Position numbers and translations under genes: made by a program. Under the pieces are notes generated by a model. It made no database searches. It saw nothing but the letters and a program-made list of their open reading frames with translations, and was not told where the DNA came from. Shown piece after piece: positions 1-57,252 of a stretch of 57,252 nt of DNA (position 1 is its first letter; each line of letters opens with the position of its first letter). Location of the stretch: IMG/VR virus record IMGVR_UViG_3300017987_000106, positions 1 through 57,252 of that record. The stretch is one strand, 5' to 3'. Origin of the DNA: a virus. Its lineage: Duplodnaviria; Caudoviricetes.

Positions 1-276
1 ATGGATGCCCTCATCGACATGGCGACGGCATCCCTCATTGCACACGTCGAGATCATGAAGGGCGGCGATCCTATCGACGTCTTCGAGGCTTTCGGCATCA
101 ACCTGCGGGACGGAGAGGGTGAGACCTACTTCGACTGGCGAGATGCCGACTACTACCGCGATCTCTCTCGGCAGATTCCGGCAGCCCAGTTCTCTGGGCC
201 CCAGGAAGACGACGAGGGGGACTACGAAGGGGCGGGCGGACTGTCGGCCTACTTCGAAGATGGGGACGACTACTGA
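1..276 (+). CDS. Hypothetical protein, acidic, probably 5'-truncated by the window edge
   Basis: ORF starts at base 1; its TGA overlaps the next ATG (TGATG). Confidence 0.55.
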   Translation: MDALIDMATASLIAHVEIMKGGDPIDVFEAFGINLRDGEGETYFDWRDADYYRDLSRQIPAAQFSGPQEDDEGDYEGAGGLSAYFEDGDDY

Positions 277-488
277 TGAATGTCAAAGTCGACAACAACA
301 ACGTCAAGCTGACCGAGAAGAACGACCGTATCGACCTCGATGTGACCCTTTCGTGGGACGTCATCTGGGGGGCGATGTACGCCATCAAGGAGTTCTTCCG
401 CTTCATCTTGCCCGGCGGGTACAAGGTTCCCATGAGGAAGCTCCAGCCGCGGCAAGCTGAGGAGAGGCCCAACCAAACGCTGCACTGA
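276..488 (+). CDS. Hypothetical protein (70 aa)
   Basis: TGATG coupling at both ends. Confidence 0.6.
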   Translation: MNVKVDNNNVKLTEKNDRIDLDVTLSWDVIWGAMYAIKEFFRFILPGGYKVPMRKLQPRQAEERPNQTLH

Positions 489-1303
489 TGCCAGGCAAGA
501 AGAAAATCAAGCGCCGGCAAGGCAAGAAGGACTGGCTTCAGGATATGCTCCGCCCGGCCAGCGCCAGCCAGCGTAAGGACATCACCAAGACTGCGCGTGG
601 GGTACCGCTCGATAGGATGTCTAGAGCTCAGCACGGGAAGATCTACGACCCCAGCTCGAAGCAGACTGGCACCTACGCCTTGTCCGACGAGCACGCTGAC
701 CAAGAGCTCGCCGAGGCAGTAGCTGAGGAGATGGCGGAAGACCGTTCTCGTCGGTGGATCGTCCGGGCCATCTTCGGGTTCCACCGCAACGACGACGAGA
801 CGATGACGATGCTCCGCAAGGTCGGGGTGTTTACTATCTTGCCCTCGGTTCCGCCGGCGGAGATGGAGCGTAGGCTCATCTTGATGCCATTCAGGGAGCG
901 GGAAGAGGCCGTCAAGGAAATCCTCGAGAAGTGGAAGAACATCCACGAGGGGAAGTACTTCTTCGTCGACGACAACCCTCCGCCCGGCAACAATCTTGCT
1001 CGGTTGGACAAGGGCGGCCTGCTCCAGCTCATGTTGACGCTCTGGAGGTCACACCCCATCAACACGATGGGAGACCTCGAGCTCGTCTACCCAGATGGGC
1101 ATATCGAGATCAAGGTCACCAGGGAGAAGCTCATCAACTCCACCGAGCGTGAGAAGCTGTTCGAGCACCTGAACCACGTCATGGAGCTCATGCGGCAGGG
1201 CTTCAAGTACGATCCTCGAGTCCACCTCGACAAGGGCAGCCACGAGGGTGTCTTGCGCCGAATGGGCAATCGAGGCCCGGAACCATGGAGTAGAGACAGA
1301 TGA
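488..1303 (+). CDS. Hypothetical protein (271 aa)
   Basis: Coupled to both neighbours (TGATG, ATGA); phage-like codon usage. Confidence 0.7.
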   Translation: MPGKKKIKRRQGKKDWLQDMLRPASASQRKDITKTARGVPLDRMSRAQHGKIYDPSSKQTGTYALSDEHADQELAEAVAEEMAEDRSRRWIVRAIFGFHRNDDETMTMLRKVGVFTILPSVPPAEMERRLILMPFREREEAVKEILEKWKNIHEGKYFFVDDNPPPGNNLARLDKGGLLQLMLTLWRSHPINTMGDLELVYPDGHIEIKVTREKLINSTEREKLFEHLNHVMELMRQGFKYDPRVHLDKGSHEGVLRRMGNRGPEPWSRDR

Positions 1304-1563
1304 GCGAGTGGCGTGTACAAACGAAGGTCTTCAACTACGATACATCGCCTGCTGAGGCGACGACGACGCTGACGCTGCAGACGGAGGCTGAGACAGTAGA
1401 GGCCTTCATCGAAGACGAAGCAGGCGGGATCGTCTCCCAGTGGAACGAGCACGTCACCACCGCAGACAAAGACCCACTTCGGAAGGGCGAGCGGGAGCTC
1501 ATCCGACAATTCCTCGCGTGGATGTATCATGGAGCGCCAAGTCCTCAACAACCCTCTGACTGA
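1300..1563 (+). CDS. Hypothetical protein (87 aa)
   Basis: ATGA overlap with the upstream gene. Confidence 0.55.
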   Translation: MSEWRVQTKVFNYDTSPAEATTTLTLQTEAETVEAFIEDEAGGIVSQWNEHVTTADKDPLRKGERELIRQFLAWMYHGAPSPQQPSD

Positions 1564-1963
1564 GATCCAGACTACCCTCGCAGCTCGGGTGAACATGTTC
1601 TTCGTCGCGAGGGAGACGATACTTCAGCACGCTCTCGACGGAGCCCAGAACCTCCCTGCTGGCCGTTGGGTCATGATCATCCAGAGGAGACGGAAGCACA
1701 CCAACGACGAGTACTTGTGCCAGGACCTGATCGTTGCAGCGCCAGGGGTCTACGATCCAGAAGGCAAGCTCAATGGGGCAAGGCGCCTCTACTCAAAGCG
1801 CGGGTTCCGACTCCTGGTCGTTCCTATCGGCAAAGAGCTCGAGTACTTCAGAAAAGTTGCTACCTCCGCCAGGCTCTTCCACAAGGCCATCGGGAACGAA
1901 GAGCTATCCCCCGCCCGGAAGAAACGACTCCCTGCTCGCCGCCGGCGGGCGAAGTCTCCTTGA
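1529..1963 (+). CDS. Hypothetical basic protein (start uncertain)
   Basis: ORF fills the gap before the tail module. Confidence 0.5.
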   Translation: MERQVLNNPLTEIQTTLAARVNMFFVARETILQHALDGAQNLPAGRWVMIIQRRRKHTNDEYLCQDLIVAAPGVYDPEGKLNGARRLYSKRGFRLLVVPIGKELEYFRKVATSARLFHKAIGNEELSPARKKRLPARRRRAKSP

Positions 1964-1988
1964 AGAAAGCTACCTCAGAGTACATACT
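1960..1988 (+). promoter_or_regulatory. Possible sigma70-type promoter upstream of the tape-measure gene
   Basis: TTGAAG-17 nt-CATACT, followed by a GGAGG SD before GTG 2021. Confidence 0.3.
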
Positions 1989-2020
1989 GTATCCGTCAAC
2001 TCTGACCGTGGAGGCTCTAC

Positions 2021-5000
2021 GTGGCCAATGGTTACGACGAATACGACCCCTACGGATACAATGAGTATCCGGCTGAGTGGGGTGCTGGTGGAGGGATGGA
2101 CCTACCTCCAATGGGCGGTGAGACCTCTTTCGGGGAGGAGCTCAGCGCCGGTGCGGTGTCCGGCGTTGCTGGTATAGGCCTACCAGCTATGGGCTTTGGT
2201 CTCGTTGCCCTGAATGAATGGCGCGAGATGGGCTCCAACAGGGTCGCCGACAAGGTCGGGGGTTGGGCCAGAGGTGCACGCGGAGGGCGCGGTATCCCAG
2301 GTCTTAGGAACCTCCGTGGCCAGGGTATGGGCGACATGATGGGGATTCGCCCTGGCTGGAGAGCTGGTAGGTCCATCGGCCGCTTGGGTTCTGCCGCTCG
2401 AGGGGTTCAAGGAGCTGGGGCCACAGCCAAGATAGCTAGGGGGTTCGGTACTGCTATCAAGATCGGCGGCAAAATCCCCGGAATGGCAGCTCTCGGCGTT
2501 GGAGCCGGCGTTGCTGGCGCAGCGATCGGGTTCGGCGTGGCGATGGCCCCTATGATGGCTATCGAGGCTGGCGTAGGGTACATCGCCGAGAACATGATGG
2601 AGGGGGCTGAGAGCTACTCAGTCACCAACCGCATGATGGAATCGATGGGGGAGATGGCCACGGGGGCGACGTTCGGCTCGCAGTCCATACTCGAGGGCGG
2701 ATCAGGGTGGGGAAGTGGGGCTATCCGAGATTGGACGATGGCCGGGGGGCACAGGGATGTCACAGCCGCGTCAAAGATGTCTGGGTTGGGACGGCAGGGC
2801 ATAACAGACCTCGGCGGGGCGATGATGAGCTCCGGTATGCTCGGCAACGTCGGCGGACCCGACGAGTTCATGACCAAGTTCAGAAACAAGCTGCAGCAGG
2901 TCCAAAAGCTCAGCCAGACCTTGGACGTCTCCATCAATGAGGCGACCCAGGTCATGGCCGAGATGACCAAGGCAGGGGTCAGCGGTGACGAACAAGGGCG
3001 CTTGGGGGCATATGCGGGCACAGTCTCGTCCTTGACCGGGAGGTCTTTCGGGACGGTCATGCAGCACGGCCTACAAGGGGCCCAGATGGCGACCCAGGTC
3101 GGGCTGACCGCAGATCAGGGGATGGGGTTGAGCATGGCCAACCTCAGTTCGGTTTCCACTCTAGGAGGGCTGGGCGCCCTGGATCAGGGCCTGTTGAACA
3201 GAGTAGGTGGAGAGCAGGCCCTCGCTCAGCGTCTCACGTCGATATCCCTGAACATGTCCAGGTCCTACCGCGGCCAGCAGCTGATGTCGCGGTTGGCAAA
3301 TGAAGAGGGAACTGGGTTCGATTTTGAGCGTCTCAGCAGCGTCACTGGTGGTGGAAGAGGGGGTAGTCGGAGGAGACTCGATCCTTATGCCATGGACGAC
3401 CTCGCCCAAGAGTTCCGAGAGAATGAGGGGCAGATCGTCCTGGGGCAAATACAGCGACTTCGGGCCAGGCACGGCGAAGGAAGAGACTTCAACAGACAGC
3501 AGTACCAGCTCCTCGCCGGCCTCGGAATCAGCGATCCGCAGGAGCAGTTGGCCTACTTGCAGAATCTGAGAACAGCTCCGGTTATGCAGGTCATGGAGTC
3601 TCAGCAGCAGCGCCGAGACCAGTGGTCACAGACACAGGGTCAAGCAGGCTACTCCAATGATAGTTGGATCTCACAGGCGTGGGATACGACTCTCAGTACG
3701 CTGACTGGGCAGGGGTCGGAAGACTGGAGTCGAATACTCGACGAGCACATCGGTGAGCCTGTTCGTAAATTCGGCCGCCAGTTTGCGCAGGCTATGGAGG
3801 AGGCCGGAGACCAGATCTCCAGGTTCGTGCATGGCCGGCAGTCTACTGACGTCGGACCCCTCAGGCTTGGAGCCGAGGCCATCTCTGACTATTCGCGAGA
3901 CATCTGGCGCGGGAATGTGCATCGGAGTATGAGCTCACAAGACGTGGTCGAAAGGAGAGAACAAGTAGGTTGGGGGGCTGAGAGAGACTTCAGAGGGTGG
4001 TGGGGTCGCAACAGCCCCTTTGGTGGCGAACCAGATACCCGCTTGGCTGCTCGGGGGATTGAGGCGATCAGTACGGGCCAAATCTCTGAGCGGATGATGC
4101 GCGATATGGGCATCACAATGTACGGCGAGGCAGCTTTGGATGAGGAGGCTCTGTCCCGCTACGAGTCTGAGGGCAGGCTCATCAATCGGGAGGCCGTCGA
4201 CCTTCCAGGGTACCAAGGTGCTTCCGATACTGGGTACCTGGTGGCCAGTTCGCAGAGGGGCCGGATGGCGTTCGAGCGCGAGCTCCTACAGCAAGGCAGG
4301 GGGGCCAGAAGAGGAACCGTGCGGCGCTTCGGTCGCCTGTTGGAGGGGTCTCTCGGCGGTGACGTCATGACACGTATCCAAGAGGCCACTGAGGAGGGCG
4401 GAGCTGCCGGGTATTACCAAGCCGTCGGAGAGGAGTTGGGGCTGGGCGGGGACATGAGTACCTACAGTACTAGCGACCGTAGGACTATTGAGAGGATTGC
4501 GCAGGAGTTCATGCCGACGGAGGTTAGGGAAGGAGCCAACATAACTGCGGCTGGGGTGACCACCGAGTCCTACAATGCACAGCAAGCAGCCGGCATTGCC
4601 CAGGATTTGGTCTACGATATTGCCGGTATTGACCGCAGGCGCGCTGAGGATCGCCGAGGCCAGCAGCAGTGGCTGACAGGAGGAATGGGCATACAGACAG
4701 CTGGCGGCGGAGTGTACATGGGCAACGCGATGTACAGCGGGGTAGTACAGAACAACGAGGCTCGGGAGCGTAGGTTCAACGAGGCTGAGACTATCCGCTT
4801 CGAGCAGCAGATACAGGGGGCTATTGAAACGCAAGCTGGTAGGGACTACCTCCAGTGGGTAGCGGCTGAGGCAGAGGTAGCGCAAGAGTTCGGGGTGGAC
4901 GTAAGCGGCTTCGGGCGCAATGCTGGGCGCGGCGAAGGCCAAGGTGAACTGTCTGCCAGATACGACCGCAGGCAGAGACTGATGACCGGACGAGGTCTGA

Positions 5001-6490
5001 CCCAAGGTCAGATCGAGGAGATGGTCAATCAACCGTGGGTGTCTGAGGAGTTCAGAGACGAGTTCTTGGCCGACGTAGAAGTGCGTCGGGAAGAGATCAT
5101 GGTCATGGACCGTGACACCCAGCTGATGACTGGAACTGGGCAGTATCAGAATGTCCGCCGTGTTTCCAACACGATGGCCTACAGATACGCAGCTCTCGAG
5201 GACGCGGCTATCCGACAATCTGGTGACTTCATGGTCATCAACTCAGACGAGGAAGCGTCTGACCGCCTGGACAGGCTGGTTATGGAAGGGCGTCCAGATT
5301 CGGACCAGGCTACCAGACTCCTACTCGCTGGGTTCAATCCTACAAGCGAGACTGACAGAGAGCGCGTTCGTGGGCAAGTTGGCGAGGCTGCGTACACGGC
5401 TTGGTTGGACCTCGGTGCAGACTTTGAGCAGAACACGGCGATGGGGCAGATTGTAGGGGAGCACAGGCGAACTCTGATGACCACTGGAGGGATAAGCCCA
5501 GAGCTGGATAGGGCGATTACGAGTCAGATGGGGAGTCGCGGTACCCTACTAGCCGATATTGTCCAAGAAGCTGAGTCGACTGCCGTCAGCGCAGCCAGAT
5601 CTGAGCTCCTGATAAACGAATCTGAGGATTTTCGGAGGAGGGTCGAGGACCGGCTTGTTTCTGCTTATGGAACTGAGCGAGATAGGGAGGGAGACATGCC
5701 GGTGTTGGGCACGGAAGCCCAGCGGTTTTTGGAGGTCATGGGTGGGGCCGATATCAGCGTCGGCGAAGGAAACATGGCTGACGTCAATACGATCGTCAAC
5801 GAGGAGGTCGCGTCTACCAGGGCACGCCGTTTGAGAGAGGAGCGAGCTCGGCTAGAGGAGTCTGGAGAGTTTACAGAAGAGGCCTGGGTCGCTACCCAAC
5901 AGGGCATTGATCGAGAGATGGAGTCCCTCAGAGAAACCCGGACTGAGCAGATGACGCAGACGGACTACGACCTGACGTTGGAGCAGGCGATGTACGTCAG
6001 CGGCCAGAGAATGGGACAAGGAGGCCTGGACGCTGGAGAGCAGATCGTCATCAGCGAGCTCGGAGCTGGTGGAGAGGCTCTGATTCAGCTCTCGGAGGCT
6101 CTCTACGGGGAGAACAGAGCGAACCAAGAGCAGCTCGAGAACATGCTCACGAGTATGCCCTTCGGAGAGGAGGCCCTGAACGCTATGCTCGAGGACTTCG
6201 CGACGGAAGGCGACACGCGCGAAGAGCAGATTGCTAATTTGGCCGAGCAGATGCGAGAAGACCCCGGGGCCCGAGAGCAGATCTTCTCATCCCTGGTTGG
6301 CCGGGCAGTAGGTTCCGGATTCATGAGCACAGATATGATTCAGGACAAGGCTACGGAAGAAAGGGAGAGACAGAACAACGAGTACCTCGAGGCCATGGCT
6401 GGCAACTTCGATGTCTTCAGCCGCACGTACAACGAGACTGTTGACGGTAATAGGCTCGTCGATGTGCGGGTCAGAGTCGACGACTCGTAG
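2021..6490 (+). CDS. Tail tape measure-like protein (1489 aa)
   Basis: Very long, G/A/M-rich, helical protein with hydrophobic N-terminal segments (GVGAGVAGAAIGFGVAMAP). Lies directly upstream of baseplate genes. GGAGG SD. Confidence 0.7.
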   Translation: MANGYDEYDPYGYNEYPAEWGAGGGMDLPPMGGETSFGEELSAGAVSGVAGIGLPAMGFGLVALNEWREMGSNRVADKVGGWARGARGGRGIPGLRNLRGQGMGDMMGIRPGWRAGRSIGRLGSAARGVQGAGATAKIARGFGTAIKIGGKIPGMAALGVGAGVAGAAIGFGVAMAPMMAIEAGVGYIAENMMEGAESYSVTNRMMESMGEMATGATFGSQSILEGGSGWGSGAIRDWTMAGGHRDVTAASKMSGLGRQGITDLGGAMMSSGMLGNVGGPDEFMTKFRNKLQQVQKLSQTLDVSINEATQVMAEMTKAGVSGDEQGRLGAYAGTVSSLTGRSFGTVMQHGLQGAQMATQVGLTADQGMGLSMANLSSVSTLGGLGALDQGLLNRVGGEQALAQRLTSISLNMSRSYRGQQLMSRLANEEGTGFDFERLSSVTGGGRGGSRRRLDPYAMDDLAQEFRENEGQIVLGQIQRLRARHGEGRDFNRQQYQLLAGLGISDPQEQLAYLQNLRTAPVMQVMESQQQRRDQWSQTQGQAGYSNDSWISQAWDTTLSTLTGQGSEDWSRILDEHIGEPVRKFGRQFAQAMEEAGDQISRFVHGRQSTDVGPLRLGAEAISDYSRDIWRGNVHRSMSSQDVVERREQVGWGAERDFRGWWGRNSPFGGEPDTRLAARGIEAISTGQISERMMRDMGITMYGEAALDEEALSRYESEGRLINREAVDLPGYQGASDTGYLVASSQRGRMAFERELLQQGRGARRGTVRRFGRLLEGSLGGDVMTRIQEATEEGGAAGYYQAVGEELGLGGDMSTYSTSDRRTIERIAQEFMPTEVREGANITAAGVTTESYNAQQAAGIAQDLVYDIAGIDRRRAEDRRGQQQWLTGGMGIQTAGGGVYMGNAMYSGVVQNNEARERRFNEAETIRFEQQIQGAIETQAGRDYLQWVAAEAEVAQEFGVDVSGFGRNAGRGEGQGELSARYDRRQRLMTGRGLTQGQIEEMVNQPWVSEEFRDEFLADVEVRREEIMVMDRDTQLMTGTGQYQNVRRVSNTMAYRYAALEDAAIRQSGDFMVINSDEEASDRLDRLVMEGRPDSDQATRLLLAGFNPTSETDRERVRGQVGEAAYTAWLDLGADFEQNTAMGQIVGEHRRTLMTTGGISPELDRAITSQMGSRGTLLADIVQEAESTAVSAARSELLINESEDFRRRVEDRLVSAYGTERDREGDMPVLGTEAQRFLEVMGGADISVGEGNMADVNTIVNEEVASTRARRLREERARLEESGEFTEEAWVATQQGIDREMESLRETRTEQMTQTDYDLTLEQAMYVSGQRMGQGGLDAGEQIVISELGAGGEALIQLSEALYGENRANQEQLENMLTSMPFGEEALNAMLEDFATEGDTREEQIANLAEQMREDPGAREQIFSSLVGRAVGSGFMSTDMIQDKATEERERQNNEYLEAMAGNFDVFSRTYNETVDGNRLVDVRVRVDDS

Positions 6491-6498
6491 GGGGTGTA

Positions 6499-6720
6499 AT
6501 GTCAGCATATACAGTCTTGTCAGAGGTGCGTGTCTCGTTCGATCGCGGTACGGCCGTCCAGCGGTCCTACAATCGCCTGTCAGTCGATTTTGTCTGCCAG
6601 AACTGGATACGGACAGCCGTTCGCGGGATCAAGCTGGGCAGGAAGCCCCTCATACCACCTCTTAGGAGGAACCTTCGCCTGCCGCTTCTTCGCCGCTTTA
6701 ACGAGTCGGAGGTCTTGTAG
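6499..6720 (+). CDS. Small basic hypothetical protein (73 aa)
   Basis: Fills the gap exactly; its TAG overlaps the next GTG. Confidence 0.5.
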   Translation: MSAYTVLSEVRVSFDRGTAVQRSYNRLSVDFVCQNWIRTAVRGIKLGRKPLIPPLRRNLRLPLLRRFNESEVL

Positions 6721-7868
6721 TGCCGCAGCTCTACACGTTTTTGGACTTTGAGCCATTCGACCCTGGTGAGGTCAGGAGGGCTATCGATGAGGGCCGCGAT
6801 GTCGACATACCCGTCCGTCGGCCGTTCATGGGCCTGGAGATCAACCGTGAGACCCACGCTACCCTGCACATCTTGTTCAAGGACTTGAATGCTGGAGAGA
6901 TGATTAACTCGAGCGACGTGGCAGGATCCAGCTACGGTACTTCGAACTTCGTCATCACGCATGTGACCCACGCCCGGAATGAGCGCATCCAGATCTCTGA
7001 CTCGTTCGCGAACCTATACTTGCACACATACGGCGAGCAGCCGAAGATGTTGACTGTCCGGGGAGTCCTGCTGAAATCGAAGAACTTCCCGTGGAAGACA
7101 GAGTGGCTCTACAACTACGATCGCGTCTTTAGGGCAAGCAGGACGATCGAAGATGCAGCGCGCGTGTACTTGACAGTTGAGGAGACTATCTACGAGGGGC
7201 ACATGCTCTCCTGTCAGGTCGTCGACCAGGCGGACACGCCCAATATGTCTCCGATGCAGTTCGTGATGCTGCTGACGAACGTCATCTATGCCGACCCCCC
7301 AGGCGCTGCTGCCTTCGGTCCAGTAGATGCCGATTTCGGTAGCTCTACTCGAGCTTCGTCTTCTGAGTACGTGAACGCGTATGGTCAGAACCTCACCGAG
7401 AACCTGTACTCATTCGACGAGCACGGCAATATCGTTGTTGAAAGTCGCGAACGCGTCCAAGCCGAAGAGCTCGAGGCCCGCTTGGCGCAGGAGGCGGCCA
7501 TCACGGCGCTGGCTAACGACCTTATGGAGCGCCTCATCAATCACCCACTGTACCCAGGTATCCACCCTGATTCACGTCAGGCGCGGGCGCGCGAGCTGGT
7601 AGAGCACACCATGAATACGGCACGCGAATTGATAGAGTCTGGGAGAGATGCTGCTGAAAGTGCCTTCGAGGAGATGTCAGGGTGGGTCAGCGGACGGGAC
7701 AGAGGCGACCAATCTTCCAGGCGGAGACGCGTCAACGACGGGCGTTCCCATGGTGGCGATACTGACACGTCGGATATCAACAGCGAGCCTCTGATCACCG
7801 AAGAGGAGCTGGCCGGTATCAACCAGGCGATGGATGAGCTGTTCCCCGGTGGCGGGTTTGAGTGGTAG
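6720..7868 (+). CDS. Putative baseplate/tail-tube initiator-like protein with acidic C-terminal extension
   Basis: Position between tape measure and hub; beta-rich N-domain (ISDSFANLYLHTYGEQPKMLTVRGVLL). Confidence 0.4.
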   Translation: MPQLYTFLDFEPFDPGEVRRAIDEGRDVDIPVRRPFMGLEINRETHATLHILFKDLNAGEMINSSDVAGSSYGTSNFVITHVTHARNERIQISDSFANLYLHTYGEQPKMLTVRGVLLKSKNFPWKTEWLYNYDRVFRASRTIEDAARVYLTVEETIYEGHMLSCQVVDQADTPNMSPMQFVMLLTNVIYADPPGAAAFGPVDADFGSSTRASSSEYVNAYGQNLTENLYSFDEHGNIVVESRERVQAEELEARLAQEAAITALANDLMERLINHPLYPGIHPDSRQARARELVEHTMNTARELIESGRDAAESAFEEMSGWVSGRDRGDQSSRRRRVNDGRSHGGDTDTSDINSEPLITEEELAGINQAMDELFPGGGFEW

Positions 7869-7874
7869 GTTGCT

Positions 7875-10800
7875 ATGGGCCTCGATGGCGGAAAGGTTGA
7901 CGTAAAGGTCTTCGTAGAGGGGGTCGAGATCCCCGTACTTGGGGTGAGTGTCACTGAGAGACTGGGGGGCGTAGCTCAAGCCAATATTGCTGTTCCCTAC
8001 ATCCGCGCGCTCAAAGACATCTTGGTCAGGTCCTTGGTCCACATCTTCTACTACGACGAGACAGAGATCATGTTCTGGCCGCACGACGTGCCGGAAGGAA
8101 CTCCGCCAGAAGATGTCTTCCCCCCGCCTGAGATAGACGAGGGGCTCAATCTACACCACTACAAGCTCTTGTTTTGGGGGGAACTTGCCGGTGTCAGCCG
8201 CATGGAGTCTGCAGCGCAATCTCAAGGATCTATGACCTGCTTGGGTTTTTCGAACTACTACGACACGATCAAACAGGTGTCTGCTCTTAGGGGCCGCGGT
8301 ACTCTGTCCGACGTCGAGAGGCGGTTTGCCGGAATCGAGAACGAGGTGAGCACGGGCAGCTCTGGTCAGTATTCTACAGCAGATAGGATTACGCAGCTCT
8401 TGCGAGAGGGGTCCCAGAGAACGATTCCAGCATCTACTACGTATGAGGGGCAGGTGGCGTCCATAATCCGCCAGCGAGCAGCCGAGGGAGGCGATACCCC
8501 AAGCCCAGGAGCGATCCACACAGAGGGCATCCCATTCGTCAACTCTGCTTCCATATACAACGGGCTCAGGGAGCGAGGCGTAGACCTCCCGAGAGACTAC
8601 ATCCGCAGATATGGGAGAATGATGCGGGCCTGGAACGAGGGTGGCGAAGAGGCGATGGTAGCTGCTGCTACCCATGCCCTGCGCACTGAGGAGAGGACGG
8701 TAGGAGATTCAGCAGACTTCCAGACTGGCCTGAGAGCTCTCATCAGAGAGTTCATTGAGGGGACCAACGAGTTCTACAGAAACAGGTCTGACGTCATCCG
8801 CCTACCAGACATGCTCAAGGCCATTCCTAACGACGACTCTGCTGAGAGCTTGATGAACTTGGACGTCTTCAAGCGGTTTATGCGCCAGACTATTGGTGGG
8901 CGCGGCATTTATACGATCAGACAGGTATTGCAGATCGTTGGTCGCCACCTTTTCCACGACCACGTGGAACATGCTACTCCGACCTACTTCCCGTTCATCT
9001 CGCGAAGGGCTCAACAAGCCCTAGAGAGAGACGAGATGGACGAGGCAGAGGCCGTCGTAGACAGGGATGAGCAAGTAGACGAGGTGTCAGGGATCGTGTT
9101 CAAGCCAGAGCTTTGGTGGTCTTGCCCACCGGCGTGCAACGTCTTGTTCCCGAGCCACTACGGGTCTATCCAAGACGGGCATAATCAGATTGCAGAACCT
9201 ACCAGGACCCTGCTGAAGATCTCTCCTGGGGTTTCTGGATCCAGGAACACCATCGCCGACGACTTCTTTGCACCAGACCTACAGTCTTTGAACTCTCTGG
9301 CCTTGGAGACCGAAACGTCGTCGCAGGAAGTGTTTCAGCTGCCATACGAGCGTTTTCGTGGCATCAACTACAATGTGGTGATGATGGGGGAGGAACTAGC
9401 TCGCCTATCTCGCAGAGACGGCTACCAGGACTACATGCGGTCCTATGCGCAGTTCACGCACTGGAAGTCCGTCTACCACTCTCGTACTGTGCAGGTTAAC
9501 TCCCAACGTCTACTCCCGTGGGTCCTAGTTGGCTACCCAGCTGTCGCCATTGACAAGAACATCGTCGAGCGCGCTGAGCCTGTGGACGACCCCTACCTCG
9601 AGGAGAGGATGTTGTTGAGGCGGGAGCTGGCTGCTTTACGGAGGTGCCTGCGCCGCCTACGTGCTCGCAGGAGGGCTCTCCTAGAAGAGTTGAGCCGGGC
9701 AGAGGCGAATGCCAACTACATCGAATGGATCAACAACAACCGCCCTGCCGTGTACGCTGGGGATGAGAGGTGGAGTGAGACCCAAACAGAGGACATCGTC
9801 GTAGATTCTGAGGACCCATTCGGTTTGGTGACACCGACCCCCGCATTTAATATGACCGCTGCGTCTATTCGCGCTAGAGACTTGGATCCTGGAGAGACAA
9901 CGGGGGATCCGGTCAATGTCGTGCCAGCGTACCACGAAGAGACTCTGAGGAATGCTCTTGGAGACTCTGCCCAACCCATCGTGCAAGTTGAGGGCAACAT
10001 CTCTTTGAACACCCTGCACGAGGATGCTGCGGATACCCTGTCCGGCATGAGCTCTAGCAATAGCAGCTATGTAGATCGGCTGCGCGCGCAGATTGCTCGT
10101 CTCGATGCGCTCATTGCTCGCGTTACCAGGGCCATCCGAGAGCTTCGAGATCGTCTTTTGGAGCTCGGGTGGGACCTCGGAACCTACGAGCACACGCTAT
10201 TCTACGTCGAGAGCAAGACCATCACCATCAACAAGGGCTCTGTCGCCACCAGCATCGGGGGGAGATTCGCGCACGCGCACGACGAAGATATCGACTACGA
10301 CGGAACTCGCGGAGACACTTTCGAGAATATCATCAAAACTGGTCCCGGAGAGTTCTTCTCAGACAACTACTCCTCCGACCAAATCGGAGCCAACTTCTAC
10401 CTCCCGACGTACGGAGTGAAGTCCTTGATCGACCACGCTGTCGAGCTGCAGCCGCTGACCGAGCATGAAGACGACGCCCTCGACGACGAGATTCTCACAG
10501 AGGCCGACGAAGAGCTCCCGTACTGGCGCGAGGTTCTCAGGGACGTGTGCCAACGTGACTTCGACGCTACGACAGCGGCTGAGGGGATGAGCATCGAAGA
10601 CGCCCTGGAGATCCTCGTGGAGGTGTACCGCAGTATTGGGTTGAACACGCGGGATGTCGAGTCGTTTGTTTCCCACTTCGTCGCCCGCCCAATCGCGACC
10701 ATCGTTGACATATTGGGGGCCGACATTCTTGAGGGAGATCCTACCGTAGATGCCTCGTACCTGTACGGCAACTATCAGGGTTCACAGCTCAATGCCGGTG

Positions 10801-10958
10801 CCGGATACCACCAGTTTGCCTTCCTAGCCGAGGATGAAACGTTTGACATGTCCGGGCTCGAAGGGCGAGAATCAGACCAACTTCACGTCGCTACACTGCG
10901 GCGGAGTCGTGTGCTGGACTACGTTAGGGAGATGACCTCCAGGGACTTCACAGAATGA
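7875..10958 (+). CDS. Putative baseplate hub protein (gp27/gpD-like) with large insertions (1027 aa)
   Basis: N-terminal VKVFVEGVEIPVLGVSVTERLGGVAQANIAVP...LLFWGEL resembles hub proteins; synteny agrees. Confidence 0.5.
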   Translation: MGLDGGKVDVKVFVEGVEIPVLGVSVTERLGGVAQANIAVPYIRALKDILVRSLVHIFYYDETEIMFWPHDVPEGTPPEDVFPPPEIDEGLNLHHYKLLFWGELAGVSRMESAAQSQGSMTCLGFSNYYDTIKQVSALRGRGTLSDVERRFAGIENEVSTGSSGQYSTADRITQLLREGSQRTIPASTTYEGQVASIIRQRAAEGGDTPSPGAIHTEGIPFVNSASIYNGLRERGVDLPRDYIRRYGRMMRAWNEGGEEAMVAAATHALRTEERTVGDSADFQTGLRALIREFIEGTNEFYRNRSDVIRLPDMLKAIPNDDSAESLMNLDVFKRFMRQTIGGRGIYTIRQVLQIVGRHLFHDHVEHATPTYFPFISRRAQQALERDEMDEAEAVVDRDEQVDEVSGIVFKPELWWSCPPACNVLFPSHYGSIQDGHNQIAEPTRTLLKISPGVSGSRNTIADDFFAPDLQSLNSLALETETSSQEVFQLPYERFRGINYNVVMMGEELARLSRRDGYQDYMRSYAQFTHWKSVYHSRTVQVNSQRLLPWVLVGYPAVAIDKNIVERAEPVDDPYLEERMLLRRELAALRRCLRRLRARRRALLEELSRAEANANYIEWINNNRPAVYAGDERWSETQTEDIVVDSEDPFGLVTPTPAFNMTAASIRARDLDPGETTGDPVNVVPAYHEETLRNALGDSAQPIVQVEGNISLNTLHEDAADTLSGMSSSNSSYVDRLRAQIARLDALIARVTRAIRELRDRLLELGWDLGTYEHTLFYVESKTITINKGSVATSIGGRFAHAHDEDIDYDGTRGDTFENIIKTGPGEFFSDNYSSDQIGANFYLPTYGVKSLIDHAVELQPLTEHEDDALDDEILTEADEELPYWREVLRDVCQRDFDATTAAEGMSIEDALEILVEVYRSIGLNTRDVESFVSHFVARPIATIVDILGADILEGDPTVDASYLYGNYQGSQLNAGAGYHQFAFLAEDETFDMSGLEGRESDQLHVATLRRSRVLDYVREMTSRDFTE

Positions 10959-11503
10959 CCGGTTACCGCCTACCCACCTCTGTCGAGGGATACGTGCTGA
11001 AAACAGCCAGCAGCCGTCTGGAGAGTGGGGCTGACCTCCCCTCGAGTGCGTACACGTACGACACTGGTATGGAGAAAGAGGCGATTATGGGTTTGGTGCG
11101 CGGGGGGTTGCGTCTCGGGCGACGAGCTCTACGCGGTGCCAGGACTCGTGCTGGTGGGATGGCTAAAAAGTGGCGCGCTGGTCGACAGTCCAGGTTGAAC
11201 ACGCGGCTCAACAAACAGAAGAACTTTGGAGGTCCCCTTTCTGGGACGTCTAACGTGGCGAAGGTCAAATCCCCGAAGATGCCTACCGGCGGCAAGAACG
11301 TGAAAGTGATGGCGCAGCAGGGCCCGCAGATGTATCTTGATAAGGCGATGTCCCTCGGTCGCCGAGGTATGTCTTGGGCAAAGAAGAACCCGTTGAAGGC
11401 GACGGCTGCTGGCGTTGGAGTCGTTGGAGCTCCAATGCTGTTATCTGGCGGCGGCGGGCAAAGCTACCCATCTTCGGCAGCAGGTATGAACTACTCCATG
11501 TAG
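10955..11503 (+). CDS. Small K-x-A-motif protein with cationic amphipathic segment and Gly-zipper helix; putative virion internal protein
   Basis: VLKTAS and MEKEA motifs, then an Arg/Lys/Gly-rich region and KATAAGVGVVGAPMLL. ATGA coupling. Confidence 0.55.
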   Translation: MTGYRLPTSVEGYVLKTASSRLESGADLPSSAYTYDTGMEKEAIMGLVRGGLRLGRRALRGARTRAGGMAKKWRAGRQSRLNTRLNKQKNFGGPLSGTSNVAKVKSPKMPTGGKNVKVMAQQGPQMYLDKAMSLGRRGMSWAKKNPLKATAAGVGVVGAPMLLSGGGGQSYPSSAAGMNYSM

Positions 11504-11512
11504 GAGAGAAAA

Positions 11513-12016
11513 ATGTCTCAGGAGAAAATAGCGCTCTCTGGCCGCGCAAAGGCCCTTCTCGGGCTTGGTGGGGCAGCTGCACTCTTGGGGGCTGGCGGTG
11601 CCGGCTACGCAGCAGGAAAGCACAGACACGAGCCCGGGTCACCATTCGGTGTTCAGATCGGAGGACGGCAAGCGATGTTCTCTGGGCCGAGGCACGCACT
11701 CGGCGACCTGCGAGAAGGTCTCGAGGAATACCAACGTGGGGAGCTCGGCCCAGCGGAGATCCAGCAGATGGTTCAAGAAGCACAAGGAAGCGGAATCAAC
11801 TTGAAGATGGCGAGCGAGGTCGGAAAACGGCGTGCTCGTTCATTCGCCGACGAGATGTCGAAGATCGCGCAGACCTGCGCTCAGAGTCTGGTCGAAGCCG
11901 GTCTCCTCTCCAAGGAGGCTGCAGCTCCGTACCTGCAGGGGACTCGCGACCTGCAGAAGTGCGCGCAGATGTTCAAGACAGTAGGCGTGGCGGCATTCCT
12001 GGCGGACAACGCGTAG
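11513..12016 (+). CDS. Small K-x-A-motif protein with Gly-zipper helix; putative virion internal protein
   Basis: EKIA, LKMAS, FADEMSKIA, SKEAA and QKCA motifs; ALLGLGGAAALLGAGGAGYAAG; AGGAG SD. Confidence 0.6.
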   Translation: MSQEKIALSGRAKALLGLGGAAALLGAGGAGYAAGKHRHEPGSPFGVQIGGRQAMFSGPRHALGDLREGLEEYQRGELGPAEIQQMVQEAQGSGINLKMASEVGKRRARSFADEMSKIAQTCAQSLVEAGLLSKEAAAPYLQGTRDLQKCAQMFKTVGVAAFLADNA

Positions 12017-12745
12017 GTGGCCTTCTCTGAGAGAGCCCAGCAAGACATCCAGCTATGGAAGGAGTGGAAACAGCAGCCTGGGCCGCAGACCGTCGGGCCG
12101 CTCCTTACCAAACTCGAGCCCGTGATCAACAATGCGATCTCGGGATCTCTGCGTGGTGGTGTGGCCGGCGGGCAAGCTAGAGTCCCGAAGGTCGTCGTCA
12201 AGGGCATGGCGACGAACATGGCCCTTCACCACCTCTGGAACAACTACGACGGGCGCAGCTCTCAGATCAACACCTACCTCACGAACTACCTCCGCCTCAA
12301 GCTGGCCCCCGAGGTCAACAAGTACCAGAACATCGTCCGGATCCCTCATGGCAAGTCTGACCACATAGGCAAGATCAAGGAGGCTGACATCGAGCTCCAG
12401 GAGGAGCAAGGCCGCGACTACGTCAGCGACGCAGATATTGCCGATAGGGTTGGTCTTCCTGTGCACCACGTCGAGTCCATCCGCAAGCAGACAGCTCAGA
12501 AGGACTATCTGGCATCGAAGGCCGAGGCCGAAGCTGCGGTAGAGCAGACCCCGTTCCAGCGGGCAATGCGGCAGACCTACATCGAGCTCCCACAGCAGGA
12601 CAGGGCAGTTTTCGATCTGTGGCTGAAGCAGAGCAAGCCTGCGAAAGACATCTCCAACATGTTGAACATGAGCCGGCGGCAGCTGTTGGATTCTCAAAGA
12701 CGGATCGGCGAGAATCTCCGCGACAACCATGCGTACATGGGGTGA
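12017..12745 (+). CDS. RNA polymerase sigma factor, sigma70 family (group 3-like: regions 2, 3, 4)
   Basis: Region 2 (LLTKLEPVIN...NNYDGRSSQINTYLTNYLR), VRIP motif, region 3 (LQEEQGRDYVSDADIADRVGL), region 4 HTH (LPQQDRAVF...AKDISNMLNMSRRQL). Confidence 0.8.
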   Translation: MAFSERAQQDIQLWKEWKQQPGPQTVGPLLTKLEPVINNAISGSLRGGVAGGQARVPKVVVKGMATNMALHHLWNNYDGRSSQINTYLTNYLRLKLAPEVNKYQNIVRIPHGKSDHIGKIKEADIELQEEQGRDYVSDADIADRVGLPVHHVESIRKQTAQKDYLASKAEAEAAVEQTPFQRAMRQTYIELPQQDRAVFDLWLKQSKPAKDISNMLNMSRRQLLDSQRRIGENLRDNHAYMG

Positions 12746-12748
12746 TGT

Positions 12749-12952
12749 ATGGCACTTTCAGAACGGGCGCAGGAGCTGCTCCAAGAGCTCGAGCAGGCGA
12801 CTGACGCCTGGGCCGATAAGGAGATCGCCAGGTTGGACAGGAGGGCTAACCTTCTGCGCCGGCTGAACACGAGGATCGATGACTTCGTACGCCCGGTCGA
12901 GGTCTCTCAGATTCGTGCTACAATAACCGACATCGATAGCCTCTTGAGCTGA
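12749..12952 (+). CDS. Hypothetical helical protein (67 aa)
   Basis: GGGGTGA SD-like sequence; tight packing. Confidence 0.6.
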   Translation: MALSERAQELLQELEQATDAWADKEIARLDRRANLLRRLNTRIDDFVRPVEVSQIRATITDIDSLLS

Positions 12953-12954
12953 TT

Positions 12955-13569
12955 ATGGCCGTAGTCACTGTGCAAATAACGGTCGAGAGCGACGACGCGA
13001 CTCCCCTCCCATTGGAGGATGTCAGGTGGACCATCAAGGACCAGGCTGAGACCCAGGTTCTCGATTCTGGTCTGACGGACTCCCTTGGCGAGACGGGGGA
13101 CATCCTTCTTGAGGACGCTACCACCTACAAGCTCTTCTTGAAGAACCCCTACACGACCTTCGCATCGCCGTTCACGGTCGCAGTAGTAGCAATTACCGAC
13201 CCTCAGACGTTCACGTTCCAGGGGGACTATGCTCCTCAGCAAGGGCCTTCGGGAGAGGACCTCTGTACGATCTACGGGACGCTCTTCAACACGGACGGCA
13301 CCCCCTATGCCCTACAAGCCGTTCTTTTGGACAACGTCTATGGAGCGACTGACCTCGCCGGGCGCAGTGTACTGGGAGCCCGGTCTGAGAAGATCACCGA
13401 CGAAGAGGGAAGATTCCAGCTCGAGGCCTTTCGCGGATCGACGGTTCGTATTACCATCCAGGGGACGCGAAAGTCGTTCCGAGTCGTGATCCCAGACCAG
13501 GACGAAGTCGACATCCGAACGCTCGAGGCGTCGGCCGAGGACGAGATCCAAGACGTCGTGAGAGGTTGA
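12955..13569 (+). CDS. Putative structural protein with two transthyretin/prealbumin-like beta-sandwich domains
   Basis: TPLPLEDVR...GLTDSLGE and CTIYGTLFNTDGTP...ITDEEGRF patterns. Confidence 0.5.
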   Translation: MAVVTVQITVESDDATPLPLEDVRWTIKDQAETQVLDSGLTDSLGETGDILLEDATTYKLFLKNPYTTFASPFTVAVVAITDPQTFTFQGDYAPQQGPSGEDLCTIYGTLFNTDGTPYALQAVLLDNVYGATDLAGRSVLGARSEKITDEEGRFQLEAFRGSTVRITIQGTRKSFRVVIPDQDEVDIRTLEASAEDEIQDVVRG

Positions 13570-13570
13570 G

Positions 13571-15541
13571 ATGGCCCAGTCAGCAGATGGAATCAGATTT
13601 CGTCAGTTCTCTCCAGAGGAGGCGTCGTTCATTACCCCGGCGGCCGCGCAGCCGATTACCTTCGGTACGACGCAGTCCGACTCACCTATCCGACTCCAGA
13701 CGACTGGTGTTGCCGGTACTTGTCACATCGAGCTGGACACTTCCCAGGCCAATATCAGCGCTTGGGCGCACGGCGACGGTACTGGAGTTACGCTGAAGGC
13801 TTCCGGTCCCGCTGGGTTTGTGCAGCTCGAGTCTTCTGGAGCCGGCGGGTCGATTACCTCTTCTTCGACAGGGGCTACACAAATAAAGTCCGGTGTCAAC
13901 GCCGTCACGCCTGAGACTGGAGCCGACATCCAGCTTCTTGCTGCGGGAGAGGCGAACACTTCTGGGGCCCTTCTCATCGGCATCGATTCGATTCCATCAG
14001 TTGCAGATGGCGAGGTGGTCATCAAGTCTGGCGACGAGGGAGTCAGCGATGGGAACATCAGCATCTACTCGCCAGTTGGAGATGTCCTCGTCCGAGCAAG
14101 TTCCAGTTCTACCAACCTCGAGTCAGGCGTAGGGATCAGCACTTGGGACGCTGTTGCTCCGGCCGCCGGCGACATCCTCATCCATGCCGGTCAGGGTCCT
14201 GCTTCCGGAGGGGGTACCAAAGACGGGAACGTCCGTTTGGTCTCTACGGATGCAGACGTCATCACGACAGCTACGAACGGGCAGATCAACGATACGGCCT
14301 ATTCGTACAGCGGGACCATAGGAACCTCTTGGCTGCTCGGGGCCAATACCCTGATTACGCTGCAGGCCGGGTCGGACATCAATCTCAGTTCCACAGGCGG
14401 GCTCATCAAGATCGATAGTGCGACGAGCTATGTCGAGCTGGAGTCTGGCACGTTCGTCCTGCTGGACGCGGCCTCATACATCAATATCGACGCGGCCTCG
14501 TACATAGAACTCGATGCGACTACCCACATCGTCATGACGGCCGAGACGTACATCGAGATTGATACGGAGACTGGAGGCTACGTTCACATAGACTCTGGGC
14601 TCTACATCGAGGCGCTAGCCGACGGGTACGTCCACATCAAAGCAGGACCAGAACCGATTGACGAGCCACACTACGTCAAGCTGTCGGCTGACGGTCTCGA
14701 TGGAGTTGTCCCACCAGACAGAGAAATCCTCCTCCTGAACGACCGCTCTGGCGCTACCGGAGACGACGTAGCGATCCGTGCCCTCTCCGCGCACGATATC
14801 ATCCTGCAGGCAAAGACTCCGCATGCTGGATATCCGACGACTGATGGAGGTATCCTGCTGGACACGGAAGGGGCCGTTCTCTCGTCTGGGTATTTGGACT
14901 ACCTACCGGCAACTTTCGCCAGGAGGGTTGTTGCTTGTACCGTAGACGGGTTCGAGTCTCATGTCGGGCAGCATACGGTAGGCGCGGACTACCCGCAGAT
15001 CATTCAACTTGCACACTCCCCATCTAACTGCATCATCATGGACAGTACCGGCGTCACTATGGACCCGGGAGGCAATGATGACCACGTTAGATTCTCGTCT
15101 GTGGATGGGCAGGTTTGGTGGTGGTTGGACAGGATGCCATGGGACTACGAGCTCATCGGGGTAGCTGTGAAGGTGGACTTCACAACCAACGGTTACTTCA
15201 AAATGGAGTTGATGAAGAAGGACGTCAACCAAGACGCCCTCCTGAGCGTAGCGTACACTGCCTCAGTCCAAGAGCTGACCGGTAACGACAGGTGGCTTCG
15301 GGCTTACTACAACGGGGTCAGTGACGTCTGGGAGAACACCGGGTCTGCCACCAAGCCGACTTTTTCGACAGACAGTGATTGGCTACAAGATGCACAGCGG
15401 CTGTCCAGGTCTGCTACGAGTGGGCAGACCTTCTGCTACGAAGGGTCACATGTCATTTGTATGACGAAGCTCACCAACGCTAACGTGGCTACCATCGAGC
15501 AGATTGTCGCGTTCTACAAGGCCAAGGCGGCGTACCCGTAG
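13571..15541 (+). CDS. Putative spike/fibre protein with octapeptide beta-helix repeats (656 aa)
   Basis: About 8-residue periodic repeats (VLLDAASY INIDAASY IELDATTH IVMTAETY), typical of trimeric beta-helices. Confidence 0.55.
   Translation: MAQSADGIRFRQFSPEEASFITPAAAQPITFGTTQSDSPIRLQTTGVAGTCHIELDTSQANISAWAHGDGTGVTLKASGPAGFVQLESSGAGGSITSSSTGATQIKSGVNAVTPETGADIQLLAAGEANTSGALLIGIDSIPSVADGEVVIKSGDEGVSDGNISIYSPVGDVLVRASSSSTNLESGVGISTWDAVAPAAGDILIHAGQGPASGGGTKDGNVRLVSTDADVITTATNGQINDTAYSYSGTIGTSWLLGANTLITLQAGSDINLSSTGGLIKIDSATSYVELESGTFVLLDAASYINIDAASYIELDATTHIVMTAETYIEIDTETGGYVHIDSGLYIEALADGYVHIKAGPEPIDEPHYVKLSADGLDGVVPPDREILLLNDRSGATGDDVAIRALSAHDIILQAKTPHAGYPTTDGGILLDTEGAVLSSGYLDYLPATFARRVVACTVDGFESHVGQHTVGADYPQIIQLAHSPSNCIIMDSTGVTMDPGGNDDHVRFSSVDGQVWWWLDRMPWDYELIGVAVKVDFTTNGYFKMELMKKDVNQDALLSVAYTASVQELTGNDRWLRAYYNGVSDVWENTGSATKPTFSTDSDWLQDAQRLSRSATSGQTFCYEGSHVICMTKLTNANVATIEQIVAFYKAKAAYP
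14465..14520 (+). repeat. 24-bp-period tandem repeat encoding DAASY units
   Basis: gacgcggcctc at 14465 and 14489; degenerate third copy at 14513. Confidence 0.7.
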
Positions 15542-15550
15542 GAGACGAAG

Positions 15551-16078
15551 ATGCAGGAAGCAAGACTCGATACGGACAGCACACTCCTCGTCTTCTTGAC
15601 AGACTTGACCGGGGCTCCGAAGACCGGGGTAGTGAAGGCGGAGCTCGACCTCCACGCCTGCTACGTTGGAGGCGCCAGTGCGGGAATCTCCCAGGCGAAT
15701 ATCAATTGGACGGAGGTCGACTCGTCGGATCAGCCAGGCTGGTACTTCATGGAAGTCTTGGCCGTCGCATTCTCGGCTCTGGGGACGTTGGGGATGACTC
15801 TCAACCCGACGGGTGGGGCTGTCTTTACCCCATGGAACGAGTACGTGCAGGTCGTAACGCGCTACAAGGAGGATATCCTGAGGCGGGTTCTTGGCTTGAC
15901 GAAGCAGAACACGAAGCTGACAGTCACTGGCACAAATGCCTTGGGGTACATGACGTCAGGGACGCTGGAAATCTTCGACGACAACGGCATGGTCTCGAAG
16001 ATCACGGAGTACACGGTGACAGTCTCGTACGACTCGGTCAGCGGTGAGCTGCAAGAGCACAGGGTACTGGAGACGTAA
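15551..16078 (+). CDS. Putative virion structural protein (175 aa)
   Basis: AGGAG SD; beta-rich (WTEVDSSDQPGWY); within the tail module. Confidence 0.55.
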   Translation: MQEARLDTDSTLLVFLTDLTGAPKTGVVKAELDLHACYVGGASAGISQANINWTEVDSSDQPGWYFMEVLAVAFSALGTLGMTLNPTGGAVFTPWNEYVQVVTRYKEDILRRVLGLTKQNTKLTVTGTNALGYMTSGTLEIFDDNGMVSKITEYTVTVSYDSVSGELQEHRVLET

Positions 16079-16341
16079 TGGCCCTAGATCCCCCAGAGTT
16101 CGTCCGAATCGCGACCGACGGCCTTCATGGGAAAGTCCAGGGCTACCAGCTTGCCTCGGACGGGTACGTATTCGAGGGCGGGGCTGTCGTAACGCCTTCG
16201 GAGATCCCAACGACCAGTCGAGCTGAAGGGATCTTCTTCTCCAGCTCTGACCCAGAAGCGTTGTCTGAAAACTCGTTGGGGTTGTCCGTAGACGGGGCAG
16301 ACCAAGAGACCCTGGCGGGCAAGTTCATAGTGAGGAAGTAG
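16078..16341 (+). CDS. Hypothetical protein (87 aa)
   Basis: TAATG coupling. Confidence 0.55.
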   Translation: MALDPPEFVRIATDGLHGKVQGYQLASDGYVFEGGAVVTPSEIPTTSRAEGIFFSSSDPEALSENSLGLSVDGADQETLAGKFIVRK

Positions 16342-16342
16342 C

Positions 16343-17257
16343 ATGGCCTACGAGATCATCCAACCAGCGGCGCCCACGCGGCACAAGTTCATGTGGTACC
16401 TCCAGGACTTGCTTCGTAGCGCTTCCTTCTCCAATTGGACCTACGTCGACGGGGTCTTGAACACCTCGGTGGCCACCTCTGGTGATTGGGACGCAGTGGC
16501 GAATCCGGACACAGAGTTGGCTGATGGCGACTACGTCGTACTCCACCTCCCAAGCGTCCAGTCGACGATTCGCGGCGTAGTACAGATCATCTTCAGGGAT
16601 GACTCTGGAGTCGACGAGTACATCGAGATGCGCGCGCATCCGGCCGGGTGGGACGACGTGAGCCATGCTCCAAACGACCCCGCTCAGGAACTCGGAGATG
16701 ACACGTGCATCATCTGTGGTGTGGGCGGCGCTTCTGACGTCGAGGAGATGCGCGTTATCGCCAACGACAAGCGGGCGATCATCTGGGGCATGGGGTCTTC
16801 TCTGTCGCCGTATTACTTCGGCTACCTCGGGTTCATCCAGTCCCACTATGGAGACCTCGAGACCGGCGACGACCCGAACCCGCTGCTGGTGACTGGGGGG
16901 ACGACCTACCCGGGGCAGACTGGAGCTCCGATGTCCATGCTTCGGATCGACGGCATCCCGGACACGTTCCTCACCAACAAGCACCCAGCTGGCCTCTTGG
17001 CCACAGATGGGTCGGACATGCTTGAGGATTTCCAGTGGCAGCGCAGGGAGTCTCCTCCGGTACCGACTCGGACCTTGTTTCCGTGCATCATCGGGTGTAA
17101 GGTTGTGGGCAATACCGAGATCCGCGGCGAGCTCGAGGGGGTCTTTTTCTACGGGCCAGCCGGGACGATTGCTGAAGACACGCCTATCACCAGGACAGAC
17201 GGTCGCTACATCGTGATCGACGACCTGGTGACCGGCCCAGTTGCTCCGGTGATTTGA
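16343..17257 (+). CDS. Putative virion structural protein (304 aa)
   Basis: GAGG SD; beta-rich; C-terminal IRGELEGVF motif; tail module context. Confidence 0.55.
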   Translation: MAYEIIQPAAPTRHKFMWYLQDLLRSASFSNWTYVDGVLNTSVATSGDWDAVANPDTELADGDYVVLHLPSVQSTIRGVVQIIFRDDSGVDEYIEMRAHPAGWDDVSHAPNDPAQELGDDTCIICGVGGASDVEEMRVIANDKRAIIWGMGSSLSPYYFGYLGFIQSHYGDLETGDDPNPLLVTGGTTYPGQTGAPMSMLRIDGIPDTFLTNKHPAGLLATDGSDMLEDFQWQRRESPPVPTRTLFPCIIGCKVVGNTEIRGELEGVFFYGPAGTIAEDTPITRTDGRYIVIDDLVTGPVAPVI

Positions 17258-17871
17258 TGGCTCCTCCCCTTTGCACGATGAGCGCGGACTTCTTCCTGCC
17301 CGACGGGCGTCCGCTGTACCGCATGTCGTTGCAGATCCAGCTCACCTACGACTACGGCAAGTCGGTACACACTGATGGGGCCGTCGACGGCCAGGTCTTC
17401 TACTACACGGATGAAGACGGCCACGTTGACGTGCCATTCGTCCAGGGGTTGAGCTACGCAGTCCGACTCAGCGTTTGCCCGGATGTGCGTTATCACTTCA
17501 CAGCTCCTGAGACGGCTACGGCGGACCTCTTCGACTACCTGTTCCCGTACGTCCAAACGATCGAGATGTCGGCGGACTCCTACTCCCTTGGGGAGGGAGA
17601 GACGACAGGCTTGGCGGCGACTGGAACTTTCAGCGACGGTGTCGAGGCGGATGTAACCAGTGCAGTAACTTTCGAGACAGCCGACGAAGCTGTTGCCTCG
17701 GTTACGGGAAATACACTCACGGGGGTAGCAGCGGGGGCAACTACGGTCAACGTCGCAGATGTCAACGAAGAGTCTCTCCCAGCCCGGGAAGATACGTTTG
17801 AAGCGCCTTTCCTGACGCTTCCGTCGCCAACGTACTCGATCGGGTCAGCGAAGGACGTCGATGTTGTGTGA
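17257..17871 (+). CDS. Ig-like (Big_2-type) domain virion protein
   Basis: LGEGETTGLAATGTFSDGVEADVTSAVTFETADEAVASV...LTGVAAGATTV is a classic Big_2 pattern. TGATG coupling. Confidence 0.75.
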   Translation: MAPPLCTMSADFFLPDGRPLYRMSLQIQLTYDYGKSVHTDGAVDGQVFYYTDEDGHVDVPFVQGLSYAVRLSVCPDVRYHFTAPETATADLFDYLFPYVQTIEMSADSYSLGEGETTGLAATGTFSDGVEADVTSAVTFETADEAVASVTGNTLTGVAAGATTVNVADVNEESLPAREDTFEAPFLTLPSPTYSIGSAKDVDVV

Positions 17872-18398
17872 GCTCAGAAGTTGACGCGGTTGGCGATTTC
17901 ATCGGTGGAGCCCTAGCTAGTTACCTACGGGACTTGCGCCCGAACCTCCTCCCTTACGAAAGGCTGTACTCCAAAATGCTGGTTCAGGCGTTTGGGGATT
18001 GGTTTTCCCATCGATCCCAGCTGCTCAGGAACAACGGGGAGAGGGAAGAATCGAAAGCGGCGATTGCGGAAAACGCCTTCGCATGGATAATGTCTGATGT
18101 AGAGTGGATAGGGGTCAAGAAGGGCCGCCGTCAGGGAACCGTCTCGTTCGTGTTCGTTTGCATGGCCCTGGACCTGGATCCCGCAGCCATCAGGCGCGTC
18201 TTGCCTATCAAGTCGTTTGCCGAACTGGAGAGAGTGGGCCGTGTCTATCTCAGTAGCAGAAGTCGAGGCGGAGATCCGGAAGATCCTACAGGGGGGTATC
18301 CGAAGGGCTCTGAGGGTCGGGGGATTCCCAAACGTCGTGGAGGAGGTGAATTCGATATTCGAGCAGCTCTCTCTGACTCTGACGACCGAGCCCAGTAG
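17868..18398 (+). CDS. Small phage protein (AWIMSD...SFVFVCMALDLDPAAIRR)
   Basis: GTGA coupling; C-terminal ~50 codons overlap the next gene. Confidence 0.55.
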   Translation: MSSEVDAVGDFIGGALASYLRDLRPNLLPYERLYSKMLVQAFGDWFSHRSQLLRNNGEREESKAAIAENAFAWIMSDVEWIGVKKGRRQGTVSFVFVCMALDLDPAAIRRVLPIKSFAELERVGRVYLSSRSRGGDPEDPTGGYPKGSEGRGIPKRRGGGEFDIRAALSDSDDRAQ

Positions 18399-21105
18399 CG
18401 TCTTTGCCCTCTTCGGACTCGCGGCCAACCAGGTCTATCGACAGCTTGGAGAATACCTGGACGCTGTTCGGGCTCTGTACTCGGGACAGTCTTTGGCCGG
18501 CCTACCCGCCAGCGTCGAGGTAGGCTTGCTGAGTCAGCACCCAATCCGGCGTAGCATCGCCTACATGCACGTGTTCGATAATGCGCTCACCGGCGAGAAC
18601 GACATCAACAAGGCGGTCGAGTACGCGGAGGAGATCATAGACGATGTCGTCGAAGAGGTCGTGGAGAACGTGCGGGTCCTGACCGTCGAGGGCTTCGACA
18701 ACAATGTCAGAGCACACCTCGATGCCGTAGAGAGCTCCTACGACGACGTGTCCCTACCTGGCCTCGAAGACTACCTGAGCTCATTCAGCAGGTTCACGTT
18801 GACGTCCAAGTCTCTACAGTCAGTGGGCGAGAAGATCCGCGAGCAGCTGACGTTCTACGCGCTGGAGTACTTGAACAAAACGCGTGAGGAGGAAGCAGGT
18901 ACGAGCAACTCGCTGCTGGCTATGCTCATCGCGTCCAAGACTCTCTTGAGGTCGCTGAGCTCTACCCCCTCGTTCTCTGGGGAGGTAATTCTGGGACCGT
19001 TTGACGATTTGACGTTCCCGGATGACGACCTGCTGCTCGAGGGTACGACCGGGGCTACTGTACCAGACGTGGTCGTCCTTTCTGGGGACGGCATCGATCC
19101 GCTTACTGTGACTGCCGATCCTACTGAATCAGGGGACACGACGACTCGTGTCCTCGCCGATGCACCTTTCAAGTTTGCGCTCGAAGCTGAAGTGGTAGTG
19201 GACGACGCCGTCCTACTATCCAGTAGCGGGTCCGGGACACCTGTCTTGCGCACATCTGGGACTGGGGCTACCCCGGTGGTCCCGCCCGACCCGACGCAAG
19301 TCGTGCGCGACGTTGCTGCCCTATTCCAGGCCTACGGGATCGAGTCTGGGGACAGGTGGCTCTCGCTCACAGAGACTGGCGTGGGCCCTGTTGTGAACAA
19401 CCGCTGGCACGTGGTCGAAGAACTGGTCGCAGGGTTCGAGCAGACGGACATACAGGTTACTGTAGCGACGAGCTTCGCGGCTGGTTTGACCATCGACTAC
19501 GAAATCTACAGGCCAGCGACGAATATCCTTGTAGATACGACGGCCAACTTCGGGCTCGGCCTTTTGGGTAAGAGGCTCACCGTCGCCAACCTGGGGAGCA
19601 CGGTCATCACTCGAGTCGTCGACGCCAACACGCTGGAGCTTGCCGACTATCTCATCCCCATCTTGACCGTCGACGGATCTGGGCCAACCACAAACAGCCA
19701 CGATTACACCATCTACGAGTTCCAAGTTCCGGCCGGGCGGGAGGCTCGCGTTACTGATGGGACCGACCTGTTCGACTATGACCTTCCTCCCCGAATAGCT
19801 GTGCGGTTGTCGACAGCTGCTGGCGGGTATTCTGAGGGGCTGCTCGAGGCGGTTGTCGAAGACCAGGCGTTTTTGCTAGAGCAGCTGGTCGTGCCGGGAT
19901 CCTATACGGCACTTTTCGTATTCCCCGTCCAGCCTGGGGACGTTCTCCACTTTGCGGCCTCTGACCACGTTGTCACCAAGGTTGTGGCCGACGATTTGGT
20001 TTTCGTCTCCCCTCCGGTTGAGGCCACGCTTGCGGCTGAGGAGGCGAAGATTCTGCCTCCTCAATTCTCTGGTGTGACGAGGGTGTTCTATGACGCTTCA
20101 GCAGACTTCGAGGCCGCGGGCGTGTACCCGGACAGCCTCCTCATCGTTACAGTAGAGGGGAAGGTGCGCAGGTGCGCTATCAAGGCTGTGACGACGAACT
20201 CCTTGCGGTTGAACATACCTCTGTTAGTCGACAAGACCAACCTCGATTATCGGATACTCAGGCGGGAGGATGCCAGTACTGATTGGGCCGAGACCTCTGA
20301 GAGCTTGGCTTCTGTGCAGGTTGACGACATGCTGTCCGCGTCCGGTCGCACTGAAAGTACGATCACCGGCATTGATGGCCAGATCATGACGGTCTCTCCA
20401 GGCAGCCCTGTTACCGCAGACCCCACATCCGGGCTGGTCTCTCGTGGCGGGACAGCTGGGTATGGGCACTACGCCATGGCGCAGGACTTGCTCTTCGGAG
20501 GCACCCCTACAGAGCTGCTCGACCCTACCAATCTCCGCAGCAAGATCGGTCTCTGCATCACGGACCCGGGAGATACGGGAGCGTCCATCTCGACGACAGG
20601 AGCATCCGAGCTCATAGATGCTGGCGGTGAAGTCTCAGACAGGATGCGCGTTCCTGGGTTGTCATTCTTGGACATCAAGTTCGGGGACCTCTTGGAAATC
20701 TCTACCTCAGACTTGTCCGGTCCTGTGGTCCTGTACCGATACGTGAGGGAGTGGCTCGAGTCTGATTCTCTGATCTCGTTCTTCCCGTCGATCGACTTGT
20801 CCACGTACTCGGACAGCTTGACGGCCGTCGACCTCAGAAGGTCGAAAGGGTCGAACGCCATCTACGAAGCTTCTTTGGTGGAGGCCTCTGTTGTCGCTGT
20901 CCGGGCGGTGATCAGCCAGCTCGTCTCTCCGAAGGTGTCTTCTCTGGATTCCCTCTTGGCGTTTTTGGCCTCGAGGAAGTACGATCGTGCTGTCGATCTG
21001 CTTGTCGCTGGGGACCTCGAAACACTGGCGGCTTCCAGTGAGAAAGGGCTATCCTATGCTGGGTATCTTGGGGAGCTGGTGGCCGAGACCGTCCCCCTGC
21101 TTTGA
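18241..21105 (+). CDS. Large tail/baseplate-associated protein with repeated beta domains (~954 aa)
   Basis: Repeated D-x-x-A-x-F-(x)n-G-V-x-x-G-D-like modules flanked by helical termini. GTG 18241 with an upstream GGAG. Confidence 0.55.
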   Translation: MSISVAEVEAEIRKILQGGIRRALRVGGFPNVVEEVNSIFEQLSLTLTTEPSSVFALFGLAANQVYRQLGEYLDAVRALYSGQSLAGLPASVEVGLLSQHPIRRSIAYMHVFDNALTGENDINKAVEYAEEIIDDVVEEVVENVRVLTVEGFDNNVRAHLDAVESSYDDVSLPGLEDYLSSFSRFTLTSKSLQSVGEKIREQLTFYALEYLNKTREEEAGTSNSLLAMLIASKTLLRSLSSTPSFSGEVILGPFDDLTFPDDDLLLEGTTGATVPDVVVLSGDGIDPLTVTADPTESGDTTTRVLADAPFKFALEAEVVVDDAVLLSSSGSGTPVLRTSGTGATPVVPPDPTQVVRDVAALFQAYGIESGDRWLSLTETGVGPVVNNRWHVVEELVAGFEQTDIQVTVATSFAAGLTIDYEIYRPATNILVDTTANFGLGLLGKRLTVANLGSTVITRVVDANTLELADYLIPILTVDGSGPTTNSHDYTIYEFQVPAGREARVTDGTDLFDYDLPPRIAVRLSTAAGGYSEGLLEAVVEDQAFLLEQLVVPGSYTALFVFPVQPGDVLHFAASDHVVTKVVADDLVFVSPPVEATLAAEEAKILPPQFSGVTRVFYDASADFEAAGVYPDSLLIVTVEGKVRRCAIKAVTTNSLRLNIPLLVDKTNLDYRILRREDASTDWAETSESLASVQVDDMLSASGRTESTITGIDGQIMTVSPGSPVTADPTSGLVSRGGTAGYGHYAMAQDLLFGGTPTELLDPTNLRSKIGLCITDPGDTGASISTTGASELIDAGGEVSDRMRVPGLSFLDIKFGDLLEISTSDLSGPVVLYRYVREWLESDSLISFFPSIDLSTYSDSLTAVDLRRSKGSNAIYEASLVEASVVAVRAVISQLVSPKVSSLDSLLAFLASRKYDRAVDLLVAGDLETLAASSEKGLSYAGYLGELVAETVPLL

Positions 21106-21112
21106 GTAAGGA

Positions 21113-21412
21113 ATGTCTGAAACTACTGCAGAACAGCGGCAACGAGAGGCTCTCCAGCTCCAAGTCAGGACTGCCCTCGGTCGCGCGTACGCCTTTGTCC
21201 ATTCGCGGAGTCGGCTTGAGCAGACTCTAGTGCGCTCAGTAGACGACCTCAAGCAGGCTGCGTTGGAGAAGATCGACGGCACAGAACCTACGGCGACTTT
21301 TCTTAGAACGCGTAGGAGCTTGACAGAGAAGGAAAGAATAGAGGAAGTACGTAGAGGGATCCACGAGGCGATTACGGTAGCCCGTTCACACCCGGAGTTC
21401 GGAAGTGAGTGA
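21113..21412 (+). CDS. Hypothetical helical protein (99 aa)
   Basis: Tight packing; overlaps the next start. Confidence 0.55.
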   Translation: MSETTAEQRQREALQLQVRTALGRAYAFVHSRSRLEQTLVRSVDDLKQAALEKIDGTEPTATFLRTRRSLTEKERIEEVRRGIHEAITVARSHPEFGSE

Positions 21413-22067
21413 CATCCAGGTGTTCAAAGTCGTGGACGTCGTCGATGGCGTTCCGATAAGCGATACGACTTCAGGCGGAGAGCGGACCGTCCGCTTGAGG
21501 ATGGCCGGAAAGGCTTCCCTAGTAGCCGAGGTCACCGTCAACGGCCACATGGCAAAGGACTTTGCAGCCGTCAGTGAGCGATTTCTGGACGTGGTTCTCC
21601 CCTCCCAGGTCATTGACTACGAGGTCGGGGACCTGCGCTTTCTGGTTTTGAGCTCCGGGTTCACGGCCAAGGCTAGAACGTACGAGATCCTCTTCGACAT
21701 AGGGCGTGTGTCGACGATGATTCGCGGTCGCGACATCCTGGTCCAGCGCTGGATCAGGTTCTTGTTGATGTCGCGGGGTTCCGACAAGCGAGACCCAAAT
21801 GGCGGTGTCGGCTTCCTTCGCCTGGCTGGGCAGGTTACTCCTGCCAATCTGCAAGCTATGCGGGTGGTCGTTGCTAGGATGCACCATGAATGCAAGAGGC
21901 AGATCATCCAACGGCAGACTCGAGAAATTCGCCGGACTAACCGTGCCGAGATCTTAAAGGATGCCACCTTGACGAACGTGTCCCTGGACGACGACGGACG
22001 CCTTGTCGTCGAGTCAATGTTGATTGACGGGGCTAACAGAACTTTCACCGTTGGGACGAGGGTGTAG
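21405..22067 (+). CDS. Baseplate wedge protein, gp25/gpW-like C-terminal domain
   Basis: GRDILVQRWIRFLLMSRGSDKRDPNGGVG; immediately precedes the baseplate J-like gene. Confidence 0.6.
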   Translation: MSDIQVFKVVDVVDGVPISDTTSGGERTVRLRMAGKASLVAEVTVNGHMAKDFAAVSERFLDVVLPSQVIDYEVGDLRFLVLSSGFTAKARTYEILFDIGRVSTMIRGRDILVQRWIRFLLMSRGSDKRDPNGGVGFLRLAGQVTPANLQAMRVVVARMHHECKRQIIQRQTREIRRTNRAEILKDATLTNVSLDDDGRLVVESMLIDGANRTFTVGTRV

Positions 22068-22069
22068 CT

Positions 22070-24754
22070 ATGGCGAGTGGAGTCAACGCTTCCCTAAGGG
22101 AATTCATCGAAGAGAGGATGGCGGTCTACGACTCTGACATCGATACGGACTCTGGTTCTGAGTTCGACCAGCTCGTCATTGTCCCACTTCTCAACCGCCT
22201 CGGCCCGGATACGACTGAGACGGACGCTGAGCAGATCGTCATCGATCGTGTCAGGACCCACGACCCTACTATCTCCGTGGACGTCGGCAGCGGTATCAGG
22301 GACGGACTCATCACCCCTCTGGGCGCCATCTTGGAGCCTTTTCGTAGGGCAGTGAACCTGGTGCTTCTCAGGAATAGCTGGACGAACGTCGAGTCCATGA
22401 CCAACGAGGAGGCCGATATCCTGGCAGAGAACGTCTTCTACTACAGGGATGAGGGGGAGAAGTCCATCGGGTCCATCCGGTTGAAGTTTGCCTCCCCCAG
22501 GGACGTTTCGGTAACCCTTCAAAACGTCGCCTACGCGGGTAGTTTGAGGTTTGTACCAACTCTTCCGCAGTCTATCTCCAGGTTGGAGATGACAGCGCAG
22601 ATGACTGGCGCTTACTACTACATGGACGTTTCGATGATCGCCGAGCAGGCCGGGGAAGAGTACAATGTGGAGGCCGGTACCATCTCTGAGATCGACGGCG
22701 TCACAGGGGTTGTAGGCGTAGAGCAGCTGGCGGACTTCCGCGATGGGCGGACTACCCAAACGAACCTCGAGCTCCGCGATGCAGCTCAGACCAGCATCGT
22801 CGTCAGGAACCTAGTTACTGAACGGAGCATCCTCACAGTCCTGCCAGACCAAGAGCACTACCCAGAGATCGGCGCGATTCTCGTCGTCGGTAGGATGGAT
22901 CCTGCAATGTCCCGAGACTTGGTCTACGGCCCTGCCTCTATCGGAGGTATCCCGCAGGGAATCAAAGGCGGGTCTGCGCCCGACATCGTCGTCGGCGAGA
23001 AGTTCCACATGGGCGGCTTTACAGACATCTGGGCTGCTCCGAGCGCTAGCACATCGGACGTGACCGAGTCCATTGACGTCAAGAACATCTCCGATGAGGG
23101 TGCCCTCGTCTTCAGTTCTGAGACAGGCTACGTGAATGCAGGTACCCCCGGAGTTCTGGAGGACATCCGCGCTTTCTTCACCGAGGTCGACGAGGGCTTC
23201 CTACCTGTCCAAGTGGACGACTACGTCATCGTTGAGGGCCAGCATAGTGGCGGGCAACACATCGAGTACGTCGTTACGGCGGTCAACGATACCGACATCG
23301 AGGTGACTCCAGATATAGCCTCCGGGTCCAGCTTGTCGGAGGTGTCCTACGAGATCCGCCGCCGGTACCCAGGTTTCGTGTCTGTCAGCGTCGACACGTT
23401 GGTGGCCGAGGCAGACGGGTCTCCCGTCTTGGACTCAAGTGGGAACCCTTACCTCCCAAAGCCTGGGTTGGTCAAAGAGTCAGAAGGCGTCTTAGCCGCG
23501 TCCAACAAGGGTAGCGGGAACGTGTCTCTCCCCTTGTTCTACATATCGCGCGTGGAGTTCTTGGACCCCATAACTGACCAGCCGACTGGTGAGGTAGTGC
23601 CGGAAGGGGACCCGATCGTGTTGTACATCTCTGACCGGGCGTCATCCTCGGTCGTCTGGGTCAGGGTCGTGTACCGGTACCCAACGCGCTTCGTCTTGCA
23701 GATGAATCACAAGCTCTGGACCTTGGATGCCGGAACCTACTACGTGCCACCTGTGCTTTCGGGAACGGCTACCTTGGTCAGCTCGACGGTCGTGGAGATC
23801 GACGGGGTACACTACGACAGCACTCCCTACGTATCTTGCTACCCGGACAGGAAGCCCCAACCAGGGGACTACATCGAGTACTACGATCCAGCCTCACCAG
23901 GTACAGCTCTTGCCGGATCAGTGGTCGTTGCCACCAACGTCGGGGCGTCGAACCGCTACGAAGTCGAGGAGGCTGTCCTCCCGTTCCCGGGAACGCCCGG
24001 GTACGAAGCACGGATTCTACAAGGGTCTAGGAAGTCGGACATGACGTCTACAGACGCTTTCGGGTTCTACTACTTCGATATGCTCATGGAGAGGTATACG
24101 GGAACCCGACAAGAGGTGGGCACACCACTAGCTTCTCCGACGAATGCCTTTCTCTTGACGCAGGGGTGGAGACTCGTACCAAGATTGGAAGGGTACGGCT
24201 TCTCGACTCTCGAGGAACCGGGCTTGACGATCACGAGCAAAGTCAACGACACGACCGACGTGGACGGGGAGTCGATCAGGATCACCTACTTGACGACTCC
24301 CCTGTTCCGAGACGTGCAGGACTTCTTGGACAGCGACTCGGAAAGGGTGCCGGCGGAGGACATGCTGATTCGCCGAATGCCTCCGGCGAGGGTCCACATT
24401 GCTATGAACTTCAAGCCAGATTCGGTCACCGACCTTCCGACAGAGGAAGAAGCTGAGTCTGGCCTCGCCGAATACATCGAGGCTTCCGTATCGTCTGAGG
24501 AAGAAGCCTACGGCTCGGCGACGGCCATCTCCAATGTCGTTGAGGAACTGGGAGCGAGGAAGGTAGAGTACCCCTTCAGCACTATCGTGGAGTACGCTGG
24601 GAAGGCTCGTTCCGGCCAGGGGTTGTTGGGGAGGCTTATGAGCTTCCACGGGTATGATGGGTTCTCCGTGCCCGAGAACATCAGCACAGCCATCGAGAGC
24701 CTGTTCCGCATGGCGCAGTTCATCCCAGGAAACATTGAGGTGGTTGAGGACTGA
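22070..24754 (+). CDS. Baseplate J/gp6-like wedge protein (894 aa)
   Basis: VGSGIRDGLITP, AEQAGEEYNVEAGTISEI, DFRDGRTTQTNLELRD match the baseplate J pattern. Confidence 0.75.
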   Translation: MASGVNASLREFIEERMAVYDSDIDTDSGSEFDQLVIVPLLNRLGPDTTETDAEQIVIDRVRTHDPTISVDVGSGIRDGLITPLGAILEPFRRAVNLVLLRNSWTNVESMTNEEADILAENVFYYRDEGEKSIGSIRLKFASPRDVSVTLQNVAYAGSLRFVPTLPQSISRLEMTAQMTGAYYYMDVSMIAEQAGEEYNVEAGTISEIDGVTGVVGVEQLADFRDGRTTQTNLELRDAAQTSIVVRNLVTERSILTVLPDQEHYPEIGAILVVGRMDPAMSRDLVYGPASIGGIPQGIKGGSAPDIVVGEKFHMGGFTDIWAAPSASTSDVTESIDVKNISDEGALVFSSETGYVNAGTPGVLEDIRAFFTEVDEGFLPVQVDDYVIVEGQHSGGQHIEYVVTAVNDTDIEVTPDIASGSSLSEVSYEIRRRYPGFVSVSVDTLVAEADGSPVLDSSGNPYLPKPGLVKESEGVLAASNKGSGNVSLPLFYISRVEFLDPITDQPTGEVVPEGDPIVLYISDRASSSVVWVRVVYRYPTRFVLQMNHKLWTLDAGTYYVPPVLSGTATLVSSTVVEIDGVHYDSTPYVSCYPDRKPQPGDYIEYYDPASPGTALAGSVVVATNVGASNRYEVEEAVLPFPGTPGYEARILQGSRKSDMTSTDAFGFYYFDMLMERYTGTRQEVGTPLASPTNAFLLTQGWRLVPRLEGYGFSTLEEPGLTITSKVNDTTDVDGESIRITYLTTPLFRDVQDFLDSDSERVPAEDMLIRRMPPARVHIAMNFKPDSVTDLPTEEEAESGLAEYIEASVSSEEEAYGSATAISNVVEELGARKVEYPFSTIVEYAGKARSGQGLLGRLMSFHGYDGFSVPENISTAIESLFRMAQFIPGNIEVVED

Positions 24755-26064
24755 TGACTTTCCCTGTCGACGCTACATACATCGACGGCAACGGCAAGCA
24801 GGTGTTGCTGTCAGATAACGTTCGGGCCATCGAGGCCGTCGACCTGAGCGGCAGCTCTTTCTGGAGTCCGGATGCAACCTATACGGGGTTCGGTGCCGAC
24901 GGGAACTACTACGAGAACGGCGATGCCACCTCTGACAGGGCCACGTGGGCTGTCGAGGAGGACGGCGATCACCGCGGAACTCTCAACCGCTTCCCGCAGA
25001 CGTTTTTTGCTGTGCTGACGGACCAAGAGCTGTCTATCATTGCAGCAGACACCTTCGACCTCTTCATCCGCTTCATCGTCTTGGAGGTTCCCTCTTTGCC
25101 ATCAGGAGACCCCGGCATCTTCCTCGAGTGGGAGGAGGACGAGTCCCTGCCAGGACTGGGGACCGTTTTGGGGATCGACGGGGATTCCTTGAATGCTGTC
25201 TCTTGGGGCGGCGGCAGGCTTGTGGTCTCGACTGACAACGCTACGCGAGTCATCGACTTCAGAGAGGACAGATCCTACGCTTTTCGGGACGGCGGCCACT
25301 ACCGCTACCGGTCTGAGGTCCATGCGGGTCTGGATAGCAGGAACCTTCCCAGCTTTTTCGGAGACGGTGTTTTCTCCCCAGCCGGCCCGTCAATCAGCGA
25401 CGCTGTTGCGTCTTTCACTTCCGGTACGAGCACCTACTTCATTGTTGGGAGTGAGACCGGAGTGACGGTGTTTTGGTGGGCTGGTAACGGCATCGCCAGT
25501 CTGCAAACGCAGGACACTCCTCTTGGCGGAGAGTCTCGAGGACATGCTGTGACCAGCGGCGGGGAGCTCTATGTCCTCATCAAGTACGACGACGGCGGAG
25601 ACAGATTGAAGATCGTACGGAGCATCTCCGAGTGGCAATCTGTAGGAGGGAGCTTCAGCGGTAGCGTGCATCAGGTATCTCTTCCCCTGTGGGTAGGAGG
25701 AGAGGGCCGTTTGGCGGTCCACGGCGATGTGGCCTACGTCGGAGTTGGATCTGGGGTTTGGCGTACAGACAGGGTCGGCCTGACTGCTCCGGAACTCCTC
25801 TTCGGTAAGACACTTGCGGCCACAGAGCCTGTAGCTCCCTTGTACGACGTGCTGTCTCAAGTGGACAGTGCCGTCACGACCATCCAGGTCGATTCGACGA
25901 CTGGACAACTAGCCGTATTGTACGGAGACGTCCTGACGCTCGTGCACCTTGGGAAGAACACTGCCGAGGCTAGCTACTCGACAGGGCCTGACAGTAATCC
26001 AAGACTCCCCTCCACTCCCAGGGCCCTCGCTTCGTACAATTTCACCGTCGGGGAGGTGTTCTAG
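24754..26064 (+). CDS. Putative beta-propeller-like virion protein (436 aa)
   Basis: Repeated short beta-strand blades (YFIVGSETGVTVF, AYVGVGSGVWR); TGATG coupling. Confidence 0.45.
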   Translation: MTFPVDATYIDGNGKQVLLSDNVRAIEAVDLSGSSFWSPDATYTGFGADGNYYENGDATSDRATWAVEEDGDHRGTLNRFPQTFFAVLTDQELSIIAADTFDLFIRFIVLEVPSLPSGDPGIFLEWEEDESLPGLGTVLGIDGDSLNAVSWGGGRLVVSTDNATRVIDFREDRSYAFRDGGHYRYRSEVHAGLDSRNLPSFFGDGVFSPAGPSISDAVASFTSGTSTYFIVGSETGVTVFWWAGNGIASLQTQDTPLGGESRGHAVTSGGELYVLIKYDDGGDRLKIVRSISEWQSVGGSFSGSVHQVSLPLWVGGEGRLAVHGDVAYVGVGSGVWRTDRVGLTAPELLFGKTLAATEPVAPLYDVLSQVDSAVTTIQVDSTTGQLAVLYGDVLTLVHLGKNTAEASYSTGPDSNPRLPSTPRALASYNFTVGEVF

Positions 26065-28065
26065 ATGAGCATTGCGATAGGCGGAGGAGGGGGCCTAACC
26101 CTCATCACTACGCAGTCCGTGAGGGCTACTGTCTACGACCCCGTCACGCGGGGGAATACGGAGTTCGACGGGCGCCTGTTCTACGAGATTTTGCCAGACG
26201 TCTACTCCCTGCTTGCCGACTATGACCTCCTCCCGAGGATCTGGGAGGGGTACTCTGAGGCGATGTGCGACCTGTTGCTCTCGCTCATCTGTGCCGACTC
26301 CTCGAGGAGCCTGCTCGACGTCGCGCTAGACTACCAGCACAAGTACCAACATATCGATTTCTGGTTCGAGCAGATGATGGTCAACGACCCGCTGCCAGAG
26401 TACGCTGGGAGGGGCTCTCTGAACTTTCCCTACGCGTCGTCGTCGCAGGCTTTGGCCGCGACGTGGAGGACGAAGTTGGCGTCCGATAGGGCAGGCTTCG
26501 AGCTCAGGTCCGACTTCGACCAGAGGGCCACGACCAGGTGGTGGTGGATCGCCGATTATTCACAGCTCGACGCTGGGTCCTACGGCTTCGTCGGGTACTA
26601 CAACTCTACGGCGACGGCTATCGAGAATAGCTTCATGGTAGGCGTGGGGCGGGGAGGGAGGATTGCCGTTCTCCAGGTTGCGCCCAATGGCAGCCCGAAC
26701 ATGGTGGAGACTTCTGCTGTCGTCCCGCTGGACACCAAGGTGCTCTTCCAAGTCGAATATCGCGGCAGCGACAACACCGTCGAGCTCACGGCCGTAGATG
26801 CGACTGATGGTACGGTCTACCTTTCGGGGTTCTCGTACAGTTTGCTGAGTGGCCCGAGTAGTGAGGAGTTCTCTGTGGACAGGTTCGGGTTGGTGAACCT
26901 GGACATCACGGAGACTGACTTCTCAGTCGTCGTTGGGTTCAACCCAGTGAAAGAGCAAGCAGTCGTAGGAAACGTCTACTACCTAGGGTATCTGGACCCG
27001 ACGATGGGAACAGACGTACAAGCTGTCCCAGCCCTCCAAGACAGCTGGGTGGACCCGGTAGTCTTTTGGGAAGACACAGAGAACTACGAGTACCACGAGT
27101 ACTTCTTCGCTTTCGAAGAGCAGCCCGAGGACTTCTTGCTGGCCGAGTACGTCAGCTACAACAGGGAACTCATCAAGAACAGCTTTGGGCTGAATGTGAA
27201 CTTCGATGGACCAAACACGGCTACCTACAAGTCTCAGGTCCAAGCCTTACACAGTGTGTACTGGAAGGGGCCAACTGTTCTGGGCATCCAGCTCGGCACG
27301 CAAGTGCTGTTGGGGCTCCCGTTCTCCGAAGAGGCGGGGGAGGTCCTGTCTGTAAACCCGGCCAAGACCGGGGACACGGGGGAGATCGTCGTCTCTGGGA
27401 AGAACGGCAAGCGTGCCTATGAGTACCCCAACAGCGTAGACGCGGCTGTAGTGGTTGGAGAAACCGTCACTCAGTTCTACCCTTTGACAGAGGGCGTCGA
27501 GGTCAAGGACTGGAAGAACGACCCCAGCTGGTTCCGGCCTTTTCTGGGGGACGTTCACACACCAACGACAGACGTCTTTACAGAGGCCCTGCGCTTCTAT
27601 GAGACGGCCCCAGTTCCGGTCAACGAGGCGCAGAAGTACCACATGTTCATGGTCAGCGTGCACGAGTCGCTGTTCTCGTCCGGACAACTAGCGTCCCTCT
27701 TGGACTTCTTCTCGTCCATCAAGCAGACGTGGAAGGGGATCGTCTTTAGCATCTTTGCCGACCCATCGGACGACGTCAGCCCTGAAGACTCCGTCGAAAT
27801 CAATCTGACAGCACCTGTATGGGACCACGGCGGGGGGTCTCACATCTACGCGCCGAAGTACGGAGCTCCAGGCGGGCCTCCGTACGACTACGCTTATGGC
27901 GGCACTTCGCCGGCCATCCAATACGGAATGTTCCACCCCAGCTTCCCGGACGACCCCCTGGAAGTGCGGTTGACGAACCAAGATGTCGTTCCCCACACGA
28001 TTACAGTGAATGGGTCGCCTGTGACGGTAGATCCTGGAAACACACACGTGGAGTCGATTCCATGA
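26065..28065 (+). CDS. Baseplate wedge protein, gpI/gp7-like (666 aa)
   Basis: YKSQVQALHSVYWKGPTVLGIQLG motif; follows the J-like gene. Confidence 0.55.
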   Translation: MSIAIGGGGGLTLITTQSVRATVYDPVTRGNTEFDGRLFYEILPDVYSLLADYDLLPRIWEGYSEAMCDLLLSLICADSSRSLLDVALDYQHKYQHIDFWFEQMMVNDPLPEYAGRGSLNFPYASSSQALAATWRTKLASDRAGFELRSDFDQRATTRWWWIADYSQLDAGSYGFVGYYNSTATAIENSFMVGVGRGGRIAVLQVAPNGSPNMVETSAVVPLDTKVLFQVEYRGSDNTVELTAVDATDGTVYLSGFSYSLLSGPSSEEFSVDRFGLVNLDITETDFSVVVGFNPVKEQAVVGNVYYLGYLDPTMGTDVQAVPALQDSWVDPVVFWEDTENYEYHEYFFAFEEQPEDFLLAEYVSYNRELIKNSFGLNVNFDGPNTATYKSQVQALHSVYWKGPTVLGIQLGTQVLLGLPFSEEAGEVLSVNPAKTGDTGEIVVSGKNGKRAYEYPNSVDAAVVVGETVTQFYPLTEGVEVKDWKNDPSWFRPFLGDVHTPTTDVFTEALRFYETAPVPVNEAQKYHMFMVSVHESLFSSGQLASLLDFFSSIKQTWKGIVFSIFADPSDDVSPEDSVEINLTAPVWDHGGGSHIYAPKYGAPGGPPYDYAYGGTSPAIQYGMFHPSFPDDPLEVRLTNQDVVPHTITVNGSPVTVDPGNTHVESIP

Positions 28066-28256
28066 TCAGGTATTGGACAGAAAGGGAAAGGCTCTTGGGT
28101 AGCTTGCGCGACTCGGCGTATGGTAGGATACCCGCGCAGGCGGGACCTTCCGAAGGGGTCTGTGTTCGCCTGACCCCTGTCGACAAAACGAAGGACGGGG
28201 CCGAGATCTCTATGGGCACCGTGAACCGCAAGCGCTCGAGGAGGATCAAGCAGTGA
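28062..28256 (+). CDS. Small basic hypothetical protein (64 aa, MIRYWTERER...)
   Basis: ATGA overlap at the start and GTGA overlap at the end; it is the 3' part of track ORF 27819..28256. Confidence 0.5.
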   Translation: MIRYWTERERLLGSLRDSAYGRIPAQAGPSEGVCVRLTPVDKTKDGAEISMGTVNRKRSRRIKQ

Positions 28257-28918
28257 ACCACCAGAAGATGTTCGCAGCAAGCCAGGCCGTCCTCAGCCGG
28301 TACTTGCAGCAGTTCCAGCTCCGGGGAAAGCCCAGAGCACGCGGCAGCGTCTCTGTCGTCCTGAGATATTCCGACCTGTACCCGAATACCAAGCTCAGAG
28401 GTGAGGTCCACGACTACATCGAGCTTGGGTCGAACCTGGTCGTAACCCAGGGCCGATACATGTCGGCTGGGCTGTGGGCAGGAGGAAGCAACGCTGGGCT
28501 GTTTACTGCGAATCGCGGCCTCAATGAGGCTACCGGGCCCAATAACGGATGGGTCATCCGCGGTATGGCCGTCGGGGAAGACGACACTGCTGAGGCTGAT
28601 GGGGACACGGCGCTCGGGTCCCCGATCACCAACCCGGTCTTGGGATCGTACTATCACCCGATCGACCAGATTGAGTTCACTGCGCACCCGAATACCACAG
28701 TCATATTCGGGCGCACCTTCGCCCCGACCGAGCCGACAGCTGCTGATGCCCTCATCAAGGAATTTGGGCTCTATACAGCTGCGCCGGCAGGGTTCCCTGT
28801 CACGACCGACCCAGTCGGGCCGACAGGGGGACCCTTCTTGGTAGCCAGGAAAACCCACGGCCTGATTACCAAGACGGCGGATTTCACGATGCAACTACTG
28901 TGGACGATTGAGTTCTAG
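28253..28918 (+). CDS. Tail fibre-baseplate attachment (tail-collar fibre N-domain-like) protein
   Basis: NLVVTQGR...MAVGEDDT..DTAL...IKEFGLY...LVARKT..ITKTADF..LLWTIEF. Confidence 0.65.
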   Translation: MNHQKMFAASQAVLSRYLQQFQLRGKPRARGSVSVVLRYSDLYPNTKLRGEVHDYIELGSNLVVTQGRYMSAGLWAGGSNAGLFTANRGLNEATGPNNGWVIRGMAVGEDDTAEADGDTALGSPITNPVLGSYYHPIDQIEFTAHPNTTVIFGRTFAPTEPTAADALIKEFGLYTAAPAGFPVTTDPVGPTGGPFLVARKTHGLITKTADFTMQLLWTIEF

Positions 28919-28920
28919 CC

Positions 28921-31377
28921 ATGGCATTCAAAGAGTCCAGTTCCGCCATCGCGGTAGACAACATCGTCAACGGCGAAGACGTTGAAGCTACCATAGCCAA
29001 CCGGCCACACGACCAGGCCTTCGTCAATACCGATCAGCTGGCCTCGGTCCTCAACTCCGATAGGAACCTCGTCATCCGCGGCGGCGGGACGATCTCGTGG
29101 AACTCCGGCACGGAGACACTCTCGTTCAGCGAGACCCTCTACTTGTCGATGCCCAACGAGAACATCTCAACCGGCATTGGCGGGGCAGTCGAGCACACAA
29201 TCGTCAGCGGGTCCTTGGACTTCTCCCCTGGAACTGGTTCTCGAAAGACCTTGGCGGCCATCAAAGTTTCTCGCACGGCCGAGCCTGGGTACACGATGGG
29301 CGACGTCCAGCTGTTCGCGAGCATGACTGCTCTAGAGGCAGCAATCGCCGCGGAGTCGCCAGCAGACCAGACTGCTCGTTTCGACTACATAATCCTCGCC
29401 AAAAGGGAGCTCATCTCTCTACCGCCGAACCCCAATGACCACATCATTCTGTGGGACGGCAGACGAGTTCGTGACGGCGAATCGATTACCAATTCTGGGG
29501 CGACGGACACTCAGTATGCACAGGACTCCGAGTTCCAAGCTGAGCGGGTTCGGGAGAACCAAGACCGGAATACCTATCTGCTCGGCGGCGGAGTCCTGAC
29601 TTGGGAGGGACCGACTTTCGGTTTGAAGCTCGATGCCGACTTCTACTTGTCGATGCCCAACAACGTACTGATGCGGATCGCGTCTGGTACGCTGGCTGCT
29701 ATCGACAACGACCAGTGCTACATCATCCACGTCAGTGGGGTTCCGAATCTGGATCGCGCTGACGACGCCACGACGCTGGTGACGGTCGTTCCCAGAGCGC
29801 TGAACCACTCCGAAGTTGAGAAGGACAACGATAACCTGCTGGTGCTTGGGATATGCAGGGGAGACCGCCTCTACCTCATGGACGGAACCGTCGTCGAGGA
29901 CGGCTTCAGAACGCGACTCGGCGGGCTGGCCCAGGGGGTTCGGTGGGTCTTCAGCGGGCCAGGAACTGGGTCTGCTAGCTACGATTTCGGTGCCGTAGGT
30001 GGGAGCATCATCCGCCCGACGGGGGCGGATCCTGAATTCTTTCCTGGCGCTACTGAATTGATGGTCTACGTCAACGGTGTGCGCTACGTGGAGGGCCGGT
30101 ATGGCCATCCTTCTGGTGCAGGAAACGGGGACTACGACGAGCCAGCTGACACCACTACCCAGTACACTACGATCACCTGGACGCCCACCAATAGGCCCGT
30201 ACCCAGCGTGGATGATTGGGTTGTTGCCTTCGTAGGTTTGGCTGTACCAAATCTCGGACCAACAGGACTCGACCAGCTCGCGCTCTCCCAGAGTGACGGT
30301 ACGGTCATCAAGTCGGTGGATTTGAGCACTGACGACGTCCGAGAGGACGACGCTACCGATCCGACGGTCACTTTCTCAGACATCCCGTCGGGGGCAGAGA
30401 TGTCCGTTGGTGGGGTTATTGCCGACCCGGTCGCCGGAAGACGAGCTCAAGGGGTTGGTGCGATCGATCACGGAGCTCTGTTGGCCTACAGCCAGCGCCC
30501 ACAGGTCTTCTTCGACGACACCGACGCCGGCAGTGACAACCTGGTCATCTCTCCAGGAGAGCTCGCGTTGCCTTTGGACTCTTCGAGAGAGACGTGGGTC
30601 GTCCACCGCATTTGGCTCCCAGCTCAGGTAGACGGCAATTTGGTGTCCCCACCCACACAGCCCGGGGGGCTGGTCTATGTCTACATAGACGGGCCAGGAA
30701 CCAGACACGATTCCGCCTTCGGCCCTACAAACATCGAGAAGTCTACGACGCCCCCTATCGGGTTGGCGAATACCAATTTGAAGTGGCTCGCTCATCCGTC
30801 CAACCTGGATTGGATCTACATCGGCTGCTATTACGCCTACACTGGCATCGGCCCGGTGTTCGACTACATCCGCCCGTTCGATAGGGTGGGGGATGAGGTG
30901 CGGTACCGTGCCGGGCACCAACCACAAGTACTGTCCGACAATAATGGAGGCGGGGGTTGGGGTAGTGGTGGTGGTCAGATAGGCCCGGTTGACCTGTCGG
31001 AAGATGTCCCCAGGACAGCTCATGGGGTCATCCTACAAGTCGAGTTCGACATCGACATGGCGGCCTACGATACCGGTGGGGGTACCGACATCACCGGCGT
31101 GGCCTTCTACTCATCGGAGTCTACTCCTCCCTTGTCGTTCCCGAGCAGCATCGCAGACGACCACGACGTCCAATATCTGGTACAGCCTCTTGCGGCTGCA
31201 ACCTCGGGGACCAAACGGTACGCGTTCGACCCGTTCATCATCCCCGTGAACAATTTGACTGGCGGAGCTCCAGATGACGCTTCGGTCTCTCTGTGGGTCG
31301 GGCCGTACGTAGAACAGGTGGTCCTCCACGTGGTAGGCTACGTGGAGAGCCAGCAACACGTTTATAGGCACCGCTGA
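28921..31377 (+). CDS. Putative tail fibre protein (818 aa)
   Basis: Duplicated GGG-x-x-x-W...YLSMPN domain; LMVYVNGV module. Confidence 0.6.
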   Translation: MAFKESSSAIAVDNIVNGEDVEATIANRPHDQAFVNTDQLASVLNSDRNLVIRGGGTISWNSGTETLSFSETLYLSMPNENISTGIGGAVEHTIVSGSLDFSPGTGSRKTLAAIKVSRTAEPGYTMGDVQLFASMTALEAAIAAESPADQTARFDYIILAKRELISLPPNPNDHIILWDGRRVRDGESITNSGATDTQYAQDSEFQAERVRENQDRNTYLLGGGVLTWEGPTFGLKLDADFYLSMPNNVLMRIASGTLAAIDNDQCYIIHVSGVPNLDRADDATTLVTVVPRALNHSEVEKDNDNLLVLGICRGDRLYLMDGTVVEDGFRTRLGGLAQGVRWVFSGPGTGSASYDFGAVGGSIIRPTGADPEFFPGATELMVYVNGVRYVEGRYGHPSGAGNGDYDEPADTTTQYTTITWTPTNRPVPSVDDWVVAFVGLAVPNLGPTGLDQLALSQSDGTVIKSVDLSTDDVREDDATDPTVTFSDIPSGAEMSVGGVIADPVAGRRAQGVGAIDHGALLAYSQRPQVFFDDTDAGSDNLVISPGELALPLDSSRETWVVHRIWLPAQVDGNLVSPPTQPGGLVYVYIDGPGTRHDSAFGPTNIEKSTTPPIGLANTNLKWLAHPSNLDWIYIGCYYAYTGIGPVFDYIRPFDRVGDEVRYRAGHQPQVLSDNNGGGGWGSGGGQIGPVDLSEDVPRTAHGVILQVEFDIDMAAYDTGGGTDITGVAFYSSESTPPLSFPSSIADDHDVQYLVQPLAAATSGTKRYAFDPFIIPVNNLTGGAPDDASVSLWVGPYVEQVVLHVVGYVESQQHVYRHR
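29138..29661 (+). repeat. 20-bp direct repeat tctacttgtcgatgcccaac (29138-29157 and 29642-29661)
   Basis: Identical sequence at both positions, encoding YLSMPN in the duplicated domain. Confidence 0.8.
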
Positions 31378-33167
31378 TGACTGACACCAACGTACGCCGA
31401 AATCAGACGACCCACCAAGACGACCGCTTGGCGTCTCCATTCTTTACGGCGCGGATGCGCAGTGCCAGATTGACTGAAGGTGGGACGCTCACCTGGGACA
31501 TCTCTGGTCCGACAGGAACGTTCACGTGGAGCTCCCCCCTCTACATCGAATTCCCGTCGATGCCGTGGAAGATCAAGATCAACATCTCCGGAGCCAATCC
31601 AGGGTTCATCGGCAGCATTGCAGTCGGGGAGACGTTGTACCTTGAGATCCCCTTCATCAATGACGGAGGGTCGAACGTCGATGACGTTCACCCATTGGGG
31701 ACGTGGGATGTCGGCGTCGACCCTGTACTCGAGTATGCGTACTCGGCCATCCAGAAGTCTACCGGCCCAATCCCCAATGCTGGCGTGTCTGGCTCACAGT
31801 TCTTCTTCATCGCTACCAGGATCGAGAATGACCAGCTGGTCTTGCACAACGACTGCATCCTCTCGGATGGCGTTCCCGGGGCTATCGGCTCTGGAAGCAA
31901 TGCTGGCTCGCGCACGATCATTACTGCTCCAGCAGCAGATTGGGAGGACATCGGGATCCTCTATGCGCCAAACCAAAAGCACCTCCACGTCTACGTCAAT
32001 GGGGTCTACCAACTCCCGGCCAGGTACGACGGTGCTGTAGTTGACGGGTATTTGGCCAACGCTAATGCCCAGTACAGGGAGATGCCCATCACAGGGGGAG
32101 ACCCTGCGGATACCCTCTATGGGGGCATTGAGTGGTCTACGACTCCAGCTGATGCAACGCCGGACACAGGGGAGATCGTAGTCTTCCTGCTCGGTAGCGG
32201 AGCAATGGGACCCCCAGGGCCTCCAGGACCTCCCGGCGGTATGCAGGATGCGTACGACAACGGGAAGTCTATCGATCTCGACTATGACGGCGGTACGAAC
32301 ACCCAAGACCCAATCGACCTTGAGGAGGGCCTCGAGGCGACTGACATCAACGCTGTTTGGCCACAGAACGTCAAGAACAACCCGCGCCTGTCCGTTTTCG
32401 AGATCCTGCGCACTGTGAACCACCCACATGTCGACGCGCGTCAGAAGGTGGCGTTCTTGATAGACTCTGTCGGCAACATCGCCTCCTCAGGGGTGTTCTG
32501 CTACAACCCTGAAGGTCTGATGACCTTCGAGAACGTGTTGTTGAACAATGGGCCAGGGCGAAAAGACGGTATCTACTACGCTGGGATGGACGAGCGCATA
32601 GGCTCAGACGACCCGACCAACAAGTACATCATCCATTTCATCGACCGCGAAGTCTTGGATAATGCGGGGGTCGATGACCCAAGGCGCCTCCAGCAACTTC
32701 GTCAAGACCCAGATGTTATGCCCCCAGCAATTTGGAGCGGTACCCTGCGGGGGCAGTTTGCTGTCAACGAGCAGGGGGAGGTTGCAACTGGGTGGGCGAG
32801 GGACTTCATACGGTGGCACGTCTTCGACATCCTTTTCCCTTTCCAGTCCGGCGGAGACGTCTATACGACCTCTTTCACACTCAACTCCAACGTGATTGAA
32901 GACAGCGCAGCTTTCGTCGGAGGCTTCGCAACGCACCCGATTGACAGTGACGAGTACGAGGTCTTCTTCCATGCCAACCCGACGAACGCCTACGTCGGAG
33001 ACAACCCGTACGAGCTCAAGCTGGCGATCGAGAAGGTTGGGTCGACGAGGTACTTGCGGGTCACGTATGGGGCGAACCTCATCAACTACACTGCCAAGAT
33101 CGTCTTGTTCTTCAGTGCGGAGTACGCTATCGGAGCATCTGCTCCTGACGAAGGCGACTTCACGTAG
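31377..33167 (+). CDS. Putative tail fibre protein with short collagen-like segment (596 aa)
   Basis: N-domain paralogous to the upstream fibre (EGGTLTW...LYIEFP); LHVYVNGVYQ; GPPGPPGPPG at 32208-32237. Confidence 0.6.
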   Translation: MTDTNVRRNQTTHQDDRLASPFFTARMRSARLTEGGTLTWDISGPTGTFTWSSPLYIEFPSMPWKIKINISGANPGFIGSIAVGETLYLEIPFINDGGSNVDDVHPLGTWDVGVDPVLEYAYSAIQKSTGPIPNAGVSGSQFFFIATRIENDQLVLHNDCILSDGVPGAIGSGSNAGSRTIITAPAADWEDIGILYAPNQKHLHVYVNGVYQLPARYDGAVVDGYLANANAQYREMPITGGDPADTLYGGIEWSTTPADATPDTGEIVVFLLGSGAMGPPGPPGPPGGMQDAYDNGKSIDLDYDGGTNTQDPIDLEEGLEATDINAVWPQNVKNNPRLSVFEILRTVNHPHVDARQKVAFLIDSVGNIASSGVFCYNPEGLMTFENVLLNNGPGRKDGIYYAGMDERIGSDDPTNKYIIHFIDREVLDNAGVDDPRRLQQLRQDPDVMPPAIWSGTLRGQFAVNEQGEVATGWARDFIRWHVFDILFPFQSGGDVYTTSFTLNSNVIEDSAAFVGGFATHPIDSDEYEVFFHANPTNAYVGDNPYELKLAIEKVGSTRYLRVTYGANLINYTAKIVLFFSAEYAIGASAPDEGDFT

Positions 33168-33177
33168 GAGGTGATTC

Positions 33178-33513
33178 GTGTACTACGTATTCCGAAAGAG
33201 TGACGGCGCTATCTTGAGCGCTAGCCCATCTACGCCTATCGTTGCCGAGGACGACTCTGTCGGTATCATCTCCGACGACTTGGCCCTACCCCAGGCGAAG
33301 TGGGTCGATTACTACGTCAGGAAGAGGAAGCTGAAAAAGCGCCCCAGCGATCGGACGGCCAGGCGCGCGAAGGTCCGTGTCGAAGCGCGGACCAAGGCTG
33401 CCTTGGATGTTAAAAGAAGGTTCTACGAGCTCGTCGAAAAGGAGGAACCAACTCCTGCAGAGCTCCAAGAGGCCCTGCTGATCATCGGAAGGATGGTTTT
33501 CCCAAAGAGGTAG
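33178..33513 (+). CDS. Putative tail fibre assembly/chaperone-like protein (111 aa)
   Basis: Strong AGGAGGTG SD; last gene after the fibres; MYYVFRKSDGAIL N-terminus. Confidence 0.45.
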   Translation: MYYVFRKSDGAILSASPSTPIVAEDDSVGIISDDLALPQAKWVDYYVRKRKLKKRPSDRTARRAKVRVEARTKAALDVKRRFYELVEKEEPTPAELQEALLIIGRMVFPKR

Positions 33514-33541
33514 CGGCGGCCGAGTTTCCCCGACCGCCGCT
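33512..33541 (-). terminator. 13-bp GC-rich hairpin with GAAA tetraloop between convergent operons
   Basis: Minus strand: AGCGGCGGTCGGG-GAAA-CTCGGCCGCCGCT (two G-U pairs); no long U tract. Confidence 0.65.
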
Positions 33542-33563
33542 TCCCTTGGTGGTCTTCCGTGAC

Positions 33564-34553
33564 CTACGCGTTTGCCTGAGTCGTCAATTCGTCCCAGATC
33601 AGCGGGACGGAACGAACCCTGGGCATTCCGCGAACTTCGATGCCGAGAGCAGACCCGAGCTGGGCCAGCAGCGCCGACGGAAACCTCTTCTCATCTTGGA
33701 GACTGAGGATGGAGACCTTGTGTGTCTCTCCGTCGATCTCGACGTTGTAGGTAGCTCCTTCGTCTTCCTGTACGGACTTCGTCGTAGCCTTCCCGTTCGT
33801 CTTCTGCTTCTCTGGCTTCCCCTCGGGCTGCTCCTCGACCTTCTCTTGGTCAGTCAGGCGCATACCGAGGACGAAGGCCTCTTCGAGAACCTCATCCGTG
33901 ATTCCGAAGTCGAGGCCCCGGATGTCTCCCACGAGGCCCCCGAGGAGTACCAGCGCATTCCGCAGAACAGTCGTCAGCCGGTCGGCTTCCTCGAGGACGT
34001 TCGACACCATGTCGTAGATGGCTTTCCGTTCGTCCGATCCGAGGGCCTGCCCCTCCGCCAGTGCGGCGACGTTGTTGTAGAGAGGCGCAAGCTGCTCCTG
34101 TAGCAGGTCTCCGATAGCGGCGATGTCGACAGTCGCTTTGGGTTTCCTGCTTCGGGTCTTCTTTGCCTTCTTCTGGGCAGGCTCCGGCTCCGGTGCCTGC
34201 TTCGTCGCTTCTTCCTCTGGCGGGGACGTGTCGATAGGCACCTCGACCTCCTGCTTCGGCTCCGGCTCCGGCTCTTCGGGAGCTTCTCCGGTCGGCGGCC
34301 GCGGGGCTGCCTTCTTGAGGGCCTTGGCCCCGGCGATTCCCTCCTCCTGATACTTCTCCCAGATGAGGTCCAGGAGGACCGACTCCTCCTTGATGAGGGC
34401 CGTGTAGGGGCCCTCGTACCCTTTCTCAGCTCCAGCTTTGGACCGCGGAACCTGATAGCGCTCTTCGAGGTACAGCATCAAGAAGAGCCGGGGGACCTTC
34501 CTCAACTCCGGCCTGGTGTACGCAAACTGAGCATCCAATTTCTTTCCTGTCAT
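33564..34553 (-). CDS. Hypothetical protein with E/P/K low-complexity linkers
   Basis: ATG 34553 with AGGAG SD (the track start at 34640 is probably too long). Confidence 0.65.
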   Translation of the reverse strand: MTGKKLDAQFAYTRPELRKVPRLFLMLYLEERYQVPRSKAGAEKGYEGPYTALIKEESVLLDLIWEKYQEEGIAGAKALKKAAPRPPTGEAPEEPEPEPKQEVEVPIDTSPPEEEATKQAPEPEPAQKKAKKTRSRKPKATVDIAAIGDLLQEQLAPLYNNVAALAEGQALGSDERKAIYDMVSNVLEEADRLTTVLRNALVLLGGLVGDIRGLDFGITDEVLEEAFVLGMRLTDQEKVEEQPEGKPEKQKTNGKATTKSVQEDEGATYNVEIDGETHKVSILSLQDEKRFPSALLAQLGSALGIEVRGMPRVRSVPLIWDELTTQANA

Positions 34554-34561
34554 CTCTCCTC

Positions 34562-34903
34562 CTAGCGTTTCAGCAACCAGGGGTTGTCCTGGTTGAGGTA
34601 TCCTCCACGGATCATGGTTTTCAGATTCTCCAGAAAGCACTTCACCCGCATCGCTGCCTCACAGCGGATGCAGTCTGGGAACCCTGGGTGTTGGGCACTG
34701 ATTGTGTCGAAGTGGTCTTCCACCCACGTCATCTGGATGTCACTCATCTCCCAGAAGGGATGGTGCATCGCCGCGACGTCGATCTTCTCTCCGTCTTCGT
34801 GCTTCCTGATGTATTCGATGATCTCCTTCGGCGACATGCTCTCAGGCAGGAAGAGCCCTTTGAGCTGTGCGTGAAGGAGAAGGTCCTTTTGGTTCAGCTT
34901 CAC
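34562..34903 (-). CDS. Hypothetical protein (113 aa) with a CxxC...C motif
   Basis: GTGA coupling with rusA; DCIRCEAAMRVKC. Confidence 0.6.
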   Translation of the reverse strand: MKLNQKDLLLHAQLKGLFLPESMSPKEIIEYIRKHEDGEKIDVAAMHHPFWEMSDIQMTWVEDHFDTISAQHPGFPDCIRCEAAMRVKCFLENLKTMIRGGYLNQDNPWLLKR

Positions 34904-35376
34904 ATGACCCTCCAGATTTCGACTTCGACTCTGGGGTCATCCGGGTCTACGTCCTTCTCGACGGCGCTGAAGAAGAAGTTGGCGTCGTCAATACCGGTGA
35001 AGTCCCTAATACAGTCGAGTAGGGGTTTTACGCGGTTGTCGGCGTCAAGCTTCAAGTAGGGAGATGGCCCTCCTCCTCGGTTCTTCTTCCGGATCCGCTC
35101 AAAGTAGAACGCGGCAACGACCAAGTAGACCCCGTCGACTGCGTAGATGTCGTCCGGCAGTGTGATGAGGTGAGGGTTCTTGTCCGTGACCCGCCTGGCG
35201 AAGCTCGCCTTGTACTCCCTGTAGAGCCTGCTGTCTACGATACGTCCGTTGACAGCTCGCTGCATCCTATTCAGGGAGGGCGGCATCGGGCAGGTCATGG
35301 AGACGCGCTCCTGACGCTTGAGAATCCTCCTCATGTCCAGTATGTGACGTTCTAGGTACGTCCCTTGTTCTTCCAT
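34900..35376 (-). CDS. rusA: RusA-like Holliday junction resolvase
   Basis: PPSLN N-motif; DADNRVKPLLD...IDD catalytic motif; C-terminal PRVEVEI. Confidence 0.85.
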   Translation of the reverse strand: MEEQGTYLERHILDMRRILKRQERVSMTCPMPPSLNRMQRAVNGRIVDSRLYREYKASFARRVTDKNPHLITLPDDIYAVDGVYLVVAAFYFERIRKKNRGGGPSPYLKLDADNRVKPLLDCIRDFTGIDDANFFFSAVEKDVDPDDPRVEVEIWRVM

Positions 35377-36062
35377 CTTGATGCCCTCGCCTTCGTTCGT
35401 TCAGCCGAGGGGTTGTAGTCGTTTTCGTACCCAGGGCTGTGGTATGACCTTTGTGCTTCCTCCATCTTCGCCATGCGGTTGCGATTGAGTGCTTCCACCA
35501 CGCGCCGCCACCCATCGTAGAGAGCTTGCGCTCTCTTGTAGGTGCTCTGTGCGAGGAGGTAGACCTCCTCGGCGTGTAGGACTCTGGCGTCTGACTTCGC
35601 TTGTTCGGTCCTCGCCTTGTCGGAGTACTTCCTGCCTGTCGCTGGGTCCTTCTGCCCGCGCAGGTCCATCTCGACCATCCTCTGCAGCCTGGACATTTTC
35701 ATCTTGGCTGCAGCCTGGACATACTCGAGGTCGACCAGCTCACAGGACTTGAACGCCAGCTCGGCGGAGAAGTACTGGATGAGATGCCCCACCATCTCGA
35801 TGTCGAGTTTGCTCACGTCAGCCGGCGGGACCAGTTCCAAGTCTTCGAGGTCGACCCCTTCCAGGCGGCGGTCGTTGAGGAACATCCTGTATCCCTGGTG
35901 GACGCACTCGATGAAGGGCTTTACGACTTCGGGGACTCGGGGGCGCGCGAATGGGATAAACCCCCGAGCTCGAGCTCGGGAGATGACTGTCTGTTGTAGG
36001 GCGTCCAAGGATGTCTCGAGCAACTTGATGTCCTCGGACGCGTCGATGTTGAATTTTGGCAT
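35352..36062 (-). CDS. UvsY-like recombination mediator (putative)
   Basis: Helical C-half (KYSDKARTEQAKSDARVLHAEEVYLLAQ...) resembles UvsY; same operon as RecA/UvsX. Confidence 0.45.
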   Translation of the reverse strand: MPKFNIDASEDIKLLETSLDALQQTVISRARARGFIPFARPRVPEVVKPFIECVHQGYRMFLNDRRLEGVDLEDLELVPPADVSKLDIEMVGHLIQYFSAELAFKSCELVDLEYVQAAAKMKMSRLQRMVEMDLRGQKDPATGRKYSDKARTEQAKSDARVLHAEEVYLLAQSTYKRAQALYDGWRRVVEALNRNRMAKMEEAQRSYHSPGYENDYNPSAERTKARASRWKNKGRT

Positions 36063-36065
36063 GTG

Positions 36066-36821
36066 CTACTCCTTCAAGCAGACTTCCCGGTAGGGGCAAG
36101 TCCTGCACCAGAAACCCTGATACGGAATGGGGAGCTCACCCTGGTTGATGGGAGCGAGCACTCGGTCGAGGATCCGCCGGCGGTACATTTCGTACCGTAC
36201 TGGGTCAGCCCGCATGACAGTTTCCGTCTTCTCCAGGTCCCCCAGGTCCAGCTCGGTCCCTGCCATAACCAGCGTCTCCCAGTCGTGGAGACCGTCCATA
36301 CAGAAGTACAGGAACGTGCAGGTTTCCCAACCGAAGGCGACGAAGTAGAACAACACCTGGTCGGCGTGTGTCCGGAGCGGCTTCCCCGAGCTGACGATCT
36401 TCTTATACTGACCAGCTGAGATCGGCTTGATCTCCAGGCCGTACTTCCCGTCGAGTTGGGAGTCGCCCTTCATCCGCATCTGGAGTTCCGGGATGCCACC
36501 GGAGATCTCATGGATTACCCTGTCCTCCCCGTATATCTTTGTCAGGTACCCCTGGTACAGAGTGTGAAGAGCCTTCCCCGTATCGAATCTCTTCAGGGTC
36601 CCGATTTTGAATTTCGGGGACTGCTTCGTCCCTACCGCCTTGTACCCGAGGAACCTGTCGCAGTATGGTCCTTGGTCTGAGGCTGTGAGCATCGATGGGG
36701 AGAGGTCAGCTGAATAGACCTTGCTCCTCTCCCGTTGCTGTTCTGCGAGCAGATACTCGGTGATTTTGTTCTTGAGGTCCCAGGGGTCGATTAGCTCAAT
36801 CCCCTCTAGGGCTTCTGACAT
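36066..36821 (-). CDS. Cas4-like PD-(D/E)XK exonuclease with putative 4Fe-4S site
   Basis: SPS..C, GKALH, D...LEIK, Q...Y motifs; C-terminal CRTCPYREVC. Confidence 0.8.
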   Translation of the reverse strand: MSEALEGIELIDPWDLKNKITEYLLAEQQRERSKVYSADLSPSMLTASDQGPYCDRFLGYKAVGTKQSPKFKIGTLKRFDTGKALHTLYQGYLTKIYGEDRVIHEISGGIPELQMRMKGDSQLDGKYGLEIKPISAGQYKKIVSSGKPLRTHADQVLFYFVAFGWETCTFLYFCMDGLHDWETLVMAGTELDLGDLEKTETVMRADPVRYEMYRRRILDRVLAPINQGELPIPYQGFWCRTCPYREVCLKE

Positions 36822-37315
36822 AACTCCTCCATGTAGTCGTCGTTGTGTTTCTCAAATTCGTCCCAGAGGACAATGATGAGCTCCCACCCGAGCCACTGAG
36901 TGTGCAGCGGCCCGTCGTACAAGTCGTCTACGAGATCTGTGCTGATCTTGCAGGACCACCCAGATGACTTGTTGGGGATGGAGAGACACGCCCCCTTGGG
37001 CTCTTCTCCACCGAGCTCTAGCCAGTCATTTCGCTGTATCACAGCGACGGGGGCAGCGTCTCCTACTGTCACCCGATAGACCGGCATCTTGTAGACGGTG
37101 CGAGCTTCCCTCAGCAGCTTCCGCCAGAGGGCTTCGGTCAAGTAGAAGACCGCTGCCGACCTGACTTTGTCCTCAACCAAGGCGTGCGGGAAATCTACGT
37201 CTCCGGGATCTCGAGGGTCGTTCCCGCTACCCCTTGTCGTCCTTCCGTACTTCCCCGCTGCCGTCTTCTCCGACTCCTGGGACTTTCGGAAGGTTCTCCT
37301 CGACTTCAGTGCCAC
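36806..37315 (-). CDS. Phage PD-(D/E)XK endonuclease, Hjc-like resolvase candidate
   Basis: E..A..YGRTTRGSG...GDV....LVEDK. Confidence 0.65.
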   Translation of the reverse strand: MALKSRRTFRKSQESEKTAAGKYGRTTRGSGNDPRDPGDVDFPHALVEDKVRSAAVFYLTEALWRKLLREARTVYKMPVYRVTVGDAAPVAVIQRNDWLELGGEEPKGACLSIPNKSSGWSCKISTDLVDDLYDGPLHTQWLGWELIIVLWDEFEKHNDDYMEELCQKP

Positions 37316-38564
37316 TTACTCTCTCCGTCAGCAACTTCTGGCAGGCCCAGCGGACCTCTTCCTCGTCTCGCAGGACCTCGTCTACCAGCATCCGGCCCCC
37401 GGCGATGAATCTCTCCTCGTGCCCAGGTAGTCGCAGGTAATACCCACGGGACCCGTGCTGCACGAGCCAGTCGGTGTCCAGCAGAGCTGTGCGGATGGCC
37501 TCTGCCTCGTCGAGTGTGCCGGCTGGAATAGTCGACTCTTTCCCAACGTGGTCGTGCTTGTAGTACCTGACTTGGACGTTCTTCCCGTCAGCAGCTCCGT
37601 ACTTCACCTTCTTGAGGTAGTAGTTGATGAGGTGCGACGTCTCGACGTGGTCAGGCGCCTTCTTGCTTTGGGGGCCGGTGTAGGTCTCTTTCCCGGATAC
37701 CCTCGACATCTGCAGCGTGACGCCCGAGTAGTGCTTCAGTGCCCACCCGCCCGTTTGCTGCTTGTCCAAGGTGATGTTGGGGCCTATTTGAGCCATCCGT
37801 AGCTGAGAGATGAAGAAGCAGACGGTCCGCCTCTTCTCTTCGACAGAGCGCCCTCTGCGCTTGACCTTGACGGGCTCCTGCATGATGTGGCCCTTGAGCC
37901 TGAAGAAGTCGCTCAGGAGCTGGGCTCTGCCTTGTCCACCTCTCCCTTTCGACGCCCCGCTGATGCCGTCTTTCTGCGCCCCAGCCATCGCTTCAGCCAG
38001 TATCAGCCCGTCGATTGAGTTGAGGACGATCATGTCGAAGACGCCAGCACTCGACAGGTCGAGGATCAAGTCCATCGCCGCCTGGGCGTCTTTGGCGTGT
38101 GGGAACCAGATGTCCCCGATGCCCTCGTTCTTGAGCTCCTTCTTCTTCTTCGCTGGGAGCTTCTTCTTGTGCCTCTCTTCCCACAAGTCGATCTCGCCAT
38201 CGCTCCAGTCGAGCTTGCACCCGACCAGGCGCGCGAAGTTCTTGTCGAATTCGCCCTCGTTGTTGATGAATGCGGCGGTGGCCTCCTTCCCCTTGTTCCT
38301 TTGCAGAGCTGCAAGGCACAAGTTCGCCGTCAGGTCCTTCCCGACGTTGGGCTCGCCGTAGATGATGACGTTCTGGCCGCAGGGGTACCCCCCGTTCAGC
38401 GCCAGATTCAATGAGAAGATGCCTGAGTCGAGCCTGATCTCGTGGACGTTGAAGAGCTTGTCCGCCGGCGTGAAGACGACTTCATCGCTGCGGCTCAAGC
38501 CCCTGGTCAGCCCTCGTAGTATCTCAGTTCTCGTCGGGGCTTCTTCCTCCTTCTTCTTCGGCAT
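37227..38564 (-). CDS. recA: RecA/UvsX-like recombinase
   Basis: SGIFSLNLALNGGYP; Walker A GEPNVGKD; FINNE; MIVLNSI; FISQLR; TGGWALKHYS. Start placed at ATG 38564 after a GAGGAGG SD. Confidence 0.9.
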   Translation of the reverse strand: MPKKKEEEAPTRTEILRGLTRGLSRSDEVVFTPADKLFNVHEIRLDSGIFSLNLALNGGYPCGQNVIIYGEPNVGKDLTANLCLAALQRNKGKEATAAFINNEGEFDKNFARLVGCKLDWSDGEIDLWEERHKKKLPAKKKKELKNEGIGDIWFPHAKDAQAAMDLILDLSSAGVFDMIVLNSIDGLILAEAMAGAQKDGISGASKGRGGQGRAQLLSDFFRLKGHIMQEPVKVKRRGRSVEEKRRTVCFFISQLRMAQIGPNITLDKQQTGGWALKHYSGVTLQMSRVSGKETYTGPQSKKAPDHVETSHLINYYLKKVKYGAADGKNVQVRYYKHDHVGKESTIPAGTLDEAEAIRTALLDTDWLVQHGSRGYYLRLPGHEERFIAGGRMLVDEVLRDEEEVRWACQKLLTERVSGTEVEENLPKVPGVGEDGSGEVRKDDKG

Positions 38565-38718
38565 TCCGTTCCTCCTCGTAGGGCTTCGTCCCACAGTTTG
38601 GGCACCAGCTCACCCTACCTTTGTTCTCCATCCTGCCTCCGCACGAGGGGCACGAGCCTGGCTTTCCAGCCTTGGCTGTTTTGACAGAGACTTGTTCTAC
38701 TCCGTACTTTTCCATCAC
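38524..38718 (-). CDS. Small zinc-ribbon protein
   Basis: CPSC...CPNC; AGGAG SD overlapping the polA stop. Confidence 0.7.
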   Translation of the reverse strand: MMEKYGVEQVSVKTAKAGKPGSCPSCGGRMENKGRVSWCPNCGTKPYEEERNAEEEGGRSPDEN

Positions 38719-38724
38719 GGTCTC

Positions 38725-40677
38725 CTACTTGGCATCGGCCCATGTGTAGGATGTTCCACCTTCCGCCTCTACCGGGACGTCGTATGGGAGTCCCGGCCAC
38801 CCTCTCGGGTTCTCCATGATCTCCTTCACCCGGGCCATGGTTGAATCACCGTTCTCTTCTGGGGCCAGGAAGAGCAGCTCATCGTGAATCTGCAGAATCA
38901 TCTCGGCTCCGAGGTCGGCGAGAGTACTGTCATACTCTGCTTCCATCATAGCCAATTGAATGAGATCTGCAGCAGTTCCCTGGATCGGGAAGTTGATAGC
39001 TTGCCTTTCGGCCGACGACCTGTCTGCGTAGCTGGAGTGGTAGGTGCCATGCGGGGTCCTCGTGCGGCCCAGGATTGTACTGACCGTGCCCGTCTCCCAG
39101 AGCATCTTCTTGTAGTAGTTGATGCCCTCTCGGATTCCAGGCCGGGCCTCGAGGTACATCTCGATGGCGTCTTTGGCCTCCTCAGTGCTGACGATGCGCC
39201 CGAGGATTCCGGTAAGCTGAATGGCCAGTCCTTGCGGACCGATCCCGTAGTTGATACCGAACCCGGTTGTCTTTGCAGAGCTCCGGTAGTTCTTCAGAGC
39301 TTTCTGGGCCTTGGTCGGGTCGGACGCTTTCTTCGCTGCGATGATCTCCTCGTAGTCGAGGCCATACATCATAGCGGCCGTCATGGAGTGGAGGTCCATC
39401 CCGTCCGAGATGGCTTGGATGAGCCCGTCGTCGCCGAACATTGCGGCAGCCAGTCGCATCTCCAGGCCACTGTAGTCGACGCAGACGATGATGTATCCGG
39501 GTGGGGCAACGACGGCTTCGCGGATCTTGTAAACGTCACGGTCGGCGTTAGGAAGATTGAGCAGGTTCGGCTGACTGCTACGTAGGCGGTTGGTTACCGT
39601 CGTCGCCCGCAAGGACGTGTGGATCCTCCCGTCGTGGGCGATGTGTTTGAGCAAGCCTTCGACGTAGGTCCCCTTGATCTTGATGATCTTGCGGTAGTCG
39701 AGAATCTGACGGGCGACTTCATGCCCCTCTCGAAGAAGGGCTTCCATGGTCTTCTGGTCGACGGACCACCCGGTGGACGTCTTCCTCTTGGGCTTGAGTC
39801 CCAAGGTCCCGAACAAGAACTCGGAGACCTGTTTGGGCGAGGACAAGTTGACGCTGACATTGTACTCGCTGCAGAGCTCGCGGGTGATATCCCTGGCGTC
39901 CTTCACCATCGGCTCGGCTAGCTGACTGAGGCGTGCTGCGTCGAAGGGGACACCGCGCCTCTCGATGTTCTGGAGCACCTGGATGAAAGGAACATCGAGG
40001 TGGACGTGCTGGTCCCACCTGGTCGGCTTCTTTGGAACTCCAATAGCGGCGAGAGATTCTGGGGCACCCTCCCACGGGATCGTGGCCAAGCGCTCCTGGA
40101 TCATCTCCCCAACCTCGAGCGTTGCCCATGGGTCTAGGGTAGCGTAGTCGGTTGCAGCCTGTTGCCTCTCGGGGTCTTCAAAGACTTCGACGACGAGTTT
40201 GCGCGTCATCTTCTTCCCGAAGACCTCCTTGAACCCCTTCAAGTTCAAGCCGCACATCTTCTTGGCGATGGTCTTCAGGCCATGGTCTCCCTCTTCGTCG
40301 AAGAGGTGGTGCATCTTCATCGTGTCGCCACGAAGGCCCCTCACTTCGATACCATGGTTGGCCATGAGCCTGTAGTCGTAGGGAGCGTTCTGCGCGAACT
40401 TCGGCTTCTCCGGATCCTCAAACCAGGGTCTGAGTATGTCATAGAACACGAAGTAGGCTGGGCTGTATGTGGGGACTAGGACTCGCCGGCCGAGAGGGTG
40501 TGAAGAAGGCCGGTATGCGAACTGAATCATATAGACGGTAGCGTCCCATTCGAGACCAGAAGTCTCAGTGTCGTAGGCTACCACCTCGTCGTAGGCCATC
40601 AGGCTTTCGTACAGGGCCTGGACCTCTTCCTTCGTCGTTAGTACCTCCGGCGGAGGCAGGTCTAGTCGGTATTTCAT
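38725..40677 (-). CDS. polA: DNA polymerase family A with 3'-5' exonuclease, no 5' nuclease
   Basis: YDTETSGL (ExoI), YATLD (ExoIII), DYSGLEMR (motif A), RSSAKTTGFGINYG (motif B), QIHDEL (motif C). Confidence 0.95.
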   Translation of the reverse strand: MKYRLDLPPPEVLTTKEEVQALYESLMAYDEVVAYDTETSGLEWDATVYMIQFAYRPSSHPLGRRVLVPTYSPAYFVFYDILRPWFEDPEKPKFAQNAPYDYRLMANHGIEVRGLRGDTMKMHHLFDEEGDHGLKTIAKKMCGLNLKGFKEVFGKKMTRKLVVEVFEDPERQQAATDYATLDPWATLEVGEMIQERLATIPWEGAPESLAAIGVPKKPTRWDQHVHLDVPFIQVLQNIERRGVPFDAARLSQLAEPMVKDARDITRELCSEYNVSVNLSSPKQVSEFLFGTLGLKPKRKTSTGWSVDQKTMEALLREGHEVARQILDYRKIIKIKGTYVEGLLKHIAHDGRIHTSLRATTVTNRLRSSQPNLLNLPNADRDVYKIREAVVAPPGYIIVCVDYSGLEMRLAAAMFGDDGLIQAISDGMDLHSMTAAMMYGLDYEEIIAAKKASDPTKAQKALKNYRSSAKTTGFGINYGIGPQGLAIQLTGILGRIVSTEEAKDAIEMYLEARPGIREGINYYKKMLWETGTVSTILGRTRTPHGTYHSSYADRSSAERQAINFPIQGTAADLIQLAMMEAEYDSTLADLGAEMILQIHDELLFLAPEENGDSTMARVKEIMENPRGWPGLPYDVPVEAEGGTSYTWADAK

Positions 40678-40690
40678 ATCCTATCCTGGT

Positions 40691-40720
40691 TGGGGGGAGG
40701 CAGTCTCCCACCTCCCCCCA
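40691..40720 (-). terminator. GC-rich hairpin with GAGA tetraloop between the SSB and polA genes (terminator/attenuator or processing site)
   Basis: Perfect 10-bp inverted repeat tggggggagg/cctcccccca. On the minus strand it extends to 13 bp around GAGA. Confidence 0.55.
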
Positions 40721-40737
40721 GGTTGGTGTGGTGACGG

Positions 40738-41841
40738 CTACCGGTTACCGCGCCTGTACCCGCGGGAGCGTTGTTGCTGAGAGCCGCCTCCGGGCGCCAA
40801 GCCCATGTCTTTGAGCTGGTCGTTGAGCTTGTTGACCTTCAGCTTCTTGCTGAAGTCCATGCCCTCGGCGAACGCCTCCAAGGCTTCCTTCGGTACTTCG
40901 AAGTTGACGTACTCGGCCCAGGACATTCCCTGGGGTTTCTCACAGGCGTACGTCGTGGCCGTCTTGTCCCCGATGCGAGTGACCTCCATCGGCTTCATGA
41001 ACGGATCGATGGGGCGGGCCTCCGGACAGCTCTTCGGGTTCTTCTCGTGGTTGAGGCAGGAGTAGACAGCCTCGGGGAGGAACATGTTGTTGAAGGCGTC
41101 TTCCTCCTTCTCTGTGGTCCAGCAACCTCCGTCCTTGACCGGCTTGCACTTCTGCAGCTGGTTGAGGACCTGGTGGCGGATCTTGACAGGCCCACCCATC
41201 CGCCCGAGCTCGGAGTCGGTCTTCAGGATGCACCCGCACTCGGGGCAGCGGACCTCGACGACGTAGCACGTGCTGACTTCTGGGTCGCCCGTCTCGGCGA
41301 CGCATTCGCACACGTCCTCGAGGCTCTCGGCGAAGTCGTTCCAGGAATCCTGCGAGTTGGACCCCATCCGAAAGAACCTCGGACCTCCAATGACGGCTTC
41401 CTCGGGCCGTGTGTCGCCGGAGTGCCTGCCATGCCACATCTCGTACAGGGCCATGTTGTTCTGGCCCATCGTCATCAGCCACCAGTTCATGTCCCAGACG
41501 CCCAAGAAGGAGAAGGAGGTCTTGACGACCCCAACGCTCTTCGCCTTGGTCTGCCGTTCCTTGTCTCGCTGGTCGCAGTAGTAGCACTCTCCGTTGAAGT
41601 CGGGGAGCTCTCTCGTGCAGGCGACGTACCGGCGCGAGTCACCGACCTTGTGGGCCGGAATCTCTTCCTCGATCTGGTACTCCCCTTCCCCGTTCAACAT
41701 CGGGATGTACAGCCCGCTTTCGCCCGGATCGTGACGGATCTTCCAGCGCCTGAAGGCGAATCGATCCTCGTCGGTCTGCTCTTGTTGAGCTTTCTGGCGC
41801 GCGAGCTGTCGGCTACGTGCTTGTGCGTTTCTGAGTCCCAT
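40738..41841 (-). CDS. Putative single-stranded DNA-binding protein (gp32-like) with Cys-rich insertion
   Basis: H...C...CYYC Zn-type motif; VTRIGDKTATTY OB-type C-motif; lies between primase and polymerase. ATG 41841 with AGGAG SD. Confidence 0.5.
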   Translation of the reverse strand: MGLRNAQARSRQLARQKAQQEQTDEDRFAFRRWKIRHDPGESGLYIPMLNGEGEYQIEEEIPAHKVGDSRRYVACTRELPDFNGECYYCDQRDKERQTKAKSVGVVKTSFSFLGVWDMNWWLMTMGQNNMALYEMWHGRHSGDTRPEEAVIGGPRFFRMGSNSQDSWNDFAESLEDVCECVAETGDPEVSTCYVVEVRCPECGCILKTDSELGRMGGPVKIRHQVLNQLQKCKPVKDGGCWTTEKEEDAFNNMFLPEAVYSCLNHEKNPKSCPEARPIDPFMKPMEVTRIGDKTATTYACEKPQGMSWAEYVNFEVPKEALEAFAEGMDFSKKLKVNKLNDQLKDMGLAPGGGSQQQRSRGYRRGNR

Positions 41842-41852
41842 CTGGTTTTCTC

Positions 41853-42830
41853 CTAGTTTTCTCTGAGGGTCCAATCGAGGTATGTGGATGACCCCCTAAC
41901 GACCCTTCTGACTTGGTTGAGGTCTTCGACCTCGGAAATGTCCTTCACATCTTCCGTGAAGGCGATTCTGGGCATGGTGAACCGGGATAGGCGTTTGCAG
42001 AGCTTGGGTGCCTGCTCCCGCCCGGCCTTGTCATCGTCCAGCATGACGACCAGCGTGCAGCCAGTGCGAAAGACGAGGGTGTTCAAGACGCGTATCTGTT
42101 TTCGACTGAACATGGCTCCGGTCAGGGATACCCCTGTGATCCCGGCCATCTCTAGCCGCATGACTTCCTTGAACCCCTCACATACTGGAACGAGCTCCCC
42201 TCTACGGGCCGACAGGACGGCTCGGTGGACGTTGTAGACCAGGTTGGCCCGTTGAGGTCGATACCCAACAGGCGCCAGGTCATACAGATCCTCCTCGCCG
42301 TAGAACTTGTACTTCGGCCAGGCATTCCCGTAGACGGTTCTCCCGGAGACCGCGACCAGCTTTGACCACATATCCCTGATTGGGTACGTGATCCTCTCCT
42401 GTCCGTGATCCCAGCCTATTTCAAATTTGAACAACGCCTCCTCGGGCCATCCGTCATCGAGCATGTCGATGGGACACCCGTAGAACACGTCCAGCACCTC
42501 CTCTGGCAGGACAACTCCTGCCTCCCTATGTCGTTGCTCCAGTACATGCTGGCGAAGGCGTGAGGGCCTCTCAGGGCGTCCTAGCCCCTTCGTCAGCTGC
42601 TTGACTTGCTCCTTGCTGTACCCCAAGCGGTAGAGGAGGGTATCGACCCACCCTCCACCACACCCTGCCAGACAGTTCCAGTCGCCCGTGTCCAAATTCA
42701 CCCCGAAGCTGGGGCGGTTGTCGTCGTGAAAGGGGCACCGCGCTTTGATTTGGCGATGTCCCCTCTCTCCGGCGTAGGGCTTGCTGACCCTCTCCAGGTG
42801 GGAGAGGGCGGTCTCGACTGCGAGATTCAT
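41853..42830 (-). CDS. dnaG: DNA primase (CHC2 zinc finger + TOPRIM)
   Basis: CPFHDDNRPSF...CLAGC; VCEGFKE; MLDDDKAG. Confidence 0.9.
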   Translation of the reverse strand: MNLAVETALSHLERVSKPYAGERGHRQIKARCPFHDDNRPSFGVNLDTGDWNCLAGCGGGWVDTLLYRLGYSKEQVKQLTKGLGRPERPSRLRQHVLEQRHREAGVVLPEEVLDVFYGCPIDMLDDGWPEEALFKFEIGWDHGQERITYPIRDMWSKLVAVSGRTVYGNAWPKYKFYGEEDLYDLAPVGYRPQRANLVYNVHRAVLSARRGELVPVCEGFKEVMRLEMAGITGVSLTGAMFSRKQIRVLNTLVFRTGCTLVVMLDDDKAGREQAPKLCKRLSRFTMPRIAFTEDVKDISEVEDLNQVRRVVRGSSTYLDWTLREN

Positions 42831-44116
42831 TTCCTCCCCCTGAGTTTCTGTTGCTTGGGACTTCTTCTACGAACTTTCTCCTCCTTCGACTCGTCTTTCT
42901 TGAGAGAGCGGTGCCCAGGCGGTACCTCGTGGATCCTCTCGCAGAAGTCCGCGAAGCAGGCCCAGTCTTCCGCCTCTAGCTCTCTTGCAGCGGCAACTTT
43001 GAAATGGCGTATGCCGGTCTCCTTGTTCAAAGAAACCCACAAGACGATGTCAGCGATCTGTTCGATCTGGATACTCTCTGCGATGTCGCCGTCCTTGTTC
43101 GACTGCGTTGAGACCATGACCGGCAGGTCCTTGACTCGGCTTATCTTCTTCAACCTCTTCGAGACGTCACCCAACTTGTGCCGGAGCTCCCTATTCGGGT
43201 CACCCATGGTGATGTACTGCATCTGGTCGACCAGGAGGATGTCCGGCTTGTGCTCATCGACGAGTCCTTCGATTCTGTCGATGCGCAGTTCGCCCTCTTC
43301 GTCTTCCGGGTCGTAGATGATGAAGTTCGACTGGTCTAGGAAAGAAGCAATCACCCGCCGAAGGTGCATCATGTTCTCAGCAGCCTTGGCGTCCCCCATC
43401 TTGAAGAGGTCTTTCGTCCTCATCGGAGAATAGGGGAAGCCGGCCCTGATGGCGTAGACGCGGCGAGCGATTTGGCTCTTGGGCATCTCCGGTGTGATGA
43501 AGAGGACTTTGTACCCTTCTCTGGAGACGAACTCGGCTTGCTCGAGCAAGGCCCAGGTCTTGGCGTTCTTCTTCTTGCCGTAGAGTACGATGAACTCGCC
43601 TGAGCGAGCTCCACCAGAACACTTCTGCATGGTGGGCCAGACGTAGGGGACTACGCGATCGACCTCTTGTTCGGAGGTCAATGCCCTGAAGTCGATGTCG
43701 GCCCGACTTCCCAAGACATAGGTCGGCGTTCTGCCGAAGCTCGAGGAGATATCCATGTACTTCTTCTGGAGCTCCTCGGCAGCCCCGAGAGGGCCGTGTC
43801 TCTCCAGAAGGTCCTGCGACTCGATTTGGAGCCGCCTGAACTTCGCTTCGGCGAGCTCTTCTGCCACAGCCGAACAGAGTATCTCTGGGTCCTCCTCGTC
43901 CGTCTCCTCGAAGTAGATCCCCGGGAGCTTCTCCCGGATGGTCTTCTTGCGCGGGACGGACCCGTGCTCATTGAAGTAGAGCGAGACGAACTCCAAGAGG
44001 ATTGAGGCGTCTTCGTCGGTTAGTTCGTCGTGGGTGATCCCCCACATGCGTAGAGGTCGCAAGTCACCGGTCTCTATTACCCTCGTCACGAGGGCCATCT
44101 GAAACCTCGAGCTCAT
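42827..44116 (-). CDS. dnaB: DnaB-like replicative helicase
   Basis: Walker A-like GKKKNAKT; FITPEM; LLVDQMQ; STQSNK; IEQIAD. GGAGG SD. Confidence 0.8.
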   Translation of the reverse strand: MSSRFQMALVTRVIETGDLRPLRMWGITHDELTDEDASILLEFVSLYFNEHGSVPRKKTIREKLPGIYFEETDEEDPEILCSAVAEELAEAKFRRLQIESQDLLERHGPLGAAEELQKKYMDISSSFGRTPTYVLGSRADIDFRALTSEQEVDRVVPYVWPTMQKCSGGARSGEFIVLYGKKKNAKTWALLEQAEFVSREGYKVLFITPEMPKSQIARRVYAIRAGFPYSPMRTKDLFKMGDAKAAENMMHLRRVIASFLDQSNFIIYDPEDEEGELRIDRIEGLVDEHKPDILLVDQMQYITMGDPNRELRHKLGDVSKRLKKISRVKDLPVMVSTQSNKDGDIAESIQIEQIADIVLWVSLNKETGIRHFKVAAARELEAEDWACFADFCERIHEVPPGHRSLKKDESKEEKVRRRSPKQQKLRGRK

Positions 44117-44141
44117 TGCTTACCTCCGTCTTGGGACGCAC

Positions 44142-44170
44142 AGATTACTACGCGGAAAGGCCCTGGTCAA
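44142..44170 (-). promoter_or_regulatory. Sigma70-type promoter upstream of helicase-primase-SSB-polA
   Basis: TTGACC-17 nt-TAATCT in one of the few intergenic gaps. Confidence 0.5.
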
Positions 44171-44445
44171 TCGAGGCTGACACCTCCAATGTCCTTACCT
44201 CTGTAGGGCTTTCCGGTATCGAAGGCCGCCTCGACGTCGTCAGCAATAGCGTCGACGAGAGCCTGTGCTCGGCGCATGACGCGCTCGCTGGTTGCGACGC
44301 CCTCTACGAAGGCGGTGGGTGTACCCTGGCCGGAGATCCCGGCCTTGTACTGGACCTTCAGTACTGCTGTCCCCTGACGGGGGAGCGACTCTTGTACCTG
44401 CACGTCTAGCGCGCAGACTCTATCGATGGCGCATTTCCTGATCAT
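44167..44445 (-). CDS. Hypothetical protein (92 aa)
   Basis: ATGA coupling. Confidence 0.55.
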   Translation of the reverse strand: MIRKCAIDRVCALDVQVQESLPRQGTAVLKVQYKAGISGQGTPTAFVEGVATSERVMRRAQALVDAIADDVEAAFDTGKPYRGKDIGGVSLD

Positions 44446-44825
44446 TCGCCATCACCGATCTGGAGGACGATCTTCCCATCGAGTTGGTAGGCCTCGGGGA
44501 TCCAAGACCCGTCGACCATCTCGACGAAAGGCACCAACCCGTCGGCGATGTGCTCCGCCATCGTTTGGTGGGCCTCCCCGTTGAAGAGGTCCTCCTCAGT
44601 GACGTCACACTCGCCACCCATGTCGATCTTGAAGCTGTAGTTCCCGTAGTCGACGGACCTCCCGAAGGAGAGCCTAACTGACGCGCGGGCGGTTCTGTTC
44701 TTCTTTCGGATCAGCCTTTCGGCCGAGTCGATTCCTGGCATGGCTACCTCCAAATCTCGTTCCTTCCCCGAGATGTTGTTCTTGATCGTCATCTTCCCGG
44801 AGAAGGCGTTCTTCCTCTCGCTCAT
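44442..44825 (-). CDS. Hypothetical protein (127 aa)
   Basis: GGAGG SD; ATGA coupling. Confidence 0.65.
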   Translation of the reverse strand: MSERKNAFSGKMTIKNNISGKERDLEVAMPGIDSAERLIRKKNRTARASVRLSFGRSVDYGNYSFKIDMGGECDVTEEDLFNGEAHQTMAEHIADGLVPFVEMVDGSWIPEAYQLDGKIVLQIGDGE

Positions 44826-45373
44826 GACTCCTCCGATTTCTTGAACGCCGCGCGCCTGGTCTTATTGGTTTCTACGAAACCCCCGGCGCGCGTAGCAGTA
44901 TCGACTTTTATGAACCCTTGTGCAACAGCCGCGTCCCAGATTTTCGGGTCCACTTTCTCCTCGGTGATGATGAGCGGCTGCCCTCCGATTTCAATGTCTC
45001 CGTACCCCAGGTCACGCAGGACACTGATGTTGAAAGCCTTGTTCTTGCCCCCGGAGTGGCTTTTGAACGTCCACCCTTCGATGGTTTGGGGCCGTGAGAA
45101 TTTCCTGGAGATCCTCTTGGCTTTCGCCATCAGATGTTGGATCTCGTTCATCCTCTCGTCGATCTGGTCTTGGAAGCTCGGCTTTGCCGGCATGTTCTCG
45201 GCAAGTTCTCGAACTTTGTCTAGCAGCTCCGGGGCTTCTAGCATTGCATGGTAGAGCTCTTCGGCCTCCGTCTGCTTGGCTCTGATCTCGTCAACTACAG
45301 CCGTCATGTCGTTCAGCTGTGTAGCGAGCTCGTAGGCGTCTCTCAATGCGCCGCTCTTCTTGATTCTCGGCAT
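44822..45373 (-). CDS. Hypothetical coiled-coil protein (183 aa)
   Basis: AGGAGGAG SD. Confidence 0.65.
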   Translation of the reverse strand: MPRIKKSGALRDAYELATQLNDMTAVVDEIRAKQTEAEELYHAMLEAPELLDKVRELAENMPAKPSFQDQIDERMNEIQHLMAKAKRISRKFSRPQTIEGWTFKSHSGGKNKAFNISVLRDLGYGDIEIGGQPLIITEEKVDPKIWDAAVAQGFIKVDTATRAGGFVETNKTRRAAFKKSEES

Positions 45374-45382
45374 CTACTCCTC

Positions 45383-46144
45383 CTAGTTCAGGTATACGGC
45401 CAACTCCTCCACAATCTCCGGAACTCTCTTCCGTCCTTCGTAGGCCGCAAGTACGTATTGGGTAATCCCCTCGGCAATCGCCAGGTCTCTCACGAGCTGC
45501 TCATACGGATCGTCGCTGAAGAAGACCTTGGGGAAGTTGTCGATGGGGGGCAGGGTGTTGTCTGGCAACCGGCTGTCGATACGACGAAGCACACCGGCCG
45601 GGTGCCAGGTCACTAGCATGGGGTATGTCAAGTCTCCCTTGACCTCGCTAGGGACTTTGATGTTGACGACTTCACCGCGGTAGGCCTTGAGCGTGCAGGA
45701 TGGCCCGCCGAGTGTCTTTGCAGCAACGGCACCGAGAGCTACCACCAGAAGCGGGTTCAGGTGGTAGATCTCCTTGTGCAGGCGCTCCCTACACGCGCTG
45801 ACTTCTCCGCCCATCGGCTGCCGGTTGTACTTGGGGTTCTCCAAGTCGGGCGGGCGGCAGAGGACTGCGTTGGTGTAGTAGTGGCGATCCTTGTCGATGT
45901 CGAGCATCCAGAGGACGTCGAATAGGGTCGTTCCAGTCTTGCCGACGAAGACCTCTCCCTTCTTCTCCTCTTGGACGCCGGGAGCTTCCCCGACAAACAC
46001 GATCGGGGGGTTGTCGATGTTTCCTTTCCCGAAGATCGGACGACCAAGTCGGGTCTCGTTGAGGGGACAGCGGGTACAATTCCCCCACTCCGCTCCCAGG
46101 TAGCTTTCGACTTCCGAGGGCGGTAGGTGTTCAAGTTCCGTCAA
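45383..46144 (-). CDS. udg: Uracil-DNA glycosylase family 4 (4Fe-4S)
   Basis: CTRCPL; FVGEAPG..E; FVG..G; TNAVLCRPP..NRQP..C; TWHPA. Confidence 0.9.
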   Translation of the reverse strand: MTELEHLPPSEVESYLGAEWGNCTRCPLNETRLGRPIFGKGNIDNPPIVFVGEAPGVQEEKKGEVFVGKTGTTLFDVLWMLDIDKDRHYYTNAVLCRPPDLENPKYNRQPMGGEVSACRERLHKEIYHLNPLLVVALGAVAAKTLGGPSCTLKAYRGEVVNIKVPSEVKGDLTYPMLVTWHPAGVLRRIDSRLPDNTLPPIDNFPKVFFSDDPYEQLVRDLAIAEGITQYVLAAYEGRKRVPEIVEELAVYLN

Positions 46145-47480
46145 TGCTCTTTCTCCTGTAGCCGTATCGGTACACGTTCCCGCGGAACTTCCCGAATGTT
46201 CGGTGTAGCATGGGCACGTCTACTGGGTCGTAGGCGTAGACGTGCGGCGGCTGTTTGGTTGGGTGGTTTCTGAGGATCCTTCCGACTCCTTGGACGAAGC
46301 GCCTCTTGCCGGCCCAGGGCAAGCAGATGTGCAGCGTGTCCAGCTCGGGCCTGTCGAGTCCCTCTGTTGCCAGCTGGGTGGTCGCACACACGATGTCACT
46401 ATCGTGTAGAGCTCCTGCCCGGTCATCTGCGTCCGTGTCCCCGACTAACAAGGAGGACCCTTTCAGGTTGCTGTGAAGAAAGCGCAGCTGCTCCTTGCGG
46501 TCGCTCAAGAGGAGCTGCTTTCTGCCCTGCCCAGCGCATTGCTGAACCTGAGCCAGGATGGAGTCGTTGATCTTGCTTGTACCAACTTCGTTCAAAGTCC
46601 ACGCACGCTCAGCCCCATCGTCATCAAGGGACGCCCCTACCTTGATCCTGGCGATTTGCTGCTGCGTCAGGCGCGCTTTGGTCTTGACGAAGAAGACCTC
46701 GGGCTCGAGGTCGGTTTCGTCGTTGCGGTAGACGACAGGCCCGATGTGGTTCAAAAAGACCGACTCCAGCCCAGCACAGTCCGGTGTTGCGCTGAGCCCA
46801 ACACGCCTACCCCTGCAGATCGCCAACCCGTTGCGGAATTGGAACCCCTGCATGTGGTGTACTTCGTCGTAGATGACTAGCCCGAACTCCGAGAAGAGGG
46901 GGACGCACTTGTCCGGAGTCCTGGATAGAGATTGTATCAGGGATACAACGAGGTCTTTCTCCTCGTACTTCCACTTCTTGGCCTTTCCTCCTATCAGGCC
47001 TATGCGGTCCTTGGGCAGACCAAGCACTGTCTGTGCTCGGTCTACCCATTGCTGCTGTAGGTCTTTCGTGTGTACGACGATCAGCGTCGGGACGGCCAGG
47101 GTCTGTGCCAGCTGTAGCCCGATAGCGGTCTTCCCTGTGCCAGGCGGCAGTTGGATCACCCCGTTCTCTTCCAGTAGCACATCCACAGCCTGGATTTGTG
47201 CTCGCCGAGCCCTCTCGTTTGGGGCGTTGTCCGCGGAGACGACATTGGCTGCCGACCCGAATGCTTTTCGGAACGCGGGCTCGATCCTCAAGACAGGGAC
47301 CTGCAAGAGATTGAGCTGGGAGTCCGAGAAGACTTCCCTCGGACACATCCAGTACTTGCCGACGTCGTACACCTCTTGCACTTCGCGCCCGTCAGCGTAG
47401 GCGTACGAGCATTTGCTCGTCAGCGCCCGCCAATTGAGTTCCCCTTTGGGCACGAGTGCCCAGGTCCCCTTTACTACCAT
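46131..47480 (-). CDS. SF2 DEAD/DEAH helicase (UvsW/XPB-like)
   Basis: LPPGTGKT; YDEVHH; GLSATP; EGLD; QGVGRILR. Probable start ATG 47480. Confidence 0.9.
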   Translation of the reverse strand: MVVKGTWALVPKGELNWRALTSKCSYAYADGREVQEVYDVGKYWMCPREVFSDSQLNLLQVPVLRIEPAFRKAFGSAANVVSADNAPNERARRAQIQAVDVLLEENGVIQLPPGTGKTAIGLQLAQTLAVPTLIVVHTKDLQQQWVDRAQTVLGLPKDRIGLIGGKAKKWKYEEKDLVVSLIQSLSRTPDKCVPLFSEFGLVIYDEVHHMQGFQFRNGLAICRGRRVGLSATPDCAGLESVFLNHIGPVVYRNDETDLEPEVFFVKTKARLTQQQIARIKVGASLDDDGAERAWTLNEVGTSKINDSILAQVQQCAGQGRKQLLLSDRKEQLRFLHSNLKGSSLLVGDTDADDRAGALHDSDIVCATTQLATEGLDRPELDTLHICLPWAGKRRFVQGVGRILRNHPTKQPPHVYAYDPVDVPMLHRTFGKFRGNVYRYGYRRKSIDGT

Positions 47481-47833
47481 TTGAACACCATCATTTTCTG
47501 AAAGGCTGCTCGGATGCCGATCAGAATACCATGCGAGACGACCAGAGTCGCGCCCATAGCGGCTGCTTTTCCGGTCACTTTGATCATCATCCCCATGGCG
47601 TCTTCCCACTTCACCGGGACGTCTTCTTCGTTGTCGATGTCCTGGAAGATGGACTCGAGAACGTCTCCCATCGATGAGGAGAAGATGTCTTTCCCCTTGC
47701 CTACGCTCCGTACGTCGATCCCAGTATCGTCGTCATCGTCGTAGTCGGCGTTCGGGGACCTTGTGATTCTCACTCTTCGCCCATTTTCGCGTCCCAGCCA
47801 AGTCCTCGGTCGCGGAATTCTACTTGCTGACAT
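47474..47833 (-). CDS. Hypothetical protein with hydrophobic C-terminal helix (119 aa), first gene of the operon
   Basis: AAGGAGG SD; AAAMGATLVVSHGILIGI. Confidence 0.6.
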   Translation of the reverse strand: MSASRIPRPRTWLGRENGRRVRITRSPNADYDDDDDTGIDVRSVGKGKDIFSSSMGDVLESIFQDIDNEEDVPVKWEDAMGMMIKVTGKAAAMGATLVVSHGILIGIRAAFQKMMVFKW

Positions 47834-47904
47834 TCATGTCCTCCTTGCGCTATGTTCCTGTCATCCGGTGCCCTGACTTATACGGAGAACTGAAAGGCAC
47901 GACG

Positions 47905-47933
47905 TTGACGGTCTTGCCTGCTCCGAGTAAGCT
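47905..47933 (+). promoter_or_regulatory. Sigma70-type promoter driving the head/portal/RNAP operon
   Basis: TTGACG-17 nt-TAAGCT in the divergent intergenic region. Confidence 0.55.
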
Positions 47934-47960
47934 GGCGGTAGGATTTTGCGAGGAGTTATC

Positions 47961-49022
47961 ATGTTCCGAGTAGACCATTACGACGACCCGTCGATCTTGG
48001 GCCGGCTACCAGCCACACTGAGAACCGACCTCACCAAAGTGGCCGCAGACCTCACGGATCAGCTGGACGGGCTGTCCGATTCTGAGTTTGCCCTTGTCCT
48101 CTATGCACCAGGAGACCCTCCTGCCAAGCACAGAAAGTTCGCCTGCGTCGATGAGGGCAACGTCGCCCTGTCCACCGTTGCCCTGCTCCGGAACCAGACA
48201 CTGCTCCCGCAGGAGGCGGTGAAGGTTGCGGCTGAGAACCTTCTTCGATGCACTCAGGACTTCGGCATGTACTGCCCGCCCGAGCTCGAGAAGCTGGCCG
48301 GGACCAAGGAGCCTTCTCCCGAGACGAACCTCGTCATGCTCGACCCGGGTGCGCCTCCACCTCTCCCGCAGGTGAAGACGGCATCTGCCCCTGAGGACGT
48401 CGGCGTCAAGGTGGCCATGGCCTATTTCTACGACAATGAGGCTTTCCTCACAGGGTGGGAGAAGCGTGCTCTTGCCAAGCACATCGTGAAGCAGGCTGAG
48501 GCCGAGGAAGTTCACGTCCCGTCGCCATTCGAGAAGTACGCATCGGATACCTACGCCCCGGACTTGTTCGAGGCGATCTTGATGCGGCAGGCGATGTGCG
48601 TCGCTGCCGATGAGAGCGACGGCGCTTTCGAGAAGGCGGCGATGGACACGAGTGCTTACGGGCGCCTGTTCCAGAGCAAGGACAGTCTCGACCCTGGGGC
48701 TTTTGCGCAGAACCTCGACGAGCTCGACAGAGCGACAGGTCTGTTCGACTCCGTTCCGGACGCCGTCTACTCGACGTTTGGTAAAGTAGCCCAAGAGCCG
48801 GAGGTCCTCTTCAATGATGGCATCAACTCCATCACGAAGGGGCAGCTCGAGTGGCTGACGACCAACCGCCAGAAGATCATCGAGGAGCAGTTTGGGAACC
48901 ACCTCGCTGAAGAGATGAGGAAGAACCCCGAGGCCATCTTCAACTCCCTACCACGGCCGCAGAAGGTCATCATCAGCCGGCTGGCGAACCAGATCACAGC
49001 AGAGCACGGCGTCCAGGTCTGA
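47961..49022 (+). CDS. K-x-A-motif-rich protein, putative head morphogenesis/internal protein (353 aa)
   Basis: AGGAG SD before ATG 47961; about ten KxA motifs; upstream of the portal. Confidence 0.6.
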   Translation: MFRVDHYDDPSILGRLPATLRTDLTKVAADLTDQLDGLSDSEFALVLYAPGDPPAKHRKFACVDEGNVALSTVALLRNQTLLPQEAVKVAAENLLRCTQDFGMYCPPELEKLAGTKEPSPETNLVMLDPGAPPPLPQVKTASAPEDVGVKVAMAYFYDNEAFLTGWEKRALAKHIVKQAEAEEVHVPSPFEKYASDTYAPDLFEAILMRQAMCVAADESDGAFEKAAMDTSAYGRLFQSKDSLDPGAFAQNLDELDRATGLFDSVPDAVYSTFGKVAQEPEVLFNDGINSITKGQLEWLTTNRQKIIEEQFGNHLAEEMRKNPEAIFNSLPRPQKVIISRLANQITAEHGVQV

Positions 49023-49035
49023 GGAGCATGAACTT

Positions 49036-49824
49036 GTGGCGGTCAAAACCTTTCATATCTTCAACGTCAAGGGACAGTTAGAGGACCTCTCTTCCCTCTA
49101 CACAGATAAGCCTGTAGGTACGCCTCAGGACTTCGAGATCGAGGCCGACCCGGACGAAGACCTTGTCGACAGCTCTGATATCGAGGTAGAGGCGGAAGCG
49201 GATCTCGCAGACCTCGAGTCGATGACGGTCTGGTACATCCTCCGAGATCAACTTGGAGAGGACTGGTGGGTCCACGAGGCCCAGGCTACTGTAGACGTCT
49301 TGGAGGGCTCGTTCCCGATCTCTCAGGGTGCACGAGACCTGATACAGTCCCTGCGTCTGCTGGAGTCCGGGAATGCTTTCTGGAAAGAATGGGAGGTGTT
49401 CAACTGGGTTTGCCAGGGCATCAACGGTGACGGGGTCGATTTCACGGGGTTTCCTATCCCGACTGTGGAGCAGATGGCCGAGGCTATGCTCCTTGCGTCT
49501 TTCGTAGAGAAAGCTCGGGGGGAGCAGGAGAACTACAGTGAAGAGGTCCTCTCGTACATCGCAACTACTTGCCTCGAGCATGGAATGTGGGTATTGCCCT
49601 TCCCCTTAGTGATCGCAGGGGACCGGATTCGGGAACTGCTGAAGCGAAGGGACCTCTCCGTCCCGCTCGACAGAGAAGCTTCCATCAGGAAGGGGTCTGA
49701 TCCTCTGACTAGCCAAGAGGCCGTTCAGGGGGTTCGCTATCGGGCACTGTGGGACGAGGTCCAGGGTATCGTCAAGGAGTCCGTCAGGGAGCTGTCGACT
49801 TACAAGAGGGTGAGTAGCACATGA
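49036..49824 (+). CDS. Hypothetical protein (262 aa)
   Basis: GAGGAG SD; ATGA coupling with the portal. Confidence 0.65.
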   Translation: MAVKTFHIFNVKGQLEDLSSLYTDKPVGTPQDFEIEADPDEDLVDSSDIEVEAEADLADLESMTVWYILRDQLGEDWWVHEAQATVDVLEGSFPISQGARDLIQSLRLLESGNAFWKEWEVFNWVCQGINGDGVDFTGFPIPTVEQMAEAMLLASFVEKARGEQENYSEEVLSYIATTCLEHGMWVLPFPLVIAGDRIRELLKRRDLSVPLDREASIRKGSDPLTSQEAVQGVRYRALWDEVQGIVKESVRELSTYKRVSST

Positions 49825-51806
49825 GTGGTGACGGATTCACGGTAGGCGGTCTGGGGGCGGCTAGCCACCTCCAGAAGTACAACCGCGTCGGGGTCAGGTA
49901 TCCGAGTCCTTTCTTCGACCTATCGCAGGTGTACTTGCCGAAGAACATGCGGGCGCTGTTCCGCTGGGCAAAGTACTACGCGCTGACCTATGGCCCGGTC
50001 TACGCCTACGTGACCAAGATGGCCTCCTACTCTCTCACAGAACTCGTGTGGGGGAGCGACGCAGACTCCAGCATGTCCTCGAGCTTCGACGAGGACAAGT
50101 GGAAGAAACGCTGGTCCTCATTGATGCTCGAGGACATGCTGATGTACGAGAAGTGCTACCAGTTCGGGTTGCACTACTACACCTTTGGGAACGCCTACGT
50201 CAGCATCCACTATCCATTTGACCGGTGGCTCATCTGCCCGAAGTGTGGCTTCAGGAAGCGCGCTAGAGAGTTCAGGAAGAAAGAGTACCGGTGGGTCGAC
50301 TTTCGCTTCCACGGAGAATGCAGGAAGTGCGGGACCAACGGTCCTTTCAAGGTCAAGGATCAGTTGGTGAGGACCTCCCGTGGTCTTCGCATCAAGATCT
50401 GGAATCCTGAGCGCGTCCTCACGTTCCACAACGACGCTACCGATGAGACCGAGTACAAGTACCAACCCTCCGAGCAGCTCATGCGCCGAGTCCGGCGAGG
50501 TGACAGGAGGGTCATCGAGAGGACCCCGTGGGCATTCATCGCTGCGACGAAGAAGCGGGGCCTCGTCACGTTTGACAAGAGGAACTTCGTCCACGTCAAG
50601 GCCCCAAGCCCAGATGGTGAATCTCAGGGCCTCGGACACCCGCCTATCCTCGCAGCTCTGAAGGACATCTTCCACGTCCAACTCATGAAGCGCGCCCAAG
50701 AGGCCAACGCTATCGAGCGCACGATTCCACTCACGATGATCCATCCTCTCCCGATGGGCGGCGGTGAGGGGTGGAACCCTATGATGTTCACCAACCTGAC
50801 CGACCTCCTCCAGAAGACTCAGGAGGAGGTGTCTCGGGCCAGGATGGACCCCAACTACATCCCCTTCTCCCCTGTCCCTATGGGGGTAACTCCGATTTGG
50901 GGCGATGGGCGGAACCTACTGCTCGTCCCGGAAATTCGTGGCTGGACAGAGATGATTGTTGCCGACTTGGCTGTCCCGACAGAGTTCATCTTCGGTGGCC
51001 TCCAGTGGTCTGGCAGTAACGTCTCACTCCGGATGTTGGAGAACCAAATCTTGAGCTTCACATCGGGCTACAAGCGCCTGACGAAGTTCGTCGTCGAGTC
51101 CGTAGCCCGCTTCTTGAAGTGGCCGATCATCCCGTATGCGTGGACCCCATTCAAGATGGCCGACGACATCCAGCTGAAGCAGCACGCGCTGATGCTTTCG
51201 CAGATGAACAAGATTGGAGACTCTACATTGCTCGGTTACTTCGGGAAGAACCCGTCCGACGAGCACGACGACATCAAGCAGTCCCTCAAGCGCCAGTCCG
51301 AATACATGTCTATCCAGATGGTCGAGCAGGCCAGGGCCCAGGCAGAAGCAGCAGAGGTCCAACAAAAGGCCCAGATGTCGATGCAGCAAGAGATGGGCAT
51401 GCAGCAACCTGGGATGGAAGGGCAGCCCGGGGCTGAGCAAGGGATGCCACCGACTGGGGAAGAGGACCCGCAGCAGTTTGCGATGAGGATGGCCGAGCAG
51501 CTGGCCCCACAGCCCGATGAGGTCATCGAGCAGACGCTGACCGAGGTTGCCCAGCAATCCCCCGAGCTCGCGCAGCAGATTGCCTCGATGGTTGAGCAGA
51601 TTCGAGCTCAAGGAGGAGGCCAAGAGGAGCAGCCTCAGGAGCAGGGGGCTCCGCAGGAAGAGCAGATGCAGCCAGGTATGATGCAGCCTGGAATGCAGCC
51701 AGGAGGACCCGGGTTCGGACCTGGTACAGCTCCCGGTGCTCAGATGATGCAGCCACAACCACAGCAACTTCCGCCGCGCCGTGGTCCGGGAAGTGCGGCC
51801 ATCTAG
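49821..51806 (+). CDS. Putative portal protein with zinc-ribbon insertion and Q/M/P/G-rich tail
   Basis: FGLHYYTFGNAYVS; IKIWNPERV; GLGHPPILAAL; IVADLAVPTEFIFGG fit the portal fold pattern. Confidence 0.7.
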   Translation: MSGDGFTVGGLGAASHLQKYNRVGVRYPSPFFDLSQVYLPKNMRALFRWAKYYALTYGPVYAYVTKMASYSLTELVWGSDADSSMSSSFDEDKWKKRWSSLMLEDMLMYEKCYQFGLHYYTFGNAYVSIHYPFDRWLICPKCGFRKRAREFRKKEYRWVDFRFHGECRKCGTNGPFKVKDQLVRTSRGLRIKIWNPERVLTFHNDATDETEYKYQPSEQLMRRVRRGDRRVIERTPWAFIAATKKRGLVTFDKRNFVHVKAPSPDGESQGLGHPPILAALKDIFHVQLMKRAQEANAIERTIPLTMIHPLPMGGGEGWNPMMFTNLTDLLQKTQEEVSRARMDPNYIPFSPVPMGVTPIWGDGRNLLLVPEIRGWTEMIVADLAVPTEFIFGGLQWSGSNVSLRMLENQILSFTSGYKRLTKFVVESVARFLKWPIIPYAWTPFKMADDIQLKQHALMLSQMNKIGDSTLLGYFGKNPSDEHDDIKQSLKRQSEYMSIQMVEQARAQAEAAEVQQKAQMSMQQEMGMQQPGMEGQPGAEQGMPPTGEEDPQQFAMRMAEQLAPQPDEVIEQTLTEVAQQSPELAQQIASMVEQIRAQGGGQEEQPQEQGAPQEEQMQPGMMQPGMQPGGPGFGPGTAPGAQMMQPQPQQLPPRRGPGSAAI

Positions 51807-51814
51807 GATGACTC

Positions 51815-54800
51815 ATGGCGCAAGAGATCTACGACTACGACGAGATCAAGGACTCGGTCGGCGAAGCCATCCAGGAGATTTTCCCTGTTGCTGGCAGGAA
51901 CCTGACCGTTGAACTCAACAGCGTCGACATTGTCGACAACAAAGCTGAAGACGACATCTCGGGACAATACGCCCAGCTCACCAAAGGTAAGACGTGGTCC
52001 ATTCCCGTCTACGCCAATGTCACCTTGCGGGACTCCAAAGGGGAGATTGACAAAGCGCGGGTGAAGGTCTTGGACCTGCCCAAGATGACGGATCGTAAGA
52101 CCTTCATCGTCTCTGGGAAAGAGCGACAAGTACACAGCGTCCTTCGCCGGAAGTCGGGCGTTTTCTCTCGGAGGAACGAGGCGGGTGAGCTCGTGTCCGA
52201 GTTCAATCTCGACAACGGGTTGCACGAGGGCGGCAAGGTCGACCGCGGGAGGAAGTTCCAAGTCAGGTTCGACGACCAGAGCGGGAAGTTCCTCGTTCAA
52301 ATCGGGACCAGGAAGACCATCAACGCCTACGACCTATTGGGGGCCTTGGGGTACAATACCGAGGCGCTATCAGGGAGGTTCGGGGACGATATCCACAAGG
52401 CCAACCTATCGGCCCGCTCTAAGAAGCGTAGCATCGATAGCGCCTTTGCGGCCATCTACCCGAAGGTGACGAAGAGCCTGTCCACTGACGAGAAGGCCAA
52501 GCGCATCAAAGAGAGTTTCGGCCGCACTTCCATCGACCCCTCTACGACCGAGGTGACTCTCGGGAAGCGTATCGACACCATCGATGGGGACACACTCGTC
52601 TCGTCGATGAATCGCCTGCTCAAGATTTCCAGAGGGGAAGCTGAAGAAGACGACAGGGAGTCTTTGCTCTTCAAGCACACGGCAGCGCCTCCGAAGCTGA
52701 TCGCCGAGAGCATCTCACACCCAAGGAACATCGAGCGCATCCGTGCGAAGATACGTGGTCGCCTCAACAATCCAAAGAAGAAGCCCGAAACGGCTAGCAA
52801 GGCCCTCCCACTTCGGATCTTGGACAAGCCGGTCCACACTATGCTGACCGACTCAGATGAGTCTGACATCGTAGACCATGCCAACCCCGTCGGCACGATG
52901 TCTGGGCACAACCGAGTCAGCATGTTGGGCCTGGGGGCCATCAAGAACTTGGAGCAAGTTCCATCCGATGCTCCTCTGGTAAGCCCGTCACATTTCGGCT
53001 TCATCGATCCTCTCCACACGCCGGAGAGTCGAAAAGCAGGGGTCTCTCTCCACCTCCCTGTCGGTGTCCGCGCCACCAGGGACGGGAAGCTCGAGACCGA
53101 GATGTTGCGGACGGACGGTAGCAAAGTGCGCGTCTCAGCCGAGGAGGCCGCGAAGGCGACTGTCGCGTTCCCAGACGAGTTCAACATCCGCGAGCGAGCG
53201 GGCCGGACGAGTGTAAAAGCTGCGAAGGGCAAAGTGCTGGCGCAGAGGAACGGCAAGATAGAGTCTGTCGACCCGCAAACGGTGGACTTCATCCTCCCCA
53301 AGCCACAGCAGGCTTTCGACACGGCCACGAACCTGGTCCCTTTCCTCCAGTCCAATCAGGGGAATCGGGCTATGATGGCCGGGAAGCATGTAACCCAGGC
53401 CCTGCCGCTGAAGAACCGAGAGCAGCCGCTAGTCCAGACGGGGATGGAAGAGGAGATGTCTCAGCACGCCGGGGCGCGCAAGTCTCCGGTAGCTGGCAAG
53501 GTCACGGCCGTCAATGAAGTCGACGGGGCCTACGAGGTCCGCATCAAGCCCAAGAAGGGCAAGGCCGTTGTCGTCAAGGCTTACAAGGACTTTCCAACAT
53601 CTGGCGGCGTAGTGCTCGACTCCGACGTCAAAGTGAAGGTCGGGGACCAGGTGAAAGAGGGAGACCTCGTCGCAGACAGTTCGTTCACGAAAGACGGCGT
53701 CCTAGCGATGGGCACGACCCTCAAGGCTGCCTACATGCCATGGAAGGGGTACGCGTTCGAGGATGGCGTTGTCATCAGCGACCAGGCAGCGGAAAAGCTG
53801 ACGAGTGTGCATCTCCACGAGCGTACGAAGAAAGACAAGGAGATGATCCAGGACAAGAGCAAGTTCTTGGATTGGTTCGGTACACGCTTCAAGAGCAATG
53901 ATGAGCAGCGGGCTCTCGACAAGAGCGGAGTTATCAAGAAGGGGCAGAAGATAGAGCCTGGGCAGATTCTCCTCGCAGGCCTCAAGGAGGTAGATCCTCG
54001 ATCACCGGAGGCCATCCAGAGGAAGCGGGCCCGGTTGTCCCCGTATGACCCAGTGACGATGACTTGGGACAAGGACGTCCCTGGGGTTGTGACCGACGTC
54101 AAGAAGACTCCCGACGGGTCGGTGCGGGTCTTCGTCAAGACCGAAGAGAAGATGAAGGAGGGTGATAAGCTCGTCGGACGGAATGCGAACAAGGGCATCG
54201 TCGTCAAGATCCTCCCAACGGGGGAGATGCCGCACACCAAAGACGGGAAGCCCGTCGACATCATCATGTCTCCGCTCGGGATCCCTGGCAGGATCAACCT
54301 CGGGCAGGTCCTTGAGGTCGCAACAGGGAAGGTCGCAGAAAAGACTGGAAAGCCGATTAGGGTCGCTCCGTTTGGTCGTCAGAGCTACATTGATGAAGCC
54401 AAGGAGAGGCTCAAGAAGGCTGGTCTCAGTGATACAGAAGAGCTCGTGGACCCGACAAGGTCTAACAGGTCTTTCGGGGATGTCCTCGTCGGCCCGCAGT
54501 ACACGATGAAGCTCGAGCACCAGGTCTCGAAGAAGTCTCGGTCGCGGGCAACGGGCAAGTACGACAGGTGGGACACTCCTCTTGGCGGAGATGGGGGAGC
54601 TCAGTCTCTGGGGGAGCTCGGGACGTATGGACTTCTTGCCCATGGGGCTGTCGAGAACCTGCGAGACATGCAGCTCCTCAAGAGCCAACGCAACGACGGC
54701 TTGTGGGATGCGCTCCTCAATGGGAAGCCGATCCCGGTACCGAACCACATCACCCAGAACGACCGTTTTGAGGGCCTGTTGCGCGTCGCCGGCGTGAAGA

Positions 54801-57252
54801 TGAACAAGGGAGACACGGTCAGCCTCCTGCCCCAGACCGACGAGGACACGGTTCGTATGGCGATGGGGCGCAAAGGCCTCAAAGATGCTGGCCTCATGCT
54901 CGCGAACAAGCGAGACAGGGTAGTGGCAGAGCCAGAGGGCCTGTTTGACGCCATCAAGACCGGCGGTGAGAATGGTACGCGGTGGTCGTACTTCGAACTC
55001 CCTGAGCCGATCCCGAACCCGATGTTCATGCCCGCAATCACGGCCATGACAGGGTGGTCTGAGGGGAAGGTCAAGGCCATCACCGAAGGTAGTGACAGCT
55101 ACGAGGGCCTGACGGGGGGAGAGGCAGTCAAGAAGAAGCTGCAGGAGGTAGACCTGGCAGCTCTGCGCAAGTCTCTGCTCGCGGATGCCGACAATATCAA
55201 AGGCCGCAAGCTGAAGGCCGAGACGAAGGCGAAAGAGCTCAGTACGATCTACAAGAAGCTCAAGTACGTCGAGAACCTCGAGAAGAACGAGAAGCGCCCA
55301 GAGGACGTCTACGTCTTACAGAAAGTCCCAGTGATGCCGCCCAAGCTTCGCCCGGTGACCTCTATTGGTTCTGGAGAGAGGGTAGCTGAGGACATCAACC
55401 ACCTCTACCGCGACCTTGCCCTCGTCTCCAATACGATGAAGGAGTCGAAGGAGAAGTGGGGCCTCCCAGACGACCAACTGAAGCCTCTTCGCCGCGCTAC
55501 CTTGGACGGCATGTCGGCCTTGGTGCAGGCCAAGAGTGCTGACAAGCCCCTGAGCGGGGCATACCGAGGTGTCATCGGTACGGTTGTCGGCAAGAAGCCG
55601 AAGGAGACCGGGTATGGTGAGGCCGGGGAGTCCAAACGCGGTCTCTTCCAGAACGACATCACCCGCCGGCGTCAGGACTTCAGCGGGCGGTCTACGATCA
55701 CCGTCGAGCCGCGGTTGAAGATCGACGAGGTCGGCCTCCCCTTCGGGATGGCCTACACAATGCTCGAGCCCTGGGCCATCAAGAAGCTGAAGGACAGGTA
55801 CGGGTACAGCTCGCGAGACGCGCGCAAGTACTATGAGGAGAAGGGAGAGGAAGACACACGAGTTCGTGAGGTGCTCGTCGAAGTTGCAAAAGAGCGCCCT
55901 GTGCTCCTCAAGCGTGACCCTACCCTCCACAAGTTCAACGTCATGTCCTTCCAACCGCAGCTGGTGGAAGGGAAAGCCATCCAGATTCACCCGCTGGTGA
56001 CAGGGGGGTTCAACGCTGACTTCGACGGGGACACGATGAGCGTCTACGTGCCCGTCAGCGACAAGGCCGTGGAAGAGGCCGGCAGTCTCCTTCCTTCCAA
56101 GAACCTGTTCAGCCCGGCGAACGGAAAGATCGTCCACAAGCTCGGCCACGAGATGGTCTGGGGTCTGAGTGGGATCACCGAAGTTGGGAAGACGACGGGC
56201 AAGAAGTTCTCTTCGACGAAAGCGGCAGAGTCTGCTCTCAGGAAGGGGGAGATCGTTCCTACTGACGTCATTAAGATCGGGCCAAGAGAGACCACGATGG
56301 GGTGGGAAGAGGTCAATCGGGCCATCCCAGCGAGATTTCGGTTCAAGGGAGATCTCAAGAAGAGGCCGCGGCTGACAGGCGGAAAGATCAACGACCTTTT
56401 GACCTCTGTGGCCAAGAAGGACCCGGAGGCGTATGCCGAAGCGGCGAATACTCTGAAGGACATCGGTAACCGGCATTCTACCGATTCCGGCATGAGTGTG
56501 TCCTTGGATGACTTTGCAGTCATCGACAAGGACTACCGAGATGCAGTCTTCTCGGAGGCCGAAGAGCGCGTTGCTGCTGGGGAAGACCCGGTAAAGGCCT
56601 ACGGCTCAACCATCAAGAAGCTCGATAATCACAACCGGAGTCTGCTCCGTTCTGGGCAGGTCAAGAACAGCCTGTTCGAAGTTGTTGATTCCGGAGCTCG
56701 CGCGTCATGGGGACAGTTGAAGCAGATTGTATCCTCGCCGGCGATGGTGTTCGACGCTCAGAATAGGGTTGTTCCCAGACTCATCAAGAACTCCTACAGC
56801 GAGGGTCTCAACCTCGCTGACTACTGGACAAGTACCCACGGGGCTAGAAAAGGGGCCATCAACAAGTCCATCTCGACGTCCAAGCCGGGCTATTTGAGCA
56901 AGCAGATCATGCGGACTTCGATAGACCAGGTCATCCAGTCCGACGACTGCGGGACTCGCGAGGGCATCAACATGGCTACCAACGATCCTGACATCCAGGG
57001 CCGACACCTCGCGCACGGCATACGGATCAAGGGCAAGAAGAGGAACCGAAGCATCAAAAGGGGTACTCTAGTCACGCCCTCGGTCACGAACACCTTGAAA
57101 TCGTCAGGCGTTGGGAGCGTTCTCGTTCGTACGCCGATGCGCTGCGAGCACGAGAATGGGGTTTGCGCAAAGTGTATGGGCCTCGATGAGGAGGGGAAGA
57201 ACCCATCCATCGGCGATAATGTTGGCGTTCTGGCCGCGCAAAGCATTGGGCA
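51815..57252 (+). CDS. rpoBC: DNA-directed RNA polymerase beta-beta' fusion (3'-truncated, at least 1812 aa)
   Basis: One frame from ATG 51815. Beta motifs: LPKMTDRKTFIVSGKER, HFGFIDPLHTPES, LVPFLQSNQGNRAMM, YMPWKGYAFED (53732), GDKLVGRNANKG (54161), PLGIPGRINLGQ, KLEH. Beta' motifs: VPVMPPKLRP, RQDFSGRS, NADFDGD (56012), bridge helix GARKG..STSKPGYL, CEHENGVCAKC, AAQSIG (57233). Confidence 0.95.
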   Translation, partial: MAQEIYDYDEIKDSVGEAIQEIFPVAGRNLTVELNSVDIVDNKAEDDISGQYAQLTKGKTWSIPVYANVTLRDSKGEIDKARVKVLDLPKMTDRKTFIVSGKERQVHSVLRRKSGVFSRRNEAGELVSEFNLDNGLHEGGKVDRGRKFQVRFDDQSGKFLVQIGTRKTINAYDLLGALGYNTEALSGRFGDDIHKANLSARSKKRSIDSAFAAIYPKVTKSLSTDEKAKRIKESFGRTSIDPSTTEVTLGKRIDTIDGDTLVSSMNRLLKISRGEAEEDDRESLLFKHTAAPPKLIAESISHPRNIERIRAKIRGRLNNPKKKPETASKALPLRILDKPVHTMLTDSDESDIVDHANPVGTMSGHNRVSMLGLGAIKNLEQVPSDAPLVSPSHFGFIDPLHTPESRKAGVSLHLPVGVRATRDGKLETEMLRTDGSKVRVSAEEAAKATVAFPDEFNIRERAGRTSVKAAKGKVLAQRNGKIESVDPQTVDFILPKPQQAFDTATNLVPFLQSNQGNRAMMAGKHVTQALPLKNREQPLVQTGMEEEMSQHAGARKSPVAGKVTAVNEVDGAYEVRIKPKKGKAVVVKAYKDFPTSGGVVLDSDVKVKVGDQVKEGDLVADSSFTKDGVLAMGTTLKAAYMPWKGYAFEDGVVISDQAAEKLTSVHLHERTKKDKEMIQDKSKFLDWFGTRFKSNDEQRALDKSGVIKKGQKIEPGQILLAGLKEVDPRSPEAIQRKRARLSPYDPVTMTWDKDVPGVVTDVKKTPDGSVRVFVKTEEKMKEGDKLVGRNANKGIVVKILPTGEMPHTKDGKPVDIIMSPLGIPGRINLGQVLEVATGKVAEKTGKPIRVAPFGRQSYIDEAKERLKKAGLSDTEELVDPTRSNRSFGDVLVGPQYTMKLEHQVSKKSRSRATGKYDRWDTPLGGDGGAQSLGELGTYGLLAHGAVENLRDMQLLKSQRNDGLWDALLNGKPIPVPNHITQNDRFEGLLRVAGVKMNKGDTVSLLPQTDEDTVRMAMGRKGLKDAGLMLANKRDRVVAEPEGLFDAIKTGGENGTRWSYFELPEPIPNPMFMPAITAMTGWSEGKVKAITEGSDSYEGLTGGEAVKKKLQEVDLAALRKSLLADADNIKGRKLKAETKAKELSTIYKKLKYVENLEKNEKRPEDVYVLQKVPVMPPKLRPVTSIGSGERVAEDINHLYRDLALVSNTMKESKEKWGLPDDQLKPLRRATLDGMSALVQAKSADKPLSGAYRGVIGTVVGKKPKETGYGEAGESKRGLFQNDITRRRQDFSGRSTITVEPRLKIDEVGLPFGMAYTMLEPWAIKKLKDRYGYSSRDARKYYEEKGEEDTRVREVLVEVAKERPVLLKRDPTLHKFNVMSFQPQLVEGKAIQIHPLVTGGFNADFDGDTMSVYVPVSDKAVEEAGSLLPSKNLFSPANGKIVHKLGHEMVWGLSGITEVGKTTGKKFSSTKAAESALRKGEIVPTDVIKIGPRETTMGWEEVNRAIPARFRFKGDLKKRPRLTGGKINDLLTSVAKKDPEAYAEAANTLKDIGNRHSTDSGMSVSLDDFAVIDKDYRDAVFSEAEERVAAGEDPVKAYGSTIKKLDNHNRSLLRSGQVKNSLFEVVDSGARASWGQLKQIVSSPAMVFDAQNRVVPRLIKNSYSEGLNLADYWTSTHGARKGAINKSISTSKPGYLSKQIMRTSIDQVIQSDDCGTREGINMATNDPDIQGRHLAHGIRIKGKKRNRSIKRGTLVTPSVTNTLKSSGVGSVLVRTPMRCEHENGVCAKCMGLDEEGKNPSIGDNVGVLAAQSIG

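Follow-up and report, generated by a model that had tools for sequence, protein, structure and literature searches.

Phages T4 and SPO1 have no RNA polymerase of their own and encode sigma factors (T4 gp55, SPO1 gp28 and gp34) that, like the SigF-like proteins of Bacillus phages, belong to the sigma70 family, set temporal classes of transcription, and act on the host core enzyme. Other phages carry a polymerase in the virion: the N4 vRNAP, a single-subunit T7-like enzyme, and the phiKZ virion polymerase, a split multisubunit enzyme for which no sigma is known, are both made late, packaged, and injected, and transcribe early genes. We know of no alpha and no omega subunit in the AR9 and phiKZ enzymes. 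AR9 gp226 and phiKZ gp68 are described as phage specificity subunits for phage multisubunit-type (non-virion) polymerases, and in the sections of that study consulted here, no sequence conservation is reported about 35 nt upstream at AR9 and phiKZ promoters (PMC9209446). The same sections present AR9 gp226 as sigma-like in structure only (9.6% identity to sigmaE), with one sigma4 helix and no helix-turn-helix, and as serving a polymerase of four core polypeptides (PMC9209446). In the portion of Iyer et al. 2021 available to us, no sigma factor is given for the phiKZ-type group, and phages fall into two groups, those with their own polymerase and no sigma (phiKZ-type) and those that combine a sigma factor with the host core (PMC7824862).

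Caudovirales with a deeply branching multisubunit polymerase have been described as the mReC lineage (Weinheimer and Aylward 2020, PMC7481178), and the 79 IMG/VR loci identified in the present analysis fit that description of large uncultured tailed phages with a beta and beta' resembling the cellular enzymes. The main text of that work contains neither the word "sigma" nor the word "virion", while its supplementary annotation table has nine occurrences of "sigma", and neither of the two covered here describes the gene of interest (PMC7481178). The report on the Salmonella phage Arash annotates gp10 as a sigma factor and includes it among the virion proteins, and the sections consulted contain no analysis of gp10 as a partner of the phage polymerase (PMC10585845). 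A packaged sigma70-family factor is likewise not described in those parts of the literature on phage polymerases that were covered.

The window analyzed here is the whole of the viral record IMGVR_UViG_3300017987_000106 (57,252 nucleotides), which is ~31% complete. Its sigma-like open reading frame and the surrounding markers are as follows:

7875..10958, + strand: large structural-array protein, the N-terminus of which weakly resembles Arash gp8 (25% identity over 131 aa, E 4e-5)
11513..12016, + strand: ORF of 167 aa immediately upstream of the sigma gene, no family, its stop codon abutting the sigma start
12017..12745, + strand: divergent sigma70-family factor of group-3-like size (242 aa), with sigma2, sigma3, and sigma4 from profile and fold
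22070..24754, + strand: baseplate wedge/Baseplate-J-like protein (phrog_6, 2e-8), used as a linkage marker

The original prediction of a sigma factor with regions 2, 3, and 4 is confirmed by a 28-member profile and by a fold search, although this would not have been apparent from a Pfam search of the window protein alone, in which region 2 is unmatched and both Sigma70_r3 (E 0.0039, 17.7 bits against a cut-off of 25.3) and Sigma70_r4 (E 0.007, 16.3 bits against 24.1) fall below the cut-off. PHROG 351, "sigma factor", is matched at E 9e-5. A profile of nine sequences matches SigA (8h3v_G) at E 4.4e-9 across regions 2.3–3.1, and with 28 sequences the match to the same protein reaches E 5.9e-18, with profile positions 62–230 corresponding to SigA 191–377, or regions 2.2–4.2; the alignment thus extends through region 4.2, and covers the helix-turn-helix of sigma4 (4.1–4.2). 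Across the 28 family members, Pfam recognizes Sigma70_r3 (regions 3.0–3.1) in 27 (best E 1e-10), Sigma70_r2 in 4, and Sigma70_r4 in 3. Our assignment of sigma2 therefore stands at the profile and fold level only, since the Pfam Sigma70_r2 model is found in just those four members and not in the window copy. The family comprises 1111 representative clusters (50% identity) at E ≤ 1e-30, and the best 150 of these 1111 are mostly full-length matches.

The AlphaFold model of the window protein has an overall pLDDT of 81.5, with helices 179–241 at 83–95. When searched against the PDB with Foldseek, this model yields 18 matches at E ≤ 1e-3, and the matches listed are sigma factors throughout; their TM-scores are low (0.2–0.46), as expected for a three-domain protein in which domain orientation is free. 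In BFVD, eight matches were obtained at E ≤ 1e-3, the named ones being phage sigma factors and three being nameless. The top fold and profile matches are group 3 sigmas (FliA/sigma28, SigF/SigB, WhiG), which share with the window protein a length of ~240 aa, the order sigma2–sigma3–sigma4, and a region 4 helix-turn-helix. The window protein differs from these in its low structure-based identity (11–16%), in that Pfam misses region 2.1–2.2 in most members of its family (24 of 28 are too diverged for the r2 model), and in being encoded by a phage beside structural genes and coupled to a phage polymerase. Region 2.1–2.2 is the main core-binding part of bacterial sigmas. We note also that "TNYLRLKLAP" in the window protein aligns to "TWWIRQAITR" in SigA, such that the paired tryptophans are lost. 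The ORF at 12017–12745 is a true but very divergent bacterial-type sigma70-family protein, and its gene occurs once per genome in a large lineage of phages whose genomes span ~150–200 kb.

The polymerase of the same record lies at the other end of the window, together with the portal gene that immediately precedes it, as is also the case in phage Arash:

49821..51806, + strand: portal protein gene (26.5% identity over 615 aa to Arash gp204, E 6e-74)
51815..57250, + strand: fused beta-beta' multisubunit-type RNA polymerase in one ORF, 3'-open, with the contig ending at residue 1812
53990..54037, + strand: flap-tip-equivalent stretch in the beta part, VDPRSPEAIQRKRARL, aligning to the Thermus beta flap tip
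55388..55417, + strand: start of the first clamp helix in the beta' part, EDINHLYRDL, aligning to "SDLNDLYRRV"

Both halves of this enzyme are readily recognized (Pfam Rpb2_6 at 4e-55 and Rpb1_2 at 2e-29; PDB matches to beta at 6e-49 and to beta' at 4e-52) and, as in the mReC description, resemble the cellular COG0085 and COG0086 proteins in these Pfam and PDB matches. It had been overlooked in the original prediction that the polymerase is one fused polypeptide, encoded directly after the portal gene. The orthologue in the nearest complete relative (G001) is an open frame of 2084 aa and the single polymerase match in that genome, and most relatives likewise encode the polymerase in one open frame, of 2040–2150 aa. 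This organization, together with a sigma70 protein that is recognizable from sequence and has a full sigma3 and sigma4, distinguishes the window system from that of AR9 gp226, and the lineage as a whole does not share the split beta and beta' or the two polymerase sets per genome of phiKZ/AR9-type phages.

The flap-tip-like helix and clamp-helix region that had been pointed to as surfaces for sigma are both present as peptides and align to those elements. The flap-tip stretch is shorter than its Thermus beta counterpart, with gaps of 4 and 8 residues, and a helix-like stretch is kept in most lineage polymerases. In the clamp helix, N1195 and Y1198 are invariant across 39 lineage polymerases, and the phage residues aligned to the bacterial "RRVINRNNRL" are altered, as is region 2 of the sigma.

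The absence of visible alpha and omega genes from the window is real, and the window is ~31% of a genome. The suggested genome-wide search for rpoA and rpoZ was run on the complete relatives G001 and Arash, where a six-frame Pfam search detected neither an alpha N-terminal domain nor omega; overall, 0 of 4 records were positive, compared to 14 of 14 control genomes. The phage polymerase may use host alpha. In G001, we found neither a Sigma70_r2 match nor a gp196-type sigma (the second sigma of Arash), and a scan of 133 ORFs turned up no additional sigma and no additional polymerase subunit. The second sigma, gp196, is more canonical, with a canonical region 2, and belongs to one subclade, that of Arash; a gp196-type sigma was sought with Pfam r2 and a gp196-type profile in the window's own clade and was not found in G000, G001, G003, G005, or G007.

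Our census of the sigma drew on 79 polymerase-encoding viral loci, and the 27 records searched were the 25 longest contigs, G002, and Arash; the sigma was also looked for in G027, G028, and D69. Exactly one sigma-profile match was obtained in 23 of the 27 records, and one more (G023) holds the C-terminal end of a sigma at the contig edge, bringing the count to 24 of 27. This sets the lineage apart from phiKZ/AR9-type phages, which have no sigma70 in the genome. Among polymerase records that are at least 90% complete, 17 of 18 have the sigma, and in G010 (91% complete, polymerase-bearing) none was found by profile. The reciprocal search with the Arash-type sigma reached 13 loci, 7 of them in records already known to bear the polymerase, and both of the two new complete records reached in this way carry it. 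The cultured Vibrio phage D69 has both genes, although its sigma was found only by profile, with tblastn of the window sigma against the phage collection returning Arash alone. Co-occurrence in related phages, which had been proposed as a check on the pairing, is thus close to complete, and the presence of the sigma in nearly every polymerase-bearing relative suggests that the pair is probably the phage's own transcription enzyme. All seven well-supported sigma clades are recovered in the tree of the polymerase, and pairwise identities for the two proteins correlate with a Spearman coefficient of 0.70 over 253 pairs; as judged from these sequence comparisons, the sigma and the polymerase were inherited together. 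The idea of a minimal beta-beta' plus sigma system is, therefore, borne out in part, by the sigma70-family assignment, the near one-to-one co-occurrence, the co-inheritance, and the failure to detect alpha or omega in complete relatives.

The setting of the sigma gene is that of a tightly packed array. It begins with GTG, directly abutted by the TAG stop of the upstream ORF (TAGGTG), and the plus-strand run of ORFs around it, which includes this upstream ORF, has spacings of −4 to +9 bases. Promoter-like and terminator-like sites are not enriched between 6 and 18 kb of the window. The array is syntenic with Arash gp8–gp14, listed as structural by mass spectrometry in the consulted sections of the Arash report, where gp8 appears as a cell wall hydrolase and virion protein (PMC10585845). 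The sigma gene had been placed in the middle of baseplate genes; the synteny upholds a position in such an array, but the immediate neighbors of the sigma gene have no family match, and the closest recognizable baseplate gene (22070–24754) is 9.3 kb downstream. In 20 of 21 records, the sigma gene is upstream of the Baseplate-J-like gene on the same strand, and its position in the tail/baseplate array is, on this comparison of gene order, conserved across the lineage.

Phage Arash provides the closest cultured comparison. Its gp10 ("RNA polymerase sigma factor RpoS", OQ632216.1) is a homologue of the window sigma, with 27% identity over residues 5–164 at E 2e-7 and a profile E of 1.6e-17, and is likewise encoded between a large structural protein and a Baseplate-J-like gene; the same polymerase again follows the portal gene. 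Arash differs from the window in that its polymerase is split between a 1525-aa gene (beta and the N-terminal half of beta') and a 606-aa gene, and from the window's clade in having gp196. In the available sections of the Arash report, gp10 is recorded in virions with 100% coverage and 467 spectra, and the beta subunit is the most detected virion protein (PMC10585845). From the values given there, we calculate spectra per residue of 2.0 for the sigma, 2.3 for beta, 2.0 for the C-terminal part of beta', and 1.5 for the portal protein. The second sigma, gp196, is mentioned nowhere in that paper (PMC10585845). The reported proteome is a broad one, comprising 116 of 272 proteins, among them ribonucleotide reductases, ligases, and helicases, and the authors themselves allow for carry-over of abundant proteins (PMC10585845); a word search of the accessible text found neither a CsCl nor a PEG step. 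We note that these virion data come from one distant relative, whose gp10 is 27% identical to the window sigma. The presence of this homologue in virions points to a packaged, injected enzyme and not simply to a "self-contained" one.

The replication genes and two promoter-like elements of the window are positioned as follows:

33564..47609, − strand: replication/recombination block (PolA, primase, DnaB-like helicase, RecA-like, UDG, RusA, SF2 helicase)
47877..47883, − strand: promoter-like GTATAAG directed toward the minus-strand replication block, kept with G001 (common TCCGTATAAGT)
47905..47933, + strand: TTGACG-N17-TAAGCT, sigma70-like bipartite element facing the portal and polymerase operon

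The GTATAAG heptamer exceeds its Markov expectation in G001 (32 observed against 7.1 ± 2.4), in Arash (40 against 11.3 ± 3.3), and in G003 (20 against 4.5 ± 2.2), while its excess over a reversed-pattern control is small in G001 (32 against 25) and, for the exact heptamer, there is no such excess in about ten records (e.g., G002, G016, G022, G013, D69). In Arash, the structural, portal, and polymerase genes are on one strand and 36 of the 40 copies on the other, with a consensus of tGGTATAAGtAAagTGTAaA; Vibrio phage D69 carries the one-base variant tGTTATAAGtAAtATGTAA, and the window has a single copy, before its replication block. The conserved (G/C)GTATAAG is a candidate promoter of the phage enzyme. 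A host sigma could also recognize the motif, as could the second sigma in the Arash subclade. In host promoters, the last base of the −10 element is a most conserved T, where GTATAAG has G. A host extended −10 element (TGnTATAAT) was considered and rejected, as an upstream T-G is common in Arash and D69 alone; in G003 the sequence is mostly CGG, and in G001 GTATAAG is preceded by C, G, A, or T. The TTGACG-N17-TAAGCT element is kept with G001 and unique in both records; it looks host-type, such that polymerase synthesis would depend on the host. A search for late promoters of the form TTGAC-N16-18-TA...T found only this one conserved site.

Taking these observations together, we propose, with a probability of roughly 0.6, that the ORF at 12017–12745 encodes the cognate subunit that gives the phage polymerase its promoter specificity, and that this protein is probably produced late, packaged, and injected. 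In this mechanism, the retained clamp helices would receive sigma2, and the retained flap tip would receive sigma4. The sigma gene would be transcribed and translated together with the late structural genes, and its product would enter the virion together with the polymerase, which is encoded after the portal gene. Following injection, the two-polypeptide holoenzyme would initiate transcription of the nonstructural genes, starting at −10-like (G/C)GTATAAG promoters without a −35 element. The fuller version, in which the virion packages and injects a holoenzyme of fused beta-beta' and a sigma70-family factor, with neither alpha nor omega, that reads a lineage-wide −10-only element, (G/C/T)(G/T)TATAAG, is more tentative, and we would place it somewhat short of even odds.

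Much of the same evidence (co-occurrence, co-inheritance, and synteny) would fit a cognate sigma of the phage polymerase that is absent from the virion, being made in the cell to direct one temporal class, such as the late genes, with its place among the structural genes reflecting co-regulation only. The permissive Arash proteome, in which metabolic enzymes are among the 116 of 272 proteins of the consulted sections (PMC10585845), is compatible with this, as is an early-type GGTATAAG ~300 nt upstream of the sigma gene and on its own strand in 7 of 7 close Arash-like records, from which expression apart from the late array would be possible. Such a switch for late genes would, however, itself sit in the tightly packed late array, and the polymerase gene adjoins the portal gene. 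Moreover, in the Arash data at hand, the sigma spectra per residue equal those of both polymerase subunits and exceed those of the portal protein, and the second sigma, gp196, is not reported in virions in the same sections (PMC10585845). On balance, we regard a sigma confined to the cell as unlikely, although it deserves serious consideration.

We consider it less probable still that the sigma redirects the host core RNA polymerase to phage promoters, with the phage polymerase using another specificity factor or none. The nearest fold matches do include sigma factors from Bacillus phages that encode no polymerase, the window contains the host-type TTGACG-N17-TAAGCT element, and in the consulted portion of the survey, jumbo phages with a sigma lack a polymerase and are thought to use the host core (PMC7824862). 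Against this, the sigma keeps near-strict company with the phage polymerase despite very different base composition and across different hosts where these are known (Salmonella; Vibrio, by phage name), and the common promoter-like motif crosses host boundaries as well. Both contact surfaces also appear to have moved away from the bacterial pattern, with the core-binding region 2 beyond Pfam recognition in 24 of 28 members and the phage clamp helix changed opposite the bacterial "RRVINRNNRL". Finally, the weak Pfam scores of the window copy, the lower conservation of the sigma than of the polymerase in 246 of 253 pairs, and the location of its gene among structural genes would be compatible with a degenerate sigma relic that is now a structural or DNA-binding virion protein with no role in initiation. 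The three sigma domains are nevertheless kept lineage-wide in the right order and spacing, region 3 is recognizable in 27 of 28 members, the family spans 1111 clusters at E ≤ 1e-30 of which the best 150 are mostly full-length, and the fold matches listed are all sigma factors, making such a relic very improbable.

This lineage shows a combination that the two groups of phages in the literature consulted divide between them. Unlike the T4, SPO1, and Bacillus phage sigmas, which act on the host core, the window sigma family is tied to a phage polymerase, and the window lineage does both, with a sigma70-family factor consistently coupled with its own fused beta-beta' enzyme. If the fuller version is correct, the lineage would provide the first known case of a sigma70-family protein in the virion, as well as the simplest sigma-dependent polymerase of the multisubunit type in nature, and the second, non-virion sigma of the Arash/D69 subclade would then direct the same core to a different class of promoters. 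Should the pair function as proposed, it would represent a minimal sigma-dependent holoenzyme assembling without alpha or omega, useful for defining the strict requirements of sigma–core recognition and as an orthogonal transcription module. The question is directly testable, as the lineage has cultured members in Salmonella phage Arash and Vibrio phages D69, D148, and D181. If the polymerase branches as deeply as has been claimed, the pairing of sigma with beta-beta' may be comparably old on the viral side.

The sigma gene at the centre of the original prediction lies on a linear IMG/VR viral record of 57,252 bases, which the window covers in full and which is estimated at about 31% of a genome; the record is one that also encodes a multisubunit-type RNA polymerase.

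Features of the window and of the cultured Salmonella phage Arash (OQ632216.1); G001 is a complete relative
7875-10958, weak match to Arash gp8 (listed as structural)
10955-11503 and 11513-12016, Gly/Ala-rich ORFs with hydrophobic stretches just upstream of the sigma gene, no family match
12017-12745, +, sigma70-family ORF, 242 aa, GTG start
22070-24754, weak match to Arash gp13 (listed as structural)
26065-28065, weak match to Arash gp14 (listed as structural)
47877-47883, -, single intergenic copy of GTATAAG in the window, facing the replication block, in the G001-conserved stretch TCCGTATAAGT
47905-47933, +, TTGACG-N17-TAAGCT element (G001 46272-46300), unique in both
49821-51806, portal gene directly upstream of the polymerase, E 6e-74 to Arash gp204
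51815-57250, +, fused beta-beta' polymerase ORF, 1812 aa, runs off the contig end
53990-54037, flap-tip-equivalent peptide inside the polymerase ORF
55388-55417, clamp-helix peptide inside the polymerase ORF
Arash 120656-121693 (L112:2657-3694), gp196-type second sigma; the type also in L113 and L115-L122
Arash 141261-142679, helicase gp217, the next gene after that for the beta' C-terminal part

Taken alone, the window sigma matches Pfam Sigma70_r3 (E 0.0039) and Sigma70_r4 (E 0.007) below the curated cut-offs, has no Pfam match to region 2, and matches PHROG 351 ("RNA polymerase sigma factor") at E 9e-5. A nine-sequence profile joining it to eight metagenomic homologues (42-79% identity, the window's own protein aside) matches solved SigA at E 4.4e-9 over regions 2.3-3.1, and extending this set with more distant homologues from related phage records gives a 28-sequence profile whose match to SigA 8h3v_G (E 5.9e-18) spans region 2.2 through the end of region 4.2. 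Pfam recognizes Sigma70_r3 in 27 of these 28 members, r2 in four and r4 in three. The AlphaFold2 model of the window protein is all-helical (mean pLDDT 81.5), and 18 PDB chains match it at E<=1e-3; the matches listed are without exception sigma factors, among them B. subtilis SigD, SigA and SigB as well as FliA, WhiG and sigmaS, and a BFVD search with the same model also returns phage sigma factors. From the profile matches of the relatives and the fold matches, we therefore conclude that the ORF is, as predicted, a real sigma70-family factor, group-3-like in size and domain order, with a strongly diverged region 2.1-2.2. Its family comprises 1111 proteins at E<=1e-30 among 1.84 billion representative proteins, and nearly all of the best 150 of these matches are full-length.

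The polymerase ORF contains both beta (Rpb2_6, 4e-55) and beta' (Rpb1_2, 2e-29) domains and is thus a fused beta-beta' enzyme, with an orthologue in G001 that forms an open frame of 2084 aa at 61% identity. The two sigma-binding surfaces that it was claimed to retain are recovered by alignment: the first peptide aligns, with gaps of 4 and 8 residues, to the Thermus beta flap-tip stretch ("...PTPEERLLRSIFGEKA..."), and the second, EDINHLYRDL, aligns to "SDLNDLYRRV", where the beta' clamp helices begin. All 39 lineage polymerases compared share the N and Y of the clamp helix, and a helix-like flap tip of the "PSKEQLLLKGIHKSL" type is kept in most clades, that of the window being shorter and more basic.

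We note that the best PDB match to the N-terminal part of the window's beta' is a cyanobacterial gamma subunit. Arash and the cultured Vibrio phage D69 belong to a subclade whose polymerase is divided within beta' (Arash gp206 and gp216; D69 genes 0261 and 0264) at a point resembling the cyanobacterial gamma/beta' split, with beta and the N-terminal half of beta' in a gene of ~1526-1558 aa and the rest in one of ~606 aa (loci L017, L021, L064, L066, L069, L079, L081, L084 and L085). Seven other loci (L013, L014, L030, L047, L054, L055 and L061) have frames of 2500-2661 aa, exceeding the usual 2040-2150 aa by 400-600 aa, which suggests large insertions, possibly inteins.

Scanning IMG/VR with the polymerase alignment gave 83 confirmed stretches, from which 79 distinct loci were kept, and the sigma profile was searched against 27 records (the 25 longest contigs, the fragment G002 and Arash). 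Exactly one match was obtained in 23 of the 27 (E 1e-10 to 1e-125), and a broader profile shows that contig G023 opens with the gene's C-terminal end, bringing the count to 24 of 27 and, among polymerase records at least 90% complete, to 17 of 18. No sigma was found in G010 (91% complete), G024 (70%) or G022 (69%), the polymerase of the last being only 25% identical. The reverse scan with the Arash-type sigma returned 13 loci, seven of them in records whose polymerase was already known; of the four new records examined, both complete ones encode the polymerase, which was not found in two sigma-bearing fragments, each 10-15% complete. D69 also encodes both genes, and the co-occurrence proposed as a check on the pairing is what nearly all the related phages examined display. 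All seven well-supported clades of the sigma tree recur in the polymerase tree (23 common records), and pairwise identities of the two proteins are correlated (Spearman 0.70, 253 pairs), the sigma being the less conserved in 246 of the 253. The trees and the correlation show long vertical co-inheritance, which alone is no proof of contact.

The + strand ORFs around the sigma gene follow one another at intervals of -4 to +9 bases, the preceding ORF ending in a TAG that abuts the sigma GTG start, and between 6 and 18 kb of the window there is no excess over shuffled expectation of either promoter-like (2 vs 3.8) or terminator-like sites (8 vs 7.0). The window is collinear with G001. Of 24 records, 21 yielded a baseplate-J-like homologue, which follows the sigma gene in the same orientation in 20 of them, the exception being G002, at ~1 kb in eight records, 7-20 kb in ten, and ~36 kb in two (one of these only if read as circularly permuted). 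The sigma gene thus shows conserved linkage to the baseplate module, and its placement among baseplate genes is partly borne out, although the immediate neighbours of the window sigma belong to no recognizable family. In the neighbouring ORF 11513-12016, only the C-terminal half is conserved with G001 (39% identity, 79 aa). Seven of seven close Arash-like records (L089, L098, L100, L101, L103, L104 and L108) carry a GGTATAAG in the orientation of the sigma gene, which it precedes by 292-305 nt; the small gene in between has its ATG 5 nt after this element. In G004 and G006, this copy is among just one or two on the minority strand.

Six-frame searches at E<=1 for the alpha N-terminal domains (PF01000, PF01193) and omega (PF01192), models that scored in 14 of 14 control genomes, found neither subunit in the window, G001 (100% complete), G002 or Arash, extending to complete relatives the earlier remark that none is visible. 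Very divergent or nonhomologous stand-ins, or host alpha, may nevertheless be used. The Arash annotation includes a further sigma, gp196, whose region 2 is canonical (Pfam 6e-10); this type occurs in nine of 28 records, Arash included, all nine with a split polymerase gene, and was not found in the window, G001, G003, G005 or G007 by Pfam r2 or a gp196-type profile. A Pfam scan of 133 G001 ORFs between 57 and 167 kb, leaving out the first 57 kb, ORFs <70 aa and eight ORFs crossing locus boundaries, yielded no further sigma or polymerase subunit, the only regulators being small helix-turn-helix, Myb-like, MerR and CsrA proteins. The window sigma is therefore the only detectable sigma in its clade. 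G001 also encodes (72650-75340, 137493-138656, 121716-125507 and 126045-127714) an 896-aa protein with an intein, a protein bearing the CRISPR-associated Csx3 domain, four to five clustered pentapeptide-repeat proteins, and a pair of FGE-sulfatase-like proteins.

Upstream of G001 genes, no word is more enriched than GTATAAG (32 copies versus 7.1 ± 2.4 expected, maximum 15, in 100 first-order Markov runs). Most copies precede a start codon by 20-150 nt and fall in the non-structural part at 90-162 kb, and no -35 element is conserved at these sites. It is likewise the top upstream motif in Arash (40 versus 11.3 ± 3.3; consensus tGGTATAAGtAAagTGTAaA), where 36 of 40 copies are opposite in strand to the structural, portal and polymerase genes, as is GTATAA in G003 (GTATAAG, 20 versus 4.5 ± 2.2). 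The one-base variant GTTATAAG occurs in G013 and in D69, the latter with 19 copies against five of the reversed control, 18 of them on one strand. Across 31 records, the excess of the heptamer over its reversed pattern is strong in seven Arash-like records (34-41 vs 8-14), clear in G003, G011 and G018, modest in G007, G012 and G001 (32 vs 25 in G001), and absent in about ten others. A -10-only, promoter-like motif family, (G/C)GTATAAG or, in D69 and G013, GTTATAAG, is thus enriched upstream of non-structural genes even between very distant lineage members. It is almost strand-exclusive in the Arash-like phages and D69, and it recurs in Salmonella phages, in phages whose names assign them to Vibrio and in others with no assigned host. 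Host -10 elements end in their most conserved T, where this motif has G, and the gp10-type sigma, gp10 being the Arash homologue of the window sigma, is the only sigma common to all motif-bearing genomes; we therefore infer that it is the best candidate reader. A second upstream motif, CTAAAATA(T), is enriched across the whole records (L169-L187) of D69 (11 vs 2 reversed control) and G013 (14 vs 3), mostly on the structural-gene strand, but not in Arash (5 vs 5), and may mark another promoter class.

As far as the accessible text of the sources extends, phiKZ-type phages encoding a polymerase are described as having no sigma factor, and jumbo phages with sigma factors as lacking a polymerase (Iyer et al. 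2021, PMC7824862). The specificity subunits of the AR9 and phiKZ non-virion polymerases resemble sigma in structure only, gp226 having 9.6% identity to sigmaE and no helix-turn-helix (PMC9209446), whereas the present family matches SigA by sequence profile. The paper defining this Caudovirales polymerase lineage uses neither "sigma" nor "virion" in its main text, and neither of two occurrences examined among the nine of "sigma" in its annotation table is this gene (PMC7481178). Outside subscription journals and PDF supplements, which our search did not reach, we found no paper in which this sigma and the fused polymerase are treated as partners; gp10 is annotated in the Arash paper, where it also appears in the proteome list (PMC10585845).

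That proteome, obtained by tandem mass spectrometry of phage particles, has the beta subunit gp206 as its most detected protein (3516 spectra), with 1210 spectra for the beta' C-terminal subunit gp216 and 467 for gp10 (100% coverage, 24 unique peptides) (PMC10585845). Normalized for length, the counts give 2.3, 2.0 and 2.0 spectra per residue for gp206, gp216 and gp10, set beside 1.5 for the portal and 4.3 for the major capsid protein; by this crude measure, sigma and polymerase are compatible with a stoichiometric complex. The list is permissive (116 of 272 proteins, ribonucleotide reductases and ligases among them), its authors concede possible carry-over of abundant proteins, and no CsCl or PEG step was found in the text (PMC10585845). 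The window sigma and Arash gp10 share only 27% identity. The second sigma, gp196, is absent from the proteome list and goes unmentioned in the paper. In the same proteome, the helicase gp217 reaches 2.4 spectra per residue and may be another packaged transcription partner, since this value is close to those of the polymerase subunits and sigma.

The lineage combines a conserved late-array place for the sigma with a conserved portal-adjacent place for the polymerase. The sigma would bind the phage core via the clamp helices and flap tip, both proteins would be made alongside the structural genes and packaged, and the injected holoenzyme would transcribe the non-structural genes from GTATAAG-type promoters. 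Packaging is favoured by logic, because a sigma needed early but encoded in a late array would make sense only as a supply from the previous infection; the virion polymerases of N4 and phiKZ are late-made and follow the same logic of supply. Full independence from the host is less likely, because the TTGACG-N17-TAAGCT element, which looks like a host-type bipartite promoter, is kept between the window and G001 and faces the operon with the portal and polymerase genes. Taking these points together, the comparative evidence supports the sigma as the predicted cognate partner of the phage polymerase, in what is possibly a virion-delivered system built on a sigma-dependent, alpha-less, fused enzyme. 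As the lineage includes cultured phages, this pairing is open to direct testing.

Follow-up and report, generated by a model that had tools for sequence, protein, structure and literature searches.

The analysed window, a stretch of 57,252 nucleotides that makes up a whole IMG/VR viral record, ends within a gene for a fused beta-beta' RNA polymerase (RNAP; 51815..57252, plus strand). From the ATG at 51815 to the window edge, a single frame without a stop codon extends over 1812 codons and remains open at its 3' end, so that codons 1 to 1812 of 2077 are covered and the gene is cut at the start of the trigger loop. The full-length product is found in a public protein collection as the predicted protein P0002 (2,077 amino acids), which is carried by a 150-kb contig and is 100% identical to the window protein over 1812 residues. 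As read from the sequence, an AGGA ribosome-binding site (51805..51808, plus strand) is located 6 nucleotides before the ATG and overlaps the stop codon TAG (51804-51806) of the gene directly upstream (49821..51806, plus strand). This gene encodes a portal protein homolog, matched by BLASTP to Salmonella phage Arash gp204 ("portal protein") with an E value of 2e-77 and 27% identity over about 590 amino acids.

The beta part (51815..54820, plus strand; residues 1 to about 1002) is collinear with a minimal bacterial beta subunit, and the beta' part follows from about residue 1003 (54821..57252, plus strand). The original prediction, one frame with beta motifs followed by beta' motifs, is borne out by the open frame and by the order of the Pfam domains, which runs from Rpb2_3 (residues 352-414) and Rpb2_6 (residues 617-917) to Rpb1_1 (residues 1118-1214), Rpb1_2 (residues 1285-1425), Rpb1_3 (residues 1430-1566), and Rpb1_5 (residues 1664-1812, reaching the window edge). 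With P0002, five models passed their curated cut-offs (score/cut-off: PF00562, 187.8/23.4; PF04998, 114/28.5; PF00623, 103.2/25.3; PF04997, 39.9/39.7; PF04565, 26/21), and PF04983 stayed under its cut-off of 28.9 with a score of 22.2. Every motif that had been named as intact was located in frame: in the beta part FED (residues 648-650; 53756-53764), the two-lysine motif GDKLVGRNANKG (residues 783-794; 54161-54196), and KLEH (residues 899-902; 54509-54520), and in the beta' part the catalytic NADFDGD (residues 1400-1406; 56012-56032). The beta' part further contains the clamp helices (residues about 1181-1228), a second zinc cluster starting at DCGT (56945-56956), and, at the window end, the trigger-loop start AAQSIG (57233-57250), all of these features lying on the plus strand. 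In P0002, AAQSIG is followed by QPSTQLSLNVFHTGG, which we take to be the trigger loop. An alignment of 45 relatives showed no variation at D1402-D1406, K785, K793, and C1712/C1777/C1784/C1787, and the catalytic motifs are all intact.

Both halves are compact. The beta part comprises about 1000 amino acids, in line with the roughly 995 initially claimed, and the beta' part about 1070. In place of the beta' N-terminal zinc ribbon, a short TGG..G..W loop is present; the corresponding block contains no cysteine in the window protein versus 4-5 in the four bacterial beta' rows shown, and 22 of 25 fused rows lack cysteines there. Using phmmer against the PDB, residues 58-977 were matched to residues 75-1035 of a cyanobacterial beta subunit of 1,100 amino acids (E value, 2e-84) and residues 1097-2037 to residues 190-1151 of a bacterial beta' subunit (E value, 2e-110), with weaker matches to archaeal enzymes (1e-22) and the enzyme of the jumbo phage AR9 (5e-19). 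Foldseek likewise matched both halves of the structural model to bacterial RNAP chains (E value, about 1e-30). Identity to bacterial subunits is only about 30%.

The junction and the phage clade that shares it

The two halves are joined by a beta-hairpin (54794..54832, plus strand), whose strands, residues 994-998 and 1002-1006, flank the invariant G999 without a linker. The junction peptide LLRVAGVKMNKGDTVSLLP corresponds to residues 988-1006 (54776-54832), and bacterial beta' N termini start aligning at about residue 998-1002. An AlphaFold2 model of residues 560-1470 (mean pLDDT, 87.5; pTM, 0.78) reached pLDDT values of 87-94 around the join. In an alignment of 45 fused relatives, G999 and P1006 are invariant, and invariant residues flank the join on both sides. 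The junction had been described as free of a stop codon and of a Shine-Dalgarno sequence. The former was confirmed by directly reading the sequence; the latter needs qualification, as a purine-rich GGGAG is present at 54808-54812, but no ATG, GTG, or TTG follows it at start-codon spacing. A stop codon or frameshift in the reads would point to two genes merged in error, but none was seen in contigs of four runs from three studies, which showed 0 indels. Two of these runs, not flagged as possible sources of the record, provided bridging contigs with 0 differences over 51738-54951 and 51700-54951. Thus, the join is real, with beta and beta' end to end and without a linker, and both catalytic subunits of a bacterial-type RNAP form one continuous phage protein.

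The fusion is a trait of a large family. All 120 of the best 120 database relatives listed are proteins of 2,002-3,019 amino acids, each with Rpb2 and Rpb1 domains, and among the best 150 representatives of clusters at 50% identity, the best-scoring stretch extends across the junction in 148. Of 70 IMG/VR loci, 64 have 2000 or more codons in an uninterrupted frame; five others run off contig ends and one is broken. A pattern scan of IMG/VR for the single protein revealed no further locus. The five complete relatives each carry one RNAP copy. In 27 of 120 relatives, intein-like insertions are placed exactly in the NADFDGD, beta lysine, or second zinc cluster motifs, which we read as a sign that splicing has to yield an active host protein. 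The fusion is conserved across a clade of hundreds of related phages with genomes of about 165-200 kb. This very large family is already present in sequence databases under the label "RNA polymerase subunit beta'", and a fragmentary relative of the window protein bears the automatic label "COG0086,COG0085 K13797". One supposedly unfused relative, L102, was rejected as such: its gene is fused, about 2024 codons long when in-frame TGA codons are read as sense, and its "unfused" label in our beta' trees is therefore wrong. The idea of an unfused phage beta' that starts at the fusion point was likewise rejected, since the starts of the apparently unfused beta' proteins are heterogeneous (about 1004 in P0144, about 1081 in P0134, and about 1085-1097 in the P0143 group).

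The closest cultured relatives are Salmonella phage Arash and the Vibrio phages D69, D148, and D181, myoviruses of about 181-187 kb. Their RNAPs share about 30% identity with the window protein over 82-97% of the query, and, as in the window, they join beta to beta' at this junction, follow directly on the portal gene, and are accompanied by a sigma70-family gene in the structural block. In contrast to the window protein, which is continuous there, the beta' part of the Arash/D69 type is split after the position of residue 1488 of the window protein, about 80 amino acids past NADFDGD. This yields one piece of beta plus the N-terminal part of beta' (1,525 or 1,527 amino acids) and another comprising the C-terminal part of beta' (606 or 609 amino acids), with other genes between the two RNAP genes (Gp206 and Gp216 in Arash). 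In the records of Arash and the Vibrio phages, the RNAP genes bear the annotation "subunit beta" or "hypothetical protein"; the sections of the Arash paper drawn on here do not mention a fusion (PMC10585845).

Processing is common among the virion proteins of large phages. The fused chain might therefore be a precursor that is cut at or near the junction, e.g., by a phage maturation protease, into beta and beta', and the existence of apparently unfused and partly fused relatives implies that separate chains can work. However, the junction is a tight, conserved hairpin without a linker in a high-confidence model, and the region around it (reference positions 985-1045) is 57-68 residues long throughout the 45 relatives. 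We regard processing as very unlikely.

Several lines of evidence place the gene in a phage genome, of which the window represents about 31%, assuming a size of roughly 170-200 kb. Besides the portal homolog, the window encodes a DNA polymerase A, a primase, DnaB, and a baseplate protein, and the order of portal and RNAP genes is kept in Arash, D69, and G001. GC content is uniform along the window (0.56-0.61). A position inside a bacterial phylum had been named as the sign of a chimeric contig; in our beta' trees, which were based on quick searches with 10 bacterial beta' rows and one published mReC contig and which do not resolve the base of the phage side, the window protein was found in a phage-only clade of 27 rows in one tree and 35 in another, with the Arash and Vibrio relatives inside. 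Mislabeled records do exist: "Acinetobacter phage MD-2021a" (rplKAJL-rpoBC) is a bacterial operon labeled as phage, and other such cases are known. It could thus be argued that the fusion arose by mis-assembly, by a frameshift merging two genes, or as a bacterial rpoB-rpoC chimera. This explanation is effectively refuted by the agreement of independent contigs of four runs at the junction, a fusion common to hundreds of relatives, the uniform GC content, the low identity to bacterial subunits, and the separation from the 10 bacterial beta' sequences sampled, which leave it a negligible probability.

Many neighboring genes have no recognizable family, and for the genes downstream of RNAP in the closest complete relative, almost no family matches were obtained. 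No tRNA genes were found in the window. In PHROG, the RNAP matched two families of "unknown function" (1e-92 to 1e-95), and phiKZ-type families followed at 1e-34 or weaker.

Sigma factor, other subunits, and proposed mode of action

In a block of large plus-strand genes that includes the baseplate protein gene, the window encodes a sigma70-family factor of 242 amino acids (12017..12745, plus strand), a homolog of the Arash virion sigma factor Gp10 (E value, 3.2e-12). Sigma homologs were found in all five complete relatives and also in Arash. A profile built from six sequences of this family retrieved SigA, RpoS, and RpoD from the PDB, with profile positions 61-235 aligned at E values of about 1e-13; in an RpoS of 338 amino acids, for instance, the match covers residues 135-325. 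Pfam detected Sigma70_r3 in six of six family members and r2 and r4 in two of six each; the window sigma protein alone stayed under the Pfam cut-offs. In the complete relatives, Sigma70_r2 matches were sub-threshold in two of five, both inside sigma-like open reading frames.

Modeling of the sigma-RNAP complex yielded an ipSAE of 0.76, versus 0.01 for the best of three controls, and thereby passed a mark that 116 of 157 solved complexes attain but only 2 of 215 mismatched pairs; the model does not separate binding to the phage enzyme from binding to the host core, and its pass may mirror likeness to bacterial holoenzymes, because bacterial sigma-core holoenzymes are solved structures. The runs shared at least 78% of contacts, with a partner pLDDT of at least 76. 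In the model, sigma residues 55-70 contact RNAP residues about 1181-1228, the clamp helices, and the C-terminal sigma domain contacts residues about 726-745, the flap.

Searches with Pfam models detected an alpha domain (RNA_pol_A_bac) in none of the five complete relatives, versus 14 of 14 control genomes, and an Rpb6/omega domain above the cut-off in none of the five; given this Pfam-based scope, a very divergent assembly factor or host alpha could serve instead. No conserved promoter motif was found. The sequence GGTAGGAT, shared by two intergenic regions, was rejected as a promoter candidate, with 4 occurrences versus 1.12 expected and 5 of 100 shuffles reaching 4; one of the copies is directly adjacent to a start codon. 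For the variant GTAGGATW, 3 occurrences were counted versus 1.45 expected. Between 47000 and 57252, sigma70-like promoter sites (3 versus 2.6) and terminator-like sites (7 versus 7.8) were at chance level. The sequencing runs listed as containing this DNA included none of RNA.

The best joint explanation of these observations, which we consider reasonably probable as a whole, is that the protein is an active single-chain RNAP without a need for alpha and omega, guided by the phage sigma factor and packaged in the virion. Of its parts, a minimal holoenzyme of beta-beta' and sigma is likely, and packaging is a possibility. The chain of 2,077 residues would act as a DNA-dependent RNAP, in which the alpha-dimer assembly platform and omega may be dispensable because the covalent link fixes a 1:1 pairing of the halves. 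Promoter specificity would be conferred by the phage's own sigma70-family protein, presumably bound, like sigma in bacterial holoenzymes, to the beta' clamp helices and the beta flap.

Redirecting the host core is a well-known role of phage-encoded sigma factors, T4 gp55 and SPO1 gp28 among them. The sigma-like protein might conceivably do the same, and the fused enzyme might use another factor, or no sigma at all, for initiation. In addition to this precedent, the jumbo phages of group 2, which lack an RNAP, are all described as encoding sigma factors in the parts of the survey considered (PMC7824862), and the complex model is blind to the difference between host and phage core. On the other hand, sigma co-occurs with the fused RNAP in all five complete relatives and with the Arash RNAP, the Arash virion holds sigma together with RNAP (PMC10585845), and the modeled interface, with the caveats given above, is canonical. 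These observations make a sigma factor dedicated to the host core unlikely in our view.

With respect to packaging, the evidence stems from Arash, whose enzyme is about 30% identical and differs in gene architecture, the fused members being known from sequence. In the mass spectrometry data reported for Arash virions, Gp206 accounts for 3516 spectra, the highest number of all virion proteins, compared to 1333 for the major capsid protein and 1210 for Gp216, and the sigma factor Gp10 is present (PMC10585845). By analogy, enzyme and sigma might be made late, packaged into the capsid, and delivered with the DNA, and we propose that transcription of early phage genes would then be independent of host RNAP. 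In this setting, with only one or a few molecules at work after ejection, a single chain would be advantageous.

Alternatively, the enzyme might be made only after infection and transcribe middle or late genes with the phage sigma factor, leaving early transcription to host RNAP. The Arash authors themselves, in the portion of their paper cited here, point out that proteins abundant during infection may simply contaminate the virion preparation (PMC10585845), and each complete genome encodes one RNAP, versus the two sets of the phiKZ type, for which packaging is proven (PMC7598289, PMC7824862). Contamination is hard to invoke, however, for a protein such as Gp206 that ranks above the major capsid protein (PMC10585845), and the RNAP gene adjoins the portal gene in the window as well as in Arash, D69, and G001. 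We therefore consider an enzyme absent from the virion rather unlikely, though a somewhat stronger contender than a sigma factor for the host core.

It is tempting to speculate further that the fused chain is ancestral and forms the smallest holoenzyme of the cellular type, that it is delivered in the capsid, and that the split relatives are secondary. The holoenzyme would then consist of two polypeptides and dispense with the alpha2 platform, omega, and the beta' zinc ribbon, and fusion would mean that one injected molecule suffices for a bacterial-type enzyme to re-form. The Arash-type split and the apparently unfused relatives would represent secondary fissions within this large clade of phages of about 165-200 kb, which is distributed globally. 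Taken together, this extended scenario is possible but doubtful.

Relation to other RNA polymerases and implications

Fusions of rpoB and rpoC in bacteria are cellular enzymes with full-size subunits that work with alpha2 and omega. In those of Helicobacter and Wolbachia (KEGG K13797), as in the window protein, the beta C terminus is joined to the beta' N terminus in one polypeptide. However, the window protein is phage-encoded, has 2,077 amino acids, lacks the beta' zinc ribbon, is about 30% identical to bacterial subunits, and branches outside the 10 bacterial beta' rows, and its complete relatives show no Pfam match to alpha and none to omega above the cut-off.

The phiKZ/AR9 type is, according to the sections of the literature used here, likewise phage-encoded, with two double-psi beta-barrel domains and without alpha and omega, and one of its two RNAP sets is packaged in the virion (PMC7598289, PMC7824862). 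It comprises 4-5 polypeptides, with two sets per genome and without a sigma factor (PMC7824862), whereas the family described here has one chain, one copy in five of five complete relatives, and sigma in five of five. It is also far more divergent, as reflected by the E value of 5e-19 for the AR9 chain versus 2e-84 for bacterial beta. The crAss-like gp66, YonO, and the tape-measure-fused RNAPs of the P23-45 type resemble the window protein as single polypeptides with both catalytic barrels, and some of these phage RNAPs are reported to be virion packaged (PMC7481178). Profiles of cellular RNAPs are stated to fail on them (PMC7481178), in contrast to the window protein, which passes five Pfam Rpb1/Rpb2 cut-offs. 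Chain layout, divergence, the viral record, and the tree thus support the original view that the protein fits neither the phiKZ, the crAss/YonO, nor the bacterial rpoBC type well. Its description as a bacterial-like, fused, and streamlined phage RNAP also holds, based on the phage genes, the E values of the PDB matches, the bridging contigs, and the subunit lengths.

The mReC group shares more with the window protein. It was described from uncultured tailed phages, many exceeding 100 kb, with compact beta and beta' subunits that can be found with COG0085/COG0086 models (Weinheimer and Aylward 2020, PMC7481178), and it too branches apart from the bacterial beta' sequences sampled. The window protein has the trait of this group, tailed-phage beta and beta' found by cellular-RNAP profiles and carrying NADxDGD, but in one protein. 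In the parts of that study considered, the data set assigns beta and beta' to two proteins, each with 800 amino acids or more, the phage rows of Supplementary Dataset 2 hold two genes each with products of at most 1,563 amino acids, compared to the single protein of 2,077, and the term "fused" is applied to crAssphage only (PMC7481178). Contig L140 (149,482 bp), which we equate with a published mReC contig, carries two RNAP sets. Both of its beta' proteins and two similar proteins form a clade (value, 100) apart from that of the window protein (value, 99), with one published contig sampled. Moreover, an mReC beta' of 899 amino acids retains the zinc-ribbon cysteines that the window protein lacks.

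The sequence family in databases, the cultured relatives, and the related unfused phage group mReC are already known; in searches of open-access papers and bioRxiv, no account of a bacterial-like beta-beta' fusion encoded by phages was found. The family adds a third architecture of phage multisubunit RNAPs to the phiKZ type, with its multiple splits, and the mReC type, with its unfused subunits. Since fused, partly split, and apparently unfused forms occur within one clade, fusion and fission of the RNAP core can be studied there directly, and the many inteins in catalytic motifs are a further resource. Arash and Vibrio phage D69 open a route to ask at the bench whether a sigma-dependent bacterial-type RNAP can be delivered by a virion. 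Compared with beta plus beta' of E. coli, the catalytic core is smaller by about 25%. If active with sigma only, the enzyme would represent a naturally minimized form of the bacterial transcription machinery, with one gene for the whole catalytic core and independent of alpha-dimer assembly. Such an enzyme would lend itself to structural and mechanistic studies and to use as an orthogonal polymerase programmed by sigma.

Frame, junction, and anatomy of the fused RNA polymerase

A single plus-strand frame runs from an ATG at 51815 to the window's final base, 57252, without a stop for 1812 codons. An AGGA motif lies 6 nt before this ATG and shares bases with the preceding gene's stop codon. Pfam placed the beta domains Rpb2_3 (residues 352-414) and Rpb2_6 (617-917) ahead of the beta' domains Rpb1_1, Rpb1_2, Rpb1_3, and Rpb1_5 (1118-1812), and the motifs named in the original prediction of a single-chain beta-beta' RNA polymerase (RNAP) were all confirmed in their places when their coordinates were checked in the window protein. 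The junction peptide, LLRVAGVKMNKGDTVSLLP, comprises residues 988-1006 (nt 54776-54832). Direct reading of these nucleotides bore out the claim that the junction lacks a stop, and no usable internal start codon was found within them. The window is a complete IMG/VR viral record (linear, CheckV completeness 31%) that ends inside the gene. P0002, a 2077-aa entry in a public protein collection, is 100% identical to the window protein across 1812 residues, and its additional 265 residues complete Rpb1_5 in Pfam; it is present on two contigs, the largest of 150,516 bases.

A stop or frameshift at the junction had been considered as an alternative to a genuine fusion. The junction was present in four metagenome runs from three studies, labeled as sediment and seawater metagenomes, and the contigs of these runs showed zero insertions or deletions throughout 51700-57252. 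In the two runs not flagged as possible sources, one contig each covered 51738-54951 and 51700-54951 with 0 differences; therefore, the junction is bridged by single contigs with more than 100 bases on either side.

Residues 58-977 of the beta part are collinear with residues 75-1035 of a 1100-aa cyanobacterial beta chain (E = 2e-84), whereas archaeal enzymes and the enzyme of jumbo phage AR9 scored 1e-22 and 5e-19, respectively. For the beta' part, the match to bacterial beta' runs from about bacterial residue 190 through the end (E = 2e-110), and the bacterial beta' N-terminal strand aligns with the fused chain starting approximately at residues 998-1002. Identity to the bacterial subunits is ~30%. 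According to the alignment, a short cysteine-free loop replaces the zinc-ribbon segment, which holds four to five cysteines in bacterial beta'; the second zinc cluster of beta' is invariant. Across 45 fused relatives, the junction region is 57-68 residues long and is flanked by invariant residues. An AlphaFold2 model of residues 560-1470, built from a 52-sequence alignment (mean pLDDT 87.5, pTM 0.78), predicts a beta-hairpin at the join, with strands 994-998 and 1002-1006 (pLDDT 87-94). In Foldseek searches with this model, one half matched bacterial beta chains and the other the cyanobacterial chains that form the N-terminal half of beta' (E about 1e-30, query-normalized TM-score about 0.42 each). 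Of the PHROG families, phrog_24349 and phrog_25354 match the two halves best (E about 1e-92 to 1e-95); both carry the label "unknown function" though they clearly represent RNAP beta and beta'.

Distribution of the fused form and its inteins

Scoring of 7996 candidates from the protein collection gave 366 relatives at E<=1e-3; the best 120 of these are all 2002-3019 aa long, each with Rpb2 and Rpb1 domains, and sit on contigs as long as about 198 kb. A scan of IMG/VR with a 45-sequence profile returned at least 693 stretches, 618 of which were confirmed as relatives. Of the 70 IMG/VR loci kept, 64 stay open without interruption for 2000 codons or more from the beta N-terminus, five run off the contig end, and one is broken early. 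With a 911-residue query spanning the junction, 15,173 matches at E<=1e-3 were obtained among 1.84 billion 50%-identity representatives, and for 148 of the top 150 (E<=1e-148 throughout) the best-scoring stretch crosses the junction. Exactly one fused gene is carried by each of five complete or near-complete relatives, which measure 167-202 kb and include two with terminal repeats. Several phage-collection records matching the query (L004 and H7-H12) are bacterial contigs filed under phage; L004 (CAKLQH020000005.1, "Acinetobacter phage MD-2021a") is bacterial DNA with nusG-rplKAJL-rpoB-rpoC.

Among the best 120 of the 366 relatives, 27 exceed 2300 aa, the insert carriers falling within entries P0007-P0120. 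Each of these 27 harbors between one and three intein-like insertions (350-520 aa), located exactly in the most conserved, catalytic motifs: between NADFDG and D (10 cases), in the beta lysine motif GDK..NKG (5 cases), after HTPE (4 cases), between FH and TGG (4 cases), in FED (2 cases), and in the zinc cluster (2 cases). In most inserts, the first residue is Cys or Ser and the last two are HN or GN, with Thr, Ser, or Cys next, and Pfam intein and homing-endonuclease domains are on record for many of the proteins bearing them. The fused RNAP family looks like a marked intein hot-spot. We take these insertions as indirect evidence that the host protein must be active. Some of the 50%-identity representatives are as long as 3000-4700 aa.

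Relatives, phylogeny, and age of the fusion

Of 50,697 phage records, those matching best were Vibrio phages D181, D148, and D69 and Salmonella phage Arash. In Arash and D69, the first gene (1525 or 1527 aa) encodes beta plus the N-terminal part of beta' with the same junction as in the window; however, the remainder of beta' is encoded by a second gene (606 or 609 aa), the split in both falling after window residue 1488, where the window protein is unsplit. The RNAP region matches in three pieces in D181 and D148 and in two in D69. An annotated homing endonuclease lies beneath the RNAP match in D181 and D148, and mobile endonuclease genes may be the cause of the splits in these RNAP genes. 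In Arash virions, Gp206 (beta and the beta' N-terminal part) ranks first by spectra (3516), Gp216 (the rest of beta') reached 1210, and the sigma factor Gp10 is present; the authors offered delivered enzymes or carry-over of abundant proteins as explanations, and the accessible text nowhere terms Gp206 a fusion (PMC10585845).

In the uncultured tailed phages termed mReC, beta and beta' are two genes in every row of Supplementary Dataset 2, parts 9-10, and the accessible text reserves "fused" for crAssphage (PMC7481178). A single IMG/VR contig (IMGVR_UViG_3300017989_000062, 149,482 bp; L140 in our trees and G006 as a whole record) was equated with a published mReC contig. It has RNAP loci at 74247-76106 and 109509-111113 and bears two distinct RNAP sets, whose beta' proteins are 1004 and 899 aa long; sets "a" and "b" are tabulated for this and several other contigs in the accessible data (PMC7481178). 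The zinc-ribbon cysteines are kept in the 899-aa beta' and gone from the 1004-aa one. Together with two similar sequences, these beta' proteins form one group (SH-aLRT 100), apart from the 27-row clade holding the window protein (SH-aLRT 99).

Placement within a bacterial phylum, the other outcome that had been considered to speak against a phage enzyme, was not observed. In three of three beta' trees (quick IQ-TREE searches with SH-aLRT support only, the root assumed on the bacterial side), the window protein fell in a clade made up of phage sequences only, and a well-supported branch had the bacterial beta' sequences sampled (10, 10, and 8 rows) on one side. Besides the window protein, the 27-row clade contains all other fused forms, those of the Arash type, and apparently unfused forms. 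Its earliest branches, L129 and P0104, are both fused, and the Arash-type forms make up a single subclade; L122, in which beta and the N-terminal part of beta' total 1455 aa, belongs to it. The apparently unfused beta' proteins have heterogeneous starts at about residues 1004, 1081, and 1085-1097 of the fused chain.

One of these apparently unfused forms, L102 (IMGVR_UViG_3300000172_000001, 102,430 bp, 34% GC), was rejected as such: its frame at 2716-8787 is a fused gene of about 2024 codons read through in-frame TGA. Five TGA codons are the sole interruptions before a terminal TAA; two align with tryptophans and one with a tyrosine, each invariant across the 12 relatives compared. The phage behind L102 probably reads TGA as an amino acid. 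Since the early branches are fused, the Arash-type forms are one subclade, and L102 is really fused, the data suggest an old fusion in this clade, with the splits secondary or gene-calling artefacts, as judged from quick trees with an assumed bacterial-side root and from the protein sequences of the unfused forms.

Genomic setting and proposed sigma partner

The window has a uniform GC content (0.56-0.61). A minus-strand replication/repair module occupies 33564-47609, with AT skew negative over exactly that stretch, and encodes RusA (34900-35376), a RecA/UvsX-like protein (37227-38594), a family A DNA polymerase with a 3'-5' exonuclease domain (38725-40677), a DnaG-type primase (41853-42830), a DnaB-type helicase (42827-44116), a UDG-family protein (45383-46144), and an SF2 helicase (46131-47609). 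A baseplate-wedge-like protein was recognized by family match, and the gene immediately upstream of the RNAP gene encodes a homolog of the annotated Arash portal protein (E = 2e-77). Four very large plus-strand ORFs in the presumed structural block, at 2021-6490 (1489 aa), 7875-10958 (1027 aa), 18217-21105 (962 aa), and 28921-31377 (818 aa), matched neither Pfam nor PHROG at E<=1e-3.

In Arash, the Gp10 gene is located inside the structural gene block. The window encodes a Gp10 homolog at 12017-12745 (242 aa, E = 3.2e-12), and Gp10-type homologs were also found in all five complete relatives. Searched against the PDB, a profile of these six proteins matched SigA, RpoS, and RpoD (E about 1e-13) across regions 2 to 4, and Pfam detected Sigma70_r3 in each of the six. 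No alpha domain was detected in the five complete relatives (control, 14/14 positive), nor did omega exceed the cut-off in any of them. Complex prediction with the sigma-like protein and enzyme residues 690-1439 gave a pass (0.76 versus 0.01 for the best of three controls), a mark that 116 of 157 solved complexes attain, as do 2 of 215 mismatched pairs; contacts agreed by at least 78% between runs, and partner pLDDT was at least 76. In the model, sigma residues 55-70 touch the beta' coiled coil (about 1181-1228), and the beta flap (about 726-745) is contacted by the C-terminal domain of sigma. This pass speaks for likeness to bacterial holoenzymes, not for binding or for a preference of phage over host core, and may reflect memorization by the predictor, because bacterial holoenzymes are solved structures.

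The single-chain beta-beta' is real, conserved, single-copy, and phage-borne, retains all catalytic motifs, and has a sigma70-family gene alongside. The fused chain would act as an RNAP without need of alpha or omega and would use the phage sigma; packaging and delivery with the DNA are also possible, as apparently holds for the partly fused Arash homolog. The accessible text of the literature searched, two jumbo-phage RNAP reviews included, nowhere describes a bacterial-like fused beta-beta' in phages, and the form appears to be undescribed there. Known kinds stand on either side of it, namely phage multisubunit RNAPs and bacterial rpoBC fusions; the novelty is the combination, in that the single chain is complete, bacterial-like, and sigma-associated and defines a very large clade of phages.
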